DNA from: Haliotis cracherodii | Lineage: Eukaryota | DNA length: 64,000 nucleotides | Reading direction: 5' to 3' | Assembly (NCBI RefSeq): GCF_022045235.1 | Contig: NW_027266286.1 | Coordinates: forward strand, 18,600,001-18,664,000 | In this document: positions 1 through 64,000 of the stretch, piece after piece | Layout: the number at the start of each line of letters is the position of its first letter | Numbering within the stretch: position 1 is the stretch's first letter | The notes under the pieces: generated by a model | The model's input: only the letters and a program-made list of their open reading frames with translations | Told to the model about the DNA's origin: nothing | Database searches by the model: none | Program-made: the position numbers and the translations under genes

Positions 1-668
1 TTCCAGTTATATCACGCAGTGTCAGCTATTGTGGAAGGAAAGCCCGAAGCGATGCAGGCCTCGGGCGTTTACCACTTTGGTGAAATCCACAAGCACGGTT
101 ATGGTGCTGACAAACCTTAAAACATAATCGGGGCGAACCGGAGTTCGAAGCCACGATCATAGGTTTCTGGCGCAAGCTCATTCCCGCCAAACCCAAATGT
201 AGTGACCTTTATACTTTTGTTTATGTCTTTGGGAATGCCATCGCTGTTAATTTTGAAAGGGTTTACGACTGACTATATTTCCCAGATGAATTTACCTTCT
301 TTGATCGGATTGGTTCGAGATTGCTGACGAACGGAAAATCAACCAACTTCTCCCTCACATTCTTATTATACCAATTATGTGATAGTTATAATGAAACAGA
401 AATTCAAATTGACAAACAAAGAAAATAATATAGCAGGGGTAAAAGTATTCGAGTCATCACTCGTTTGTAAACATAGTTGCGAGGTCAACTCCAAGCATGG
501 ATGTAGCCAATTATCACAGTGGCGAGCTTTCACTGGTGGCAGCGATAGTACAGAGAGCTCCGCGAAAGGGATATCGCTGCGAGGAGCTTGGTTTATGGCG
601 TGCTCAAGGGACGCAATTCTGCACAGCGAATTGCGGCGCCTTAGACGACTGGGGTACCACTGACCCCG
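1..668 (-). mobile_element. SINE family B copy split by a 418-bp insertion (173..590)
   Basis: 1..172 and 591..668 match consecutive parts of the copy at 27417..27694. Confidence 0.75.
173..590. mobile_element. Putative non-autonomous DNA transposon (MITE-like)
   Basis: Ends CAAGCTC...GAGCTTG; flanked by GTTTCTGGCG (163..172) and GTTTATGGCG (591..600). Confidence 0.6.
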
Positions 669-796
669 CCTTGTTTAGGTAAGCTAGGAGGTACGGGGAC
701 AATGGACGCTGTGTATATGAAATCAAGATGAAGTCATGAGATATATGCCAGTGAGGTATGAGCACATCAACAGAAGCTCTAGATTTGACTACTCTA

Positions 797-940
797 ATTG
801 GATTGATGCATGCCTATGTATTCCAATTGCGTAGGTCGATGCTCATGATGACAATCACTGGATTGTCTGGTCCAGACTCGATTATTTACAGACCGCCGTC
901 ATACACCTGGAAGATTGCTTAAACAACAAACAAAACAACT
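797..940 (+). mobile_element. SINE-like family D, 5'-truncated
   Basis: Shares CACTGGATTGTCTGGTCCAGACTCGATTATTTACAGACCGCCGTCATA and AAAC tail with 12600, 20603, 26392 copies. Confidence 0.75.
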
Positions 941-1689
941 CAAACGGGAACTTCGGCTTCAATGATGTCCAAACACTCGAAAACATGATACAGTAGATTA
1001 CACGCATGTGTCTACACGTGTGTCGTAAATATATCTCTGTTATATACGATACAAAGAAGCGGACTTACCTGTTAACTCTACTGAATCTGCTAAAACTAAT
1101 ATAGTATAGAGTTGCTTATTAAAATTTATGGTAGCGTTCACATTTGAATTGCAAACTGGTGCGATCTGTTTTATGTATTGCGCATGAAAGCCTGTAGTTG
1201 AAAGACTGAAATGCAGGCTATCAAGTCTACGAGGTCGTGCCCATATTCTCCCATGAATTTGGAAAATACTTGATTTGATTGGTCAATCAGGGGTATCAAT
1301 CACAACGAACCATCTCTGATTGACACAGAAGATTTTATGGCCCTATAACCACTGAAGCTACTATTTTAAGAATACAAACTTCGTTTTGGTCATTGTCTGT
1401 CTTAAATATATGTACAATATAGGCTATAAAATGCAAAGTTGCGGTTACTTTGTGTGGATGTGTGGCAATATGTTTTGAGCAGAAAACATGTTAGAAATCT
1501 ACAAAGAGAAAGTATTTCAAGTTTTGAAGACAACAGAGAGCTTGTTATTCGGCGCTTTTCTATATACGACTGTGACGTCATATCGTTTGCGTCACAATTA
1601 GGAGATAAACCTCTTATTTTTTACATTTGAAAGCTCGCGCTAAAGCGCTCTGTTCCAAATTAATATAAAACGTGTCTATTCTACAGTGG

Positions 1690-2850
1690 GACTACAGTCC
1701 TGTACGTGACACTGTACTCTGCCTTGAGACAGGTATTTGTCCGGTACGTGGCACTGTACTCTGCCTTGACACAGATATATGTACGGTACGTGACACTGTA
1801 CTCTGCCTTGACACAGATATATGTCCGGTACGTGTCACTGTACTCTGCCCTGACACAGATATATGTCCGGTACGTCACACTGTAGTCTGCCCTGACACAG
1901 ATATATGTCTGGTACGTGACACTGTACTCTGCCCTGACACAGATATATGTACGGTACGTGACGCTGTACTCTGCCCTGACACAGATATATGTCCGGTACG
2001 TGCCACTGTACTCTGCCCTGACACATGTCTTTGTCCGTTACGTGACACTGTAGTCTGCCCTGACACAGATATCTGTCCTGTCCGTGACACTGTACTCTGC
2101 CCTGACACAGATATATGTCTGGTACGTGACACTGTACTCTGCCCTGACACAGATATATGTCCGGTACGTGCCACTGTACTCTGCCCTGACACAGATATAT
2201 GTCCGGTACGTCACACTGTAGTCTGCCCTGACACAGATATATGTACGGTACGTGTCACTGTACTCTGCCCTGACACAGATATATGTACGGTACGTGCCAC
2301 TGTACTCTGCCCTGACACAGGTCTTTGTCCGTTACGTGACACTGTAGTCTGCCCTGACACAGATATATGTACGGTACGTGTCACTGTACTCTGCCCTGAC
2401 ACAGATATATGTCCGGTACGTGCCACTGTAGTCTGCCCTGACACAGATATATGTCCGGTACGTCACACTGTAGTCTGCCCTGACACAGATATATGTCCGG
2501 TACGTGACACCACTCTGTCCTGACACAGATATATATCCGGTACGTGACACTGTACTCTGCCCTGACACAAGTTTATGTCCGGTACGTGCCACTGTACTCT
2601 GCCCTGACACAGGTATATGTCCGGTACGTGACACTGTACTCTGCCCTGACACATGTATATGTCCGGTACGTGACACTGTACTCTGCCCTGAGACAAGTAT
2701 ATGTCTGGTACGTGACGCTGTACTCTGCCCTGACACAAGTACATGTTTGGTACGTGCCACTGTTCTGTGCCCTGACACAAGTATATGTCTGGTACGTGCC
2801 ACTGTACTCTGCCCTGACACAAGTATATGTCTGGTACGTGCCACTGTACC
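1690..2850. repeat. 42-bp minisatellite, ~27 copies
   Basis: Unit GTACTCTGCCCTGACACAGATATATGTCCGGTACGTGACACT. Confidence 0.95.
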
Positions 2851-3546
2851 GCTGTCTGAAACACTCTATACGCTATCCTGTCTGGTATTTTTCATCTAGG
2901 TCATCGACCGACACAAGCGAGGTTTATCTCGTAAACGTCAATATTCTCATGTACTGTTAAAGTAGGTTATTATAGAATGATATTCACATTACGGACATGC
3001 TGGTACCTACAAGGGCATGTAATGTCCACTGAAAAGTCACTCATAGCACATGACCATGAAGTATTATGTCAATATAGCCACACCACGCTTTATCAGTCGC
3101 GTATTAAGGCTTGCCCAAGTCCCCTAGGCAATGATTATTAGTTTAAATCATAATATCTGGATTACATATACTAAAAAACAAGGATTATTTGTCTCTGGCT
3201 TGTACTGTCCGCTTATCTAGACTTGCCTGTTAAGGACAGACATACATCCATGGACTAAATCATTCAGTAGCGAATTGAAGCAAGGCCATGACTAAAGCTC
3301 TACTTCCAAAAATGGAGCGGCGAAGGTAAACATTCATAAGATTAGGCTCGTTGAGCTGTGACTCACCTGCGGGCACGCTAAACTGTCACCTTGTATGGTT
3401 CTGTCGTACCATCGACGCCATAAACACCACGGTACTGGCCGACATGCGCATCGTGAGCCATGTGTGATATGAGTGATATGTGTGTGATTGTGATTCTCCG
3501 CATCAATACACGAACAACACGTAAGCATTGAAGGGTCGTTGCTATA

Positions 3547-3880
3547 ATGTTTGTCGAGAGTCTCACGTCGACGACTGTACTAGTGTTTGTGACGGTGTTG
3601 TTGCTGCTTAGATGGCTTACTCGGCGCCCCCCTCACCTCCCGCCTGGCCCCGTTCTCTTCCCCTTGCTGGGAAATCTGTTGTCCCTAGGGCCCGACCCCC
3701 GGCCCGTCTTCAGGCGATTACGGAAGGCGCACGGGGACATCTTCTGTGTGTTTATCTGCCACAGGCCTGTCGTCGTGCTCAACGGCTACGATGTGATCCG
3801 CGACGCTGTCGTTAAGAACGGCGACGTCTTTTCCAACAGACCTCACTCATTCTTCTCCGACATCATCAACGACAACAGAG
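3547..3880 (+). CDS. Cytochrome P450 (clan 2 / CYP2-like), gene A, coding exon 1 of 4
   Basis: ATG 3547, hydrophobic anchor, PPGP hinge, 'FPLLGNL', 'VVVLNGYDVIRDAVVKNGDVFSNRP'; donor AG|GTAAAT at 3880/3881, phase 1. Confidence 0.95.
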
Positions 3881-3924
3881 GTAAATTCACTCTTTTGTAA
3901 ATTTGTAAGAGATGTGTAGGTCGT

Positions 3925-5130
3925 GTGTGTGTATGAGTCTTCTGTGAAAGATGTGTATGTGTGAGACTTCTGTGAAAGATGTGTATGTGTGAGGCTTCTG
4001 TGAAAGATGTGTATGTGTGAGGCTTCTGTGTGTATGTGTGAGGCTTCTGTGAAAGATGTGTATGTGTGAGGCTTCTGTGTGTGATGTGTATGTGTGAGGC
4101 TTCTGTGAAAGATGTATATGTGTGAGACTTCTGTGAAAGATGTGTATGTGTGAGGCTTCTGTGTGTGATGTGTATGTGTGTGTCTTCTGTGTGTGATGTG
4201 TATGTGTGAGACTTCTGTGAAAGATGTGTATGTGTGAGGCATTCTGTGAAAGATGTGTATGTATGAGGCTTCTGTGAAAGATGTGTATGTGTGAGACTTC
4301 TGTGTGTGATGTGTATGTGTGAGGCTTCTGTGAAAGATGTGTATGTGTGAGGCTTCTGTGTGTGATGTGTATGTGTGAGGCTTCTGTGTGTGATGTGTAT
4401 GTGTGAGGCTTCTGTGAAAGATGTGTATGTGTGAGGCTTCTGTGTGTGATGTGTATGTGTGAGGCTTCTGTGTGTGATGTGTATGTGTGAGGCTTCTGTG
4501 AAAGATGTGTATGTATGAGGCTTCTGTGAAAGATGTGTATGTGTGAGACTTCTGTGAAAGATGTGTATGTGTGAGGCTTCTGTGTGTGATGTGTATGTGT
4601 GAGGCTTCTGTGTGTGATGTGTATGTGTGAGGCTTCTGTGAAAGATATGTATGTGTGTGGCTTCTGTGTGTGATGTGTATGTGTGAGGCTTCTGTGAAAG
4701 ATGTGTATGTGTGAGACTTCTGTGTGTGATGTGTGTGTGTGAGACTTCTGTGTGTAATGTGTATGTGTGTGTCTTCTGTGTGTGATGTGTATGTGTGAGA
4801 CTTCTGTGAAAGATATGTATGTGTGAGGCTTCTGTGTGTGATGTGTATGTGTGAGGCTTCTGTGTGTGATGTGTATGTGTGAGGCTTCTGTGTGTGATGT
4901 GTATGTGTGAGGCTTCTGTGTGTGATGTGTATGTGTGAGGCTTCTGTGAAAGATGTGTATATGTGAGACTTCTGTGTGTGATGTGTATGTGTGAGGCTTC
5001 TGTGAAAGATGTGTATGTGTGAAGCTTCTGTGAAAGATGCCTATGTGTGAGACTTCTGTGAAAGATGTCTGTGTGTGAGACTTCTATGTGTGATGTATAT
5101 GTGTGACACTTCTTTGTATGATGTGCATTT
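3925..5130. repeat. 28-bp minisatellite in P450 intron 1
   Basis: Unit GTGAGGCTTCTGTG(AAA/TGT)GATGTGTATGT. Confidence 0.95.
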
Positions 5131-5499
5131 GTGCTACTTCTGTGTTGTGTGAGATATGTGGGATGCACACGCGAGTTTTCTGTGTATGATGCCCGTGTAG
5201 GAGTCTTCTGTGTAACTTGTGTGTGATATATGAAGTATGCCCATGTGAGATTTCTGTGTGGGATGTCCATGTTCGAGACGTCTTTGGAGGATGTACATTT
5301 GCGGATGGTTCCGTGGAATGTCTATGTGTGTTACGCCGGTGTGTGATGTGAATGTGTATGTTGCCTTGTAGGATGCCTGTGACTTAGACGTATGTGTAGG
5401 ATGGCCATGTGTATGGTATCTTTATAGGATGGCATGTGTTGATGTCTGTGTAGAATGTCACTGAGTTAGGTTTCCGTGAAGGATGCCCATGTGTGATCT

Positions 5500-7310
5500 G
5501 TTCAGGATGGCATTTGTGAGACGTCTGTGTAGGATGCACATTGTGAGATATCTGTGTAGGATGGCATTTGTGAGACGTCTGTGTAGGATCCACATTGTCA
5601 GATGTCTGTGTAGGATGCACATTGCGAGATGTCTGTGTAGGGTGCACATTGTGAGATGTCTGTGTAGGGTGCACATTGTGAGATGTCTGTGTAGGGTGCA
5701 CATTGTGAGATGTCTGTGTAGGATGCACATTGTGAGATATCTGTGTAGGGTGCACATTGTGAGATATTTGTGTAGGATGCACATTGTGAGATGTCTTTGT
5801 AGGATGCACATTGTGAGATGTCTGTGTAGGGTGCACATTGTGAGATATCTGTGTAGGGTGCACATTGCGAGATGTCTGTGTAGGATGCACATTGTGAGAT
5901 GTCTGTGTAGGGTGCACATTGCGAGATATCTGTGTAGGGTGCACATTGTGAGATGTCTGTGTAGGGTGCACAATGCGAGATGTCTGTGTAGGGTGCACAT
6001 TGTGAGATATCTGTGTAGGGTGCACATTGCGAGATGTCTGTGTAGGGTGCACATTGTGAGATGTGTGTGTAGGATGCACATTGTGAGATGTCTGTGTAGG
6101 ATGCACATTGTGAGATGTCTGTGTAGGATCCACATTGTGAGATGTCTGTGTAGGATGCACATTGCGAGATATCTGTGTAGGATGCACATTGTGAGATGTC
6201 TGTGTAGGGTGCACATTGTGAGATATCTGTGTAGGATGCACATTGTGAGATATCTGTGTAGGGTGCACATTGCGAGATATCTGTGTAGGGTGCACATTGT
6301 GAGATATCTGTGTAGGATGCACATTGTGAGATGTCTGTGTAGGGTGCACATTGCGAGATATCTGTGTAGGATGCACATTGCGAGATATCTGTGTAGGATG
6401 CACATTGTGTGATGTCTGTGTAGGATGCACATTGTGAGATGTCTGTGTAGGATGCACATTGTGAGATATCTGTGTAGGGTGCACATTGCGAGATGTCTGT
6501 GTAGGGTGCACACATGTGATATCTGTGTAGGGTGCACATTGCGAGATGTCTGTGTAGGATGCACATTGCGAGATGTCTGTGTAGGGTGCACACATGTGAT
6601 ATCTGTGTAGGGTGCACATTGTGAGATGTCTGTGTAGGATGCACATTGTGAGATGTCTGTGTAGGGTGCACATTGCGAGATATCTGTGTAGGATGCACAT
6701 TGTGTGATGTCTGTGTAGGATGCACATTGTGAGATGTCTGTGTAGGATGCACATTGTGAGATATCTGTGTAGGGTGCACATTGCGAGATGTCTGTGTAGG
6801 GTGCACACATGTGATATCTGTGTAGGGTGCACATTGCGAGATGTCTGTGTAGGATGCACATTGCGAGATATCTGTGTAGGGTGCACACATGTGATATCTG
6901 TGTAGGGTGCACATTGTGAGATGTCTGTGTCGGGTGCACATTGCGAGATATCTGTGTAGGGTGCACATTGCGAGATGTCTGTGTCGGGTGCACATTGCGA
7001 GATATCTGTGTAGGGTGCACATTGCGAGATGTCTGTGTAGGGTGCACACATGTGATATCTGTGTAGGGTGCACATTGCGAGATGTCTGTGTAGGGTGCAC
7101 ATAGCTAGGGTGCACAAATGTGATATCTGTGTAGGGTGCACATATGTGAGATATCTGTGTGGGGTGCACAAATGTGATATGTGTGTAGGATGCACATTGT
7201 GAGATGTCTGTGTAGGATGCACATTGTAAGATGTATGTGTAGGGTGCACATATTTGATATCTGTGTAGGGTGCATATATGTGATATCAGTGTAGGGTGCA
7301 CATATGTGAT
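5500..7310. repeat. 27-bp minisatellite in P450 intron 1
   Basis: Unit GATGTCTGTGTAGG(G/A)TGCACATTG(T/C)GA. Confidence 0.95.
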
Positions 7311-7546
7311 GAGTCTTCTTGAAGACATGAAGTCTAAAAGTGGGTTGCTGCCTCGGAATTCTAGATCCACCTGCGATTATGATGCTAAACACCCGCGTCA
7401 TTCTGCCAAACCTCCAACACCACTCCATCCCACCACCCCACACCCCCACACCCCCACACCCCACCAACGAAACCCCAATTAAGCTGTAAAATAACCGAAA
7501 TACTGGTGAAGACATTAGATCCAACTGACTCACGTTGTATCGCCAG

Positions 7547-8068
7547 GCATCATGATGACTTCCGGGAAGATGTGGAAGGAGCAGCGAACATTTGCTCTGA
7601 CCACGCTGCGAGAGTTCGGGATGGGACGGAGTCTGCTGGAGGAGAAGATCCAAGAGGAGACGGAGCAGTTCTTAAACGCTGTGGCAGCCCGACAGGAAGC
7701 ACCCCAGGACCTGAAGCATCTCATCACGAACTCGGTATCCAATATCATATGTTCAATCGTGTTCGGGCGGCGCTTTGAGTACACGGATCCACGGTTTGTG
7801 CGGTATCTGGAGGTCACGAACGAGAACATTGAGAACCTTCAAATCACAGGAATACTTCAGATTCTACCATTTCTCAGGCATCTTCCCGGGGACGCGTTCC
7901 GGCTGAAGAAAACGGTACACAATGTGGATGTAGTCCAAGATGAGTTTATTGAGCCAATGGTACAAGAACACATTGACAACTACGACGAAGGTGACGTGAA
8001 CGACTTCATCGCGGCCTACATTAAAGAGATGAGACATCGCCAGCAACAAGGGGAGACAACCATGGAAG
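7547..8068 (+). CDS. Cytochrome P450 gene A, coding exon 2
   Basis: Acceptor CCAG| at 7546; C-helix 'WKEQRTF', 'LREFGMGR', 'SNIICSIVFGRRF', 'DFIAAYIKEM'; donor AG|GTGTGT, phase 1. Confidence 0.95.
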
Positions 8069-8132
8069 GTGTGTATGTTTTCTGAGCAACATGTTTATCA
8101 AATTGCAATACAAATAACAATTCCTCGTGAAA

Positions 8133-8380
8133 GATTCGCTGTGTAGAGTTGCGTCCCCTGGGCGCACCAGAAACCTATGATTGTGGGTTGGAATTATGGT
8201 TCGCCCAAATTATGTTTCTAGGTTTGTCAGCACCATACCACTGCTCGTGGGTTTCACCGAAATGGTAAACGTCTGAGATCTGCATCACTTCGGGCTTTCC
8301 TCCCACATTAAGTTGACACGCCGCGACATAACTGTAATACTGTTTAAAGCGGCGTTTAACCCAACTCACTCGCTCACTCA
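8133..8380 (+). mobile_element. SINE family B (5'-truncated) in P450 intron 2
   Basis: Matches 17063..17340; (CACT)n tail. Confidence 0.8.
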
Positions 8381-8472
8381 CCTTGCGAAAGATATTAATT
8401 TTGTAGGTAATTTTATATGGTGGCTGGTATCAGTCCTCGTACCAGTGTCTTTTGTGATCTAATTATGTTATC

Positions 8473-8631
8473 GGGGCTGTGGGGTAGCCTAGTGGTTAAA
8501 GCGTTGGCTCGTCACGCCGAAGACCCAGGTTCGATTCCCGACACAGGTATACTGTATGAACCCATTTCTGGTGCACCCGCCGTGACATTGCTCGAATATT
8601 GCTAAAAGCGCCGTAAAACCATACTCACTCA
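8473..8631 (+). mobile_element. SINE family A (tRNA-Asp-like head) with TSD
   Basis: A box TAGCCTAGTGG, B box GGTTCGATTCC, GTC anticodon-like loop; TSD CTAATTATG(T/G)TATC. Confidence 0.85.
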
Positions 8632-8683
8632 CTAATTATGGTATCATTTACACATCATCTTTACGTTTGTTCAATTTCTCCAG

Positions 8684-9124
8684 TAAAGACTCTCCTGAAG
8701 GTGATCATGGATTTATTCGTGGCTGGGTCTGAAACTACATCGACAGCCGTCCGATGGGTTCTAGCGTTGTTTCTCAACTACCCGGATGTTCAGGATAGGT
8801 GTTTTCGGGAGATTGATACGCACATCGGCGTGAACAGACGACCAGGTATGAAGGACAAGGTCAGCCTTCCGTACGTGGAAGCCACGATCATGGAGACCCT
8901 AAGGTACTGCGATATCGCCCCTCTCGCCGCCCCCCACTGTGTCGCGCGGTGTACACAGTTCCGGGGCTACACCCTGCCGGAGGGTGCGTCCGTCATGGTC
9001 AACCTGGACTCCGTGCTACAGGATCAGGGCATCTGGGGGGACCCGCAAAACTTCCGACCAGACAGATTTCTAGACAGTTCAGGAAAAGTATTTAAACCGG
9101 AAGAATTCATTCCATTTTCTATAG
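8684..9124 (+). CDS. Cytochrome P450 gene A, coding exon 3
   Basis: Acceptor TTTCTCCAG|; I-helix 'DLFVAGSETTST', K-helix 'ETLR', 'FRPDRF', 'PFSIG'; donor AG|GTAAGT, phase 1. Confidence 0.95.
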
Positions 9125-9516
9125 GTAAGTAAAAATCGTGCTTGCAATTGCTCCCAAAGCAGCTCTTATTAAACTTTGCTTGGATACAATTATAGAAATA
9201 TGGTGGTTTTCATATTCCTGTCGACACATAGCAGTCAACTCAGCGATTCACTGGGCATGTTTATATAAAGAAGACAGCAATCTATTAGGTTATCTTGGAC
9301 AGAGAATGACCATCAACCATACTCTGCTATGAACTGCCTCACCAGAGAGAGTTTCTTTTACGGATATCACTCTTTTTTATAATACTGTATTTGATACATC
9401 CAAATGATTTTTTGCATGTATAAAAGCAAGATCATATCGGACGTTATTTGTCATATTGATTTTAAGTTTCATTATTTTTTACAATAGTTTAACCGAATGG
9501 TCTCAAATACAATCAT

Positions 9517-9650
9517 GTGGGTAAGGCGTTTTCTCGTCACGCCGACGCCCCGAAAACCGAGTTCCTTAAATGGGTGAAGCCCATTCTCTGTGCCCCTCCC
9601 CGCCCCGTCGTGATATGTGCAAACAGCGGCGTAAAAACAAACTTCTTCAC
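9517..9650 (+). mobile_element. Degenerate SINE family A in P450 intron 3
   Basis: CTCGTCACGCCGA...GAAGCCCATT...GCGGCGTAAAA. Confidence 0.6.
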
Positions 9651-9677
9651 CCGCCCGTGCTTTTTTTTTATTCGCAG

Positions 9678-9853
9678 GGCACCGGGTGTGTCTCGGAGAG
9701 TCTCTAGCCCGGATGGAATTGTTCCTGTTCGTTACCGCCCTGGTTCAAACGTTCCACTTCACGTCCCCCGGTCAACCCCCAACCCTGGAGGGGGTCCTGG
9801 GACTCACATACTTCCCCAAACCATTCGAGGTTATAGCAACAGCAAGAACATAA
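9678..9853 (+). CDS. Cytochrome P450 gene A, coding exon 4 (haem-binding Cys, stop)
   Basis: Acceptor T9-ATTCGCAG|; completes FSIG-HRVCLGESLARMELFLF...PKPFEVIATART, TAA 9851..9853; spliced total 1473 nt = 490 aa with no frameshift. Confidence 0.95.
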
Positions 9854-9989
9854 AACAGGCGTGTCGTTTTGTACTACAATCTGTGACAGCCAGTCGAACA
9901 GGACAGCTGCTATGTAGTAAGCAAAGGTCACGCTTGAGGTCTCGGTTGATGAAACTGTAATTTTCTGAAGTCTTCAGAACCGACCTGAA

Positions 9990-11345
9990 ACTCGCCCAAC
10001 CACCTTCACACTCTCTCGCCCAACCACCTTCAAACTCATTCTCCCAACCACCTATCCATTCTCTCGACAAACCACCTTCAAACTATCTCGCCCAACCACG
10101 TTCGTTCAAGCTCTCTCGCCCAACCACCAAACTCACTCTCCGAAACACCTATCCACTCTCTCGCCCAACCACCTTCAAACTCACCCGCCCAACCACCTTC
10201 AAACTCACTCGCCCAACCACCTTCAAACTCACTCGCCCAACCACCTTCAATCTATCTCGCCCAAGCACCTTCAAACTCACTCGCCCAACCACCTTCAATC
10301 TATCTCGCCCAACCACCTTCAATCTATCTCACCAAACCACCTTCACACTCTCTCGCCCAACCACCTTCAATCTATCTCGCCCAACCACCTTCAATCTATC
10401 TCACCAAACCAGCTTCACACTCTCTCGCCCAACCACCTTCAAACTCACTCGCCAAACCACCTTTAATCTATCTCGCCCAACCACCATCAAACTCACTCGC
10501 CCAACCACCTTCAATCTATCTCGCCCAACCACCTTCACTATCACTCGCCCAAACACCTTCAAACTCACTCGCCCAACCACCTTCAATCTATCTCTCCCAA
10601 CCACCATCAATCTATCTCGCCCAACCACCTTCAAACTCACTCGCCCAACCACCTTCAATCTATCTCGCCCAACCACCTTCAATCTATCTCACCAAACCAG
10701 CTTCACACTCTCTCGCCCAACCACCTTCAAACTCACCCGCCCAACCACCTTCAAACTCACTCGCCCAACCACCTTCAATCTATCTCGCCCAACCACCTTC
10801 AATCTATCTCACCAAACCACCTTCACACTCTCTCGCCCAACCACCTTCAATCTATCTCGCCCAACCACCTTCAATCTATCTCACCAAACCAGCTTCACAC
10901 TCTCTCGCCCAACCACCTTCAAACTCACTCGCCAAACCACCTTTAATCTATCTCGCCCAACCACAATCAAACTCACTCGCCCAACCACCTTCAATCTATC
11001 TCTCCCAACCACCTTCACTATCACTCGCCCAAACACCTTCAAACTCACTCGCCCAACCACCTTCAATCTATCTCTCCCAACCACCATCAATCTATCTCGC
11101 CCAACCACCTTCAAACTCACTCGCCCAACCACCTTCAATCTATCTCGCCCAACCACCTTCAATCTATCTCACCAAACCAGCTTCACACTCTCTCGCCCAA
11201 CCACCTTCAAACTATCTCGCCCAACCACCTTCAAACTCACTCACCCAACCACCTTCAAACTATCTCGCCCAACCACCTTCAAACTATCTCGCCCAACCAC
11301 GTTCGTTCAAACCCTCTCGCCGAACCACCTTCAAACTCTCTCGCT
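9990..11345. repeat. 24-bp minisatellite with 480-bp higher-order duplication
   Basis: Unit CAACCACCTTCAAACTCACTCGCC; near-identical blocks at 10401 and 10881. Confidence 0.95.
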
Positions 11346-12086
11346 GAGGAACTTCTACACCAAATCAGAACTAGTCCTTCAACAAGCGTTTTCTTACAGC
11401 CTTCAGTGCAAGTTGAATCATATGGCAGCTATGATTGGATGATTTTGTGTAATTATGTTTTTTTAAATAAACACCCATCAAGTAATTAAAACTGACCTTG
11501 TTTTTCTATATTTAGTGCTGACTTTTTTTTAGCATGATGGCTTATGCTAAATGTGACCCTAGATATGTTCAAGCAAGTGACAAAAATGCTTGATGCGAAA
11601 ATGGGGGTGGTGTGTTCAGCTTCTTGAGTTCGAAAAAGGAGCTGGCGAAACTAGTGTACTTGTCAAATGTTTCTATTTTTATTGTTACTTTAAAGCCAGC
11701 AAGTGAACACATGTGCAAGATATAGCTGTTATTATTATGCTTGGTTAATTTATTTTTTTAAACTATAACGTTACTATATCAGTCTATGGGAAAACATTTG
11801 GTTGTGTGTAACCTCAACGACCTTCAAACTCACTCGCTTAACGACCTTCAGTAACTGAGGCGGTACCAAATCACCCAATCACGTGCAGCGATTTCCAGGC
11901 AGACTGAAACTTTAGAAGCACCCTACGATATATGTCTTGTCCCTCGCTATATGAAATGGCTGTCCAACTATACTGATCAATCATTGTCCCTATTATGTGG
12001 AGGAACTGGGAAGAGAACGGGCACTACTAAATCTAGTTACATATTTGGAAAACTAAAACATTAGCTCTATGACTCCAGTATAAACA

Positions 12087-12445
12087 AGTGGTCTAGTGGA
12101 TGGAGCGTCTACCCGGGGCGCGGTGGTTCGATCCCCGGCCGCGTCATACAAAAACACGTTAAAAGATGGTACTAACGTCTGACTTTTGGCATTGAGGAAA
12201 TAAACAAGGACTGGTCGGCGCGGAGTTAGATTCCTGTTTCTGAGTGGGGTATCCATGTTAAAATGTGGCAATGGGCTAGAGCTACAAAACGGGCATTAGT
12301 CCAGACTAATACAAGCACACACACACACACACACACACAGACACACACACACACACACACACACGCCAACACACGTACACGCACGTCGTATGTAAGTGCA
12401 ATAATCTTTAACGCGATGTTAAACTCCCTTTCTCCTCACTTCACT
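12087..12445 (+). mobile_element. SINE family C with expanded (CA)n
   Basis: tRNA-like head GTGGTCTAGTGG...GGTTCGATCCCC; core ACAAGGACTGGTCGGC; CA run 12316..12365. Confidence 0.8.
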
Positions 12446-12599
12446 TTATAAACAGCGTCCTTATGAGAAACTAACAGGCGCCGTCCAACTTTGATCTTAT
12501 GTTGTACCAAAATGTACATGTTTTATACCCTGCTTTGAAAATAATAGTATTATATCATAATAGCCATTTCATTTGTCTATGCTTGTTTTTACGCCACGG

Positions 12600-12876
12600 G
12601 ACCCCTGAAGATTCGGGGGAAGAATAAGTCTTCAGCAACCCATGCTTGCCGTAACAGGTGACTATGCTTGTCGTAAAAGGCGACTAACGGGATCGGGTGG
12701 TCAGGCTCGCTGACTTGGTTGATGCATATCATCGATCCCAATTGCGTGGATCGATGCTCATGACATCAGTCACTGGATTGTCTGGTCCAGACACGATTAT
12801 TTACAGACCGCCGTCATATAACTGGAATATTGCTGAGCGCGGCGTTAAACAACAAACCAACCAACCAACCAATCAA
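12600..12876 (+). mobile_element. SINE-like family D
   Basis: GACCC(G)TGAAGAT...GTCGTAAAAGGCGACTAACGGG...(AACC)n tail. Confidence 0.8.
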
Positions 12877-14926
12877 CTTTATGCCACGGTGAGCAGAATT
12901 CCAGCTACATCATAGAGTCCTGAATATATATCAATCAAGGTCACGCAAACCAGTGGCTGAAAGAATGAGCAACTACCCAATTTAAGGCCAAACGAAACCA
13001 GCTACAGGGTGCTGGGGACAATCTATTCTGACCCGGGTCATGGCGAGAGCGTTAAGCGTTAACACGCTTCTTCAGACAGTGAAGTATATGATTTTCTAAA
13101 ATGATTTCCCCAGTGAAGTTATCAAGAGCAATTAAGGTATATCCGGAGGTATGGGTATCAGATTGTTCCCCAATGATTGTAGTAGTGAAACAACACGATA
13201 TTGTGCCAGCGTTACTATAAACTATTCGTTTCTCTTATCGATAAAAGCCATCTTTAACAATCGACCCGTTGGTTAAACACCTTCAGACACACAATAACCT
13301 TTGTAGAATTGTATGTTAATGTTTTTGACATTTCTAAATAGTCACAATCAACCCCAAATACATCGACAGACGACACCAGCTTATGAATATAGGTAGATAT
13401 ATACTAAATACATGGCTATCTTTTTGACGCAAAGGATGCAACAACCATGCAATACCTAAGGATCGACATCAGACAAAATCTTCATGTGCTGGAGAGAGGC
13501 GAGTGGAGAAAAGATGCCCGATACAATTCCCTATTTTGGCTTGTACCATATGTTCCCGTGATTTTTCTTTTTCAGGTGAACAATTGACTTGCCTTTGCGT
13601 ATGTTTGTGACGGGTGCCACCGGTTCGGCAGCATACACTCACCTTTTCGCGAACACCTGCTATCATTACAATTGTATAGTGATTCATAAATGCATGCTCA
13701 TGATATAGTGGGAATCGTACACTCGATTCTGCGTTTTGATAAAGATTTCTTATGAATAGGGAAAGGCTTTTGTCGGTTTCATCTACTATGTTCACAACAG
13801 GTGTGTCAAGCAAGTATAACCATTCTTGATATGTGTGGGTTAGGATGGCATATCTGATTATACATAAAAATGTACCTGTCTTTATGCACATGAAATCCAT
13901 AACCAAGATAACAATACCAAATCTTCATACATTTATACAGCCTTAGAAATTCGTGATTAAATGGCTAGTCCAGAGGACCGGTGTAAACCATGTTTTAGCT
14001 ACTCCTGCTTGAACGAGACCAAACTGATTACTATGTTTACATTTTCTGTCAGTTTTATTTAGTTTCAGTTCGTAGCAAAACGTGAAGCATTGGTACCTGT
14101 TTCAAAATTGCAACCCTCAACTGCTATATTCATGTATCAATGAGGAGCGGCCGAACTGGAATTTTCTTTCCCAAGCACAATTTAGTAGTCACGGCTAGCG
14201 GACAAGATTTAATTTCAAAGGTTGAGAGAAAAAGAGGGAACGAGAGGGAGAGTTGGCTTTCAATATTGCGATTTAAAAATATTCGATTCGAAATCCCTAC
14301 GTGGAGAAATGTACCCATTCTCTGAGACTTACCTTATTTCTTTGTCGCGACCTTCTCCCCTGTAGCACTACGCAGTCGGTTCACTTTCCTCTGATGTCTC
14401 TTATCATCAATCACAAGCAAACAAAGTGGTCCCCGCATCAGCTGTGAATCTAGCCTGCCCACAATGAGCGAACAGCTGAGGACATACTGCAGCTTTAGTC
14501 TTCACGGAGTGCTCAGCGGCCATACAATCTGAACACATGTATCTGACAGCGTTAACGTACACGTACACAGTTCAGCGTCAGATGTATCCACGATCAACTA
14601 ATTTATGACATCTCAACGCGGTGATGACTAATGCCAAGCCTACCAAATATGTCTGCGGTATTCTGCACGCGTCTACAATGCTAATCAAGCGGAATCATGT
14701 TCATGCAGGCGAATACTATGCGCTATGTTTTCTAATGACACGTTCCTAGTTCGTGTGACCTACATCAGGAACATCATCGTATCTATATGCTGTGGTGCAG
14801 TATCGAATATTTTCAATACTTTCAAGGAATTTTCTTGGACGAGTCGTGCATAACCTATGAAATGTGTTCACCCGTAAACTAGTATCATACACACTGTGAC
14901 CCACTAGTTTTATGGTGATGCTTAGA

Positions 14927-15030
14927 GGTTATGAAATAGCAGTTTTCATATCATACCGATATCAACCTTTCTGATATGGGGGGTCTCGGGTTAACATGGG
15001 GTACAATATGAAAACTGCCATTTAATAACC
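14927..15030. repeat. Degenerate long inverted repeat (31-bp arms, 27/31 matched)
   Basis: GGTTATGAAATAGCAGTTTTCATATCATACC ... GGTACAATATGAAAACTGCCATTTAATAACC. Confidence 0.8.
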
Positions 15031-15124
15031 CTTCCATCATATAACATAACTTCAAATTGTAAAATGTATCTATTTGCAAGTGTATGCAATACCTTATCAC
15101 CTCATTTGGAAGACATTAAGGGAC

Positions 15125-15390
15125 ACGAGAGCGGAAGGTTCGGGGTTCGATCCCCGGCCACGTCAGACCAAAAGACGTTAAAAGATGGTACTTGTTGTTA
15201 CCCTGTCTAGCGCTCGGCATTAAGGGGCTAAAACAAGGACTGGTCAGCTCGGAGTCAGTATAATGTGTCTGAGTGGGGTATTCATGTAAAAATGCGGCAT
15301 GGTATCTCAGTGAGCTAGCACTATAAATAGGCATCAGACCGGACTAGTACAAGCAACCAAACAAACACACACATGTGCATGCACGCCGCT
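15125..15390 (+). mobile_element. SINE family C (truncated)
   Basis: Matches 22137..22473. Confidence 0.8.
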
Positions 15391-16131
15391 AAATAAATTT
15401 GCCCAAGACTTGCCTGGGCCTTTAGTAAACAAAATTCTTAAACTATATCAATTCCATGGTCATGACGTAGGACTAATCATCTACTTAAGGAGTCAGCGGC
15501 TGTAAATGATTGCAAGACCCGCTTTCTTTTAAATCAGTTCAATTTGAATCAGAGGTATAGACGCAGCTTCGGAAGGGTGCTCTCATATTTTCTCGTTTCA
15601 AATCAGGAGCTACCAAAGCATGACGAGTAAGATTGTATGATTTATATCAACACAAGAGTCAATCAAGAATGAAGAGACATTCAATTGAAGTCATCCAAGA
15701 GCCAAAACGGACGTGTTTACAACAGGCAAGTGATAACTCGCCAGCCAGATAGAATACATGTATCTGATGTGGACACCACAAGCGTTTACTCCCCGGTAAA
15801 CGCTTTTGTGAGGGATGCTCCCTCAAAGACCGGGAATGTCGCCAATGCATAGACCGAAACCAGAGCGTTTCTACAATGACCAAGTGCACGTTTGTGACAG
15901 CTGTGTGCGGCGAAGGGGGCGATACTAGGAGTAGTGTTTCAGTTGAAGAAACAGCTTTGCAGGAATGTGTTGAAACAACTGTCTCCAAATGAGACGAACA
16001 ATATTGACATTTACAGTTTCTTGAAGATGAAAGAGTTGATATTGAAATTATTTTTCATGACTTTCTTACAAAGAAAAAGACATGAAGTGGGGTTTAACAC
16101 TTAAACTAAAATTTATCAAGTATGAAGAAGA

Positions 16132-16277
16132 GTGAGTTAGTTAGGTTTAATGCTGCATTTAGCAATATTCGGGGGACACCAGTATTGGGCTTCACACATT
16201 GTACCCATGTCGGGAATCGAACCCGGGTCTTCGACGTGACGAGCGAACGCTTTAACCACTAGGCTACCCGACCGCCC
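16132..16277 (-). mobile_element. SINE family A with TSD
   Basis: TSD AGTATGAAGAAGA at 16119..16131 and 16278..16290. Confidence 0.85.
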
Positions 16278-16299
16278 AGTATGAAGAAGAAGAAGAAAA

Positions 16300-16960
16300 A
16301 TATTTATTGTAAAATAAACACCCACTGGTGGAAGGGTACAACACATAAACACGACTAATTAAACCATTGCCATACACAGTAGAATACAAAGATTGCTATG
16401 ATTATATTGCGAGAGAGGAGATGCAGATTTTCTTTGCCTGAACATTTTGTGAATGAAATTGGAGATAATTTTTTGCGAAAGCCTCTGGTGGATTTAATAG
16501 TATGTTTAGCGATATTGGGCGCATAGCTGAGATGGGTGATGAATATAGTTCCTGTCTCAGGTCTTTGTAGAGAGAACATCGCAACAGGAAGTGTTCCTCA
16601 TCTTCCGTTTCATCAATATCACAGAAGGTACATATTCTTTCTTCTTTTCCCGAGGTGTCTGATCTTATGTGGTTTAGTGGATGGGGCTTGGTCAGTTTCA
16701 CTGAGGTATATGGACATGAACTTTTCAAGTACAGGTTTCTTAAATTTTCCAGGAGATATGTTATTGTGAGCCGGATCAGGGAAAAGGTAGTTGATTAGAG
16801 TATTTATTGAAGAGGTTCATGAGTTCAATGATATGATGAAAACAATGAATCCCACTTGGCAGAACCTAGCCTTAGGAGTGTGAATTTTACTACCGCGCTT
16901 ATCTAGCATTTCAAAAATTACACTCGGCCTTCTCAGGATTTCCAAAAACAGGGAAGTGGG
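16300..16960 (-). mobile_element. LINE ORF2 3' fragment (C-terminal Cys/His motif)
   Basis: 'ERICTFCDIDETEDEEHFLLRCSLYKDLR' in ORF 16402..16728. Confidence 0.7.
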
Positions 16961-17062
16961 TTGTTGTTAGACAAAATTATTCACATAGAAGTAAATGAAG
17001 CAGTGTATGTCCTTTATTCTTCCAGCGGTTATGCTCCCCTTCCTGACTATCTTACCCATTAG

Positions 17063-17340
17063 GAGGCACGGGTGGCCCAGTCTTCTAAGGAGCCGCGATT
17101 CGCTGTGCAGAATTGCGTCCCTTGGGCACGCCAGAAAACTATGTTTGTGGGTCGAATCCCAATTCGCCCCGATTATGTTTCTAGGTTTGTCAGAACCATA
17201 CTCGTGCTCGTGGGTTTCACTGAAGTGGCAAACGTCTGAGACCTGCATCACTTCGGGCTTTCCTCCCACATTAAGCAGACACGCTGTGATATAACTGGAA
17301 TACAGTTAAAAGTGGCGGTAAACACAACTCACACACTCAC
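17063..17340 (+). mobile_element. SINE family B, near full length
   Basis: tRNA-like head GGTGGCCCAGTC..TAAGG, GTCGAATCCC; tail GGAATAC..TTAAAAGTGGCG..AAAC. Confidence 0.8.
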
Positions 17341-18279
17341 TCTTACCCAATAGAAAGCCATACTTAACATTAAGAATGAAGGTAATACATGATTTCCTTG
17401 GTCTGTGTTTTCAGCTCTACACCCTGTTGGTGGACTAAACCATCCAGTAGGGTTGGTAAATACACACAGTACGAATCGGAGCTCAACTTCGAGGGAATTG
17501 ATATGCCAATCACTCTGGCTCAAATTCAAAATTTGAAAAGCAAAACAATATATTTGTGAATGAGTGTGGTTATGATCCAGAGGATGGGTTCTTTCCCTTA
17601 AATAAAAATGCTTTAAATCTTACAAAAGAAATCAATTTTCTTCTTATCAGTCTGGATGGCCAGAGACAGTTTTGTAAAATAACACGTTTTAGCAGACTAG
17701 TGGAGGATAGGACAAACACACAATGAACAACCTTTTTTTGTAAACATTGTCTACATTGGTTTTATCACAAATCGTATTGTACTCCTCATGGCGTACAAAA
17801 GGTCAGTCTTCCAGAAAAGGATGAGACATGGTGAAATATAAAAATATTCGTAATTAACTTTGTGTTCCATTTGTCATATTAGCGGATTTGGAATCTATTA
17901 TCATTGAAGTCAGATGCTGTAAACACCACCCTGAGTCTTCTTACACAACTGTCTATCAAATGCAGGAACCTTCTGGATTGTGTTGTAAAGTGATTTGTAC
18001 ATATTCCGCTTATTACAATCCAGGGTGACGTTTCGCGAAAGTCTTTCAGCGCTTCGAGTATATAGGTAAAGTTAATCAACAATCATTCGAGCATGATTCA
18101 CATTGTAACAATTGCAATGAAGGACTACCTGATCAACTTAGACATAAAAGAGACATAACCCTTCTGAAAGGTACAGAGACACTCCGTTACCTGAAATGTC
18201 ATATAGCTACAGGTTGCGATGGAATAAGAGTTACTAAACCATTCTACAATTCAAATATTTCCGATACCAATGAATTTGT

Positions 18280-20060
18280 TTAATAAATAATGAAACCTGG
18301 GATTTCCCCGATTGATTGGTGCAAGGCAGTCAAATGCCCTCTTCACAAAAATGGCACTTTATCTGACCCAAATAACTACAGAGGAATCTCTCTATTACCA
18401 GTGATTCGAAATGTTTTCACCAAAATATGAAACCAGAGACTCCAAAATTGGTCTCATGAAAATAATGTTATTTATGTAAATCAAGCTGGATTCAGGAAAG
18501 GTTATTCGACGGTGGAGAACACGCTTTCTCTTTATGGGATGACTAGTAAATACCTCTCTAAATCTAACAGGTTGCAGATTATGTTTTCTTCATAGACTTC
18601 TCAAAAGCCTTTGATTGCCTAAATCACACTTTACTTTGGCATCGACATATTTTCTTTGGAATACATAAGAAAATATTTTTTACTGTTTTAAGAAAAAATG
18701 TATTCAAAACTAAATCCTTTTGTAAGGACAGATCAGGGTCTCACAGACTTTTCTCAGTGCTGGGTTGGTACTCGCCAAGGATGTATGGTCAGCCCGCTGT
18801 TATTTTCATTTTACATCAACGACTTGGTTACTGAAATGACTTCTTCAAACTGTAGAGGTATCTTCATATCTGAAGATTATCCCAATATATGTTCACATCT
18901 CTACGCTGATGATGTCGCTAACTCTGCAGATTCCGCAGGCAAACTCCAAGAACAAATAAATTGCGCTAGCAACTTCTATGAAAAATGGGGTATGAACGTA
19001 CATGTACAAAAATCGAAGATTGTTGTATTCCGAAATAGTGAATATCTACGACAATATGACAAATGGTATTACAGGGCCTCTCAGATCGAAACCGTCTACT
19101 TTTATAAATATCTTGGTCTTTGTTTTACACCTAAACTATTTTGGACGAGATTGAAACAGGTGTTGGCAAAGCAGGGGGCGAAAGTATGCTTACTCATACA
19201 GATTGCACTCTATGTGTGGTGGCTTACCAATTACGACTGAACTAAAGATTTTCGATAGCATGGTTCTGCCCATCCTAACATACGGCCCCGAACTTTGGGG
19301 ATACGAAGTTGTGGATCAAATTGAGAGAGTTCAGACAAAGTATATAAAACGAATTCTGTATCTGCCTCTGAGTGCTTGTAATGATGCTGTTCTTGGAGGA
19401 AGTGGTCGACCTCTATTATTTCTCACCTATGTGACAAAATGTGTAAAATATTGAGCTAAACTTGTCACTATGAATAATAGCCGACTACCGAAGCAAAGGT
19501 ATCTGATGCTGTATGGATTGGATTGCGTAAACTGAACTTCCTGGGCAACTAAAATAAAACATATCTTATTCCAGTTTGGCTTTGGGTACGCCTGGATTAT
19601 GCAAGATGTTGGAAGTGTTTATATTTTTATTATTTTCAGTTTAAGCAACGTGTATCCGGTTACAACATCCAATGACGGCATTCATCAATATCATCAAATC
19701 CAAAGCTATATTCAACCTACAAATCGGTTTTACAGACCGAAGTATATCTTACACAAGTTGACTCTACACAATTGAAACAAGCTTTAGATGTGGTTGTCAT
19801 GGATCAGCTGATGATCGAAATGGGCAGACGCATTGGCATCGATCCAGAATGTCGTGTGTCTTCGATTAAATATTAGTCAAGTGGAAAATGAAAATAATTT
19901 GGCACTTGTATGCCCTGCTTTTAATGATTTAAGATATCGATGCATTGATCCTAAATACTTTGTAAATCCGTCACTGGAATCCTTTGCTCGACAGATGCCA
20001 TCTAATCATAGACCCATTATTGTACAGTTATCAAAATTCATGTTGAATGCAATAATTCCT
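18280..20060 (+). mobile_element. Decayed LINE reverse transcriptase ORF2 (frameshifts, stops); may extend upstream to ~17500
   Basis: 'PNNYRGISLL', 'GFRKGYST', 'FIDFSKAFD', 'GTRQGCMVSPLLFSFYINDL', 'LYADD', 'YKYLG', 'PILTYGPELWG'. Confidence 0.9.
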
Positions 20061-20199
20061 GTAATGTTATGTTCTATGGGCCTGTGGCCTCTAAGTTGTT
20101 CGATAGTCCACACTCGTCACAGGAAGGCATGTTTTCGCTTTCTGTATCACTATTGTCAATGTTCTCAATGCTGTCTTCAACCCTGAGAATCTGCTTCAT

Positions 20200-21013
20200 C
20201 TGAGGGCTTACCACTGTTGTGCACAGTAGACTGGTTGTTGACCAGTTGTGAAGATTCCTGTACTGACAGCCCTTTTATAGGCTGATGCTTCTTCCTCCAG
20301 AATATTTGGAACTAATTTTTCAGTTTCATGGGTAGTTGGTTTTACGCCAATGGTTAGATTCCCAAAAGGTTTTATGAACACCCGAATCATACACAGACAT
20401 AAAACGATCTGCGGTATTGGTGTACAGCTGGCAAATAAATTGACTTGATGTGTTTATCATTCTTCACTTCACACTTCAAGTCATCAAGCACTAAGACATT
20501 ATTGTTCCAGGAATCAAAGTAATTGTCATCCTGTAAATTGTAGGGAATGTCTTCACAAATGTCACATAGGGTAACATTTCACTGATTGTCTCGCATAGAG
20601 GTGACCCGGTGAAGATCCGGGGTAGAATAGATCTTCAGCGACCCATGCTTGCTTTAACAGGCGACTATGATTGTCGCAAGAGGCGACTAACGGGATCGGG
20701 TGGTCAGGCTCGTTGACTTAATTGATGCATGTCATCGATCCCAATTGTGTGGATCGATGCTTATGATATTAATCTCTGGATTGTCTGGTCCAGACTCGCT
20801 TATTTACAGACCACCGTCATATAGCTGGAATATTGCTGAGTGCGGCATGAAACAACAAACAAACCAACCAACGTATAGAGGTTTCCAGTCTGTATAACAC
20901 CAGGCGTTGGTGTCATACATCCTGCTTGAAGCACTTGAAAGACATAGTTTTGCCACATCCCCACCCACAAAAGCATCATTAGAAGGGGTGGTTAACTTGA
21001 AGTTACGCATCAT
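20200..21013 (-). pseudogene. Polinton/Maverick-type packaging ATPase remnant, interrupted by a SINE
   Basis: Minus strand: 'FKLTTP..', frameshifted Walker A 'GCGKT' (GGATGTGGCAAAACT), 'WCYTDWKPLY', Walker B 'NNNVLVLDDL'. Confidence 0.7.
20603..20871 (+). mobile_element. SINE-like family D with TSD
   Basis: TSD CG(C/T)ATAGAGGT on both sides. Confidence 0.85.
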
Positions 21014-21057
21014 GCCTTAGAAATACTGTGACCTTGGATTCTCTAAATGTTGACCGT

Positions 21058-21230
21058 CTGGTTGTGGTGGTGATTGTGGTTGTGGTGTGGTGGTAGTGGT
21101 GTTGGTGATGATTGTGATGGGGCTGGTGATTGTGGTGTGGTGGTGGTGGTGGTGGTGGTGGAGGTGGTGGAGATTAGTGTGGTGATTGTGGTGGTGTTGG
21201 TTGTAGTGTTGGTTGTGGTGGTAGTGGTGT
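21058..21230. repeat. (TGG)n-rich degenerate microsatellite
   Basis: GGT/TGG runs between the Polinton integrase and ATPase remnants. Confidence 0.85.
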
Positions 21231-21349
21231 CAGTCTAATGTCTAATCATAGCAACCCTTTGAAGAATGTCTTCTCACACTCTGGACGCAATGTTGATCTC
21301 ATGGCGGATCAGTTTGAATTGACAGCTCGATATATATTCTTTCCCTTTC

Positions 21350-22720
21350 ATACATTGTGAACTGTTAAACTTCTTAGCGTAGCCCACCCATTTCACAAGG
21401 ACTTCCTTCTGACCATCTCTCTTTCTTTCCTTAAATATTTTCTCAATTAGCCACATACTATTACAACTTTTTTTAAATAAAAACTACCGTGAACCGGATC
21501 ATAAGCCCTATCTTTCGCCTGATAAACAGGTATCTCATCTCGATAGTAACGCTTTCGAATGATAAAGACTTCCTCCGTCTAGTTTTCTTGATTGTCTCTT
21601 TAAAACGTATGTTTCACCTGAGACCTTCCTCCTTGATCATCCCCTTTAGACTCGAAGTGTTTTTTCAAAGGCTTATAATTGGTTTGGGTTTCAGATTTGG
21701 TGGGATTGATTAATGTATCAATGTATTGTTCTTTTCATACTATAGCTTCATTCTTGTCTAATGCAGTTCTTTCATTGAGTGATCTGTGTGGTCTGTGATC
21801 GTATAGTCTTTAACCAGAATTTGTAGTACATCCAGATAATGATACGTTTGCTCGTGAATTATCGGAACATGGTAGTCTTGAGGGTACGAATCACGCGCTC
21901 CGCATAGCAGGATTTGGTTTCATTCTTGGTCACATAATACGTAAATCCCTCACTTTGTAAAAGTCCTTTCACTCTGTCATTATTAAATACGCTGCCTGTA
22001 TCCGACCTTTTGATTTTTGGCAAAGGAGCAGTTGTAAATATTTTCCTCATGGCTTGGACCTCAGGGTCTGGGGTCTTCTTTGTCATGGGTTCAACCCATA
22101 GATATCTTGAAACAAAATCTATTTCTGTATACAAGTGACCGCCTCCGTGGTCTAGTGGTAGAGCGTCCGCCCGGAAAGCGGAAGGTCCGGGGCTACCAAA
22201 AGACGTTAAAAGATTGTACTTGTTGTTACCCTGTCTAGCGCTCGGCATTAAGGGGCTACAACAAGGACTGGTCGGCTCGGAGTCAGTATACTGTGTCTGA
22301 GTTGGGTATTCATGTTAAACTGCGACATGGTATCTCAGTGAGCTAGCACTATAAATCGGCATCGGTCCGGACTAGTGCAAGCAGCCACACAAACACACAC
22401 ACGTACATGCACGTCGCTATATAAGTGCAATACTCTTGGACGCGACGTTAAACCCCATTTCACCTCACCTCACCTGTATACAAGTACTTGACATTATCAT
22501 TCTCCGACGCCATGTTGGACACGTCTGCTAAGTCTATATCCCACCGAGCATTCAAACCTGTAGCCGCCACTCTGTTGCGCTTGAACTTATACCTCAAAGG
22601 CCTCTGAAGCAAAAATGCATCATGGGAAGCAAGCCACGTCTTGATGCGATGTTATCCGATATCAAATATCCTGCTTATTTTACTGACTTGTCACGGCGAA
22701 ACAATTCGTTCAAATGACGC
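21350..22720 (-). pseudogene. Polinton/Maverick-type retroviral-like integrase with C-terminal chromodomain, decayed
   Basis: 'WLASHDAFLLQRPLRYKFKRNRV...WDIDLAD...KYLYT|EIDFVSRYLWVEP...RSDTGSVF...AERVIRTLK'; chromodomain 'EKIFKERKRDGQKEVLVKWVGYAKKFNS'. Confidence 0.8.
22137..22473 (+). mobile_element. SINE family C inserted in the integrase, with TSD
   Basis: TSD CTGTATACAAGT at 22125..22136 and 22474..22485; (CACCT)n tail. Confidence 0.9.
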
Positions 22721-23209
22721 AAATTGATTTTTTGAGGGGTAGGGCTGATGAATCAAGCCTCGTTTTATACAAGTTATTTTAGTCTCCACAACCATATATT
22801 TGGCACCCTGCCCGTTTATTTACGAAATGCTCTCTCACGTCAGCTTTCCGCCTATGGTTAAAGATCATATTATTGTGTGACACTCAGCGAACCCTTGTTC
22901 GCAAAGAAAGGTTGAGCTAGAAAACTATTTGACATGTTCATTTGTGTGAATGTATGAAGAGTGTAAAAAGTAAACAGTTTTATTGCAGAATTCTATTCTT
23001 TTAGACATGTACGTGTAATTGTCAAATGATGTCTTTCCTGCAGTGAAATTGTTCCTTTGTACTATTTTTCTCTAGGGGAATTATTCCCATGGAACAGGTT
23101 TTTACTAACAAAATGTTACCAGGATACATTCACACTGGCAATATAATTCCGGATGGAATTAATTCCACGTGAATCAGACCATCTTTGACGTAATCATGTC
23201 TTATGAAGA

Positions 23210-23378
23210 ATGCCCGATTTTGTTTCTAGGTTTGTCAGCACCATCCCCTTCCTACTTGTCATCGAAGTGGTAAACGTCTTAGACCTGCATCACTTCGGGC
23301 TTTCCTCTCACATTGAGCTGACACGCCGAAATATAACTGGAATACTGTTAAAAGCGGCGTTAAACCCAACTCACTCAC
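23210..23378 (+). mobile_element. SINE family B, 3' half
   Basis: Matches the 3' half of 17063..17340. Confidence 0.75.
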
Positions 23379-24164
23379 TTATGATTATTTCAGTCGTTAT
23401 GTCAATTTCTCAAACAGCGAGAAGTTTCGTAAAATCCGTAGGGGACTCGCGTGTTATAATCTCCAGCTGATTCAAGACGTATTTTGCTGAGAACACGTAC
23501 CCTCCTTGTGGAATGTATAAACACACCTATCTTGAACTATATGCATAATAAATAAAGTGAAAGTATCTGTAATTATACCTCGAGCCTATGGGCCGACCGT
23601 GCAAGACCTAATCCGCCATTCCGAGAGTCATGAGTAGGATATTGAAAACCCTCGCGTGTTAACAGAGGATGTAGAGCCTTATTGTTGCCTTTCACGTTGA
23701 GAGACATCACCGTAATCAAACTATTGTTTCACTGACGTCATACAGATAATCTCTGACGTCACGTCCAACTGGGAGAATCTTCGTGTCTGGGAAATATCCT
23801 GAGGCGATCAAGTCATAAAAGCAAACGACACAATACTGTCGCGAATAAGCTGGCCTGAAGCGAATTGAATAGTTCTCAATTTTAATTGCAGAAAATATCA
23901 CCCATAGAATCTACACTTTCCAATTGACACATATCACATCGAAGACATTACGTAAAGAGTTAAGATATCAATAAGAGAAAACGGAATAGGGTACATTAAA
24001 CCGAGAGTTTGATACACATGCAAAGGCAAGTCAATTGTCAAATAGAGAATTGCATCGGACAAAATAGATGTTAATAGCTTTATTGGGGCCTTGAATGTTG
24101 TAGCCCTGACCAAACAACTTTGGAATCCACTACAATAGGAATAACGCTGATCAATTCAATCTCT

Positions 24165-25590
24165 GATGTGTGAGTTGATCAATGGTGCCTCTCGGATATA
24201 TGAGTTGATCAATGGTGCCTCTCGGATATATGAGTTGATCAATGATGCCTCTCGGATATCATCATAATGATGCATGTCTGATGTATGAATTGATTAATGA
24301 CGCGTTTCTGATGATATCTGAGTTGCTCAATGATGTGTTTTCTGATGTATCCTTTGAGAAATGATGTGTTTCTGATGTGTGTGGTGATCAGTCAGATTTA
24401 TGAGTGGATCATTGACGCCTCTCCTCTATGAATTGCAGAATTATGTGTGTGTTCATCAAATATGCGTTTCTGGTGTGTAAGTTGATCAATGGTTCCTGTC
24501 GCATATAGGTGTTGATCAATGACGCCTTTGTGATCAATCACAAGGATGCGTTTCTGATGTATGCGTTGATCAATGACGGTTCTCTGATGTCTAAGTTGAT
24601 CAGTGGTGCGTTTCTGGAGTATGCATTGATCAATGATGTGTACCTGATGTGTGCGTTGATCAATGATGTGTATCTGATGTGTGCGTTGATCAAATATGTG
24701 TATCTGATGTGTGCGTTGTTCAATGATGTGTATCTGATGTGTGCGTTGATCAATGATGTGTACCTGATGTGTGCGTTGATCAATGATGTGTATCTGATGT
24801 GTACGTTGATCAATGAAGTCTATCTGATGTGTTAGTTGATCAATGATGTGTATCTGATGTTTGCGTTGATCAATGATGTGTATCTGATGTGTAACTTGAT
24901 CCGTGATGCGTTTCTGATGTGTGCGTTGATAAATGATGTGCATCTGATGTGTGCGTTGATCAATGGCAAAGCTATCAGTCACACAAAAATTAATTGACAA
25001 AATATCTTATTGGGTTTGGTTCTATCTACTTTAATACTTAATCAATCACATACTTTTATTGAGGGGAAATCATATTCATGTATGTGGAATCATAGGAATC
25101 AAACCGAAAATACATACACTACTTAAAAACATATACTCAATCGAGAAATTTATTTCTATATAAATGTGTGACGAAAATAACTTTTATTCTCAGCATTCGA
25201 TTCTAAGCTGTTTGTTGATACCTGCTGTGTTTGATTCTGAGTGTGTGTTGCAACCTTTCTAGTTTGAAATGTAACACAGTTTGTTTCAAAACCTTTAAAT
25301 TTAAAAAGAAGTGTGTTGTGTCTTTCTATTGCAAACCGAAATATTTTTATACTGAAAACTGCATTACTCTACAGCTCTGGGAGAAACAAAAAAATAAGTT
25401 TTAAAAAGTTGACTAATGGCACCTCTGTGACGTATGAGTTGACCAATGAGGCCTCTCCGATTTATGAGTCGATCAGTTTTGCATTTCCAATGTGTGAGTT
25501 GATTAATGATGCGTTTCTGATGTGTGAGTTTATCAATTATGCGTTTCTGATGTATACGTTGATCAGTGATGCGTTTTTTATGTGTGAGGT
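24165..25590. repeat. 30-bp minisatellite in two blocks (24165..24965, 25410..25590) separated by AT-rich DNA
   Basis: Unit TTGATCAATGATGTGTATCTGATGTGTGCG. Confidence 0.9.
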
Positions 25591-26391
25591 AATGAGAGTA
25601 ACTGAGGCATGAGTTAAGTCAATATACACTCAGTTCTAACGGAAACATGATTCGCATACAAAACAATGACAGCGGATACAGATCCATAACAGTATTGATG
25701 GTATCTGCCTCTTTTCAGGCGATATGTCAATCAATATCATCATGAACTAGTTTACTAGGATTAGCGTCGTATTTACTGTCATTGCCCTGGTTTCACAGCA
25801 TGCTTCAGTGGCCTCAGTTAATGATGGTACAGAAAACAAATCAGCTATTCAAAAACTCCATTACCAACATTTTTTAATTTTGGGTTTTTCTTCTACTACA
25901 CGTTCATCGATACATGCATATACTACATCGAGTTAACAAGTATAACTCCGCAGTTAGGCATCCTATAAGGTTCTTATTTATATATGAGGGTTGATTAGCA
26001 TCGATTTTTGGTGAATCTACATCTATGACATTATATATTGCCCACATGACAAAATTTATCACTCTTACCCAATACCTTCAATGTGAGGCTCAGAACTGTA
26101 TATCAAATAATCAGAGTTGTTCCGATAGTTGAGTGCTTTAATGAAAACACAAAAGTATCGCGATCGATAAAGGCTAAGTGGGACATCTGTTTCTTGCCAT
26201 GACGACTTCACTTCCCCTCGTTGACGCGTCACGACCATCACGTCTGTTGGGTATTGACTTTGCCTGTATCAACTGTACTAGGTGTGACTACTGTGCCCGT
26301 CTCTTCTGATTTCTTAAGATCTTTGGACCTGTGTACCGTTTACATCCATCGACAGGGAAAAGGTAAGTTGAAGACTCTCTTCAGCAAAGAT

Positions 26392-26693
26392 CTGTTTGTT
26401 TATTTGTTTGTTTGTTTGTTTGTTTGTTTGTTCGTTTGTTTGTTGTTTACCGCCACACTCAGCAATGATCCAGCTATAGGAAGGCGGTCTGTAAATAATC
26501 TAGTCGGGACCGGACAATCCAGTAATTAAAATCATGAGCATCGATCCACGCAAATGGGATCGATGACATGCATCAACTAATTCAGCGAGCCTGACCACCC
26601 GATCCCGTTAGTCGCCTCTTGCGACAAGCATAGTCGCATTTGCGGCAAGCTTTGTTTGCTGAAGATTTGTTCTACCCCGGATCTTCACGGGTC
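26392..26693 (-). mobile_element. SINE-like family D
   Basis: Reverse complement of the 20603..20871 type; (TTTG)n tail. Confidence 0.85.
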
Positions 26694-26864
26694 ACCTCTA
26701 TACGAGACAATGAAATACTCTATGTGACATTTGTGAACGACATTCCCTACAATCTACAGGATAACAAGTACTTTGATGCCCGGAACAATAATGTCTTAGT
26801 GCTTGATGACTTGAAGTGTGAAAAACACATCTCTGAACTGTTGACGCGTACCTCTCACCATTGA
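26694..26864 (+). pseudogene. Second fragment of the Polinton ATPase (Walker B region)
   Basis: 'DIPYNLQDNKYFDARNNNVLVLDDLKCEKHISELLTRTSHH'; inverted homologue of ~20450..20602. Confidence 0.7.
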
Positions 26865-26899
26865 TCTTGGCAATTAAGTTTATTTTTTATTCCCCAAAC

Positions 26900-29400
26900 C
26901 ACCAACGGCTGTACATGAGTATATACATATATACACAATACAGTACTCATAACAAGATGAAAAGTATGCAAAATGTTTTATTTGATTTTCTTCAGTTTTA
27001 CTTAACAGTTGTAATCTGGCGAAATTTCGTAAGTCCATAACGTCACATAAGTTAAGTAATTTATACGTTTTAATAGATTTGGCCAGATGGTAAATTTATT
27101 GGGAAATAAATCAATTCTTTATCGGGGAAGGGTCTCCATCTAAAGAGATAATGAACTCGTCTCCAACTGCAGTAGAATTACATAAATGGCATTGTTTCTA
27201 GGTACACCGCGACATCGGGGTAAGTTAAGATTAGATTTTCGGAATTTTAGAATGGGGAAAGACGTCTGTTAAGGGAGAAGAAGATAATGTTTTGGCTTTC
27301 CTTGTAATGTTAATACTATTGTCCCTTAATAAGGGCCGAAGGTGATACTGTTTCTCCAGTTTTGAAAGAATTGGTCTTTTGGTATTTATTCAACCATCGA
27401 GACTAACCAGGGCCTGGTGAGTGAGTGAGTGAGTGAGTGAGTGTGTGAGTTGGGTTTAACGCCGCTTTTAACAGTATTCCAGTTATATCACTGCGGGTCA
27501 GCTTAATGTGGGAGGAAAGCCAGACGTTTACAACTTCAAACCCACGAGCACTGGTATGGTGCTGACAAACCTAGAAACATAATCGGGGCGAATCGGGATT
27601 CGAACCCACAATCATAGGTTTCTGGTGTGCCCAAGGGACGCAACCCTGCACAGCGAAATCGCGGCGCCTTAGACGACTGGGCCACCCGTGCCCCTGGTAG
27701 TGGTGAACACTAAAGGATAATAGAATATCTGTTTTATAATGTGTAAGCATGGGTGAGTATTCGAATTAACGCCACTTTCTAATACGATAAAATTATACAG
27801 CATAGGACATAATTTGGGAGGACCATTTTCAAAAGAAAGCTTATGCCAAAAGGATATTACTCGTTTACAAACTCTAAAATTAAAGGTTCTCGACCCAATT
27901 CATCATAGACCATTGTGTTGAATTTCTGAGATGCATCGGCTGGACTATTTGGGAATTTTAGATGCACTACATTTCTACATTTTAGGTACAACCAAGGTAT
28001 AAAAGCTTTTGAGGCATTTTCATTTATTATATTTGGTCTATAGACAAGTCATCTGTTCCCATGTAATTGGATTCCAAGGTATGTAAGACTATCAATAATT
28101 TCTGGAACCGTTTTTTCCAAAAGAGAAATGTAATTTTAAAATATGCATTGGTGTATATCAGACAAAAATGTTAATTACGGACATAAACCGTTTGCGAAAA
28201 CCTGATCGAGCTGGGGATGTGATACCATTATCATCTTGAAAATTTGATGTTCATGTGTTCAGAATCCGGGTGAATAATTTCCCGAAACAACGTAATAATG
28301 TTATTGGTCTATAAATGATTACCCTTATTTTCGTAAATAGTTTTTATTATGCCTGTTAGCCATATACCAGGCAGTTTCCCAACAGGTGAACACCAGATCA
28401 AAATATTCAAAGCAAGGAGGAGCTAAACGACCAATGGTATACATGATACAATCATTTTCAACGTAATTTAATGTCCGCGTGAATACGCTCTCCAAGGGAT
28501 AGCCATCGCGGTCAATTAGTGGCGATGCAAACGAGATATACTGGTCCAGCAGCTTGCATATTATAAACATTTTCCTGTTAAGCTTAGATTGTGAAAAATA
28601 TATTTAAAAAGTATAAAGACGTATATGCACTGTAATACATGTAGTTCCCCTGCAGCTTGTTTAACTTCTTCTATTGATATTCTCGTATTTCATATTTGGC
28701 AATCATACACTTGTCTGTCTGTCAAATTTCGCCAGGGTTATAATCGGTGTCATTTTCTCGGGTTGGTTTAATGTTTCAAAGAAATTATAGAAAGCATCAA
28801 TATCTCTGGCTTTGAGGCATTTGATTGTGTGTTGTTTTTATTGAAAAACTTCTATTGATAAACTGTAGTCTCACTGTCTGTCATAGCATTACACAAAGAA
28901 AAAGTGTTCACATTCTGATAAACTGTAGCCATTTGTAGCAAACACAGAGGTGTGACAGCGCCTTTGTTAATTCCTGTTTAACTCATGGGTATCACACATG
29001 ACTTCCCAGTTATGCTCGTATGTCGACTTTGGCCACCGATCCTGATTTGAATAATAACTATGAAAAAAGTCATATTCCCGGGGTTTGTCTACTTATAATA
29101 ATGAACAGAAATTAAAGCCTTCCTTTGGTATGTCTCTTAACAAATGTATTTGTTTTATTTTGTATCGACAGAATTTTTTAAAGATCACATTAAAGCAAGT
29201 ATGCAGCAGAAAAATAACCAAATAACTAACATGTTTGACGGAATAATGTTTTAATGCAGATTGATAACAACATATTGGCACATCAATACATTGCTTATAT
29301 TCAATAAACGGCAATCCATATGCATTGTTTGATTTGCTTTGAAAGAAGTTCTGGATCTAAACATCTTACACCAATGATTTCCAATAACAACGTCTTTAGA
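26900..29400 (-). mobile_element. Highly decayed LINE ORF2; boundaries approximate
   Basis: Minus strand 'YRPITLLRCFGKLFTRILN' near 28260..28312, 'DGYPLE' and a 'VGDEF' C-terminal motif near 27160. Confidence 0.6.
27417..27694 (-). mobile_element. SINE family B
   Basis: (GAGT)n tail, head GGGGCACGGGTGGCCCAGTCGTCTAAGG on minus strand. Confidence 0.85.
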
Positions 29401-29464
29401 GATAAGAAACGTTGTCCTGGCATCATCGATCGTTCCAGGAAACATCGAACTTCCTATGAATTAG

Positions 29465-29677
29465 GAGGCTAAAACAAGGACTGGTCGGCTCGGGGTCAGT
29501 ATACTGTGTCTGAGTGGGGTATTCATATTATACTGCGGCATGGTATCTCAGTGTGCTAGCACTATAAATCGGCATCAGTCCGGACTAGTACAAGCAGCCA
29601 CACACAAACGTGCATGCACGTCGCTATATAAGTGCAATAATTTTGGACGCGACGTTAAACCCAATTTTACCTCACCT
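29465..29677 (+). mobile_element. SINE family C, 5'-truncated, with TSD
   Basis: TSD TCCTAT(G/A)AATTA. Confidence 0.85.
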
Positions 29678-29966
29678 CCTATAAATTATCTTCATATGAA
29701 TGAGTAAATGACGCCGATTTTATGATAATGTGGTTTTTCGCCTCTGGAATATATCCTAATGTTGCCTTTACGGAAGATATGTTGAGTTGCAGTTTATACG
29801 CTGAATTTTAATACTGCCTTTACCGAAGATAATGTTGTCTATATGCTCTACTTGGTTGACAGAAACATTCCATCCCCAATCGGATCTCACTACAAAATAC
29901 CTGCATGAATCTAAAATTGCAGTACAAAGATACCCAAATTGTTGTATTGAGTGACATAGTATATCA

Positions 29967-31437
29967 ATTTATTACCCACGTGGTGAAGATACAGGTGGTA
30001 AGATACTAAATCCGTACGTCACACGTGTGTCGTACAAGGTTGACCTTGTTTTATTCGTTTTGATTGGATAACCGTGACCTCTGTCACACCGGGACTACTT
30101 TTTTCATTCATAAAAAATCGCGAGACGTCATTCATTTTGCGATTACAAGGCAGAACTGAAGAAATTCATGAGAACGAGAGATATTTACAAACACTTTATT
30201 AAACCAAACAAGATAGTCACACGCATCAAATTCGGTTTGCATTCAATATAAGTTATGCATAGAGCTCCTACAGACGTATAATCGAGCTAGATCTATAAAT
30301 CGATTTACAATGTACGACTGCCGATCGAGCGCGTCCCTTGAGCGTGACGCACCCGACCATTTTCGCAACTTTCAATTTGATTTAACGTAAAAGGATAAGC
30401 GTGGTGAAATGAAGTCTGTTTAAACTATCTGGACAGATATCTAGACTTACTTGCGATGATCCGGTTGTGCCATCGGTGTCCCCTTTGAAGCGTATTTTGT
30501 GGCGCTGTTTCGGTAGGTGTTGTTCATGAATGAACGAACACGACAGCACGACCAGATCACTTAAAGTTCACAGTTCCGATAAAAATCATTCGAAAACTCC
30601 GTGGAAGTGTGCCTGACTTCTGATTTTGTGGCCCCAAACATCCCAAATGTGAACAGTAACATTCCCTATCTCTAGCGTAAAATGCTGTGAGTGGATCGCG
30701 GTTGTCTTTTCTTATTACGGTGGCGACCTTGCCCTTCGATCGTTCGAAGCTGTCACTGACATGCAAGCAGACTTGAGTTTGTTGATTTTCACGTCTTCAG
30801 TGAAGGGTGGTACAGTTAACATGAATGTCTTTGGCGAACAGTCTGATTTCCCTCTTCCAAAATGGTACGGACATGATATAAATTCAGCTGATAGATCAAG
30901 GAAACCGAACCATTTTGATTGCACAGACAGGACCCCGGCAGTGTGACCGACTGTTGGTCCGATATTCAAAGCGCGGCGCTAATGTGACATTTCAAATTTT
31001 CTTATCGGTGTCCTGCGTACTAACAACATGGCGCTTGAATTGCCATAAGTTGAAGACTTTCTTCCAAAAGGATCTTGAGCGTCGGTGCTGGTTTGTTTGC
31101 AAACAGAACAGCAGGCGCATGTTGTTAATGCGTATGCATAAACATGTCAACAATGCCCATATTTGGTCATATATCAATATTCATGCGCAACCAGATTTTG
31201 CAACCGGTTTCAGTTTGGTCTGTCAACGAACGAAAGTTGTTATGTATTTACACTTAAATATATATTTAACGTGGGTAATAAATAAAATACCACACTCATT
31301 CTCGTTAGATACCATTTTTACGAAACTCGTGAACTTTCTATGGTATCTGACCTCGCTTTCGCTCGGTCAGATACCATAGAAAGTCCACTCGTTTCGTAAA
31401 AATGGTATCTAACGAGAATGAGTGTAGTATTCTCTAT
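29967..31437. mobile_element. Hairpin-terminated element, module 1 (15-bp IR pair + 146-bp hairpin); possibly non-autonomous Crypton-like
   Basis: ATTTATTACCCACGT 29967..29981 / ACGTGGGTAATAAAT 31269..31283; hairpin 31286..31431. Confidence 0.6.
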
Positions 31438-31470
31438 GTATGTTCTTGTATCAGCGTATATGTATTATGT

Positions 31471-31885
31471 TTTATCATCCAAAACTAGCTCCAACAGGAG
31501 ATATCGCTTGGATTAGATCAAGCGATATCTACACTGTAGATATCGCTGCAATGAAATTACATCACAATGCTTTGCAGACCATTGTGACGTCACCGGTTAC
31601 CATGACGTCACAATCAAATGACATCACTAATGGCACTGCTACTGAAGCTGTTAGCAGTACTTTTTACACTAAAGACACTGCTAATTGCTGTCTACAAATT
31701 GAAAAGTTGGAAGAATGATGTTGGATGATAAATAAAATCTCACCCTCGTGTCTTTTGATATCAAATATATCAACACTCGTTGATAAAAGTGGCAAAAATC
31801 CTCGGCAAGCCTCGGAATTTTCCACTTTTATCAACTCTTGTTGATATATTTGATATCAAAAGACACTCGGGTGAGATTCTCTATT
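31471..31885. mobile_element. Hairpin-terminated element, module 2 (12-bp IR pair + 143-bp hairpin)
   Basis: TTTATCATCCAA 31471..31482 / TTGGATGATAAA 31721..31732; hairpin 31736..31878; its left end recurs at 63960..64000. Confidence 0.65.
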
Positions 31886-32926
31886 TCTAATGATAATGAG
31901 ATCGAAGTATAAATATAATACTAGTTAATATAGATGTAAGCAACAACGTCAGGTTCCAGGGACACCTTTACCTCCTGCTTTACCAAGATTGAGATAGACG
32001 CCCAATCGTATGGTCTCACCTTTGCTTCATCAGAAACGACAGCAATGAATTAATGTTCTTCGAATTAACCGTTTTAGCTCATACGTTTGGTCTTATTAAG
32101 GAAAATCAACATGTTCCTTATAGCCTTGCTCCTATAACCAGAAAATTAGTAGTCCGTAGATCAGTTTGTTTGAGGAAATAATCACTTCAGACAGAAGTGG
32201 CCGCCACATCATATCATATGACTTTTGACATATCACCAAGAACAAACACTCTTCACCAGCCAATAGCAATATACGGAGCTGCCTATGCAACTACAGTACA
32301 CGGGAACTTTGCATGCTAGAAATAGCATTAAGAAGTCATGAATGATATAACAACTTTGGCCCAGAGGACAATACTCGACTCAGTGTCGAACAAAACAAAA
32401 GGAAAAGACCATAATGCATGAAATTGCATTTTGTTTTCACGTGATCGATCAAAGCGATATTCTCTTTAGGAATAGCTTAGGTTTCCTTGAAGTGTGCATT
32501 TCGACATCAGTTATGCTATTTGAAATAACCACAAGTTCGTCATTATTATCTATTGGTTGGGACATCCACAACATGGACTTTATTCGTTATGAGGACGTCA
32601 CGCTACTGTTCTTGCAGTTCATTCTGAGACAGGAGTTCACTGCCCATTCTGAACGTGCATTTGAACACGTAAAACTGTCACGTAAACTAAAGGTCATTAT
32701 ACAAAATAATAGAGAAATTAAATATCAACCAGTAGATCACTCGAATCTGTTGATTCTTTTTTCAGAATCATCAATGTCGGCACCACAGAAACAGGCGTAG
32801 CCGTTACATTCACTAATGGAGAAGTCCATCGAATTCCGGAAGTAGAATAAATTCGCCCCATTTTTCGCCCCTGATTTCTTCCTTATTGATTGTAAAGGCT
32901 GTGTCCGTTTCACTGGTGTCGAACTA

Positions 32927-34425
32927 TAATAGCCACATAGAGAAACTGTGCACGGAGAAAATATATTCTGGATTGAAATACAACACAGCAAGAACAAAAT
33001 GATGCAGACGCTGTAGCAGCTGAATGATCGGACCATAAGAAAATGTCAACGGGACCTGAACAACATCTGTTACGATGACGTCAGAAGATCAAAATGGAGT
33101 AGGGGGTCAAACGACAAAGTCACAAAGTCAAAAACGGGTATTACCACCCTGTGCGTGAATCACAGCAGTGCATCGGCGACGCATGGAGTCCACCAAATGG
33201 GCATGGAAGGCATGGGGAATGGCCTGCCATATCCTCCTCAAATCCTGTGCCAAGGATGTTATCTGGAGGATGTGGAAGACGGCGCAGACGGCGCTCCATT
33301 TCATCCCACACATGCTCTTTTGGGGAGAGATCTGGAGAATTTGCAGGCCATGGCAGTAACATGACATTGTTATGGTGAAGGAAATGCATTGCGACCCTAG
33401 CCGTGTGAGGACGAGCGTTGTCCTGTTGAAATGTCAATCCCGGGCCATGACGTTGCAGGAAAGAAATGACCACAGGCCTCAGAATCTGATCTCTGTAGCC
33501 AACACCGGTGAGATTGCCCTGAACAACCACCAAAGGGGTTCGTTGCCGTGCTGTTATCCCACCCCAAATCATCAAAGAGCCACCTCCAAAACGATTCCTC
33601 TCCACAATACAGTTGCGTGCATAACGTTCTCCCAAACGCCGGTAGACACGTTGGCGCCCGTCACTGTGGGAAATGTTGAACCTCGATTCATCTGTAAAGA
33701 CAACATTTCTCCACCATATTCGAGGTTGGCGAACATGATTTCGACACCATCTTAGACGGTTGACGCGATGAGGGTGTGTCAGGATGGGACGTATGGCAGG
33801 GCGTCGTGGTCGAATCCCGTACTGACGTAAACGATCCCTGACAGTGTTGGGATGGATACGGTGTAGTCCAGGAATTGTCTGGGACGTCGTTACTGCCGTT
33901 TGGAACCTGTGTCAGAGATGTGTAACTCGAATCCATCTGTCCTGTCTTGGCGTCGTTACTCGGGGACGTCCTGAACATGGGTGGTCGGCAACGTCATTTG
34001 TGTTCTGATAACGCCTCACAAATGCCGATATCGTGTTACGATGGCATTGGAAATGTGTTGCCACCTGCTGTTGCCTCATTCCCACTTGGATCATTCCAAT
34101 GGCTTCATGGCGCTGTGCAGCTGTCAATCTTGGCATGATTTGCTTGTGATATGCTTGTTTTGAATTTTTGAATGACCACAGATCATGCTTTCCAAAGTGA
34201 CAGCGAATTTTGAGTTGCACATGCTGTGTACAGCTGCACAGGATGCACGCGCAGTAACACATTGTACGTCCATAGGTCCCCATCAGTGACGTCATATCGC
34301 ATGGCACGTGCATGAGCGTTTGAATGTCTCCAATAATTGCTGTGTTCAAACCTATATTTCATATATGGACCGTGTGCCCTTCTATCTATATTTTCTCCGT
34401 GCACAGTTTCTTTATGTGGCTAGTA
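32927..34425 (-). mobile_element. Tc1 (DD34E) DNA transposon, full length, transposase inactivated
   Basis: ~39-bp TIRs TA(C/A)TAGCCACATA(A/G)AGAAACTGTGCACGGAGAAAATATA, TA TSDs; transposase 34136..33128 with 'GRPRVTT', 'FTDESRF', 'QQDNARPH', 34 residues, 'SPDLSPKE'; premature TGA at 33912..33914 and a frameshift near 33250. Confidence 0.93.
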
Positions 34426-35591
34426 TATGTTACATTTCTTTGTTCAGGTTATATTCCTGATTGAACCTGAATTTGTCAATGACGACTTGATAAATGTCCC
34501 TGCTACAGGCAAAGCATCATTTCAAGCTCCTTACGTGGAGACTGTGGCGTAATGTATATTGATATGGACTTTAAGTGTAGGTGATGTTGAGCTCACCTAG
34601 CAATATGGCGACAAACAATGCATTGCATCCCAATCTATAAAAGATAAATATATCAGGAATATAAATTCTATCGACCTCAAGTACACGGGCACATCAATGG
34701 CATTCCCTTCTTGGTAAGCCGACAACTTAAAATATCTCATTGTTGAAGACAAGGATAAACAACAGCTCTACATTACAGTCAGTAAATGCAGCATCAAGAT
34801 ATGTATGGTATTGTTAGATGCAGCACTTAACAAGAAACTAGACATCCACTTCAAGTTAAGGCAACATCAAGATTTCAATAGATATTTTATACAATTCCTA
34901 TGTAATAGATAGAGAACGAGTGCCAGTACTTTATCGGGATATAAACGTACTGTTGCGAGAACAAGGGCGAGGCGAATATATTGATGTTGAACTGAGTCAA
35001 ACTTTGGATGATTTTGAAACGTAACCCAAATTTAAAACCATCGACCTCAAAAGACCATGATCTTTTTGCATCTAGTGCTTCAGCCATGATAGATGATGAA
35101 TACCAGGATCAGTGGGGTTTTAACATTTGTACAGAATGGGAAAAAACATAAAAATAGAAACGTCTATGGTCATGAACCTTCATATCCGTACCACTTGATT
35201 TTAGAAGAAATAAACCATTGGCTACCCCCCAGATCTCTTTATCAGGCAGCGTGCGCTATGTGGGGGCATATGAGGGACAATTATTCGAGATTGTGTTTTG
35301 GATTTTCAGGCTGAGAAATCAAAACTGTCTCTCTGCAATGACCAATCAAGTCCAGGGACAGGTTTCAAATTTAAGCAAAGCGACAAAGAGATCCAGATCG
35401 CTTTGGAATAGAAATTTAGCCAGCAGAATTTATGAAATCAATTACAAAAGGTGGTTATTGGTTTTAAACAAATAAAAGAACCCATTCTTTGTTGTTTAAG
35501 TCCTGGCATGCTGAAAAATTTCATGAAGCACGAGCGTTTTACGCCTATATAAACTGTATACTTTACATAACTATATCAGCATATAAATATG

Positions 35592-35914
35592 GACCGCCTC
35601 CGTGGTCTAGTGGTAGAGTATCCGCCCAGAGAGCGGACGGTCCGGTGTTCGATCCCCGGGCGCGTCATACCAAAAGACATTAAAAGATGGTACTTGTTGT
35701 TACCCAGTCTGGCGGTCGGCTCGGAGTCAGTATACTATGTCTGAGAAGGGGTATTCATGTTAAATTACGACATGGTATCTCAATGAGCCAACACTATAAA
35801 TCGGCATCAGTCTGGGCTAGCAAAGCAGCCACACACATACACGTGCATGCAAGTCGCTATATAAGTGCAATCATCTTGGGCGCGACGTTAAACCCCATTT
35901 CACCTCACCTCACC
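35592..35914 (+). mobile_element. SINE family C with TSD
   Basis: TSD TCAGCATATAAAT. Confidence 0.88.
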
Positions 35915-36692
35915 TCAGCATATAAATGTACTCCACAAGATCGAAATAGTGACCACCCATTGGACGAAAGTATTTCCCTGTGCTCTATCAAGATTTGTGT
36001 CATTGTTCTCGAAAAGGATCGATGATGTACAGACGCCACATTTTATCACTAAACTATTATTGATATAGACGGTGTTATTGGTAATCACTGATGGGAGTGC
36101 TGCCTGCGGGTTGTATACTGATATTTATGGACGCCTTGCATTGTGTTGATATATCTTCAGAACAAATTTTAGTACAATCCCTTAAACCTCACAAAGTCAA
36201 TACCGTAAGGTTTTGCGTTCGAATCAAATCAACTATATAGATTTTTGTTGTCAGGCTGACTCGTGAGCACGATGTCAATTTCTTTAGTCCTTAATTTCTA
36301 TTGTTTGGATTACACGTTTGCAATTTTCGAAACCTTGTGTTGGCCCAAATTAAAAAATATAAAGAATCCTATAAAACAATAAAGCTGAGGTTTTTTAAAG
36401 CAAACAAATGACTTCTTGCAATCCTGTTCAAGGACACAAAGTTAATACTTATTCTGCATCCGTTGCTCCACTACGACATTTGACAGAATCATGATAATCA
36501 TTTTCCCAACACGCGAGTGAGATAATATTAGTTGACTGGCGTGTGAAGTCCCCTGTATCGTTTTTGTGTTTGTCATTTCCCAACGGTCCTAAAATACTAT
36601 TCCGCTGTATAAAAAATAAACAAAGTTTTTAAATTCACCAACGTTTGAATATATACCATCCCGCTTTGGACACATTTCAGCTTCATTAAAGT

Positions 36693-36858
36693 GGGGTCCG
36701 ATCGGGTAGCCGACTGGTTAAAGCGTTCGCTCGTCACGCCGAAGACCCGGGTTCGATTCCCGACATGGGTACAATGTGTGAAGCCCATTTAAGGTGTCCC
36801 CCGCCGTGATATCGCTGGAATATAACTAAAAGCGGCGTTAAACCATACTCACTCACTC
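36693..36858 (+). mobile_element. SINE family A
   Basis: Matches 8473..8631. Confidence 0.85.
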
Positions 36859-37105
36859 TCATTTTGTAAATAAAGCCACAGAAAGTTTTCAGAAGAGAAA
36901 CATTGAGCTGATTCACGCCCTTGAGGACGGCGGTTCTGTTACATTTAAACAGATTATTTTTCAACTGAATGTGTACCGATTTATTGTAAGAATTGGAATA
37001 AATATACACTTAAAAAGTGAAACCTTACATAGATTTTATAAGCTTATAAACAGAGTGAGTCAAAGTGATTGATACAAATATAACAATGTGGCTAAACCAC
37101 AGAAC

Positions 37106-38050
37106 CATGATGCATTACAACTGTCCAGGACATGATCACCTGTGAACTGACCGAACAACATTCAAGGGTCAGGTAAAGACAATAGGATAGACCACAGTGT
37201 CATGATGCATTACAACTGTCCAGGACATGATCACCTGTGAACTGACCGAACAACATTCACGGGCCAGGTAAAGACAATAGGATAGACCACAGTGCCATGA
37301 TGCATTACAACTGTCCAGGACATGATCACCAGTGATCTGACCGAACAACATTCACGTACCAGGTTAAGACAATAGGAAAGACCACAGTGTCATGATGCAT
37401 TACAAACGTCCAGGACATGATCACCAGTGATCTGACCGAACAACATTCACGTACCAGGTTAAGACAATAGGAAAGACCACAGTGTCATGATGCATTACAA
37501 ACGTCCAGGACATGATCACCTGTGAACTGACCGAACAACATTCACGGGCCAGGTAAAGACAATAGGATAGACCACAGTGTCATGATGCATTACAACTGTC
37601 CAGGACATAATCACCTGTGATCTGACCGAACAACATTCACGGGCCAGGTACAGACAATAGGATAGACCACAGTGTCATGATGCATTACAACTGTCCAGGA
37701 CATGATTACCTGTGAACTGACCGAACAACATTCACGGGCCAGGTACAGACAATAGGATAGACCACAGAGTCATGATGCATTACAACTGTCCAGGACATGA
37801 TCACCTGTGAACTGACCGAACAACATTCACGGGCCAGGTAAAGACAATAGGATAGACCACAGAGTCATGATGCATTACAACTGCCCAGGACATGATCACC
37901 TGTGAACTGACCGAACAACATTCACGAGCCAGGTAAAGACAATAGGATAGACCACAGAGTCATGATGCATTACAACTGTCCAGGACATGATCACCTGTGA
38001 ACTGACCGAACAACATTCACGGGTCAGGTAAAGACAATAGGATAGACCAA
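37106..38050. repeat. 95-bp tandem repeat, ~10 copies
   Basis: Unit starts CATGATGCATTACAACTGTCCAGGACATGATCACC; period 37201 to 37296. Confidence 0.95.
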
Positions 38051-39600
38051 AATGCCAGTGTCTGTTGTGGCGTCCAAGATCATTGGTTAGAGCTTTACAG
38101 CGGCGACCCATGGAGGCAATGACATCCTGGGTTTCGCGTTGAGAAATGTTGCTGCAGTACCACAAACAGTGCCTGGTGCGTTTGCAGGGGTGGATTCCGT
38201 CGGCGCACACGGCGATCCACAGCATCCCGCAGATGCTGAATCAGGGTCAGGCTCGCAGACACGTGCAGTATATGAGGTCGCGCGTTGTCTTGTTTGAAAA
38301 GTCCACCATTGGCGTTAATGAACGTGACGAAGTGACGTTGCAAGATCTCGTCTCGATAGCGGACCGAATTCAATGCACCTACCACATGCCAAAAATCAGT
38401 CCGGCCGCCATGATGGATACCAGACCACACCATGACGCTTCCACCACCAAATCGATCCACCTGTTGCACACTTCGGAGGAGAAAGCGCGACTGTGTGCAC
38501 ATATGTTTCCTTCAACTGTAAATGCAATATCACGCTATATGCGTGATATTGCATTTACTGCACATGATGCCGCATATGTAATTATATGTTTCCTTCAACT
38601 GTGAGATATAGCGTGATATTGCATTTACTGCACATGATGCCGTATATCTAATTATATGTTTCCTTCAACTTTGACATATAGCGTGATATTGCATTTACTG
38701 AACATGATGCCGTGTATCTAATTATATGTTTCCTTCAACTGTGACATATAGCGCGATATTGCATTTACTGCACATGATGCCGTATATCTAATTATATGTT
38801 TCCTTCAACTGTGACATATAGCGTGATATTGCATTTACTGCACATGATGCCGTATATCTAATTATATGTTTGCTTCAACTTTGACATATAGCGTGATATT
38901 GCATTTACTGCATATGATGCCGTATATCTAATTATATGTTTCCTTCAACTGTGACATCGTGATATTGCATTTACTGCATATGATGCCGTATATCTAATTA
39001 TATGTTTCATTCAACTGTGACATCGTGATATTGCATTTACTGCACATGATGCCGTATATCTAATTATATGTTTCCTTCAACTGTGACATATAACGTGATA
39101 TTGCATTTACTGCACATGATGCCGTATGTCTAATTATATGTTTCCGTGTTGCCACTGGTGCGTTCCTATCTTGTTCCGTTAATTTCCTGGCCATTTAAAA
39201 AAGCATTCTGCAAGTGGTTCCAGAGCATTTGAAACATTCCCGACATGCGCAAGTTACTGGAGGCCCGCCGGACACAGGCGGCCGTGGCCGTGGTGTTGGG
39301 AGCAGAATAAGGTAGACTTGAGGCGATAGATAATGGCTGTATGGACATCCAGTGCCATAGCAACCTCATGTGCACTTTCACCATCACAAAGTCGACCAAT
39401 GGCTCTTTTCTCTTTCCAAATATGCCAGTACATATCACAATTTGAACAACAAACGAACAGTGTAAGTACATTGCTGGCTGGGGCATGTCGTGCAGCTTGT
39501 TTTTCAATGCCTTGTAAAACCGTATCCCTTTTGAAAAGCATTTTATTGTCGTTCCGTTTACAGCAGGCACAAAATCACTTTATATATATTTATATACATA
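38051..39600 (-). mobile_element. Second, more decayed Tc1-type transposase split by a 70-bp array
   Basis: 'VDRFGGGSVMVWSGI...RYRDEIL...FKQDNARPH' (38095..38502) and HTH 'RAIGRLCDGESAHEVAMALDVH' (39254..39541). Confidence 0.8.
38500..39145. repeat. 70-bp tandem repeat, ~9 copies
   Basis: Unit CGTGATATTGCATTTACTGCACATGATGCCGTATATCTAATTATATGTTTCCTTCAACTGTGACATATAG. Confidence 0.95.
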
Positions 39601-40135
39601 TAATATTCAGCATTGCATTATATTCACCTCAATAGTTGTAAATGTACATAAAATATGGTTTAGGTAGATCAGTTATTACAAATGATAGTATTTGTAAAAA
39701 TCCAGAGTAGTATATTCTTAATAGCAAGTATATTCTGAACTAAGAGAAGAATCTCACAAGAAAAAGGATCTAAACGGAAGGAAAGCTAAAAGTACATACT
39801 ATGCGTTTTCCAATTACTGCAAAAACTATTCAGAGCAAGGAAGGCCATAGAAAGCAATTCTTTTGAGTACTTAACATAATCTTTCAGGGACATGTCCGTC
39901 CGATAGGCGTAAACGTAATTGTTTGTAGTGGTGACGCGCTAAATTGATTCAACAACTTGTGGCTGTTTAATGGGCAGATTGTGTCCAAGTAGATGTTTGG
40001 GTCTTACAATTAACGCTTATGTAAACTCTGTACCCCCTAAGCATTGCAGATTAATTCCACTGTGTTTTCTACTGTGAGGCATTTATAGCCAATATCGAAA
40101 AAACATATCTCCACTTTCGAACATTTTGAATCTGA

Positions 40136-40467
40136 GGTGAGGTGAAATTGGGTTTTTAACGTCGCGTCCAAGATTATTGCACTTATATAGCGACGTGCAT
40201 GTACGTGTGTGTGTGGCTGCTTGTACTAGTCCGGACTGATGCCGATGTATAGTACTAGCCCACTGAGATACCATGTCGCAGTTTAACATGAATACCCCAC
40301 TCACACACAGTATACTGACTCCGAGCCGACCAGTCCTTGTTTTAGCCCTTTAATGCCGAGCGCCAGACAGGGTAACAACAAGTACCATCTTTTACCGTCT
40401 TTTGGTATGACGCGGTCGAGGATCGAACCCCGGATCTTCGCTCTACCACTAGACCACGGAGGCGGTC
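40136..40467 (-). mobile_element. SINE family C with TSD
   Basis: TSD CATTTT(G/A)AATCTGA. Confidence 0.88.
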
Positions 40468-41159
40468 ATTTTAAATCTGAAACGGGAAAAGGGAAATGCA
40501 CCACGATTAATGCAATTATTATATATCGTTTCAATTTGTTATAACATAGAAAAGACATATTTCTTATGTTTGAAGCAGAATTTGACATGTCAAACCCTAT
40601 GTTCAGTAATGCAAATGAGTTTTATGTGTACTTATTGCAAACTTATTGGCATAATACCCATCATGAGTTGCCGTCATCTTGAACGGGTACAGACACAAGT
40701 GTAAACACTACTTTCCCAGCCTATTCCAAACCTTTCAGGAAAGTATTATGATTGGAAGTAACATTAAAACAGTAAGAAATAAATGGAAAGTGGTGCATCG
40801 ATGTATATATACGTATATATACGATATATTCCAAACCCAAACTAGTCCACTTTTATATGGAGTGATTACTTTGATAGGATGCCGATACGGTACCTATTCT
40901 AACCTGCTGGCTACAAATGGTGATTCAAGTGGTACTTGATTGACCTCAACGTCATCAGCTTAGGTTCGCACGCTGCGTCATAATAGTTAACATCAAGCAA
41001 AATGACTTTGAGAACATGGCGCCGTTAAAAAAGCGAAAATGTTTATATCAGTTTTTTTCGCACGTCTTCTACTTCCGTCGACTTACCGGACGAAGAGATA
41101 GGATGTGGTAGCCCTTGAGACACGAACATGATTAACTCATTGATAAATTGGCATTAGGA

Positions 41160-41325
41160 TCTGGGTGGCCTAATCGCCCAAGGCGTTGTAATTCTCTGTG
41201 CAGAGTTGCATTCATTAGACGTCAGTGTAGGGTCGAATCCCAGCTCGCCCCGATTCTGTTCCTAGATTAGCTAGCATAAAATCTTTTGGGGTTTCCTCCA
41301 ACAATGAAGCGTCGTTAAACCTAAC
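41160..41325 (+). mobile_element. Degenerate SINE related to family B
   Basis: GGGTGGCCTAATCGCCCAAGGCG...GGTCGAATCCC...CGTTAAACC. Confidence 0.55.
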
Positions 41326-41449
41326 ACAAATCTGTTTTACTGTTCGACAGGCTTGTACTCGCCACATTAATCATTGTGCCAGTCGGTCCCTCGTGCTACA
41401 CTGAAGCTGGTGTTCCATGCACTAGTTGGTTATCCTACGGGACCGGTAT

Positions 41450-43360
41450 GTTAGTTAACCGCAAGGTGATAGATATGTTGGTCAACTTTATACATGTATG
41501 GACTGAGATAGCTTCAAAGGGATGGCAGTGTGATTGGATTGTTAGTTAACTCACATAGTCTCAAGGTGATGGCAAGGTCATAGATATGTTAATTAATTTT
41601 GTGTATTAAACTCACATAGTCTCAAGGGGATGGCAAGGTCATAGATATGTTGGTTAATTTTGTGTATAGAACTCACAATGTCTCAAGGGACTGGCAACGT
41701 CATAGATATGTTGGTTAATTTTGTGTTTGGAACTCACATAGTCTCAAGGGAATGGCAAGGTCATAGATATATTGGTTAATTTTGTGAATTGAACTTACAT
41801 AGTCTCAAGGGAACGGCAAAGTCATAGAAATGTTGGTTAATTTGGAGTATAGAACTTACATAGTCTCAAGGGAATGGCAAGGTCATAGATATGTTGGTTA
41901 ATGTTGTGTAATGAACTCACATAGTCTCAAAGGAATGGCAAGGTCATAGATATGTTGGTTAATTTTGTGCATTGAACTCACAATGTCTCAAGGGAATGGG
42001 AAGGTCATAGAAATGTTGGTTAATTTTGTGTATGGAACTCACATAGTCTCAAGGGAATGGCAAGGTCATAGGTATGTTGGTTAATTTTGTGCATTGAACT
42101 CACAATGTCTCAAGGGAATGGCAAGGTCATAGATATGTTGGTTAATTTTATGTTTGGAACTCACATAGTCTCAAAGGAATGGCAAGGTCATAGATATGTT
42201 GGTTAATTTTGTGCATTGAACTCACAATGTCTCAAAGGAATGGCAAGTCATAGATATGTTGGTTAATTTTGTGTAAAGAACTGACATAGTCTCAAGGGAA
42301 TGGCAAGGTCATAGATATGTTGGTTAATTTTGTGCATTGAACTCACAATGTCTCAAGGGAATGGCAAGGTGATAGATATGTTGGTTAATTTTGTGTAATG
42401 AACTCACAATGTCTCAAGGGAATGGCAAAGTCATAGAAATGTTGGTTTATTTTGTGTATGGAACTGGCATAGTCTCAAGGGAATAGCAAGGTCATAGATA
42501 TGTTGGTTAATTTTGTGCATTGAACTCACAATGTCTCAAGGGAATGGCAAGGTCATAGATATGTTGGTTAATTTTATGTTTGGAACTCACATAGTCTCAA
42601 GGGAATGGCAAGGTCATAGATATGTTGGTTAATTTTGTGCATTGAACTCACAATGTCTCAAAGGAATGGCAAGTCATAGATATGTTGGTTAATTTTGTGT
42701 AAAGAACTGACATAGTCTCAAGGGAATGGCAAGGTCATAGATATGTTGGTTAATTTTGTGCATTGAACTCACAATGTCTCAAGGGAATGGCAAGGTGATA
42801 GATATGTTGGTTAATTTTGTGTAATGAACTCACAATGTCTCAAGGGACTGGCAAAGTCATAGAAATGTTGGTTTATTTTGTGTATGGAACTGGCATAGTC
42901 TCAAGGGAATGGCAAGGTCATAGATATGTTGGTTAATTTTGTGCATTGAACTCACAATGTCTCAAGGGAATGGCAAAGTGTTAGATATGTTGGTTAATTT
43001 TGTGTATGGAACTCACAATGTCTCAAGGGAATGGCAAGGTCATAGATATGTCGGTTAATTTTGTGTAATGAACTCACAATGTCTCAAGGGAATGGCAAGG
43101 TCATAGATATGTTGGTTAATTTTGTGTATGGAACTCACAATGTCTCAAGGGAATGGCAAGGTCATAGATATGTCGGTTAATTTTGTGAATTGAACTCACA
43201 TAGTCTCAAAGGAATGGCAAGGTCATAGATATATTGGTTAATTTTGTGAATTGCACACACATAGTCTCTAGGGAATGGCAAGGTCATAGATATATTGGTT
43301 AATTTTGTGTATTGAACCCACATAGTCTCAAGGGAATGGCAAGGTCATAGATATGTTGGT
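41450..43360. repeat. 61-bp minisatellite, ~30 copies
   Basis: Unit AACTCACATAGTCTCAAGGGAATGGCAAGGTCATAGATATGTTGGTTAATTTTGTGTATGG. Confidence 0.95.
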
Positions 43361-43459
43361 TTGCCGTCTCTGGTAAACTCATTTGGTATTAAGGGAGCAC
43401 AGGGCGATGGATGTACTTGTTCAGTCTATGTCTTTTTTTTATATTTCAGATTGTACGTT

Positions 43460-43768
43460 ATGGTATCTGAGACACTACTTCTGTTGTTGGCTGTGACCAT
43501 GGCCGCGTTGTCCGACAAGATATGCACGGACGTGGGCAACCTACCATTCCAGAACAACTCGCGCCTCACCCACCACACCTTCCTGTCCATGCACATGTCA
43601 AGTGTTATGATATGTGCCCGGGCTTGCATAAACAGGGGGCGCTGCAAGTCCTTCAACTTCGAACTCTCGTACCGGTCCTGTGAGCTGAACCAGGCCAACT
43701 ACGCCGAGACGGGCGCCCTCAGTAATGACGATTCGTGGGTGTATTATGACATTGCAGGATTCCCTCAG
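43460..43768 (+). CDS. Secreted PAN/Apple + WSC-like Cys-rich protein, coding exon 1 (signal peptide + PAN/Apple domain)
   Basis: MVSETLLLLLAVTMAALS signal-like N-terminus; PAN pattern 'CARAC....CKSFNF.....CELN...WVYY'; acceptor TTTCAG at 43449 just upstream; donor CAG|GTAACA, phase 0. Confidence 0.85.
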
Positions 43769-43869
43769 GTAACATATAATATGATAATGATATAATATTG
43801 TCCACCAAGTCATACAACACGCTCGTTAATACACACACTGTTAAAAAGTACACCTTGTTAAAAAGAAGC

Positions 43870-46800
43870 CATGTAGTACAACACCCAAGTTAATTCAGTA
43901 CACAAGGTAATACAGCACGCAAGTTAATACAGTACACAAGGTAGTATAGCACATCAGGTAACAAACCATATCAAGTAACACAGCACATCAGGTAGAACAT
44001 CACACCAGGGAATATAGCACACAAGGTAATACAACACGCCAGGTAATACAACACGTCATTCAATACAACACAATGTATACAGCACACACGGTAATAAAGC
44101 ACACAAGATAATATAGTACACAAGGTAATACAGTACATCATGTAATGCAGCACACCAGGTAATACAGCACACCAGGTAATAAAGCACACCAGGTAATACA
44201 GCACACAAGGCAATACAGTACATCATGTAATGCAGCACATCAGGTAATACAGCACACCAGGTAATAAAGCACACCAGGTAATACAGCACACAAGGTAATA
44301 CAGTACATCTTGTAATGCAGCACACAAGGTAGTACAGCACACAAGATAATATAGTACACAAGGTAATACAGTACATCATGTAATGCAGCACACCAGGTAA
44401 TACAGCACACCAGGTAATAAAGCACACCAGGTAATACAGCACACCAGGTAATAAAGCACACCAGGTAATACAGCACACAAGGTAGTACAGCACACAAGGT
44501 AGTACAGCACACCAGGTAATACAGCTGATCAAGTAATACAGAGCACAAGGTAGTACAGCACACCAGGTAATACAGCATACAAGGTAATACAGGACACCAG
44601 GTAATACAGCACACAAGGTAATACAGCTGATCAGGTAATACATGTACAGCACATCATGTAATACAGCACACCAAGTCATACAGCAAACAAAGTAATACAG
44701 CACACCGGGTAAAAAAGCACAGCAGGAAATACAGCACTTTAGGTAACACAGCACATCAGGTAACACACTGCACCAGGTAATACAGCACACCAGGTAATAC
44801 AGCACACCAGATAATGATATAAGATTGTCCACCAAGTCATACAACACGCTCGTTAATACACACACTGTTTAAAAGAACACCATGTTTAAAAGAAGCCATG
44901 TAGTACAACACCCAAGTTAATTCAGTACACAAGGTAATACAGCACACAGGGTAATACAGTACACAAGGTAGTATAGCACATCAGGTAACAAACCATATCA
45001 AGTAACACAGCACATCAGGTAGAACATCACACCAGGGAATATAGCACGACTTGGTAATACAGTACACAAGGTGTATAGCACATCAGGTAACAAACCATAT
45101 CAAGTAACACAGCACATCAGGTAGAACATCACACCAGGGAATATAGCACGCTAGGTAATACAGTACACAAAGTGTATAGCACATCAGGTAACACACCATA
45201 TCAAGTAACACAGCACATCAGGTAGAACATCACACCAGGGAATATAGCACGCTAGGTAATACAGTACACAAGGTGTATAGCACATCAGGTAACAAACCAT
45301 ATCAAGTAACACAGCACATCAGGTAGAACATCACACCAGGGAATATAGCACGCTAGGTAATACAGTACACAAGGTGTATAGCACATCAGGTAACAAACCA
45401 TATCAAGTAACACAGCACATCAGGTAGAACATCACACCAGGGAATATAGCACGCTAGGTAATACAGTACACAAGGTAGTATAGCACATCAGGTAACAAAC
45501 CATATAGGGTAACACAGCACATCAGGTAGAACATCACACCAGGGAATATAGCACGCTAGGTAATACAGTACACAAGGTGTATAGCACATCAGGTAACAAA
45601 CCATATCAAGTAACACAGCACATCAGGTAGAACATCACACTAGGGAATATAGCACGCTAGGTAATACAGTACACAAGGTGTATAGCACATCAGGTAACAA
45701 ACCATATCAAGTAACACAGCACATCAGGTAGAACATCACACCAGGGAATATAGCACGCTAGGTAATACAGTACACAAGGTGTATAGCACATCAGGTAACA
45801 AACCATATAGGGTAACACAGCACATCAGGTAGAACATCACACCAGGGAATATAGCACGCAAGTTAATACAGTACACAAGGTAGTATAGCACATCAGGTAA
45901 CAAACCATATCAAGTAACACAGCACATCAGGTAGAACATCACACCAGGGAATATAGCACGCTAGGTAATACAGTACACAAGGTGTATAGCACATCAGGTA
46001 ACAAACCATATCAAGTAACACAGCACATCAGGTAGAACATCACACCAGGGAATATAGCACGCTAGGTAATACAGTACACAAGGTGTATAGCACATCAGGT
46101 AACAAACCATATCAAGTAACACAGCACATCAGGTAGAACATCACACCAGGGAATATAGCACGCTAGGTAATACAGTACACAAGGTGTATAGCACATCAGG
46201 TAACAAACCATATCAAGTAACACAGCACATCAGGTAGAACATCACACCAGGGAATATAGCACGCTAGGTAATACAGTACACAAGGTAGTATAGCACATCA
46301 GGTAACAAACCATATAGGGTAACACAGCACATCAGGTAGAACATCACACCAGGGAATATAGCACGCTAGGTAATACAGTACACAAGGTGTATAGCACATC
46401 AGGTAACAAACCATATCAAGTAACACAGCACATCAGGTAGAACATCACACCAGGGAATATAGCACGCTAGGTAATACAGTACACAAGGTGTATAGCACAT
46501 CAGGTAACAAACCATATCAAGTAACACAGCACATCAGGTAGAACATCACACCAGGGAATATAGCACGCTAGGTAATACAGTACACAAGGTGTATAGCACA
46601 TCAGGTAACAAACCATATAGGGTAACACAGCACATCAGGTAGAACATCACACCAGGGAATATAGCACGCAAGTTAATACAGTACACAAGGTAGTATAGCA
46701 CATCAGGTAACAAGCCATATCAAGTAACACAGCACATCAGGTAGAACATCACACCAGGGAATATAGCACGCTAGGTAATACAGTACACAAGGTGTATAGC

Positions 46801-48260
46801 ACATCAGGTAACAAACCATATCAAGTAACACAGCACATCAGGTAGAACATCACACCAGGGAATATAGCACGCTAGGTAATACAGTACACAAGGTGTATAG
46901 CACATCAGGTAACAAACCATATCAAGTAACACAGCACATCAGGTAGAACATCACACCAGGGAATATAGCACGCTAGGTAATACGGTACACAAGGTGTATA
47001 GCACATCAGGTAACAAACCATATCAAGTAACACAGCACATCAGGTAGAACATCACACCAGGGAATATAGCACGCTAGGTAATACAGTACACAAGGTAGTA
47101 TAGCACATCAGGTAACAAACCATATAGGGTAACACAGCACATCAGGTAGAACATCACACCAGGGAATATAGCACGCTAGGTAATACAGTACACAAGGTGT
47201 ATAGCACATCAGGTAACAAACCATATCAAGTAACACAGCACATCAGGTAGAACATCACACCAGGGAATATAGCACGCTAGGTAATACAGTACACAAGGTG
47301 TATAGCACATCAGGTAACAAACCATATCAAGTAACACAGCACATCAGGTAGAACATCACACCAGGGAATATAGCACGCTAGGTAATACAGTACACAAGGT
47401 AGTATAGCACATCAGGTAACAAACCATATAGGGTAACACAGCACATCAGGTAGAACATCACACCAGGGAATATAGCACGCTAGGTAATACAGTACACAAG
47501 GTAGTATAGCACATCAGGTAACAAACCATATAGGGTAACACAGCACATCAGGTAGAACATCACATCAGGGAATATAGCACGCTAGGTAATACAGTACACA
47601 AGGTAGTATAGCACATCAGGTAACAAACCATATCAAGTAACACAGCACATCAGGTAGAACATCACACCAGGGAATATAGCACGCTAGGTAATACAGTACA
47701 CAAGGTAGTATAGCACATCAGGTAACAAACCATATCAAGTAACACAGCACATCAGGTAGAACATCACACCAGGGAATATAGCACGCTAGGTAATACAGTA
47801 CACAAGGTGTATAGCACATCAGGTAACAAACCATATCAAGTAACACAGCACATCAGGTAGAACATCACACCAGGGAATATAGCACGCTAGGTAATACAGT
47901 ACACAAGGTGTATAGCACATCAGGTAACAAACCATATCAAGTAACACAGCACATCAGGTAGAACATCACACCAGGGAATATAGCACACAAGGTAATACAA
48001 CACATCAGGTAATACAACACGTCATTCAATACAACACACAATGTATACAGCACACAAGGTAATAAAGCGCACAAGATAATACAGTACACAAGGTACTACA
48101 GTACAGATAGATAATATTGCACAGCAGGTAGTACAGCACGCAAGGTAGTACAGCACACAAGCTAATTCAGCGCACCAGGTAATACAGCACATCACGCAAT
48201 ACAGCATATCATATAACACAGCACACCAAGTAATACATCACACCAGGCAAGACAAAACAT
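43870..48260. repeat. ~17-bp degenerate array containing a 101/102-bp higher-order repeat (~30 copies, 44940..47990)
   Basis: Monomer AGGTAATACAGCACACC; HOR period 45241 to 45342. Confidence 0.95.
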
Positions 48261-48435
48261 GAGAAAAACAGCAAAGCAGGCACTATCTCAGGCGAAGTAT
48301 TATAACCTACAGGATGATACGAAACTCAAGGCACTACACCATGCTAATACAGCGTAATAGGTACTATGAAACATCAGGCAATGCAGTTCGTTAGGTTATA
48401 AAGCACGCTAGATGATATAGCATGCCAGGAAATGA

Positions 48436-48600
48436 GTAAGTGAGTGAGTGAGTTTTACGCTGCGTTTAGCAATATTCCAGCAATATCACGACAGGGGACA
48501 CCGGGAAATGGGATTAACACATTGTACCCATGTGGGGAATCGAACCCGGGTCTTCAGCATGACGAGCCAACGCTCTAACCACTGGGCTACCCCACCGCCC
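48436..48600 (-). mobile_element. SINE family A with TSD
   Basis: TSD GCCAGGAAATGA at 48424..48435 and 48601..48612. Confidence 0.88.
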
Positions 48601-48723
48601 GCCAGGAAATGAAGCATGCTGGATAAAACGGTTCGTAATGACACACCAGACATGTTATTACAGCAAGGTATGATTTCCGTATCCATTGGAAAGTAATTTA
48701 TCCTTGATGTTCTGAAAATAACA

Positions 48724-48887
48724 TGGTGGTGACATAGCCAAGTGGTTAAAATGCTGGCTCATCATGCAAAATGAACTGGTTCGATTCCCCACATGGGTAC
48801 AATGTTTGAAACTTATTTCGCGTGTTTCCCGTCGCGATATTTCCAAAACCTATTGCCGAAAGCGGCATAAAATCATATTCCCTCACT
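48724..48887 (+). mobile_element. Degenerate SINE family A
   Basis: TAGCCAAGTGGTTAAA...GGTTCGATTCCCACATGGGTACAATGT. Confidence 0.7.
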
Positions 48888-49119
48888 TGAGTGAAAAGTC
48901 ATGAACCGTGTTGTCTGAGCGGACTCCTTTCTGTACAAATGTAGTGCTGATAGCAGACAATAAAAGCATGTTGAGGGCTAGTGCAGATTATGCCATGTTC
49001 CGCTCTGAACACAAATGTAGTATGTTGTGATCACTGCTGTCGTTAGTAATATGGTGTCAGTTTTCTCTTTTCTTGGGTGCCACAAAAATCAAGTTATATG
49101 TCCATGTTGTTTATTTCAG

Positions 49120-49249
49120 AAAGTGCGACAACAGTGCCAGGGTGTCACTTGTGGTTATAATGAGACGTGCGAGATTTCCTCGTCACTCCAACCAGCCTGT
49201 CACACATGCAGCATCGCAGCAGTCTGTGGAGTATGCTACCCTATCACAG
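49120..49249 (+). CDS. PAN/WSC-like protein, coding exon 2 (Cys-rich, FOLN/EGF-like spacing)
   Basis: Acceptor TTATTTCAG|, phase 0; KVRQQCQGVTCGYNETCEISSSLQPACHTCSIAAVCGVCYPIT; donor CAG|GTAGGT, phase 1; phases match both neighbours. Confidence 0.75.
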
Positions 49250-52200
49250 GTAGGTACACTGTAGACCATGCTTCGCTACCACAGGTAGGTACACTGTACA
49301 CCATGCTTCGCTACCACAGGTAGGTACACTGTACACCATGATTCGCTACCACAGGTAGTTACACTGTACACCATGCTACCCTACCACAGGTAGGTACACT
49401 GTACACCTTGCTACCCTACCACAGGTAGGTACACTGTAGACCATGCTTCGCTACCACAGGTAGGTACACTGTAGACCATGCTTCGCTACCACAGGTAGGT
49501 ACACTGTACACCATGCAACCCCACCACAGGTAGGTACACTGTACACCATGCTACTCTACCACAGGTAGGTACACTGTACACCATGCTACCCTACCACAGG
49601 TAGGTACACTGTACACCATGCTACCCTACCACAGGTAGGTACACTGTACACCATGCTACCCTACCACAGGTAGGTACACTGTACACCATGCTTCGCTACC
49701 ACAGGTAGTTACACTGTACACCATGCTACTCTACCACAGGTAGGTACACTGTACACCATGCTACCCTACCACAGGTAGGTACACTGTACACCATGCTACC
49801 CTACCACAGGTAGGTACACTGTACACCATGCTACCCTACCACAGGTAGGTACACTGTACACCATGCTTCGCTACCACAGGTAGGTACACTGTACACAATG
49901 CTACCCTACCACAGGTAGGTACACTGTACACCATGCTACTCTACCACAAGTAGGTACACTGTAGACCATGCTACTCTACCACAAGTAGGTACACTGTAGA
50001 CCATGCATCGCTACCACAGGTAGGTACACTGTAGACCATGCATCGCTACCACAGGTAGGTACACTGAAGACCATGCTTCGCTACCACAGGTAGGTACACT
50101 GTAGACCATGCTTCGCTACTACAGGTAGGTACACTGTAAACCATGCTTCGCTACCACAGGTAGGTACACTGTAGACCATGCTTCGCTACCACAGGTAGGT
50201 ACACTGTAGACCATTCTTCGCTACCACAGGTAGGTACACTGTAGACCATGCTACCCTACCACACGTAGGTACACTGTACACCATGCTACTCTACCACAGG
50301 TAGGTACACTGTACACCATGCTACTCTACCACAGGTAGTTACACTGTACACCATGCAACCCCACCACAGGTAGGTACACTGTACACCATGCTACCCTACC
50401 ACAGGTAGGTACACTGTAGACAATGCTTCGCTACCACAGGTAGGTACACTGTTGACAATGCTACTCTACCACAGGTAGGTACACTGTACACCATGCTACT
50501 CTACCACAGGTAGGTACACTGTACACCATGCTACCCTCCCACAGGTAGGTACACTGTAGACCATGCTACCCCACCACAGGTAGGTACACTGTACACCATG
50601 CTACTCTACCACAGGTAGGCACACTGTACACCATGCTTCGCTACCACAGGTACGTACACTGTAGACCATGCTACTCTACCACAGGTAGGTACACTGTACA
50701 CCATTCTACTCTACCACAGGTAGTTACACTGTACACCATGCAACTGCACCACAGGTAGGTACACTGTACACCATGCTACCCTACCACAGGTAGGTACACT
50801 GTAGACAATGCTTCGCTACCACAGGTAGGTACACTGTTGACAATGCTACTCTACCACAGGTAGGTACACTGTACACCATGCTACTCTACCACAGGTAGGT
50901 ACACTGTACACCATGCTACTCTACCACAGGTAGTTACACTGTACACCATGCAACTGCACCACAGGTATGTACACTGTACACCATGCTACCCTACCACAGG
51001 TAGGTACACTGTACACCATGCTTCGCTACCACAGGTAGGTACACTGTTGACAATGCTACTCTACCACAGGTAGGTACACTGTACACCATGCTACTCTACC
51101 ACAGGTAGGTACACTGTACACCATGCTACCCTACCACAGGTAGGTACACTGTAGACCATGCTACTCTACCACAGGTAGGCACACTGTACACCATGCTACT
51201 CTACCACAGGTAGGTACACTGTACACCATGCTACCCTACCACAGGTAGGTACACTTTAGGCCATGCTTCGCTACCACAGGTAGGTACACTGTACACCATG
51301 CTTCGTTACCACAGGTAGGTACACTGTAGACCATGCTTCGCTACCTCAGGTAGGTACACTGTACACCATGCTTCGCTACCACAGGTAGGTACACTGTACA
51401 CCATGCTTCGCTACCACAGGTAGGTACACTGTACACCATGCTACCCTACCACAGGTAGGTACACCGTACACCATGCTACCCTACCACAGGTAGGTACACT
51501 GTAGACCATGCTTCGCTACCACAGGTAGGTACACTGTACACCATGCTTCGCTACCACAGGTAGGTACACTGTACACCATGCTACCCTACCACAGGTAGGT
51601 ACACTGTAGACAATGCTACTCTACCACACGTAGGTACACTGTACACCATGCTACCCTACCACAGGTAGGTACACTGTACACCATGCTTCCTTACCTCAGG
51701 TAGGTACACTGTACACCATGCTACTCTACCACAGGTAGGTACACTGTACACCATGTTACTCTACCACAGATAGGTACACTGTACACCATGCTTCGCTACC
51801 ACAGGTAGGTACACAGTAGACCATGCTTCGATACCACAGGTAGGTACACAGTAGACCATGCTTCGCTACCACAGGTAGGTACACTGTACACCATGCTACC
51901 CTACCACAGGTAGGTACACTGTAGACAATGCTACCCCACCTCAGGTAGGTACACTGTGGGTGATAGGCTACACGAGCACAGGTAGGTACAATGTGGATGA
52001 TAGGCTACACGAGCACAGGTAGGTACACTGTGGGTGATAGGCTACACGAACACAGGTAGGTACACTTTGGATGATAGGCTACACGAGCACAGGTAGTTAC
52101 ACTGTGGATGATAGGCTACACGAGCACAGGTAGTTACACTGTGGATGATAGGCTACACGAGCACAGGTAGGTACAATGTGGATGATAGGCTACACGAACA

Positions 52201-52570
52201 CAGGTAGGTACAATGTGGATGATAGGCTACACGAACACAGGTAGGTACACTGTGGGTGATAGGCTACACGAGCACAGGTAGGTACAATGTGGATGATAGG
52301 CTACACGAACACAGGTAGGTACAATGTGGATGATAGGCTACACGAACACAGGTAGGTACACTGTGGACGATAGGCTACATGAACACAGGTAGGTACACTG
52401 TGGATGCTAGGCTACATGAACACAGGTAGTTACACTGTTGATGCTAGGTTACATGAACACAGGTAGGTACACTGTGGATGCTAGGCTACATGAACACAGG
52501 TAGTTACACTGTGGATGCTAGGTTACACGAACACAGGTAGGTACACTGTGGGTGATGTGCTACACGAACA
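49233..52570. repeat. 35-bp array (~77 copies, to ~51955) followed by a related 37-bp array (~17 copies)
   Basis: Units CACAGGTAGGTACACTGTACACCATGCTACCCTAC and CACAGGTAGGTACACTGTGGATGATAGGCTACACGAG. Confidence 0.95.
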
Positions 52571-52904
52571 CAAAGACAATGAAGAGTAGTCTACCCTACA
52601 AAAGATATAGACAATATCGAATATAGACAATGGCAAACAATACCAGTCACATGCTGTGATACACTAGTGTAGAGTGACCGACCACAGGTAGGAACACACT
52701 ATGTGTTACCCTACAGTGTACTGATGGGCGAGTGATGACTGTGTTTGTCGGCGACACAAGGTATTGCATGGCTGGTGACAACAGTAAGTGTACTACGTTC
52801 TACAGCTGTAGAACTATCATCAGGTGACACCTTGTCATCAGTAAAACACCTTGTTATAACACAATATACCCGGCAGGTTAATTCATTTATTCCCCTTTGT
52901 TTAG

Positions 52905-53215
52905 AGGTCGCAGGGAGGCGATACCGATCCTACGGCTGCTTCAAGTCAGCAGGCGGAAATGTCCTGCCAGAACTCCTTGTCAACCTGCGAAACGGCCTTG
53001 ACTGGAATGATCTCACCAAGACGCTGGATGCTTGTGCGCTTGCATCTGCCTCGACGAACAGGGAGTTTTTCGGGATACAGTTCTGGGCTGAATGCTACAT
53101 TGGGAATGCCACCGAGGCCAACTTCCAGACCCCTGTGACCATCAGCGCATGCGCAGATGTGTGCCCGAGTTCTGTTGCTGACGGTTCCTCTACACAGGTG
53201 TATCAGTGGATATAG
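52905..53215 (+). CDS. PAN/WSC-like protein, coding exon 3 (WSC-like domain, stop)
   Basis: Acceptor CCCCTTTGTTTAG|, phase 1; 'YRSYGCF...LDW...C...FFGIQFWAECYIG...C...C...VY'; TAG 53213..53215; spliced total 750 nt = 249 aa. Confidence 0.8.
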
Positions 53216-53750
53216 CATGTACCTTGTACTTAACAACCTGACACCGTCGCCTTGTGTATCAGTGGATATAGCATGTACCTTGTACTTAACAACCTGACAC
53301 CGTCGCCTTGTGTATCAGTGGATATAGCATGTACCTTGTACTTAACAACCTGACACCGTCGCCTTGTGTATCAGTGGATATAGCATGTACCTTGTACTTA
53401 ACAACCTGACACCGTCGCCGTGTATATCAGTGGATATAGCATGTACCTTGTACTTAACAACCTGACACCGTCGCCTTGTGTATCAGTGGATATAGCATGT
53501 ACCTTGTACTTAACAACCTGACACCGTCGCCTTGTGTATCAGTGGATATAGCATGTACCTTGTACTTAACAACCTGACACCTTCGCCTTGTGTGTCAGTG
53601 GATATAGCATGCACCTTGTACATTGCAACCTGACACCGTCGCCTTGTGTATCAGTGGATATAGCATGCACCTTGTACATTGCAACCTGACACCGTCGCCT
53701 TGTGTGTCAGTGGATATAGCATGCACCTTGTACTTTGCAACCTGACACCG
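53198..53750. repeat. 56-bp tandem repeat, ~10 copies, starting in the last codons of the PAN/WSC gene
   Basis: GTGTATCAGTGGATATAG... at 53198, 53254, etc. Confidence 0.95.
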
Positions 53751-53759
53751 TTATATGTA

Positions 53760-54720
53760 ACATTAATACAATATTATCACGTTGCATCTTGTATCAGTGG
53801 ATATAACATATCACCTTGCATCATGTAGTATTGATACAATACTACAAAGTTGCATCATGTATCAATGATACAATATTATCACGTTGCATCTTGTATCAGT
53901 GGATATAATATTATCACGTTTCATGACGTAGCAATGATATAATATGATCTCGTTTCATCATTATCCTGTTGCAATGATATAATATTATCACGTTGCATCA
54001 TATAGCAACGATATAGTATTATCACGTTTCATCATTTAGCAATGATATAGTATGATCTCGTTGCATCGATATCATGTAGCAATGATATAATATTATCACG
54101 TTGCATCATGTTGCAATGATATAATATTATCACGTTTCATCATGTAGCAATAATATGATATGATCTCGTTGCATCGATATCATATAGCAATGATATAATA
54201 TCATCACGTTTCATCATGTAGCAATGGTATAATATTATCATGTTGCATCGATATCGTGTAGCAATGGTATAATATTATCATGTTGCATCGATATCATGTA
54301 GTAATGATATAATATTATCACGTTGCATCATATATTAGCGGATATAACATCAAGTTGCATCATGTAGCAATGATATAATATTATCACGTTTCATCATGTA
54401 GCAATAATATAATATGATCTCGTTGCATCGATATCATGTAGCAATGATATAATATTATCACGTTTCATCATGTAGCAATGATATAATATAATCACGTTGC
54501 ATCATATATTAGGGGATATAACATCACGTTGCATCATGTAGCAATGATATAATATTATCACGTTTCATCATGTAGCAATAATATGATATTATCACGTTGC
54601 ATCATATATTAGGGGATATAACATCACGTTGCATCATATATTAGGGGATATAACATCACGTTGCATCATATATTAGGGGATATAACATCACGTTGCATCA
54701 TGTAGCAATGGATATACCAT
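53760..54720. repeat. Degenerate ~31-41-bp AT-rich minisatellite
   Basis: TAGCAATGATATAATATTATCACGTTGCATCATG-like units. Confidence 0.85.
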
Positions 54721-55205
54721 GTAACGTGTAGTCACATAATGTTCAACTGTCCATTACCTGTCAGGGAAACAATATCTGACAACGTCTTACGTGCCAGTTT
54801 GGTTGCTTAATTTTCCATTGTTATGATATTCAACTGTACTGAATTTGTCAGTGTTATGAAATTCAACTGTACTGAATTTGTCAGTGTTAAGATTTTTAAC
54901 TGTACAGAACTTTTTTACAGAGATTTAATATTCAGTTGTGCAGAACGTGTGACTGGTGTGATAGAAGGGTGTCAGTAGATTGCCAGGGTAACATCGCTGA
55001 ATTGTTATTATCTTAATTGTTATATAATATTTTCTTTACAGACAGTACACATTGTTTTCCCTCTACTGTTATGTTTGTTATGTGACATCGTTGTTTGTCA
55101 TGTGTACTTGAAATTCCTAGGAATGTGACGATAGTACATTTGTTTCAAAGTATCCGGAATTGGTATCGTTTTCAAGATGGGTGTGGTCAACTCACGCTTT
55201 ACGAA

Positions 55206-56010
55206 AACAATCACAGCAAGGGACTATTCTTCCCCACAAGTTAACAATCACAGCAAGGGGCTATTCTTCCCAACGAGTTAACAATCACATCAAGGGGCTA
55301 TTCTTCCCAACGAGTTAACAATCACAGCAAGGGACTATTCTTCCCAACGAGTTAACAATCACAGCAAGGGGCTATTCTTCCCAACGAGTTAACAATCACA
55401 TCAAGGGGCTATTCTTCCCAACGAGTTAACAATCACAGCAAGGGACTATTCTTCCCCACAAGTTAACAATCACAGCAAGGGGCTATTCTTCCCAACGAGT
55501 TAACAATCACATCAAGGGGCTATTCTTCCCAACGAGTTAACAATCACAGCAAGGGACTATTCTTCCCAACGAGTTAACAATCATAGCAAGGGACTATTCT
55601 TCCCAACGAGTTAACAATCACAGCAAGGGGCTATTCTTCCCAACGAGTTAACAATCACAGCAAGGGACTATTCTTCCCAACGAGTTAACAATCACAGCAA
55701 GGGACTATTCTTCCCAACGAGCAAACAATCACAGCAAGGGACTATTCTTCCCCACAAGTTAACAATCACAGCAAGGGGCTATTCTTCCCCACAAGTTAAC
55801 AATCACAGCAAGGGACTATTCTTCCCCACAAGTTAACAATCACTGCGTACTAGGGACTATTTTTCTCCGCACGCTAACAAACACAGGCTACGAGGGATTA
55901 CTCTTCTACACGAGCTAACAATCACAGGGAACTAGGGACTGTTTTTCTCCAGGCGCTGTCAATCACAGGGCACGAGGGTCTATTCTGCCCCATGGGCTAA
56001 CAATCACTGG
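55206..56010. repeat. 37-bp minisatellite, decaying after ~55845
   Basis: Unit AACAATCACAGCAAGGGACTATTCTTCCCAACGAGTT. Confidence 0.93.
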
Positions 56011-56182
56011 GTACTAGGACATGGGAACAATAAAATGCTCTTCTTTGCCATATGTATTTTTGTTGTATTACCTGTTCTTAACACCGTCAGTTATTATCAA
56101 TTGTTCCACAAGCATCGGTGCGGGGTGAGAAGCAATCACCTTTCAACAAACCAATTCATGGTCGCAATTAAGTCCACTTCAA

Positions 56183-56348
56183 AGTGAGTGAGTGAGTTTG
56201 ATTTTACGCCGCTTTTAGCAATATTCCAGCAATATCACGGCGGGTGACACCAGAAATTGGCTTCACACATTGTACCCATGTCGGGAATCGAACCCGTGTC
56301 TTCGGCGTGACGAGCGAACACTTTAACCACTAGGCTACCCCACCGCCC
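56183..56348 (-). mobile_element. SINE family A, no TSD
   Basis: Reverse complement of the family A consensus; right flank duplicates 48601..48787. Confidence 0.85.
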
Positions 56349-57199
56349 GCCAGGAAATGAAACATGCTGGATAAAACGGTTCGTAATGACACACCAGGCA
56401 TGTTAATACAGCAAGGTATGATTTCCGTATCCATTGGAAAGTAATTTATCCTTGATGTTCTGAAAATAACATGGTGGTGACATAGCCAAGTGGTTAAAAT
56501 GCTGGCTCATCATGCAAAATGAACTGGTTCGATTGGCCCAAAACATTCAAAGATACGCCCTCACCCACCAATCTGAATCGCGGAAAGAGGATATCAAACA
56601 TAATGCAGTCATCAAGTGTTTGATACTCATGACTTTCATTTCATTATTTTGATTTATATTATATTTTGTTTTACTTCAGGGGTATATATGTCACGAACTT
56701 CAAATTACGAACACATGTCATTTCACGTCAGGGAGGGGACATGACCCTTCAGGCGTTGCAGAATGTGACTTCTAGAACCAGTTGGCTGGAGTCAGTCGAC
56801 GTAATTGCCACGTTGCCGTCCCGACCTTCACACCCAGTAATTGGTCAGGGAGGAAATAACACAGTTATGCCTGCTAGGGCTTAAGTCGATTATATCATTA
56901 GGTCTGTATTACAACAATCAGGCGACTGTTTGCCTCTGTCTGACCTCTGCACGAGGCACGAACACGACGAAACAACTAGCTGAGATGGCATTAACAACTT
57001 CAAGCGAATCTCTGCCGGTGCCGCGTGTAGAGCAAATTCAATTTGTTTTTGGAACTGAAAGCATATAGTGCTAGAGGTAATCATGAGCACATGGTCACAT
57101 ATGTATACCAGGAACGTGATGACATTACTTGTCCAGTCAAAGTATTGTACACCATGATGACATTACTTACTCGGTTAATGTCACCATACCGTGAACACA

Positions 57200-57700
57200 C
57201 TGCGGGGAGAGACCACATGTTGTACGCCAGGAGCGAGGACATACTGTCAACAAAGACCATATATTGTATTTGCAGCGTGAAGATATTGCAAACCTAGACC
57301 ATATATTGCATCACAGGAGCGTGAACATACTGCAAGCTTAGACCACATATTGTATTAGAAGCGTGAACATACTGCAAGCTTAGATCACATATTGTATTAG
57401 GAACGTGAACATACTGCAAGCTTTGACCACATATTGTAATAGGAACGTGAACACACTGCAAGCTTAGACCACATGTTGTATTAGAAGCGTGAACATAATG
57501 CAAGCTTAGACCACATATTGTGTTAGGAACGTAAACATACTCCAAGCTTAGACCACATATTGTATTAGGAGCGTAAACATACTCCAAGCCAAGACCACAT
57601 ATTGTAATAGGAACGTGAACGCACTGCAAGCTTAGACCACATGTTGTATCCCAGGAACGTGAATATGCTGCAAGCAGAGACAACATATTGTATTAAAAGC
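57200..57700. repeat. 42-bp minisatellite
   Basis: Unit AGCTTAGACCACATATTGTATTAGGAACGTGAACATACTGCA. Confidence 0.9.
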
Positions 57701-58174
57701 GTTAACCCCAAGTTACATTATTTGCTTTCATATATATTTATGTGTTCGCTGTCATTAGTATAGCAGATCTCATCCTGGAATTGCTATACTTATGACACTT
57801 GTCAAATCATGTTTGGATATTATATACTTCTACCACATGTCACCTTGGGCAGAATATCATAAACTTAAAATATACCATTTCCTAATTTCAAACACACCCA
57901 TTCTAGAACAATGACGAGGTCGTAATCCCGACCATCCCTAACTTCTTGTCTATAAATCTCGCAATGTGTCAGAGATAAATACCGAGAATGTATACCAGTC
58001 CGAGGGAGTGTGTTTGTGTATGGACCCAGGTATATGTACTACTGGACAACGCGCAGCTTTGTAGTGAAGACGTAATGTAAACATCTGTACATCCCTGTGA
58101 TATCTGCGAACAGTTAACATATACACCTTGACACTAGCAACGTGTGTATATCACCTGGGTAGCTCTCTCTAGGT

Positions 58175-61100
58175 AATGTGTGATATATACTGCCTGTGGG
58201 TTACTGTGTGATGGATACTGACCGTGGCATACTGTCTTGTAGATACTGCCTGTGGGATGCTGTGGGGTACAGTGTGATATATACTGATTGTGGGATACTG
58301 TGAGTTAGATACTGACTGTGAGATACTGTGGGATAGATACTGACTGTGAGATACTGTGTGATAGATACTGGCTGTGAGATACTGTGTGATAGATACTGCC
58401 TCTGGGATGGTGTTTGATGGATACTGACTTATGATACTGTGTTACAGATAGGGACTGTAAGATACTGTGTGATAGAAACTCACTGTGGGATATTGTGTGA
58501 CAGATACCGACTGTGATATCCTGTGAGATACTGTTTGAAAGACACTGATTTTGAGGTACTGTGTGATAGATACTGCTTGTGAGATATTGTGTTGTAGACA
58601 CTGACTGTGAGATACTGTGTGATAGATACTGACTGTGGGATACCGTGTGATAGATACTGCCTGTGAGATACTGTGTGATAAATACTGCCTTTGAGATACT
58701 GTGTGATAGATACTGCCTATAGGGTACTGTGTGATAGATACCGACTATGGGATACCGTATGAAAGGTACCGCCTGTATGATACTGTGTGATATATACTGC
58801 CTGTGATATACTGTGTGATAGATACTGCCTGTGAGATACTGTGTGATAGTTATTGCCTGTGTGATACTGTGTGGTAGATACTGCCTCTGAGATACTGTGT
58901 GATAGATACTGCCTGTGAGATACTGTGTGATAAATACTGCCTTTGAGATACTGTGTGATAGATACTGCCTATAGGGTACTGTGTGTTAGATACTGCCTGT
59001 GAGATACTGTGTGATAGATACTGACTGTGAGATACTGTGGGCTAGATACTGACTGTGAGATACTGTGTGATAGATACTGCCCCTGGGATGATGTTTGATG
59101 GATACTGACTTATTATACTGTGTTACAGATAGGGACTGTAAGATACTGTGTGATAGAAACTCACTGTGGGATATTGTGTGACAGATACCGACTGTGGGAT
59201 TCTGTGAGATACTGTTTGATAGACACTGCTTTTGAGATACTGTGTTATAGATACTGCCTGTGGGATATTGTGTTGTAGATACTGACTGTGGGATAATGTG
59301 TGATATATACTGACTGTGAGATACTGTGTGATAGATACTGCCAGCGAGATAATGTGTGATAGTTACTGCCTGTGGGATAATGTGTGATAGTTACTGCCAG
59401 TGGGATACTATGTTGTAGATACTGACTGTGAGATACTTTGATATACTGTGTGATACATACTGACCGTGGGATACTGAGTGATAGATACTGAGTGTGGGAT
59501 ACAGTGTGACAGACACTGACGATGAGATATTGTGTGATAGATACTGACTGTGAGATACTGTTTGATACTGACTGTGGAATAATATATTATAGATACTGAC
59601 TGTGGAATGCTGTGTGATAGATAATGACTGTGGGATGCTTTTTATGGATACAGACTGTGAGATATTGTGTGATGGATACTGACTGTGGGATAATTAAGAA
59701 TTGACCTTCACTTTGTGTGAGTTCATTGGAGTATGAACCTTCATAGAGTGAGGGCCAAACTGTATGAACGTCGGGGCTTGCGACCTCAAAGGATATAGGT
59801 CAAGATGTAAACACAATTTTATTTAGTACGTGTGACTTCATGTTTACACTGACAGCCATACAACATCCAGCTATATCGCAGAGTAAAATAGTTCCTCAAA
59901 AAGAGAGTTGACATGGGCGTATGGATGCACAACTTGCTCTTCAGAAACATCTTACGCAGCACATGTGTTCAAATCATATCCTCATTAGATGAGAAAGGTC
60001 TATAAAGAACTACCTCAGTAAGTCAGTCACAATGACAGCGCGTCGTAATACATTTACATCAAGTACAAGACGTCAAAATGGCCGACACGATAAACGTGAC
60101 GGGAGAGATTTCCGAAGGTTGTTAATCAACTGGCCGATCATTGAAAGGTGAATAAAGATGCGTCAAACAGACACTAAGGTAAATTCATAGATTGCTGGAG
60201 ACTGTCAATGTCAGCCTAGGCACGGATCGAGTCGATACTACGATAGTTTAGATGTGCATTTCTTCGTTTATTCATTACGATGGGTCGTAGCGAGGATATT
60301 CGTGAACAATCATGCAGTCACGCTCTCTGACATTTCTCAATGTATACTGAAACGCTGAGACCAAGAATAAAGGTTCTAAATGATCGGAAAGAACGCTTAT
60401 GCATGTTTTCGTGCTAGGGAATTCCCAGGGGTTTCCCAGGGAATGTGGAAGTAGTCCGTCAGTGTTTACGTCATTTCAAGAACACGGCCTCGTGAAAAAC
60501 GTATGAACGTCAAAATTGTGTCGTTCATACACTTATGAACGTCAATTTCGCGGTCATGTGACCGACCTCTCGTCCAATGGAAAAGCCGTATATCGTGTAA
60601 ACTTCAAATTAAAAAATTATTGCGTGATACATACTGACTGTGAGATATACTGTTGTAGATACTGACTGTGGGAAACTGTGTGATAGATTCTGACTGCGAG
60701 ATACTATGGGTACTGTGTGATAGATACTGACTGTAAGATACTGTGTTGTAGATACTGACTGTATGATACTGTGTTGTAGATACTGACTGTATGATACTGT
60801 GTTGTAAATACTGACTGTATGATACTGTGTGATGATACTGACTGTGGGATACTGTGTGATAGATTCTGACTGCGAGATACTATGGGTACTGTGTGATAGA
60901 TACTGACTGTAAGATACTGTGTTGTAGATACTGACTGTGTGATACTGTGTTGTAGATACTGACTGTATGATACTGTGTTGTAGATACTGACTGTATGATA
61001 CTGTGTGATGATACTGACTGTGGGATACTGTGGGATAGATTCAGACTGCGGGATACTATGGGTACTGTGTGATAGATACTGACTGTAAGATACTGTGTTG

Positions 61101-62635
61101 TAGATACTGATTGTATGATACTGTGTGATGATACTGACTGTAAGATACTGTGTTGTAGATACTGATTGTATGATACTGTGTGATGATACTGACTGTAAGA
61201 TACTGTGTTGTAGATACTGACTGTATGATACTGTGTGATAGATACTGACTGTAAGATACTGTGTTGTAGATACTGACTGTATGATACTGTGTGATGATAC
61301 TGACTGTAAGATACTGTGTTGTAAATACTGACTGTATGATACTGTGTGATGATACTGACTGTAAGATAATGTGTTGTAGATACTGACTGTATGATACTGT
61401 GTGATGATACTGACTGTGAGATACTGTGAGATACTGTCTGATAGTTACTGACTGAGATATTGTGTGATAAATACTGACTGTGATATACTGTGTGATAGCT
61501 ACTGCCTGTGGGATACTGTGGGATATATATAGCCTGTGGGATACTGACTGTGAGATAATGTGTGATAGATACTGACTGTGTGATAATATGGACATATAAT
61601 GGATGTGGGATATATTGTGTGATGGACACTACTGGGATATATTGTGTGATTGACCCTAACTGGAATATATTGTGTGATGGACACTAACTGGATATATTGT
61701 GTGATGGACACCGACTGGGATATTCTGTGTGATGGACACTGACTGGAATATATTGTGTGATGGATACTGACTGGGGTATATTGTGTGATGGATACTGATT
61801 TGGATATATTGTGTGATGGATACTGACTGGAGTATGTTGTGTGATGGATACTGACTGGAATATATTGTGTGATGGATACTGCCTGGGATATATTGTGTGA
61901 TGGATACTGATTTGGATATATTGTGTGATGGACACTGACTGGGGTATATTGTGTGATGGATACTGACTGGAATATGTTGTGTGATTGACCCTAACTGGGG
62001 TATATTGTGTGATGGATACTGACTGGGATATATTGTGTGATGGATACTGACTGGGATATATTGTGTGATGGATACTGATTTGGATATATTGTGTGATGGA
62101 TACTGACTGGGATATATTGTGTGATGGACACTGACTGGGGTATATTGTGTGATAGATACTGACTGGAATATATTGTGTGATTGACCCTAACTGGGGTATA
62201 TTGTGTGATGGATACTGACTGGGATATATTGTGTGATGGATACTGATTTGGATATATTGTTCGATGGATACTGACTAAGGTATATTGTGTGATGGATACT
62301 GACTGGGATATATTGTGTGATGGATACTGTCTGGGATATATTGTGTGATTGACCCTATATGGAATATATTGTGTGATGGATACTGTCTGGGATATATTGT
62401 GTGATGGACACTGACTGGGATATATTGTGTGATGGACACTGACTGGGGTATATTGTGTGATGAACACTGACTGGGGTATATTGTGTGATAGACACTGACT
62501 GGGGTATATTGTGTGATGGACACTGACTGGGGTATATTGTGTGATGGACACTGACTGGGATATATTGTGTGATGAACACTGACTGGGATATATTGTGTGA
62601 TGGACACTGACTTTGGTATATTGTGTGATAGATAC
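58175..62635. repeat. ~28-bp minisatellite field, interrupted at 59693..60617
   Basis: GATACTGTGTGATAGATACTGACTGTGA grading to GATATATTGTGTGATGGATACTGACTGG. Confidence 0.93.
59693..60617. mobile_element. 925-bp non-coding insertion at a TA, without true TIRs
   Basis: Removing it restores the repeat unit GGGA-TA-TTGCGTGAT; subterminal TATGAAC(GTC) motifs at both ends. Confidence 0.7.
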
Positions 62636-63478
62636 CAGCAAGAAGACATAATGTGATAGTTTCTGGTGAACGTTGTGAAATACGTCGTGATAGACGCTGT
62701 CTGGCAGACCTCTGTGGTCTTCACCAACTGTCAGTCACTAAACTAATTGCGTGCTTACTGTAACAGATATACTAATCAGACTCTCTTCAGCGCTGCCATC
62801 GGCACCAGGAGCTGGCAGCGACAGCAGCAGAAGAAGCTGGTAGCGGCGACGGCGCGTTGCTACTGTGTTGGGTAACACTGACTGCCGGAATCTACACTCT
62901 GGAGAGGAGACTAGCACCACGCGACAAGGCAGCACCCCCTCTCACATTTAGGCGGCGGCACAGTCAGAATAATGACGATATAGTTAGCACGTGCCTGGAC
63001 AAGCCCCGTGCGTCCTCGTCATGTTGTTCCTGGTTCAAGTGTGCTATGTGTGATATGTGATACCTGGAATGACGAAACTCACAGAGCGAGATTAGAATGA
63101 AGGGATGGGAGACCAATTATGACGTGTAACAATTCTTCCTTGCGTTGAGAATCAAAGAACCACATCCTGGATAGGTCATCAACGTCACCACCCGCCTCCG
63201 ACTACCCCTTCCCCGAGCCCCTCCCCGGGGACGATGCACCACTAAGCAACATGATCTACGGAGCAGTCAGACACCATGTACAACTTGGCGAAACAGCTTC
63301 AGATTGTTTATGTTGCTACATTATCAGTGATTACACAGTTAGCGTTATAAAGCAGTTTATTGACTTAGTCTGATATTCCACACAGGGGAGGTCTTCAGTA
63401 ATAGGATTTATTGCTTGTTTAACAAGGAATTGAGGCCATTCTCTTGGTGGTCCACAACGCACCAACTACAACGACGAC

Positions 63479-63830
63479 ATGTTGACCACACTCGTGCACC
63501 TCCTCAGTGACCACTGGGCAAGCACAGCCGCTCTGATCCTCTTAGCAGTGGTGTTGTTGACATCGTCACGACATGCCAGTCCCCTACCTCCAGGCCCAGC
63601 TCCTATTCCCTTTCTAGGCACCATCAGTCTTCTCGGAGGTGGAGACAAACGAAGGGTTTTTAAGGAGATGAGAGAACGTTACGGGGACGTGTTCAGCTTC
63701 TACATCGGCTCCCGTCTCATCGTCGTCATTAATGGTTTCGATGCTTTGAAGGAGGCCTTCGTGAAACGGGGGGACGTGTTCTCTGACCGCCCTCACGTGT
63801 TCACCGTGGACAAGGTGGGACAAGGCCGAG
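63479..63830 (+). CDS. Cytochrome P450 (clan 2 / CYP2-like), gene B, coding exon 1 (gene continues beyond window)
   Basis: Anchor, 'LPPGPAPIPFLG', 'YGDVFSFYIG..LIVVINGFDALKEAFVKRGDVFSDRP'; donor AG|GTAAGT, phase 1, same position as in gene A. Confidence 0.93.
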
Positions 63831-63959
63831 GTAAGTGACTTACTGTTAATGAAAACCCAAATAGTGGTATTACTATGTCTGATCAATCCATAGCGATCCA
63901 TCACTGGTTAAGGTGAGAGGACGAATTTTGTTTTGCGCTGCAGTAAGAAATAATCAAGC

Positions 63960-64000
63960 TTTATCATCCAAAACTGGCTCCCACGGGAGATATCGCTTGG
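63960..64000 (+). mobile_element. Left end of another copy of hairpin module 2, in P450 gene B intron 1
   Basis: TTTATCATCCAAAACTGGCTCCCACGGGAGATATCGCTTGG vs 31471.. TTTATCATCCAAAACTAGCTCCAACAGGAGATATCGCTTGG (3 differences in 41 nt). Confidence 0.75.

What the first reader, a model, noticed from the sequence alone, without database searches (positions are those of the whole stretch)
29967..31885. Two tandem cassette-like modules with unrelated sequence but the same architecture: IR, body, IR, long hairpin
Seen: module 1 has a perfect 15-bp inverted pair (29967..29981 / 31269..31283) enclosing ~1.3 kb, followed at once by a 146-bp hairpin. Module 2 starts ~35 bp later with a perfect 12-bp pair (31471..31482 / 31721..31732) enclosing ~240 bp, followed by a 143-bp hairpin. 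Both IR pairs read TTTAT...ATAAA, both hairpins are entered by ATAAATAAAAT and left by ATTCTCTAT, yet the IR cores, bodies and stems differ. No TSD or transposase ORF is visible. Inference: a non-autonomous mobile family defined by structure rather than sequence, whose members insert next to each other like cassettes. The closest known concepts are Crypton (tyrosine recombinase) termini with long inverted repeats and Helentron asymmetric IRs; I cannot confirm either.
Basis: partly seen in the sequence, partly recalled or inferred. Interest (0 to 1): 0.85.

Follow-up and report, generated by a model that had tools for sequence, protein, structure and literature searches.

The report
Two adjacent Helentron-type non-autonomous transposons
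The two "cassette-like modules" are real, high-copy, protein-less mobile elements with the end structure of Helentron/Helitron2 rolling-circle transposons, a known kind, and are unusual mainly for a very long (~145 nt) conserved end hairpin and a habit of landing on each other's ends.

Summary
Module 1 (window 29969-31437, 1469 bp) and module 2 (31472-31884, 413 bp) are two unrelated-in-sequence repeat families. Each gives well over a thousand first-look candidates in this 1.18 Gb genome, and the copies read are 91-99.9% identical.

Paralogous empty sites show the elements run exactly from 5'-TTAT... to ...ATTCTCTAT-3', make no target duplication, and insert in front of D-T(-A-T).

The layout is a 5' terminal inverted repeat, a body, a subterminal 3' repeat, then a stem-loop. 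With a 5' T, a 5' hairpin and a T-rich target, this is the published signature of Helitron2/Helentron (HLE2) elements and their non-autonomous derivatives (HINEs, DINE-1-like). The genome holds many uninterrupted OTU-DUF6570-Rep-PIF1-APE Helentron reading frames, but I could not show that any shares these termini.

The "cassette" behaviour is real: 79 precise head-to-tail junctions against 0 in the control. It follows from the element's own 5' TTAT resembling its target.

Crypton is not supported. Two things are new in degree: the ~145-nt hairpin, kept across three families by compensatory changes, and its strand-specific C-TC-G bubbles.

Other first readers of this scan noted Helentron-like elements elsewhere in this genome.

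Verdict: a new member of a known kind, of modest interest.

The parts
29969..31437 (+). Module 1 = non-autonomous HLE2/Helentron-type element (HINE family 'M1'), 1469 bp, 5'-TTATTACCCACG...ATTCTCTAT-3'
   Evidence: Thirty near-full-length copies are 95.2-99.9% identical to it. Its exact ends come from paralogous empty sites in six different contexts. It has no coding capacity.
29969..29981 (+). M1 5' terminal inverted repeat (ATIR/subTIR), TTATTACCCACGT. It contains the CCACGTGG palindrome and pairs weakly with GTGGTAA about 20 nt downstream (the 5' hairpin).
31269..31281 (+). M1 3' subterminal inverted repeat, ACGTGGGTAATAA
   Evidence: pair I5, 100% complementary.
31286..31431 (+). M1 right-terminal hairpin: 146 nt, 67-nt arms, two TC/TC bubbles in C-TC-G context. 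It is entered by ATAAATAAAAT (31278-31288) and left by ATTCTCTAT (31429-31437, the 3' terminus).
31438..31471 (+). 34-bp host spacer between the two elements. Its first four bases, GTAT, are the D-T-A-T target motif retained at M1's 3' junction. Base 31471 (T) is the host base 5' of M2.
31472..31884 (+). Module 2 = non-autonomous HLE2/Helentron-type element (HINE family 'M2'), 413 bp, 5'-TTATCATCCAA...ATTCTCTAT-3'
   Evidence: Thirty copies are 90.8-97.3% identical. Ends come from empty sites. Tandem arrays elsewhere have a period of exactly 413 bp.
31472..31482 (+). M2 5' terminal inverted repeat, TTATCATCCAA. It pairs with TTGGATTAGAT at 31508-31518 to form a 5' hairpin.
   Evidence: z = -5.3 for the 5' 79 nt.
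31721..31731 (+). M2 3' subterminal inverted repeat, TTGGATGATAA
   Evidence: pair I15.
31736..31878 (+). M2 right-terminal hairpin: 143 nt, three TC/TC-type bubbles. It is entered by ATAAATAAAAT (31728-31738) and left by ATTCTCTAT (31876-31884, the 3' terminus).
63960..64000 (+). 5' end of a second M2 copy, cut off by the window end
   Evidence: 41 nt, 92.7% identical to M2 positions 1-41.

Best explanation
Both modules are non-autonomous members of the Helitron-like-element 2 group (Helitron2/Helentron). That makes them HINEs, the same kind of element as Drosophila DINE-1 and the oyster Cg_HINEs.

Inferred mechanism, by analogy with IS91 and Helraiser:
1. A Rep/helicase supplied in trans nicks the top strand at N^TTAT (the 5' end) and unwinds 5'->3'.
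2. It is stopped by the right-end signal: the 3' inverted repeat, which can pair with the 5' repeat, followed by the long hairpin.
3. It nicks after ...ATTCTCTAT^.
4. It joins the ends into a circle with the junction CTCTAT|TTAT.
5. It inserts the strand, without target duplication, into a site that looks like its own 5' nick site, (T)^D-T(-A-T).

Every resident copy offers such a site at its own 5' boundary, and each insertion keeps the host D-T-A-T at its 3' boundary. New copies therefore tend to land exactly on the ends of old ones in the same orientation. That, with or without rolling-circle read-round, gives head-to-tail stacks.

Shown here: the boundaries, the lack of TSD, the target bias, the copy number, the stacking, and hairpin conservation through compensatory changes.

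Inferred: which enzyme acts, which strand is used, and the order of the nicks.
For: Mobility and exact ends:
- More than 1656 and more than 2082 first-look candidates.
- Homology ends at the left IR and at CTCTAT in 58 loci.
- Empty sites exist in six (M1) and two (M2) independent contexts, with zero gap and no TSD.

Architecture equals HLE2. The elements have:
- 13- and 11-nt repeats, terminal at the 5' end and subterminal at the 3' end;
- a stem-loop straight after the 3' repeat;
- a 5' T;
- a 5' hairpin involving the 5' repeat.
These are compared with PMC3627910, PMC4067079 and PMC11417382.

Target:
- The 5' flank is T in about 70-85% of copies.
- In unbiased genome counts for M1 (n = 423), +2 is T in 84%, +2..+4 is TAT in 53%, and +1 is C in 0.9%.
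- For M2, T at +2 in 34/34 and +1 never C.

The matching enzyme is present. There are at least 31 Helitron_like_N hits, many in open frames of 2600-3200 aa. Their domains are OTU/Herpes_teg_N-DUF6570-Rep-PIF1-Exo_endo_phos; DUF6570 marks HLE2 and APE marks Helentron.

Stacking:
- 79 precise M2-end|LTS junctions against 0 in the control, including an array of 413-bp period.
- M1 inserted into M1, at the 5' edge of another family, and at the 3' edge of M1.
- 11 of 58 loci carry a second copy within 1.5 kb.

The hairpin is under constraint. M1, F3 and M2 hairpins align in register. 38 of 65 pairs are kept by double changes, and the TC/TC bubbles are conserved.
Against: - No Rep-encoding copy with these termini was found. 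The Helentron copies I could read extend beyond the DNA I was allowed to fetch, so their true ends are unknown. The modules share no sequence with the parts I hold.
- The hairpin (143-146 nt) is many times longer than published HLE2 stem-loops. This puts the 3' repeat about 155 bp from the end instead of 20-60 bp.
- The target is T^D-T-A-T rather than a simple T^T.
- The top-scoring loci used for flank and clustering statistics may be biased. The queries included a few flank bases, and loci with two copies offer more words. I corrected the flank statistics with count-only pattern searches. I could not correct the 11-of-58 clustering figure.
Confidence: 0.8

Rival explanations
1. Chimeric origin. 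The long hairpin would not be the Helentron terminator but a separate palindromic foldback MITE. It would have landed at an AT/TA in the short 3' tail (...ATAAATAAA-AT-TCTCTAT) of an ancestral HINE and has travelled with it since.
For: - This genome has an abundant stand-alone palindromic element of the same size. F5 (L078:2062-2204) has at least 3379 candidates. It has a clean empty site and a TA duplication where it sits in the 3' region of a Helentron.
- In M1, M2 and F3 the hairpin is flanked by AT...AT. Removing it leaves the same sequence in all three.
Against: - M1, F3 and M2 hairpins align in register with shared bubbles, shared loop motifs and compensatory stem changes. They therefore diverged from one hairpin inside the element rather than arriving separately.
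- 1131 exact in-context occurrences exist.
- No hairpin-less right end and no solo M1/M2 hairpin appeared in any sequence I held or among the top hits.
- This rival concerns origin only. It does not change what the elements are now.
Confidence: 0.1
2. Site-specific recombination of a circular form by a tyrosine recombinase (Crypton-like or integron-attC-like). Crossover would occur in a short core shared by the element junction (TTAT) and the target (DTAT), with the bubbled hairpin acting as a folded single-strand recombination site.
For: - There is microhomology between the element's 5' TTAT and the target D-T-A-T.
- The hairpins are imperfect, with conserved extra-helical or mismatched bases on one strand.
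- The elements form cassette-like arrays.
Against: - The same microhomology is expected for HUH enzymes, which recognise donor and target nick sites alike.
- The asymmetric terminal repeat plus 3' stem-loop is diagnostic of HLE2, not of Cryptons. Cryptons lack terminal inverted repeats (statement in PMC3627910).
- Intact HLE2 Rep/helicase genes are abundant here.
- I did not search the genome for tyrosine recombinases, so their absence is not shown.
Confidence: 0.04
3. An HUH single-strand transposon read on the opposite strand, in the style of IS200/IS605 or IS91. The hairpin end would be the origin or left end, cleaved 3' of a flanking ATAH tetranucleotide. The element would end in ...ATAA on that strand.
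For: - The conserved flanking tetranucleotide lies only at the hairpin end.
- In IS91 and IS608 the conserved target tetranucleotide abuts one specific end, and it resembles the sequence cleaved at the other end (my knowledge of those families, not tested here).
Against: - This changes strand and polarity, not the class. It would still be an HUH rolling-circle element of the Helitron kind.
- No IS200/IS605-type transposase is known from animal genomes, and none was sought here.
- The top-strand excess of CTCG in the hairpin does not by itself tell which strand is used.
Confidence: 0.05

Closest known systems
HINEs / DINE-1-like elements: non-autonomous Helentrons (Thomas, Vadnagara & Pritham 2014, PMC4067079; oyster Cg_HINE, Vojvoda Zeljko et al. 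2020, PMC7492417)
   Same: - 11-15-nt subterminal inverted repeats, with the 5' one within a few bases of the end.
- A short inverted repeat complementary to the 5' repeat just inside it.
- A palindrome after the 3' repeat.
- No TSD and a T-rich target.
- No coding capacity and very high copy number.
- Internal short repeats that vary in number (M2).
- Families defined by their repeats and right ends rather than by their bodies.
   Different: - The right-end palindrome here is 143-146 nt, against stems of about 5-10 bp in mites and short palindromes in oysters. The 3' repeat therefore lies about 155 bp from the end.
- The target is T^D-T-A-T rather than T^T.
- There is no microsatellite or long central tandem array in these two copies.
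- No autonomous partner with shared termini has been shown.
Helitron2 group as defined by Bao & Jurka 2013 (PMC3627910); HLE2 in HELIANO (Li et al. 2024, PMC11417382)
   Same: - Asymmetric terminal inverted repeats.
- A 5' hairpin built from the 5' repeat.
- The 3' repeat lies immediately upstream of the 3' hairpin.
- The element starts with T.
- Compensatory changes keep the structures.
[quoted passage not shown]
   Different: Published 3' repeats lie about 20-30 bp from the end. Here the hairpin is roughly five times longer and carries conserved TC/TC bubbles, which those papers do not describe.
Helraiser / canonical Helitron1 (Grabundzija et al. 2016, PMC4778049)
   Same: - A right-end hairpin acts as terminator.
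- Circular intermediates have a precise head-to-tail junction.
- No TSD.
- Tandem arrays of whole elements are known for Helitrons (PMC12001565).
   Different: Helitron1 has 5'-TC / CTRR-3' ends, no terminal inverted repeats, and an A^T target. None of these is seen here.
Crypton (tyrosine-recombinase transposons)
   Same: No TSD, and a short sequence shared between the element end and the target.
   Different: Cryptons have no terminal inverted repeats and no terminal hairpin. No recombinase link was found or needed.

Membership tests
HLE2 (Helitron2/Helentron) non-autonomous elements = HINE | Short (about 8-18 nt) inverted repeats placed asymmetrically: the 5' one 0-4 nt from the 5' end, the 3' one subterminal | tested here: met
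   M1 has a 13-nt and M2 an 11-nt perfect repeat, each starting at base 1 of the element. The 3' arms lie upstream of the hairpin.
HLE2 (Helitron2/Helentron) non-autonomous elements = HINE | Stem-loop/palindrome immediately downstream of the 3' repeat, close to the 3' end | tested here: met
   The hairpins start 2-4 nt after the 3' repeat and end 6 nt before the terminus. Their length (143-146 nt) is far beyond published examples.
HLE2 (Helitron2/Helentron) non-autonomous elements = HINE | 5' hairpin / internal IR complementary to the 5' repeat | tested here: met
   For M2, ATCATCCAA pairs with TTGGAT..GAT at 31508-31518 (z = -5.3). For M1, TTACC.AC pairs with GT.GGTAA but the fold is not better than shuffles. 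The feature is clear for M2 and weak for M1.
HLE2 (Helitron2/Helentron) non-autonomous elements = HINE | No target-site duplication or modification | tested here: met
   Paralogous empty sites are zero-gap and carry no duplicated bases, in eight independent contexts.
HLE2 (Helitron2/Helentron) non-autonomous elements = HINE | Insertion between T and T (T-rich target); element begins with T | tested here: inconclusive
   The element begins TTAT. The 5' flank is T in about 70-85% of copies. The 3' flank has +1 = A/G/T (C in 0.9%) and +2 = T (84% for M1, 34/34 for M2), so the target is T^D-T, not strictly T^T.
HLE2 (Helitron2/Helentron) non-autonomous elements = HINE | [quoted passage not shown] | tested here: inconclusive
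   HLE2-type RepHel-APE frames are abundant and uninterrupted. Their termini lie outside the DNA I could fetch. The parts I hold share nothing with M1/M2.
Helitron1 (canonical Helitron) | 5'-TC ... CTRR-3' ends, A^T target, no terminal inverted repeats | tested here: not met
   The ends are TTAT...CTCTAT, inverted repeats are present, and the 5' flank is mostly T.
Crypton | Encodes or depends on a tyrosine recombinase; no terminal inverted repeats; short direct repeats at the ends from crossover in a shared core | tested here: not met
   Inverted repeats and a terminal hairpin are present. The TTAT (element) and DTAT (target) are not identical copies: in the window TTAT sits at the 5' end and GTAT at the 3' end. 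No recombinase gene was searched for.
Cut-and-paste MITE (DDE transposase) | Symmetric terminal inverted repeats and a fixed-length target-site duplication | tested here: not met
   The repeats are asymmetric and there is no TSD. By contrast, the unrelated F5 palindrome in this genome does show a TA duplication.

The most novel reading that the evidence does not exclude
The ~145-nt right-end hairpin may be a structure-coded protein recognition site peculiar to this Helentron lineage.

Its geometry and its C-TC-G bubbles are preserved across sequence-unrelated families by compensatory change, at the cost of base pairing. Both arms read CTCG on the same strand: 5-7 CTCG against 0-1 CGAG per hairpin.

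Together with a donor-like target (^DTAT resembling ^TTAT), this would make the elements self-targeting. They would build ordered head-to-tail arrays of mixed families, a eukaryotic rolling-circle analogue of attC-defined cassette arrays and a direct route from transposon to satellite DNA.
Probability: 0.3. Interest if true: 0.55.

Novelty: new member of a known kind. Interest (0 to 1): 0.3.

Why it matters
The finding itself is ordinary transposon annotation. It assigns two very abundant repeats, and at least one more family, of this genome to the Helentron/Helitron2 group. It also explains why they pile up.

Three by-products could interest people who study rolling-circle transposition:
- There is no biochemical model yet for how HLE2 enzymes read their ends. 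These families offer a natural mutational series: three hairpins with different stems but the same bubbles, loop motifs and flanks.
- The extended target D-T-A-T mimics the element's own 5' end. This gives a simple, testable rule for self-targeting and for the birth of whole-element tandem arrays (413-bp period).
- Many Rep-helicase-endonuclease frames of 2600-3200 aa are uninterrupted, which suggests the system may still be active in this species.

Tried and rejected
**Finding the autonomous partner**
- I fetched six 10-kb pieces next to Rep hits.
- An apparent common 3' end of one Helentron family (L076:3505) turned out to be only the start of a variable, tandemly repeated 3' region. Homology continues past the end of what I hold.
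- No inverted repeat links the 5' and 3' pieces I hold.
- Result: no partner linked. This is not evidence of absence.

**A long hairpin 8-9 kb downstream of Rep in four Helentron copies**
- It first looked like the Helentron's own terminator.
- It is instead a separate palindromic element with a TA duplication and an empty site in another copy. Rejected as a link.

**The ATTCTCTAT match upstream of the ORF in L075/L077**
- It has no hairpin before it. Chance match.

**Coding capacity of module 1**
- blastx against the Helentron protein pieces found nothing, and the ORFs are short.

**Rfam**
- Only sub-threshold matches to long plant miRNA precursor models, far below gathering scores. Not an RNA family.

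**Reads**
There was therefore no test of insertion polymorphism or circles.

**First flank statistics**
- The NTAT figure of 24/24 for M1 was biased, because my query included 8 flank bases. I replaced it with count-only pattern searches.

**Organism identity**
- There is no clear host gene in the window; the ORFs lie in minisatellites.
- An atlas look-up of the Helentron protein gave only "Eukaryota" relatives.

**Not available or not attempted**
Full report

Yes. Every feature is present at the given coordinates.
- The perfect 15-nt inverted pair is at 29967-29981 / 31269-31283, and the perfect 12-nt pair at 31471-31482 / 31721-31732.
- The two long hairpins are at 31286-31431 and 31736-31878.
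- As single-stranded DNA they fold at -64.6 and -52.1 kcal/mol. Shuffles average about -11 and -10, giving z = -22 and -17.
- Both are entered by ATAAATAAAAT and left by ATTCTCTAT.
- The combined pattern ATAAATAAAAT-N(125-150)-ATTCTCTAT occurs 1131 times in the genome, against 2 for the reversed control.

**2. Are they repeats, and where do they end?**

The window lies in a 1.18 Gb assembly of 80 contigs.
- Searching each hairpin region against the genome gave 1656 and 2082 first-look candidates. The 40 scored each time were 97-100% identical.
- In the 58 loci returned, homology to the window begins at the left IR and ends a few bases after the hairpin, for both modules.
- Thirty near-full-length copies of module 1 are 95.2-99.9% identical to the window copy (median 97.8%). 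Thirty copies of module 2 are 90.8-97.3% identical (median 96.6%).

Some copies sit inside other repeats, so uninterrupted paralogues of their insertion sites were present among the sequences I held.
- For module 1, six independent contexts give a zero-gap empty site. Examples are gct^atatgac, ggattta^gtatctt, aaagct^gtatgtt, gag^ttatgtc and ctctat^gtatttt.
- For module 2, two contexts do so: gaagaccta^ttctacc and tatatttac^ttcttat.

These fix the elements as 5'-TTATTACCCACG...ATTCTCTAT-3' (window 29969-31437, 1469 bp) and 5'-TTATCATCCAA...ATTCTCTAT-3' (31472-31884, 413 bp). There is no target-site duplication.

Module 1 has no significant ORF and no similarity to the Helentron protein. Both modules are therefore non-autonomous.

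**3. What the architecture is**

Each element has four features:
- an 11-13-nt repeat starting at its very first base;
- the complementary repeat near the 3' end;
- a stem-loop immediately after that repeat, then six more bases to the terminus;
- a short internal sequence complementary to the 5' repeat, which can form a 5' hairpin (M2: 31474-31482 with 31508-31518, z = -5.3; M1 weak).

This is the published description of Helitron2:
- [quoted passage not shown];
- "3'-ATIR subterminal, immediately upstream from the hairpin";
- "5' T" (PMC3627910).

[quoted passage not shown] Those have 12-15-bp subTIRs 2-4 nt from the 5' end, a palindrome near the 3' end, a T-rich target and no target modification (PMC4067079; oyster Cg_HINE, PMC7492417). 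The same layout is used as the HLE2 search model in HELIANO (PMC11417382).

**4. Is the matching enzyme in this genome?**

Helitron_like_N (PF14214) hits 31 places, most of them in uninterrupted frames of 2600-3200 codons.

Pfam on the pieces I could read gives the order Herpes_teg_N/OTU, DUF6570, Helitron_like_N, PIF1 helicase, Exo_endo_phos. According to HELIANO, DUF6570 marks HLE2, and Exo_endo_phos with Herpes_teg_N marks the Helentron subgroup. An atlas look-up puts the C-terminal half among eukaryotic PIF1/Exo_endo_phos/Helitron clusters.

I could not show that any of these copies carries the modules' termini.
- The apparent common 3' end of one family is only the edge of a variable, tandemly repeated 3' region.
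- Homology among copies runs past the DNA I hold.

The partner is therefore unlinked, not excluded.

**5. Target and stacking**

The 5' flanking base is T in roughly 70% (M1) and 85% (M2) of copies.

My first 3' flank table for M1 was biased, because the query included eight flank bases. I replaced it with count-only searches anchored on the last 21 bases of M1 (423 junctions in all):
- 357 have T at +2 and 66 do not (84%);
- 224 have TAT at +2..+4 (53%);
- only 4 have C at +1.

M2 copies whose alignments stopped exactly at the terminus, and so were unselected for flank, also all have A/G/T then T. The target is thus (T)^D-T, extended to D-T-A-T for M1.

This resembles the element's own first bases, TTAT. 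Consistent with that:
- M1 is found inserted exactly at the 5' edge of another family (L009 against L030);
- M1 is found exactly at the 3' edge of another M1 (L007 against L028);
- M1 is found inside M1 (L008).

Genome-wide, the junction of an M2-type terminus directly followed by an M1- or M2-type start (GATTCTCTAT|TTATYAYC) occurs 79 times against 0 in the control. This includes four hits 413 bp apart on contig C23, that is, a tandem array of whole M2 elements.

In my 58 loci, 11 carry a second copy within 1.5 kb, where well under one would be expected. That sample may favour loci with two copies.

In the window itself the two modules are not abutted: 34 bp of host DNA separate them.

Precise head-to-tail junctions, circles and tandem arrays are known for Helitrons (PMC4778049; PMC12001565). 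The behaviour is therefore expected for this class.

**6. The hairpin**

Scanning everything I held for long palindromes found a third family with the same flanks. This is F3 (L030:739-896, minus strand), with entry ATAAATAAAAT and exit ATTCTATAT. The scan also found deletion derivatives and a symmetric fold-back derivative.

- M1, F3 and M2 hairpins align in register. 38 of 65 predicted pairs are kept through changes on both sides.
- The unpaired positions are conserved: 2x2 TC/TC bubbles, each flanked by C:G and G:C, so that both arms read C-TC-G, and an apical CCTCG...CTCGG.
- Across 65 copies the top strand carries 4.9 (M1), 5.8 (M2) and 7 (F3) CTCG, against 1.0, 0 and 0 CGAG. A plain palindrome would have equal numbers.

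I read this as selection on one strand of a folded right-end signal. That reading is inference. Palindromes can also keep pairing by intrastrand repair.

The hairpin is about five times longer than any HLE2 stem-loop described in the papers I read. This and the bubbles are the only parts of the finding I would call unusual.

**7. A look-alike that is something else**

A 143-nt palindrome lies 8-9 kb downstream of Rep in four Helentron copies. It has at least 3379 candidates of its own.

In another Helentron copy the same site is empty: GGAATAATAA-TA-ATATTAAATC. This fits a TA duplication. It is a separate fold-back MITE, not the Helentron terminator.

It prompts the rival idea that the M1/M2/F3 hairpin began as such an insertion. 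Three observations argue against that for the present elements:
- the hairpins align in register;
- they occur in an invariant context;
- no hairpin-less right end appeared in what I hold.

**8. Other rivals**

- A cut-and-paste MITE is excluded by the asymmetric repeats and the lack of TSD.
- Canonical Helitron1 is excluded by the ends and the target.
- Crypton-type recombination is not needed and does not predict the repeat-plus-hairpin layout. I did not search for recombinases.
- Reading the element on the other strand (hairpin end as origin, as in IS91/IS608 logic) cannot be excluded, but would not change the class.
- Rfam gives only sub-threshold matches to long plant miRNA precursors.

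**9. Verdict**

However, the class is known: HLE2/Helentron non-autonomous elements.

I rate it a new member of a known kind, with confidence 0.8 and interest 0.3. The more novel reading is a structure-coded, bubble-bearing terminator plus a self-mimicking target that builds mixed arrays. I give it about 0.3 probability.

Other first readers of this scan flagged Helentron-like elements elsewhere in this genome, and the same hairpins' TC/TC bubbles. I verified the bubbles and the second M2 copy at 63960-64000, but not their other claims.

Noticed in passing
L078:2062-2204 (genome C80:18487061-18487203); empty counterpart L076 about 760-800 and 2480-2520: This is a separate, very abundant (at least 3379 first-look candidates) palindromic element of about 132-143 nt with 65-nt arms. 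It is inserted with an apparent TA duplication in the 3' region of four Helentron copies, and the same site is empty in another copy. It looks like a fold-back MITE of a cut-and-paste family, not part of the Helentron ends.
   Followed up: partly
Genome places listed, e.g. C9:22245910, C34:37607120, C23:43103777, C14:2931809 (loci L061-L078): More than 20 Helentron Rep/helicase/APE reading frames of 2600-3200 codons have no stop. Their domain order is Herpes_teg_N/OTU-DUF6570-Rep-PIF1-Exo_endo_phos. The elements are long (over 17 kb) with tandemly repeated 3' regions, and may still be active.
   Followed up: partly
Genome C23:29642890-29644146 (coordinates only): Four precise M2-end|M2-start junctions are spaced exactly 413 bp apart. 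This is a tandem array of whole M2 elements, that is, satellite-like DNA made of a transposon. Further clusters lie on C5:34484883-34526631.
   Followed up: no
window about 12600-12830, 20600-20880, 26420-26700; also L075:5475-5800 and many loci: This is an abundant interspersed repeat that itself contains a hairpin of about 100 nt. It served as the host site for both an M1 (L023) and an M2 (L035) insertion and supplied most empty sites. It is not classified.
   Followed up: no
window 31581-31614 and 29975-30035: M2 carries two TGACGTCA (CRE-like) palindromes 22 bp apart. M1 carries CACGTG (E-box-like) palindromes in and next to its 5' repeat. Thousands of copies would scatter such motifs through the genome.
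   Followed up: no
L009:1958-2095: This is a perfectly symmetric fold-back derivative of the F3 right end: the exit motif ATTCTATGTATTAC is present on both sides and the entry motif is missing. It suggests hairpin-mediated template switching or inversion.
   Followed up: no
window 1697-11344, 37106-39145, 41548-48247, 49233-62635: The window is unusually dense in minisatellites with periods of 14-405 bp, tens to hundreds of copies each. All long ORFs in the window lie in them, and no clear host gene was seen.
   Followed up: no
L075:526-4023 and L077:1-4105: About 4 kb of 287/397-bp tandem repeats lie directly upstream of two 97%-identical Helentron copies. It is unclear whether they are part of the element.
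   Followed up: no
M2 copies in L034, L037, L038, L041, L051, L056, L059 compared with window 31522-31547: Some M2 copies carry an extra copy of an internal segment of about 26 bp around the AGATATCGCT palindromes. This is variation in internal short-repeat number, as is typical of HINEs.
   Followed up: no

What the first reader, a model, noticed from the sequence alone, without database searches (positions are those of the whole stretch)
31286..31878. Hairpins share geometry and TC/TC bubbles, resembling attC-like folded single-strand sites
Seen: hairpin 1 (31286..31431) and hairpin 2 (31736..31878) have different stem sequences, but their main mismatches are not random. CTCG faces CTCG (CTCT in one case), leaving TC/TC bubbles at +41 from the stem base in both (31327, 31777) and at the apex, +67/+66 (cc-TC-GC-TTTC-GC-TC-gg; cc-TC-GGC-AA-GCC-TC-gg). 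At +10 both carry TC, a bubble in hairpin 2 and paired in hairpin 1. Established: integron attC sites and HUH substrates are read as folded ssDNA through unpaired bases. Inference: these are strand-specific folded recognition sites, since the opposite strand would show GA/GA bubbles.
Basis: partly seen in the sequence, partly recalled or inferred. Interest (0 to 1): 0.8.

Follow-up and report, generated by a model that had tools for sequence, protein, structure and literature searches.

The report
Helentron transposon ends with coded giant hairpins
The two hairpins are the 3' end structures of two abundant, protein-less rolling-circle (Helentron/Helitron2-type) transposons, and their TC/TC bubbles sit at exactly the same places in at least six families with otherwise unrelated stems, which suggests, but does not show, a strand-specific recognition code.

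Summary

Each hairpin ends a young, high-copy, non-coding repeat:
- Element A: 29968-31437, about 1.47 kb.
- Element B: 31471-31884, 414 bp.

Both have the canonical Helitron2/Helentron (HLE2) layout:
- a 5' terminal inverted repeat;
- a matching 3' inverted repeat just before a 3' stem-loop;
- no target duplication;
- frequent head-to-tail junctions.

The stem-loop is about 140 nt, against the usual 10-20 bp. Its plan is fixed: 6-CTCG-27-CTCG-21/22-CTCG-6-CTCG-21/22-CTCG-27-CTCG-6. This plan recurs in at least four more families in this genome and in four metagenome contigs.
- Stems are 30-43% identical between families, while 20-24 of 24 CTCG positions match.
- 47 of 60 stem pairs show compensatory changes.

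The two inner bubbles never vary. The outer one is closed in family A.

The genome has intact Helentron transposase genes, but I found no autonomous partner with these ends. Bubble function is untested. Three miRNA-seq runs gave almost no reads.

attC is an analogy only. The HUH-substrate reading fits.

Other agents of this scan reported the same kind of element on other DNA of this genome.

The parts
29968..31437 (+). Element A: non-autonomous Helitron2/Helentron-type element, about 1.47 kb, with no ORF of note
   Evidence: Copies elsewhere in the genome are 96.6-99.6% identical over about 1.48 kb. The first look gave more than 1,600 candidates. ORFs are 154 aa or shorter, and there are no tandem repeats.
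29968..29980 (+). A: 5' terminal inverted repeat TTTATTACCCACG
   Evidence: It is the exact reverse complement of 31270-31282 (read). The 5' boundary comes from seven copies with unrelated left flanks.
31270..31282 (+). A: 3' subterminal inverted repeat CGTGGGTAATAAA, followed by the linker TAAAAT (31283-31288)
   Evidence: ATAAATAAAAT occurs only twice in the window, once before each hairpin, against 0.08 expected.
31289..31428 (+). Hairpin 1: ACCACA-CTCA-27-CTCG-22-CTCG-CTTTCG-CTCG-22-CTCG-27-TGAG-TGTAGT. TC/TC bubbles at 31327-28/31389-90 and 31353-54/31363-64. The outer site 31295-98/31419-22 is paired.
   Evidence: Identical in 25 of 29 sampled copies.
31429..31437 (+). A: 3' terminal motif ATTCTCTAT (element end)
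   Evidence: In 40 copies sampled without regard to their flanks, similarity stops here. 6 of the 40 are followed directly by another element's 5' end, TTAT(TACCC/CATCC).
31438..31470 (.). 33-nt spacer between A and B; belongs to neither repeat
   Evidence: B copies start at query position 22-24 of 31449-31895. A copies end at ATTCTCTAT.
31471..31884 (+). Element B: non-autonomous element of the same type, 414 bp
   Evidence: More than 3,000 candidates at first look; the scored copies are 95-97% identical over query positions 22-438. Nine copies have unrelated 5' flanks ending in TT.
31471..31483 (+). B: 5' terminal inverted repeat TTTATCATCCAAA
   Evidence: 12 of 13 bases complementary to 31720-31732 (read).
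31720..31732 (+). B: 3' subterminal inverted repeat GTTGGATGATAAA, followed by the linker TAAAAT (31733-31738)
   Evidence: (family D1).
31739..31875 (+). Hairpin 2: CTCACC-CTCG-27-CTCG-21-CTCG-GCAAGC-CTCG-20-CTCT-27-CTCG-GGTGAG. Bubbles at 31746-47/31867-68, 31777-78/31836-37 and 31802-03/31812-13. This copy has a 1-nt deletion and a G>T change relative to the family consensus.
31876..31884 (+). B: 3' terminal motif ATTCTCTAT (element end)

Best explanation
The two hairpins are the right-end (3') stem-loops of two non-autonomous rolling-circle transposons of the Helitron2/Helentron (HLE2) group.

**Shown here**
- Both are young, high-copy repeats without coding capacity.
- Each has a 5' terminal inverted repeat, a matching 3' inverted repeat directly upstream of the stem-loop, and a short 3' tail (ATTCTCTAT).
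- They insert without target duplication, next to a (T)TAT-like sequence.
- They often lie head to tail.
- The stem-loop is built to a fixed plan. Helices of 6, 27 and 21-22 bp are separated by CTCG facing CTCG. Each facing pair leaves a 2x2 TC/TC loop. The apex is a mini-hairpin, C-NNNN-G.
- The plan and the CTCG motifs are conserved across at least six families, while the helices covary.

**Inferred**
- During transposition the top strand is displaced by a Rep-helicase, and this structure folds on it.
- The fold acts as the termination and end-recognition signal, as the much shorter 3' hairpin does for the bat Helitron Helraiser.
- The CTCG motifs are direct repeats inside a palindrome. They mark the strand: unstable pyrimidine bubbles on the top strand, and potentially stacked tandem G.A pairs on the bottom strand. 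They also give the protein fixed reference points at set distances from the cleavage site.
- When the 3' end meets a 5' end, in a circle or a tandem junction, the two inverted repeats pair. The hairpin is extended by about 20 bp and the joint lies in duplex next to two bulged C's of ATTCTCTAT.
For: **Architecture**
- reading; boundaries, flanks, tandem junctions.
- It matches the published HLE2 definitions. Helitron2: 5' ATIR 0-2 bp from the end, 3' ATIR immediately upstream of the 3' hairpin (PMC3627910). Canonical HLE2: 12-16 nt TIRs, a stem-loop after the right repeat, T-T insertion (PMC11417382). HINE structure (PMC4067079).

**No target duplication**
- In L005 element A interrupts a 28-bp satellite, and the host sequence is restored exactly.

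**Copy number**
- 1,258 exact ATAAAAT-N130-160-ATTCTCTAT hits against 82 for the control.
- Hairpin-less ends: only 9.

**Geometry and motif conservation**
-. Four real hairpins among the metagenome contigs.

**Covariation**
- 94.7% of cells paired; 47 of 60 pairs changed on both sides; 0 of 500 shuffles as high; slid controls 32-43%.

**Pressure to close the bubbles**
- TC>GA flips on either arm occur in individual copies, yet every family consensus keeps the inner bubbles. About 8 of 73 unbiased H2 copies are flipped at the outer site.

**Junction fold**
- It extends through the joint: -80.5 against -64.6 kcal/mol.

**Machinery present**
- At least 23 uninterrupted ORFs of about 2,600-3,200 aa carry Helitron_like_N.
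- One of them has OTU, DUF6570, Rep, PIF1 and an AP-endonuclease domain.

**Hairpin as terminator in Helraiser**
- PMC4778049.
Against: - No autonomous element with these ends was found. Ten Rep loci of 20 kb each show no similarity to A or B and no CTCG-plan hairpin. Listed hairpin coordinates do not lie near Rep loci.
- The resident Helentron family whose 3' end I could see has a short stem-loop.
- The outer bubble is closed in the whole A family, so at least that one is not needed.
- Palindrome arms can co-evolve by templated copying, so covariation alone does not prove selection for a single-strand fold.
- The strand assignment (top strand = TC/TC) rests on the convention for HLE2 architecture and on the Helraiser model, not on data from this element.
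- The exact cleavage position is hidden by TTAT microhomology. The T-T rule is compatible but not uniquely resolved.
Confidence: 0.62

Rival explanations
1. The CTCG motifs are read in duplex DNA, not in a fold. Six direct repeats of (A/C)CTCG, spaced 31, 25-26, 10, 25-26 and 31 bp apart, would act like iterons for the transposase or a host factor. The palindrome would matter for another reason, or only as scaffold.
For: All six motifs point the same way on one strand, in every family. Spacings of 10 and 31 bp are close to whole helical turns. Rep proteins of geminiviruses and rolling-circle plasmids bind direct repeats next to their origin hairpin (general knowledge).
Against: It does not explain why 47 of 60 stem pairs keep complementarity through double changes. 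It also does not explain why the motifs always face each other in the fold. The two readings are not exclusive.
Confidence: 0.13
2. The long hairpin is a single-strand origin: it primes complementary-strand synthesis on the excised single-stranded circle. This would resemble the orientation-specific sso hairpins, roughly 130-300 nt, of rolling-circle plasmids.
For: Its size, imperfection and strand specificity resemble ssoA-type origins (general knowledge). Helraiser makes circular intermediates (PMC4778049). The structure is far longer than a terminator seems to need.
Against: There is no evidence that eukaryotic Helitron circles need a dedicated origin. The position directly after the 3' inverted repeat is the canonical terminator position. 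The junction fold places the joint inside the stem, which points to end recognition.
Confidence: 0.1
3. The hairpins have no function of their own. A common ancestral hairpin happened to have these mismatches. The arms stay complementary through templated repair, and the CTCG sites are frozen accidents.
For: Arm-to-arm conversion clearly occurs (TC>GA flips and an inverted inner segment in L043). All families share flanking motifs and so probably share an ancestor.
Against: Stems have diverged to 30-43% identity, while 20-24 of 24 motif positions and all segment lengths are unchanged. Conversion should erase the bubbles, yet every family consensus keeps the inner two. Hairpin-less copies are rare deletion products.
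Confidence: 0.08
4. The hairpins are transcribed and processed into miRNA, siRNA or hairpin RNA that regulates the element or host genes.
For: The stems are long and near-perfect, and thousands of copies would be read through by host transcription. One run of uncertain type holds contigs over the region.
Against: Three miRNA-seq runs were laid on 31260-31900, about 57 million reads in all, from a species label whose DNA run holds the elements. They gave 0, 1 and 0 reads. Caveat: the organism's presence in those runs was not shown on another stretch. No Rfam family matches. The model also does not explain the conserved position at the transposon end.
Confidence: 0.04
5. They are foldback elements or MITEs of a cut-and-paste (DDE) transposon that inserted next to other repeats.
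For: Long inverted repeats and high copy number.
Against: The hairpin is always at one end of a larger unit with asymmetric inverted repeats. There is no target duplication. The same linker and tail flank different hairpins. Head-to-tail junctions are precise.
Confidence: 0.03

Closest known systems
Helitron2 / Helentron (HLE2) non-autonomous elements (HINE, DINE-1-like)
   Same: A 5' inverted repeat at the end; a 3' inverted repeat immediately upstream of a 3' stem-loop; T-rich ends; no target duplication; high copy number; no coding capacity; tandem copies. The genome encodes intact Helentron Rep-helicase-endonuclease proteins.
   Different: The stem-loop is about 140 nt (arms 67-70 nt), against stems of 5-10 bp or about 20-30 bp in total in the descriptions I read. 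It follows a fixed plan with CTCG/CTCG bubbles that none of the papers I read describes. No autonomous partner was identified.
Helraiser / canonical Helitron (HLE1) 3' hairpin
   Same: A hairpin a few bases upstream of the 3' end that works as transposition terminator for a HUH Rep-helicase. The stem sequence is exchangeable as long as it pairs (PMC4778049).
   Different: HLE1 has 5' TC and 3' CTRR ends, A-T insertion, no inverted repeats and a 19-bp palindrome. Here there are inverted repeats, a T-rich target and a sevenfold longer, interrupted hairpin.
IS200/IS605 (IS608) subterminal imperfect palindromes
   Same: Ends recognised by a HUH enzyme as folded single strands, with strand specificity from unpaired bases. 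Here the 3' flank (N-T-A-T) is complementary to ATAA in the 3' inverted repeat, which recalls the guide-tetranucleotide pairing of IS608.
   Different: IS608 is bacterial, with short hairpins at both ends and a Y1 transposase without helicase. The guide-like pairing here is only an inference from flank statistics.
Integron attC sites
   Same: Imperfect palindromes of similar length, read as folded single strands. Sequence is free but geometry is fixed, and unpaired bases choose the strand.
   Different: attC is a substrate of a tyrosine recombinase in bacteria, with R/L boxes and single extrahelical bases. These are ends of a eukaryotic interspersed repeat with symmetric 2x2 bubbles. They are not members.
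Single-strand origins (ssoA) of rolling-circle plasmids
   Same: Long, imperfect, orientation-specific hairpins on the displaced strand of a rolling-circle replicon.
   Different: sso elements recruit RNA polymerase for priming in bacteria. No such role is known for eukaryotic Helitrons.

Membership tests
Helitron2/Helentron (HLE2), non-autonomous | Short (8-18 nt) inverted repeats: the 5' one 0-2 nt from the 5' end, the 3' one subterminal | tested here: met
   A: TTTATTACCCACG / CGTGGGTAATAAA, 13 of 13. B: TTTATCATCCAAA / GTTGGATGATAAA, 12 of 13. Definitions.
Helitron2/Helentron (HLE2), non-autonomous | [quoted passage not shown] | tested here: met
   The hairpin starts 6 nt after the 3' repeat and ends 9 nt before the element end. 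It is far longer than described examples.
Helitron2/Helentron (HLE2), non-autonomous | Insertion without target-site duplication, between T and T | tested here: inconclusive
   No duplication: in L005 the 28-bp satellite host is restored exactly. 5' flanks end in T/TT. 3' flanks read N-T(36/40)-A(24/40)-T(27/40). The cut position is ambiguous within TTAT, so T|T is compatible but not uniquely shown.
Helitron2/Helentron (HLE2), non-autonomous | 5' hairpin involving the 5' inverted repeat (Helitron2 feature) | tested here: inconclusive
   A: TTACCCAC...GTGGTAA can pair, but the fold is weak (-3.9 kcal/mol, z -1.2). B: ATCATCCAA...TTGGATTAGAT can pair, but the minimum-energy fold uses another 12-bp stem.
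Helitron2/Helentron (HLE2), non-autonomous | Autonomous partner encoding Rep-helicase (with or without endonuclease) with the same termini | tested here: not met
   Intact Helentron ORFs exist. However, 10 loci of 20 kb show no similarity to A or B, no ATTCTCTAT-type end and no CTCG-plan hairpin.
Helitron2/Helentron (HLE2), non-autonomous | Head-to-tail tandem copies, typical of rolling-circle elements | tested here: met
   6 of 40 sampled copies are followed immediately by a 5' end (A-A, A-B, B-B). L007 has the junction ATTCTCTAT|TTATTACCC.
Integron attC | Bacterial integron context with an IntI integrase, R''/L''-L'/R' boxes and single extrahelical bases | tested here: not met
   This is a 1.18-Gb eukaryotic genome. 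The sites are ends of an interspersed repeat with thousands of copies. The unpaired bases are symmetric TC/TC loops. IntI was not searched for.
MITE / foldback element of a DDE transposon | Symmetric terminal inverted repeats flanked by a target-site duplication | tested here: not met
   Asymmetric architecture and no duplication at the L005 empty site. The hairpin lies at one end only.
miRNA / hairpin-RNA locus | Small RNAs mapping to the arms | tested here: inconclusive
   0, 1 and 0 reads in three miRNA-seq runs. The presence of the organism in those runs was not verified. No Rfam match.

The most novel reading that the evidence does not exclude
The CTCG-opposite-CTCG bubbles, at fixed distances (31 and 25-26 nt apart) along a 70-bp hairpin, together with the bulged C's of the ATTCTCTAT tail, form a structural code. 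With it a Helentron Rep-helicase would tell the transferred strand from its complement and measure where to cut and join. The 3' inverted repeat would also pair with the target or the 5' end as a guide. This would be a eukaryotic counterpart of attC and IS608 single-strand recognition, and the first concrete model for how HLE2 ends are recognised.
Probability: 0.35. Interest if true: 0.75.

Novelty: new variant of a known kind. Interest (0 to 1): 0.6.

Why it matters
The papers I read infer, but do not test, how Helitron2/Helentron transposases recognise their ends. Only the bat Helitron Helraiser (HLE1) has been studied experimentally among them, and its hairpin is short and featureless. Here nature supplies a comparative series: at least six families in which everything in a 140-nt end structure has changed except its geometry and six CTCG motifs.

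That gives specific mutants to make:
- close one bubble;
- flip a motif;
- shift the spacing;
- swap the strand.

It also gives a clear prediction of strand asymmetry. In addition it explains the role of the terminal inverted repeats, which extend the hairpin across the 3'/5' joint. The finding also matters for annotation, because tools that expect short 3' stem-loops will misplace these element ends.

Tried and rejected
1. **Rfam scan of the window.** Only one tRNA-like hit elsewhere, nothing on the hairpins.
2. **Autonomous partner.**
   - PF14214 search of the genome.
   - Ten Rep loci fetched.
   - Scans for end motifs, CTCG geometry, blastn similarity and long palindromes.
   - No partner found. 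The visible 3' end of one Helentron family has a short stem-loop after (AAT)n.
3. **A 143-nt hairpin in the C2/C80 Helentron stack.** It shares only the outer register (6-CTCA-27). It has no TC/TC bubbles and is absent from a 97% identical copy. It is suggestive, but no link is established.
4. **Hairpins as independent insertions into A and B.** Rejected: only 9 hairpin-less ends against 1,258, and the one shown is a deletion between ATTCTC repeats.
5. **Small-RNA source.** Essentially no reads, with the caveat given above.
6. **Metagenome scan.** 14 of 18 hits are GC-rich CTCG microsatellites, not hairpins. The 664-aa ORF beside one real hit is a reverse transcriptase, not a Rep.
7. **Coding capacity and tandem repeats inside A and B.** None.
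8. **Organism.** Names are coded in the reads tool. 'Abalone' comes only from another agent's note and was not verified here.
Full report
**1. The observation**

Reading 30800-32400 and the repeat finder confirm two long imperfect palindromes.
- Hairpin 1: arms 31286-31352 and 31365-31431, 67 nt, 94% complementary.
- Hairpin 2: arms 31727-31796 and 31818-31887, 70 nt, 86% complementary.

| Hairpin | RNA fold, kcal/mol (z) | DNA fold + strand, kcal/mol (z) | DNA fold - strand, kcal/mol |
|---|---|---|---|
| 1 | -102.6 (-19) | -64.6 (-22) | -69.1 |
| 2 | -87.8 (-18) | -53.8 (-17) | -55.0 |

The RNA values come, the DNA values. No shuffle does as well.

The mismatches arise because CTCG faces CTCG: C-G, T.C, C.T, G-C. 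The CTCT at 31835-38 is private to this copy; the family consensus is CTCG.

**2. What the hairpins belong to**

The window is part of a 1.18-Gb, 80-contig eukaryotic genome. Each hairpin is the 3' end of an interspersed repeat.
- Hairpin 1 with its flanks has more than 1,600 first-look candidates. The scored copies are 99-100% identical.
- The unit it ends is about 1.48 kb, 96.6-99.6% identical between loci.
- The stretch 31449-31895 has more than 3,000 candidates. The scored copies are 95-97% identical over positions 22-438.

This defines element A (29968-31437) and element B (31471-31884), separated by 33 nt. Neither has coding capacity or tandem repeats.

Both show the same layout.
- A 5' end TTTAT plus about 8 variable bases. 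It is the inverted repeat of the stretch just before the hairpin (A: TTTATTACCCACG / CGTGGGTAATAAA; B: TTTATCATCCAAA / GTTGGATGATAAA).
- The linker TAAAAT.
- The hairpin.
- The tail ATTCTCTAT.

ATAAATAAAAT occurs only at these two places in the window, against 0.08 expected. The pattern ATAAAAT-N130-160-ATTCTCTAT has 1,258 genome hits against 82 for the control. Ends without a hairpin are rare: 9 hits, and the one shown is a deletion.

**3. Comparison with known kinds**

The layout is the published definition of Helitron2/Helentron (HLE2) elements.
- 5' ATIR 0-2 bp from the end; 3' ATIR immediately upstream of the 3' hairpin (PMC3627910).
- subTIRs plus a 3' palindrome, a TT preference and a variable number of Ts at the ends (PMC4067079; oyster HINEs, PMC7492417).

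Further rolling-circle hallmarks are present.
- In a sample of 40 copies chosen without regard to flanks, 6 are followed immediately by another element's 5' end (A-A, A-B, B-B). L007 shows the junction ATTCTCTAT|TTATTACCC.
- In L005, element A sits in a 28-bp satellite and the host sequence is restored exactly, so there is no target duplication.

The flanks are T or TT on the left and N-T(36/40)-A(24/40)-T(27/40) on the right. Element and target share TTAT, so the exact cut is ambiguous. T|T is compatible but not uniquely shown.

The genome carries the matching machinery.
- At least 23 uninterrupted ORFs of about 2,600-3,200 aa contain Helitron_like_N.
- One of them contains OTU, DUF6570 (the HLE2 marker), Rep, PIF1 helicase and an AP-endonuclease domain.

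**4. What is unusual: size and a fixed plan**

Described HLE2 stem-loops are short (stems of 5-10 bp in mite HINEs; 3' ATIR only 20-30 bp from the end). Here the structure is about 140 nt.

Parsing the family consensuses gives:

| Family | Segments, 5' to 3' |
|---|---|
| H1 (A) | 6-CTCA-27-CTCG-22-CTCG-CTTTCG-CTCG-22-CTCG-27-TGAG-6 |
| H2 (B) | 6-CTCG-27-CTCG-21-CTCG-GCAAGC-CTCG-21-CTCG-27-CTCG-6 |

Pattern searches built on this plan found more families in the same genome.
- CTCGV-N20-21-CTCG-N6-CTCG-N20-22-CTCG was run.
- CTCGV-N26-CTCG-N21-22-CTCG-N6-CTCG gave 49 hits against 0 for the control.
- F4 (many copies) and F3 were read in full. Both follow exactly 6-4-27-4-21-4-6-4-21-4-27(26)-4-6, with CTCG at all six sites.
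- F5 has an H1-like inner part with an open outer CTCG. F6 has different stems. For both, only the 5' arm was visible.

A scan of metagenome contigs with all six CTCG motifs gave 18 loci.
- Four are real hairpins: L091 is H1-like with an open outer bubble; L092, L095 and L098 are F4-like with a different 3' inverted repeat.
- The other 14 are CTCG microsatellites.

**5. Covariation against invariance**

Between H1, H2, F4 and F3 the helices are 30-43% identical, while 20-24 of the 24 motif positions are identical. Within young families the 27-bp helix is 27 of 27 Watson-Crick.

On a six-sequence alignment (A3), with the bubbles and an ambiguous 4-column stretch left unpaired:
- 94.7% of cells form standard pairs, against 65.7% after shuffling and 32-43% in the slid controls.
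- 47 of 60 pairs have changes on both sides, against 23.9 after shuffling.
- 0 of 500 shuffles reach the observed value on any measure.

The invariant columns are essentially the CTCG motifs and the terminal motifs.

Caveat: palindrome arms can be homogenised by templated copying, so covariation alone is not proof of selection on a fold. That same process should erase the bubbles, and it visibly does so in single copies.
- TC>GA flips occur on the 5' arm (L063, L070-74) or on the 3' arm (L062, L077). They sit on different sequence backgrounds.
- There are closures at the middle site (L075, L076).
- L043 carries an inversion of the whole inner segment.
- In the unbiased list I counted by hand 73 H2 copies. 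At the outer 5' site, 50 are intact, 8 flipped, 10 CpG-decayed and 5 other.

Every family consensus nevertheless keeps the two inner bubbles. The outer one is closed in the whole, very young A family and so is dispensable.

**6. Strand asymmetry and the joint**

The six CTCG motifs are direct repeats inside an inverted-repeat structure. The top strand therefore folds with TC/TC loops and the bottom strand with CGAG/CGAG. Here the top strand is the one with the 5' repeat on the left and the hairpin on the right, the conventional HLE2 orientation. From general nucleic-acid knowledge, tandem G.A in a Y-GA-R context can stack as sheared pairs, whereas T.C mismatches are among the least stable. The energy model used here does not capture this. 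It still puts the minus strand slightly lower, because the two A.C mismatches of H1 become G.T.

At a head-to-tail junction the fold runs on through the joint. The 3' repeat ACGTGGGTAATAAATAAAAT pairs with ATT(C)T(C)TAT|TTATTACCCACGT. This leaves two bulged C's and gives -80.5 kcal/mol, against -64.6 for the hairpin alone. F4-like elements show the same with a TC bulge (ATTC-TC-TAATTATTCAAC). A circle junction would therefore place the 3'/5' joint in duplex at a fixed distance from the bubbles.

The right flank of solo copies (N-T-A-T) is complementary to the ATAA of the 3' repeat. That recalls guide pairing in IS608, but it may simply be a target preference.

**7. Mechanism proposed**

Shown: the identity as an HLE2-type end, the plan, its conservation and the junction fold.

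Inferred by analogy with Helraiser: there the 3' hairpin is the terminator, and its stem can be exchanged if pairing is kept (PMC4778049). On that model the displaced top strand folds, and the Rep-helicase recognises the fold. The bubbles and bulges give strand identity and register for cleavage and joining.

Rivals are the following.
- Duplex 'iteron' reading of the direct CTCG repeats.
- A single-strand origin for second-strand synthesis.
- A frozen accident.
- A small-RNA source.
- A DDE foldback element.

**8. Weak points**

- I found no autonomous element with these ends.
- The one Helentron family whose 3' end I could see ends in (AAT)n plus a short stem-loop, in a stack of nested units.
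- A subfamily (C2/C80) carries a 143-nt hairpin in that (AAT)n tract, with the same outer register (6-CTCA-27). It has no bubbles and is absent from a 97% identical copy.
- The small-RNA test gave 0, 1 and 0 reads in about 57 million. It lacks a positive control for the organism.
- Near-identical sequence is held by runs under four coded species labels in 10 studies.

**9. Relation to earlier notes of this scan**

Other agents reported on other pieces of this genome:
- 'Helentron-type transposons with G.A-studded hairpin', with CGAG-opposite-CGAG blocks (s1-826189);
- a non-autonomous Helentron with a giant end hairpin whose circular form closes a longer hairpin (s1-826206).

My analysis reaches the same class independently on this window. 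It adds the exact plan, four further families, the metagenome relatives, covariation counts and flip statistics. The name 'abalone' for the genome comes from those notes and was not checked.

**10. Verdict**

- It is a new variant of a known kind.

Noticed in passing
L043 (G000:C1:20796291-20796566): One copy of hairpin 1 has the whole inner segment between the two middle bubbles replaced by its reverse complement (CGAG...CGAGCGAAAGCGAG...). This is an inversion of the hairpin tip, consistent with template switching within the palindrome.
   Followed up: partly
G000:C2:35784516-35784658 and G000:C80:18487062-18487204 (in L031/L023): A 143-nt hairpin (ATACTA-CTCA-27-TCAT...) sits inside the (AAT)n tract of a Helentron-derived unit downstream of a 2,800-aa Rep-helicase ORF. 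It is precisely absent from a 97% identical copy on C56. It looks like a mobile or deletable hairpin module.
   Followed up: partly
G000:C12:70242000-70262213 (L019, L029, L037): The region around an intact Helentron ORF has more than 10 tandem copies of an approximately 287-bp repeat upstream. Downstream there are three successive units, each ending in ...AAAATCGGCGGAAT(AAT)n plus a short stem-loop AGGGCTCTACAGCC-TTTC-GGCTTGGAGCCCT. This is a stack of nested or tandem Helentron ends.
   Followed up: partly
L018:4419-4593; L036 (C23:19537876-19538052); L019:4495-4762: Long palindromes (179-288 nt, 75-90% self-complementary) lie immediately upstream of, or overlap, the start of several Helentron Rep-helicase ORFs.
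   Followed up: no
window 8478-8546 (+): A tRNA-like match just over the Rfam gathering score (31.2 against 29 bits).
   Followed up: no
window 4001-6000, 10001-12000, 44001-48000: Strong strand-composition anomalies: GC skew +0.55 and -0.62, AT skew +0.43. They suggest skewed simple or tandem repeats.
   Followed up: no
L098:2306-4300 (-), metagenome contig Ga0256844_10001290: A 664-aa reverse-transcriptase ORF lies about 300 nt upstream of an F4-like hairpin in a metagenome contig. It is probably a neighbouring retroelement in a related animal genome.
   Followed up: partly
copies (e.g. L011, L012, L014, L054): Many changes within the CTCG motifs of old copies are CTCG>CTTG or CTCA, the signature of methylated-CpG decay. 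This suggests these elements are methylated in the germ line.
   Followed up: no
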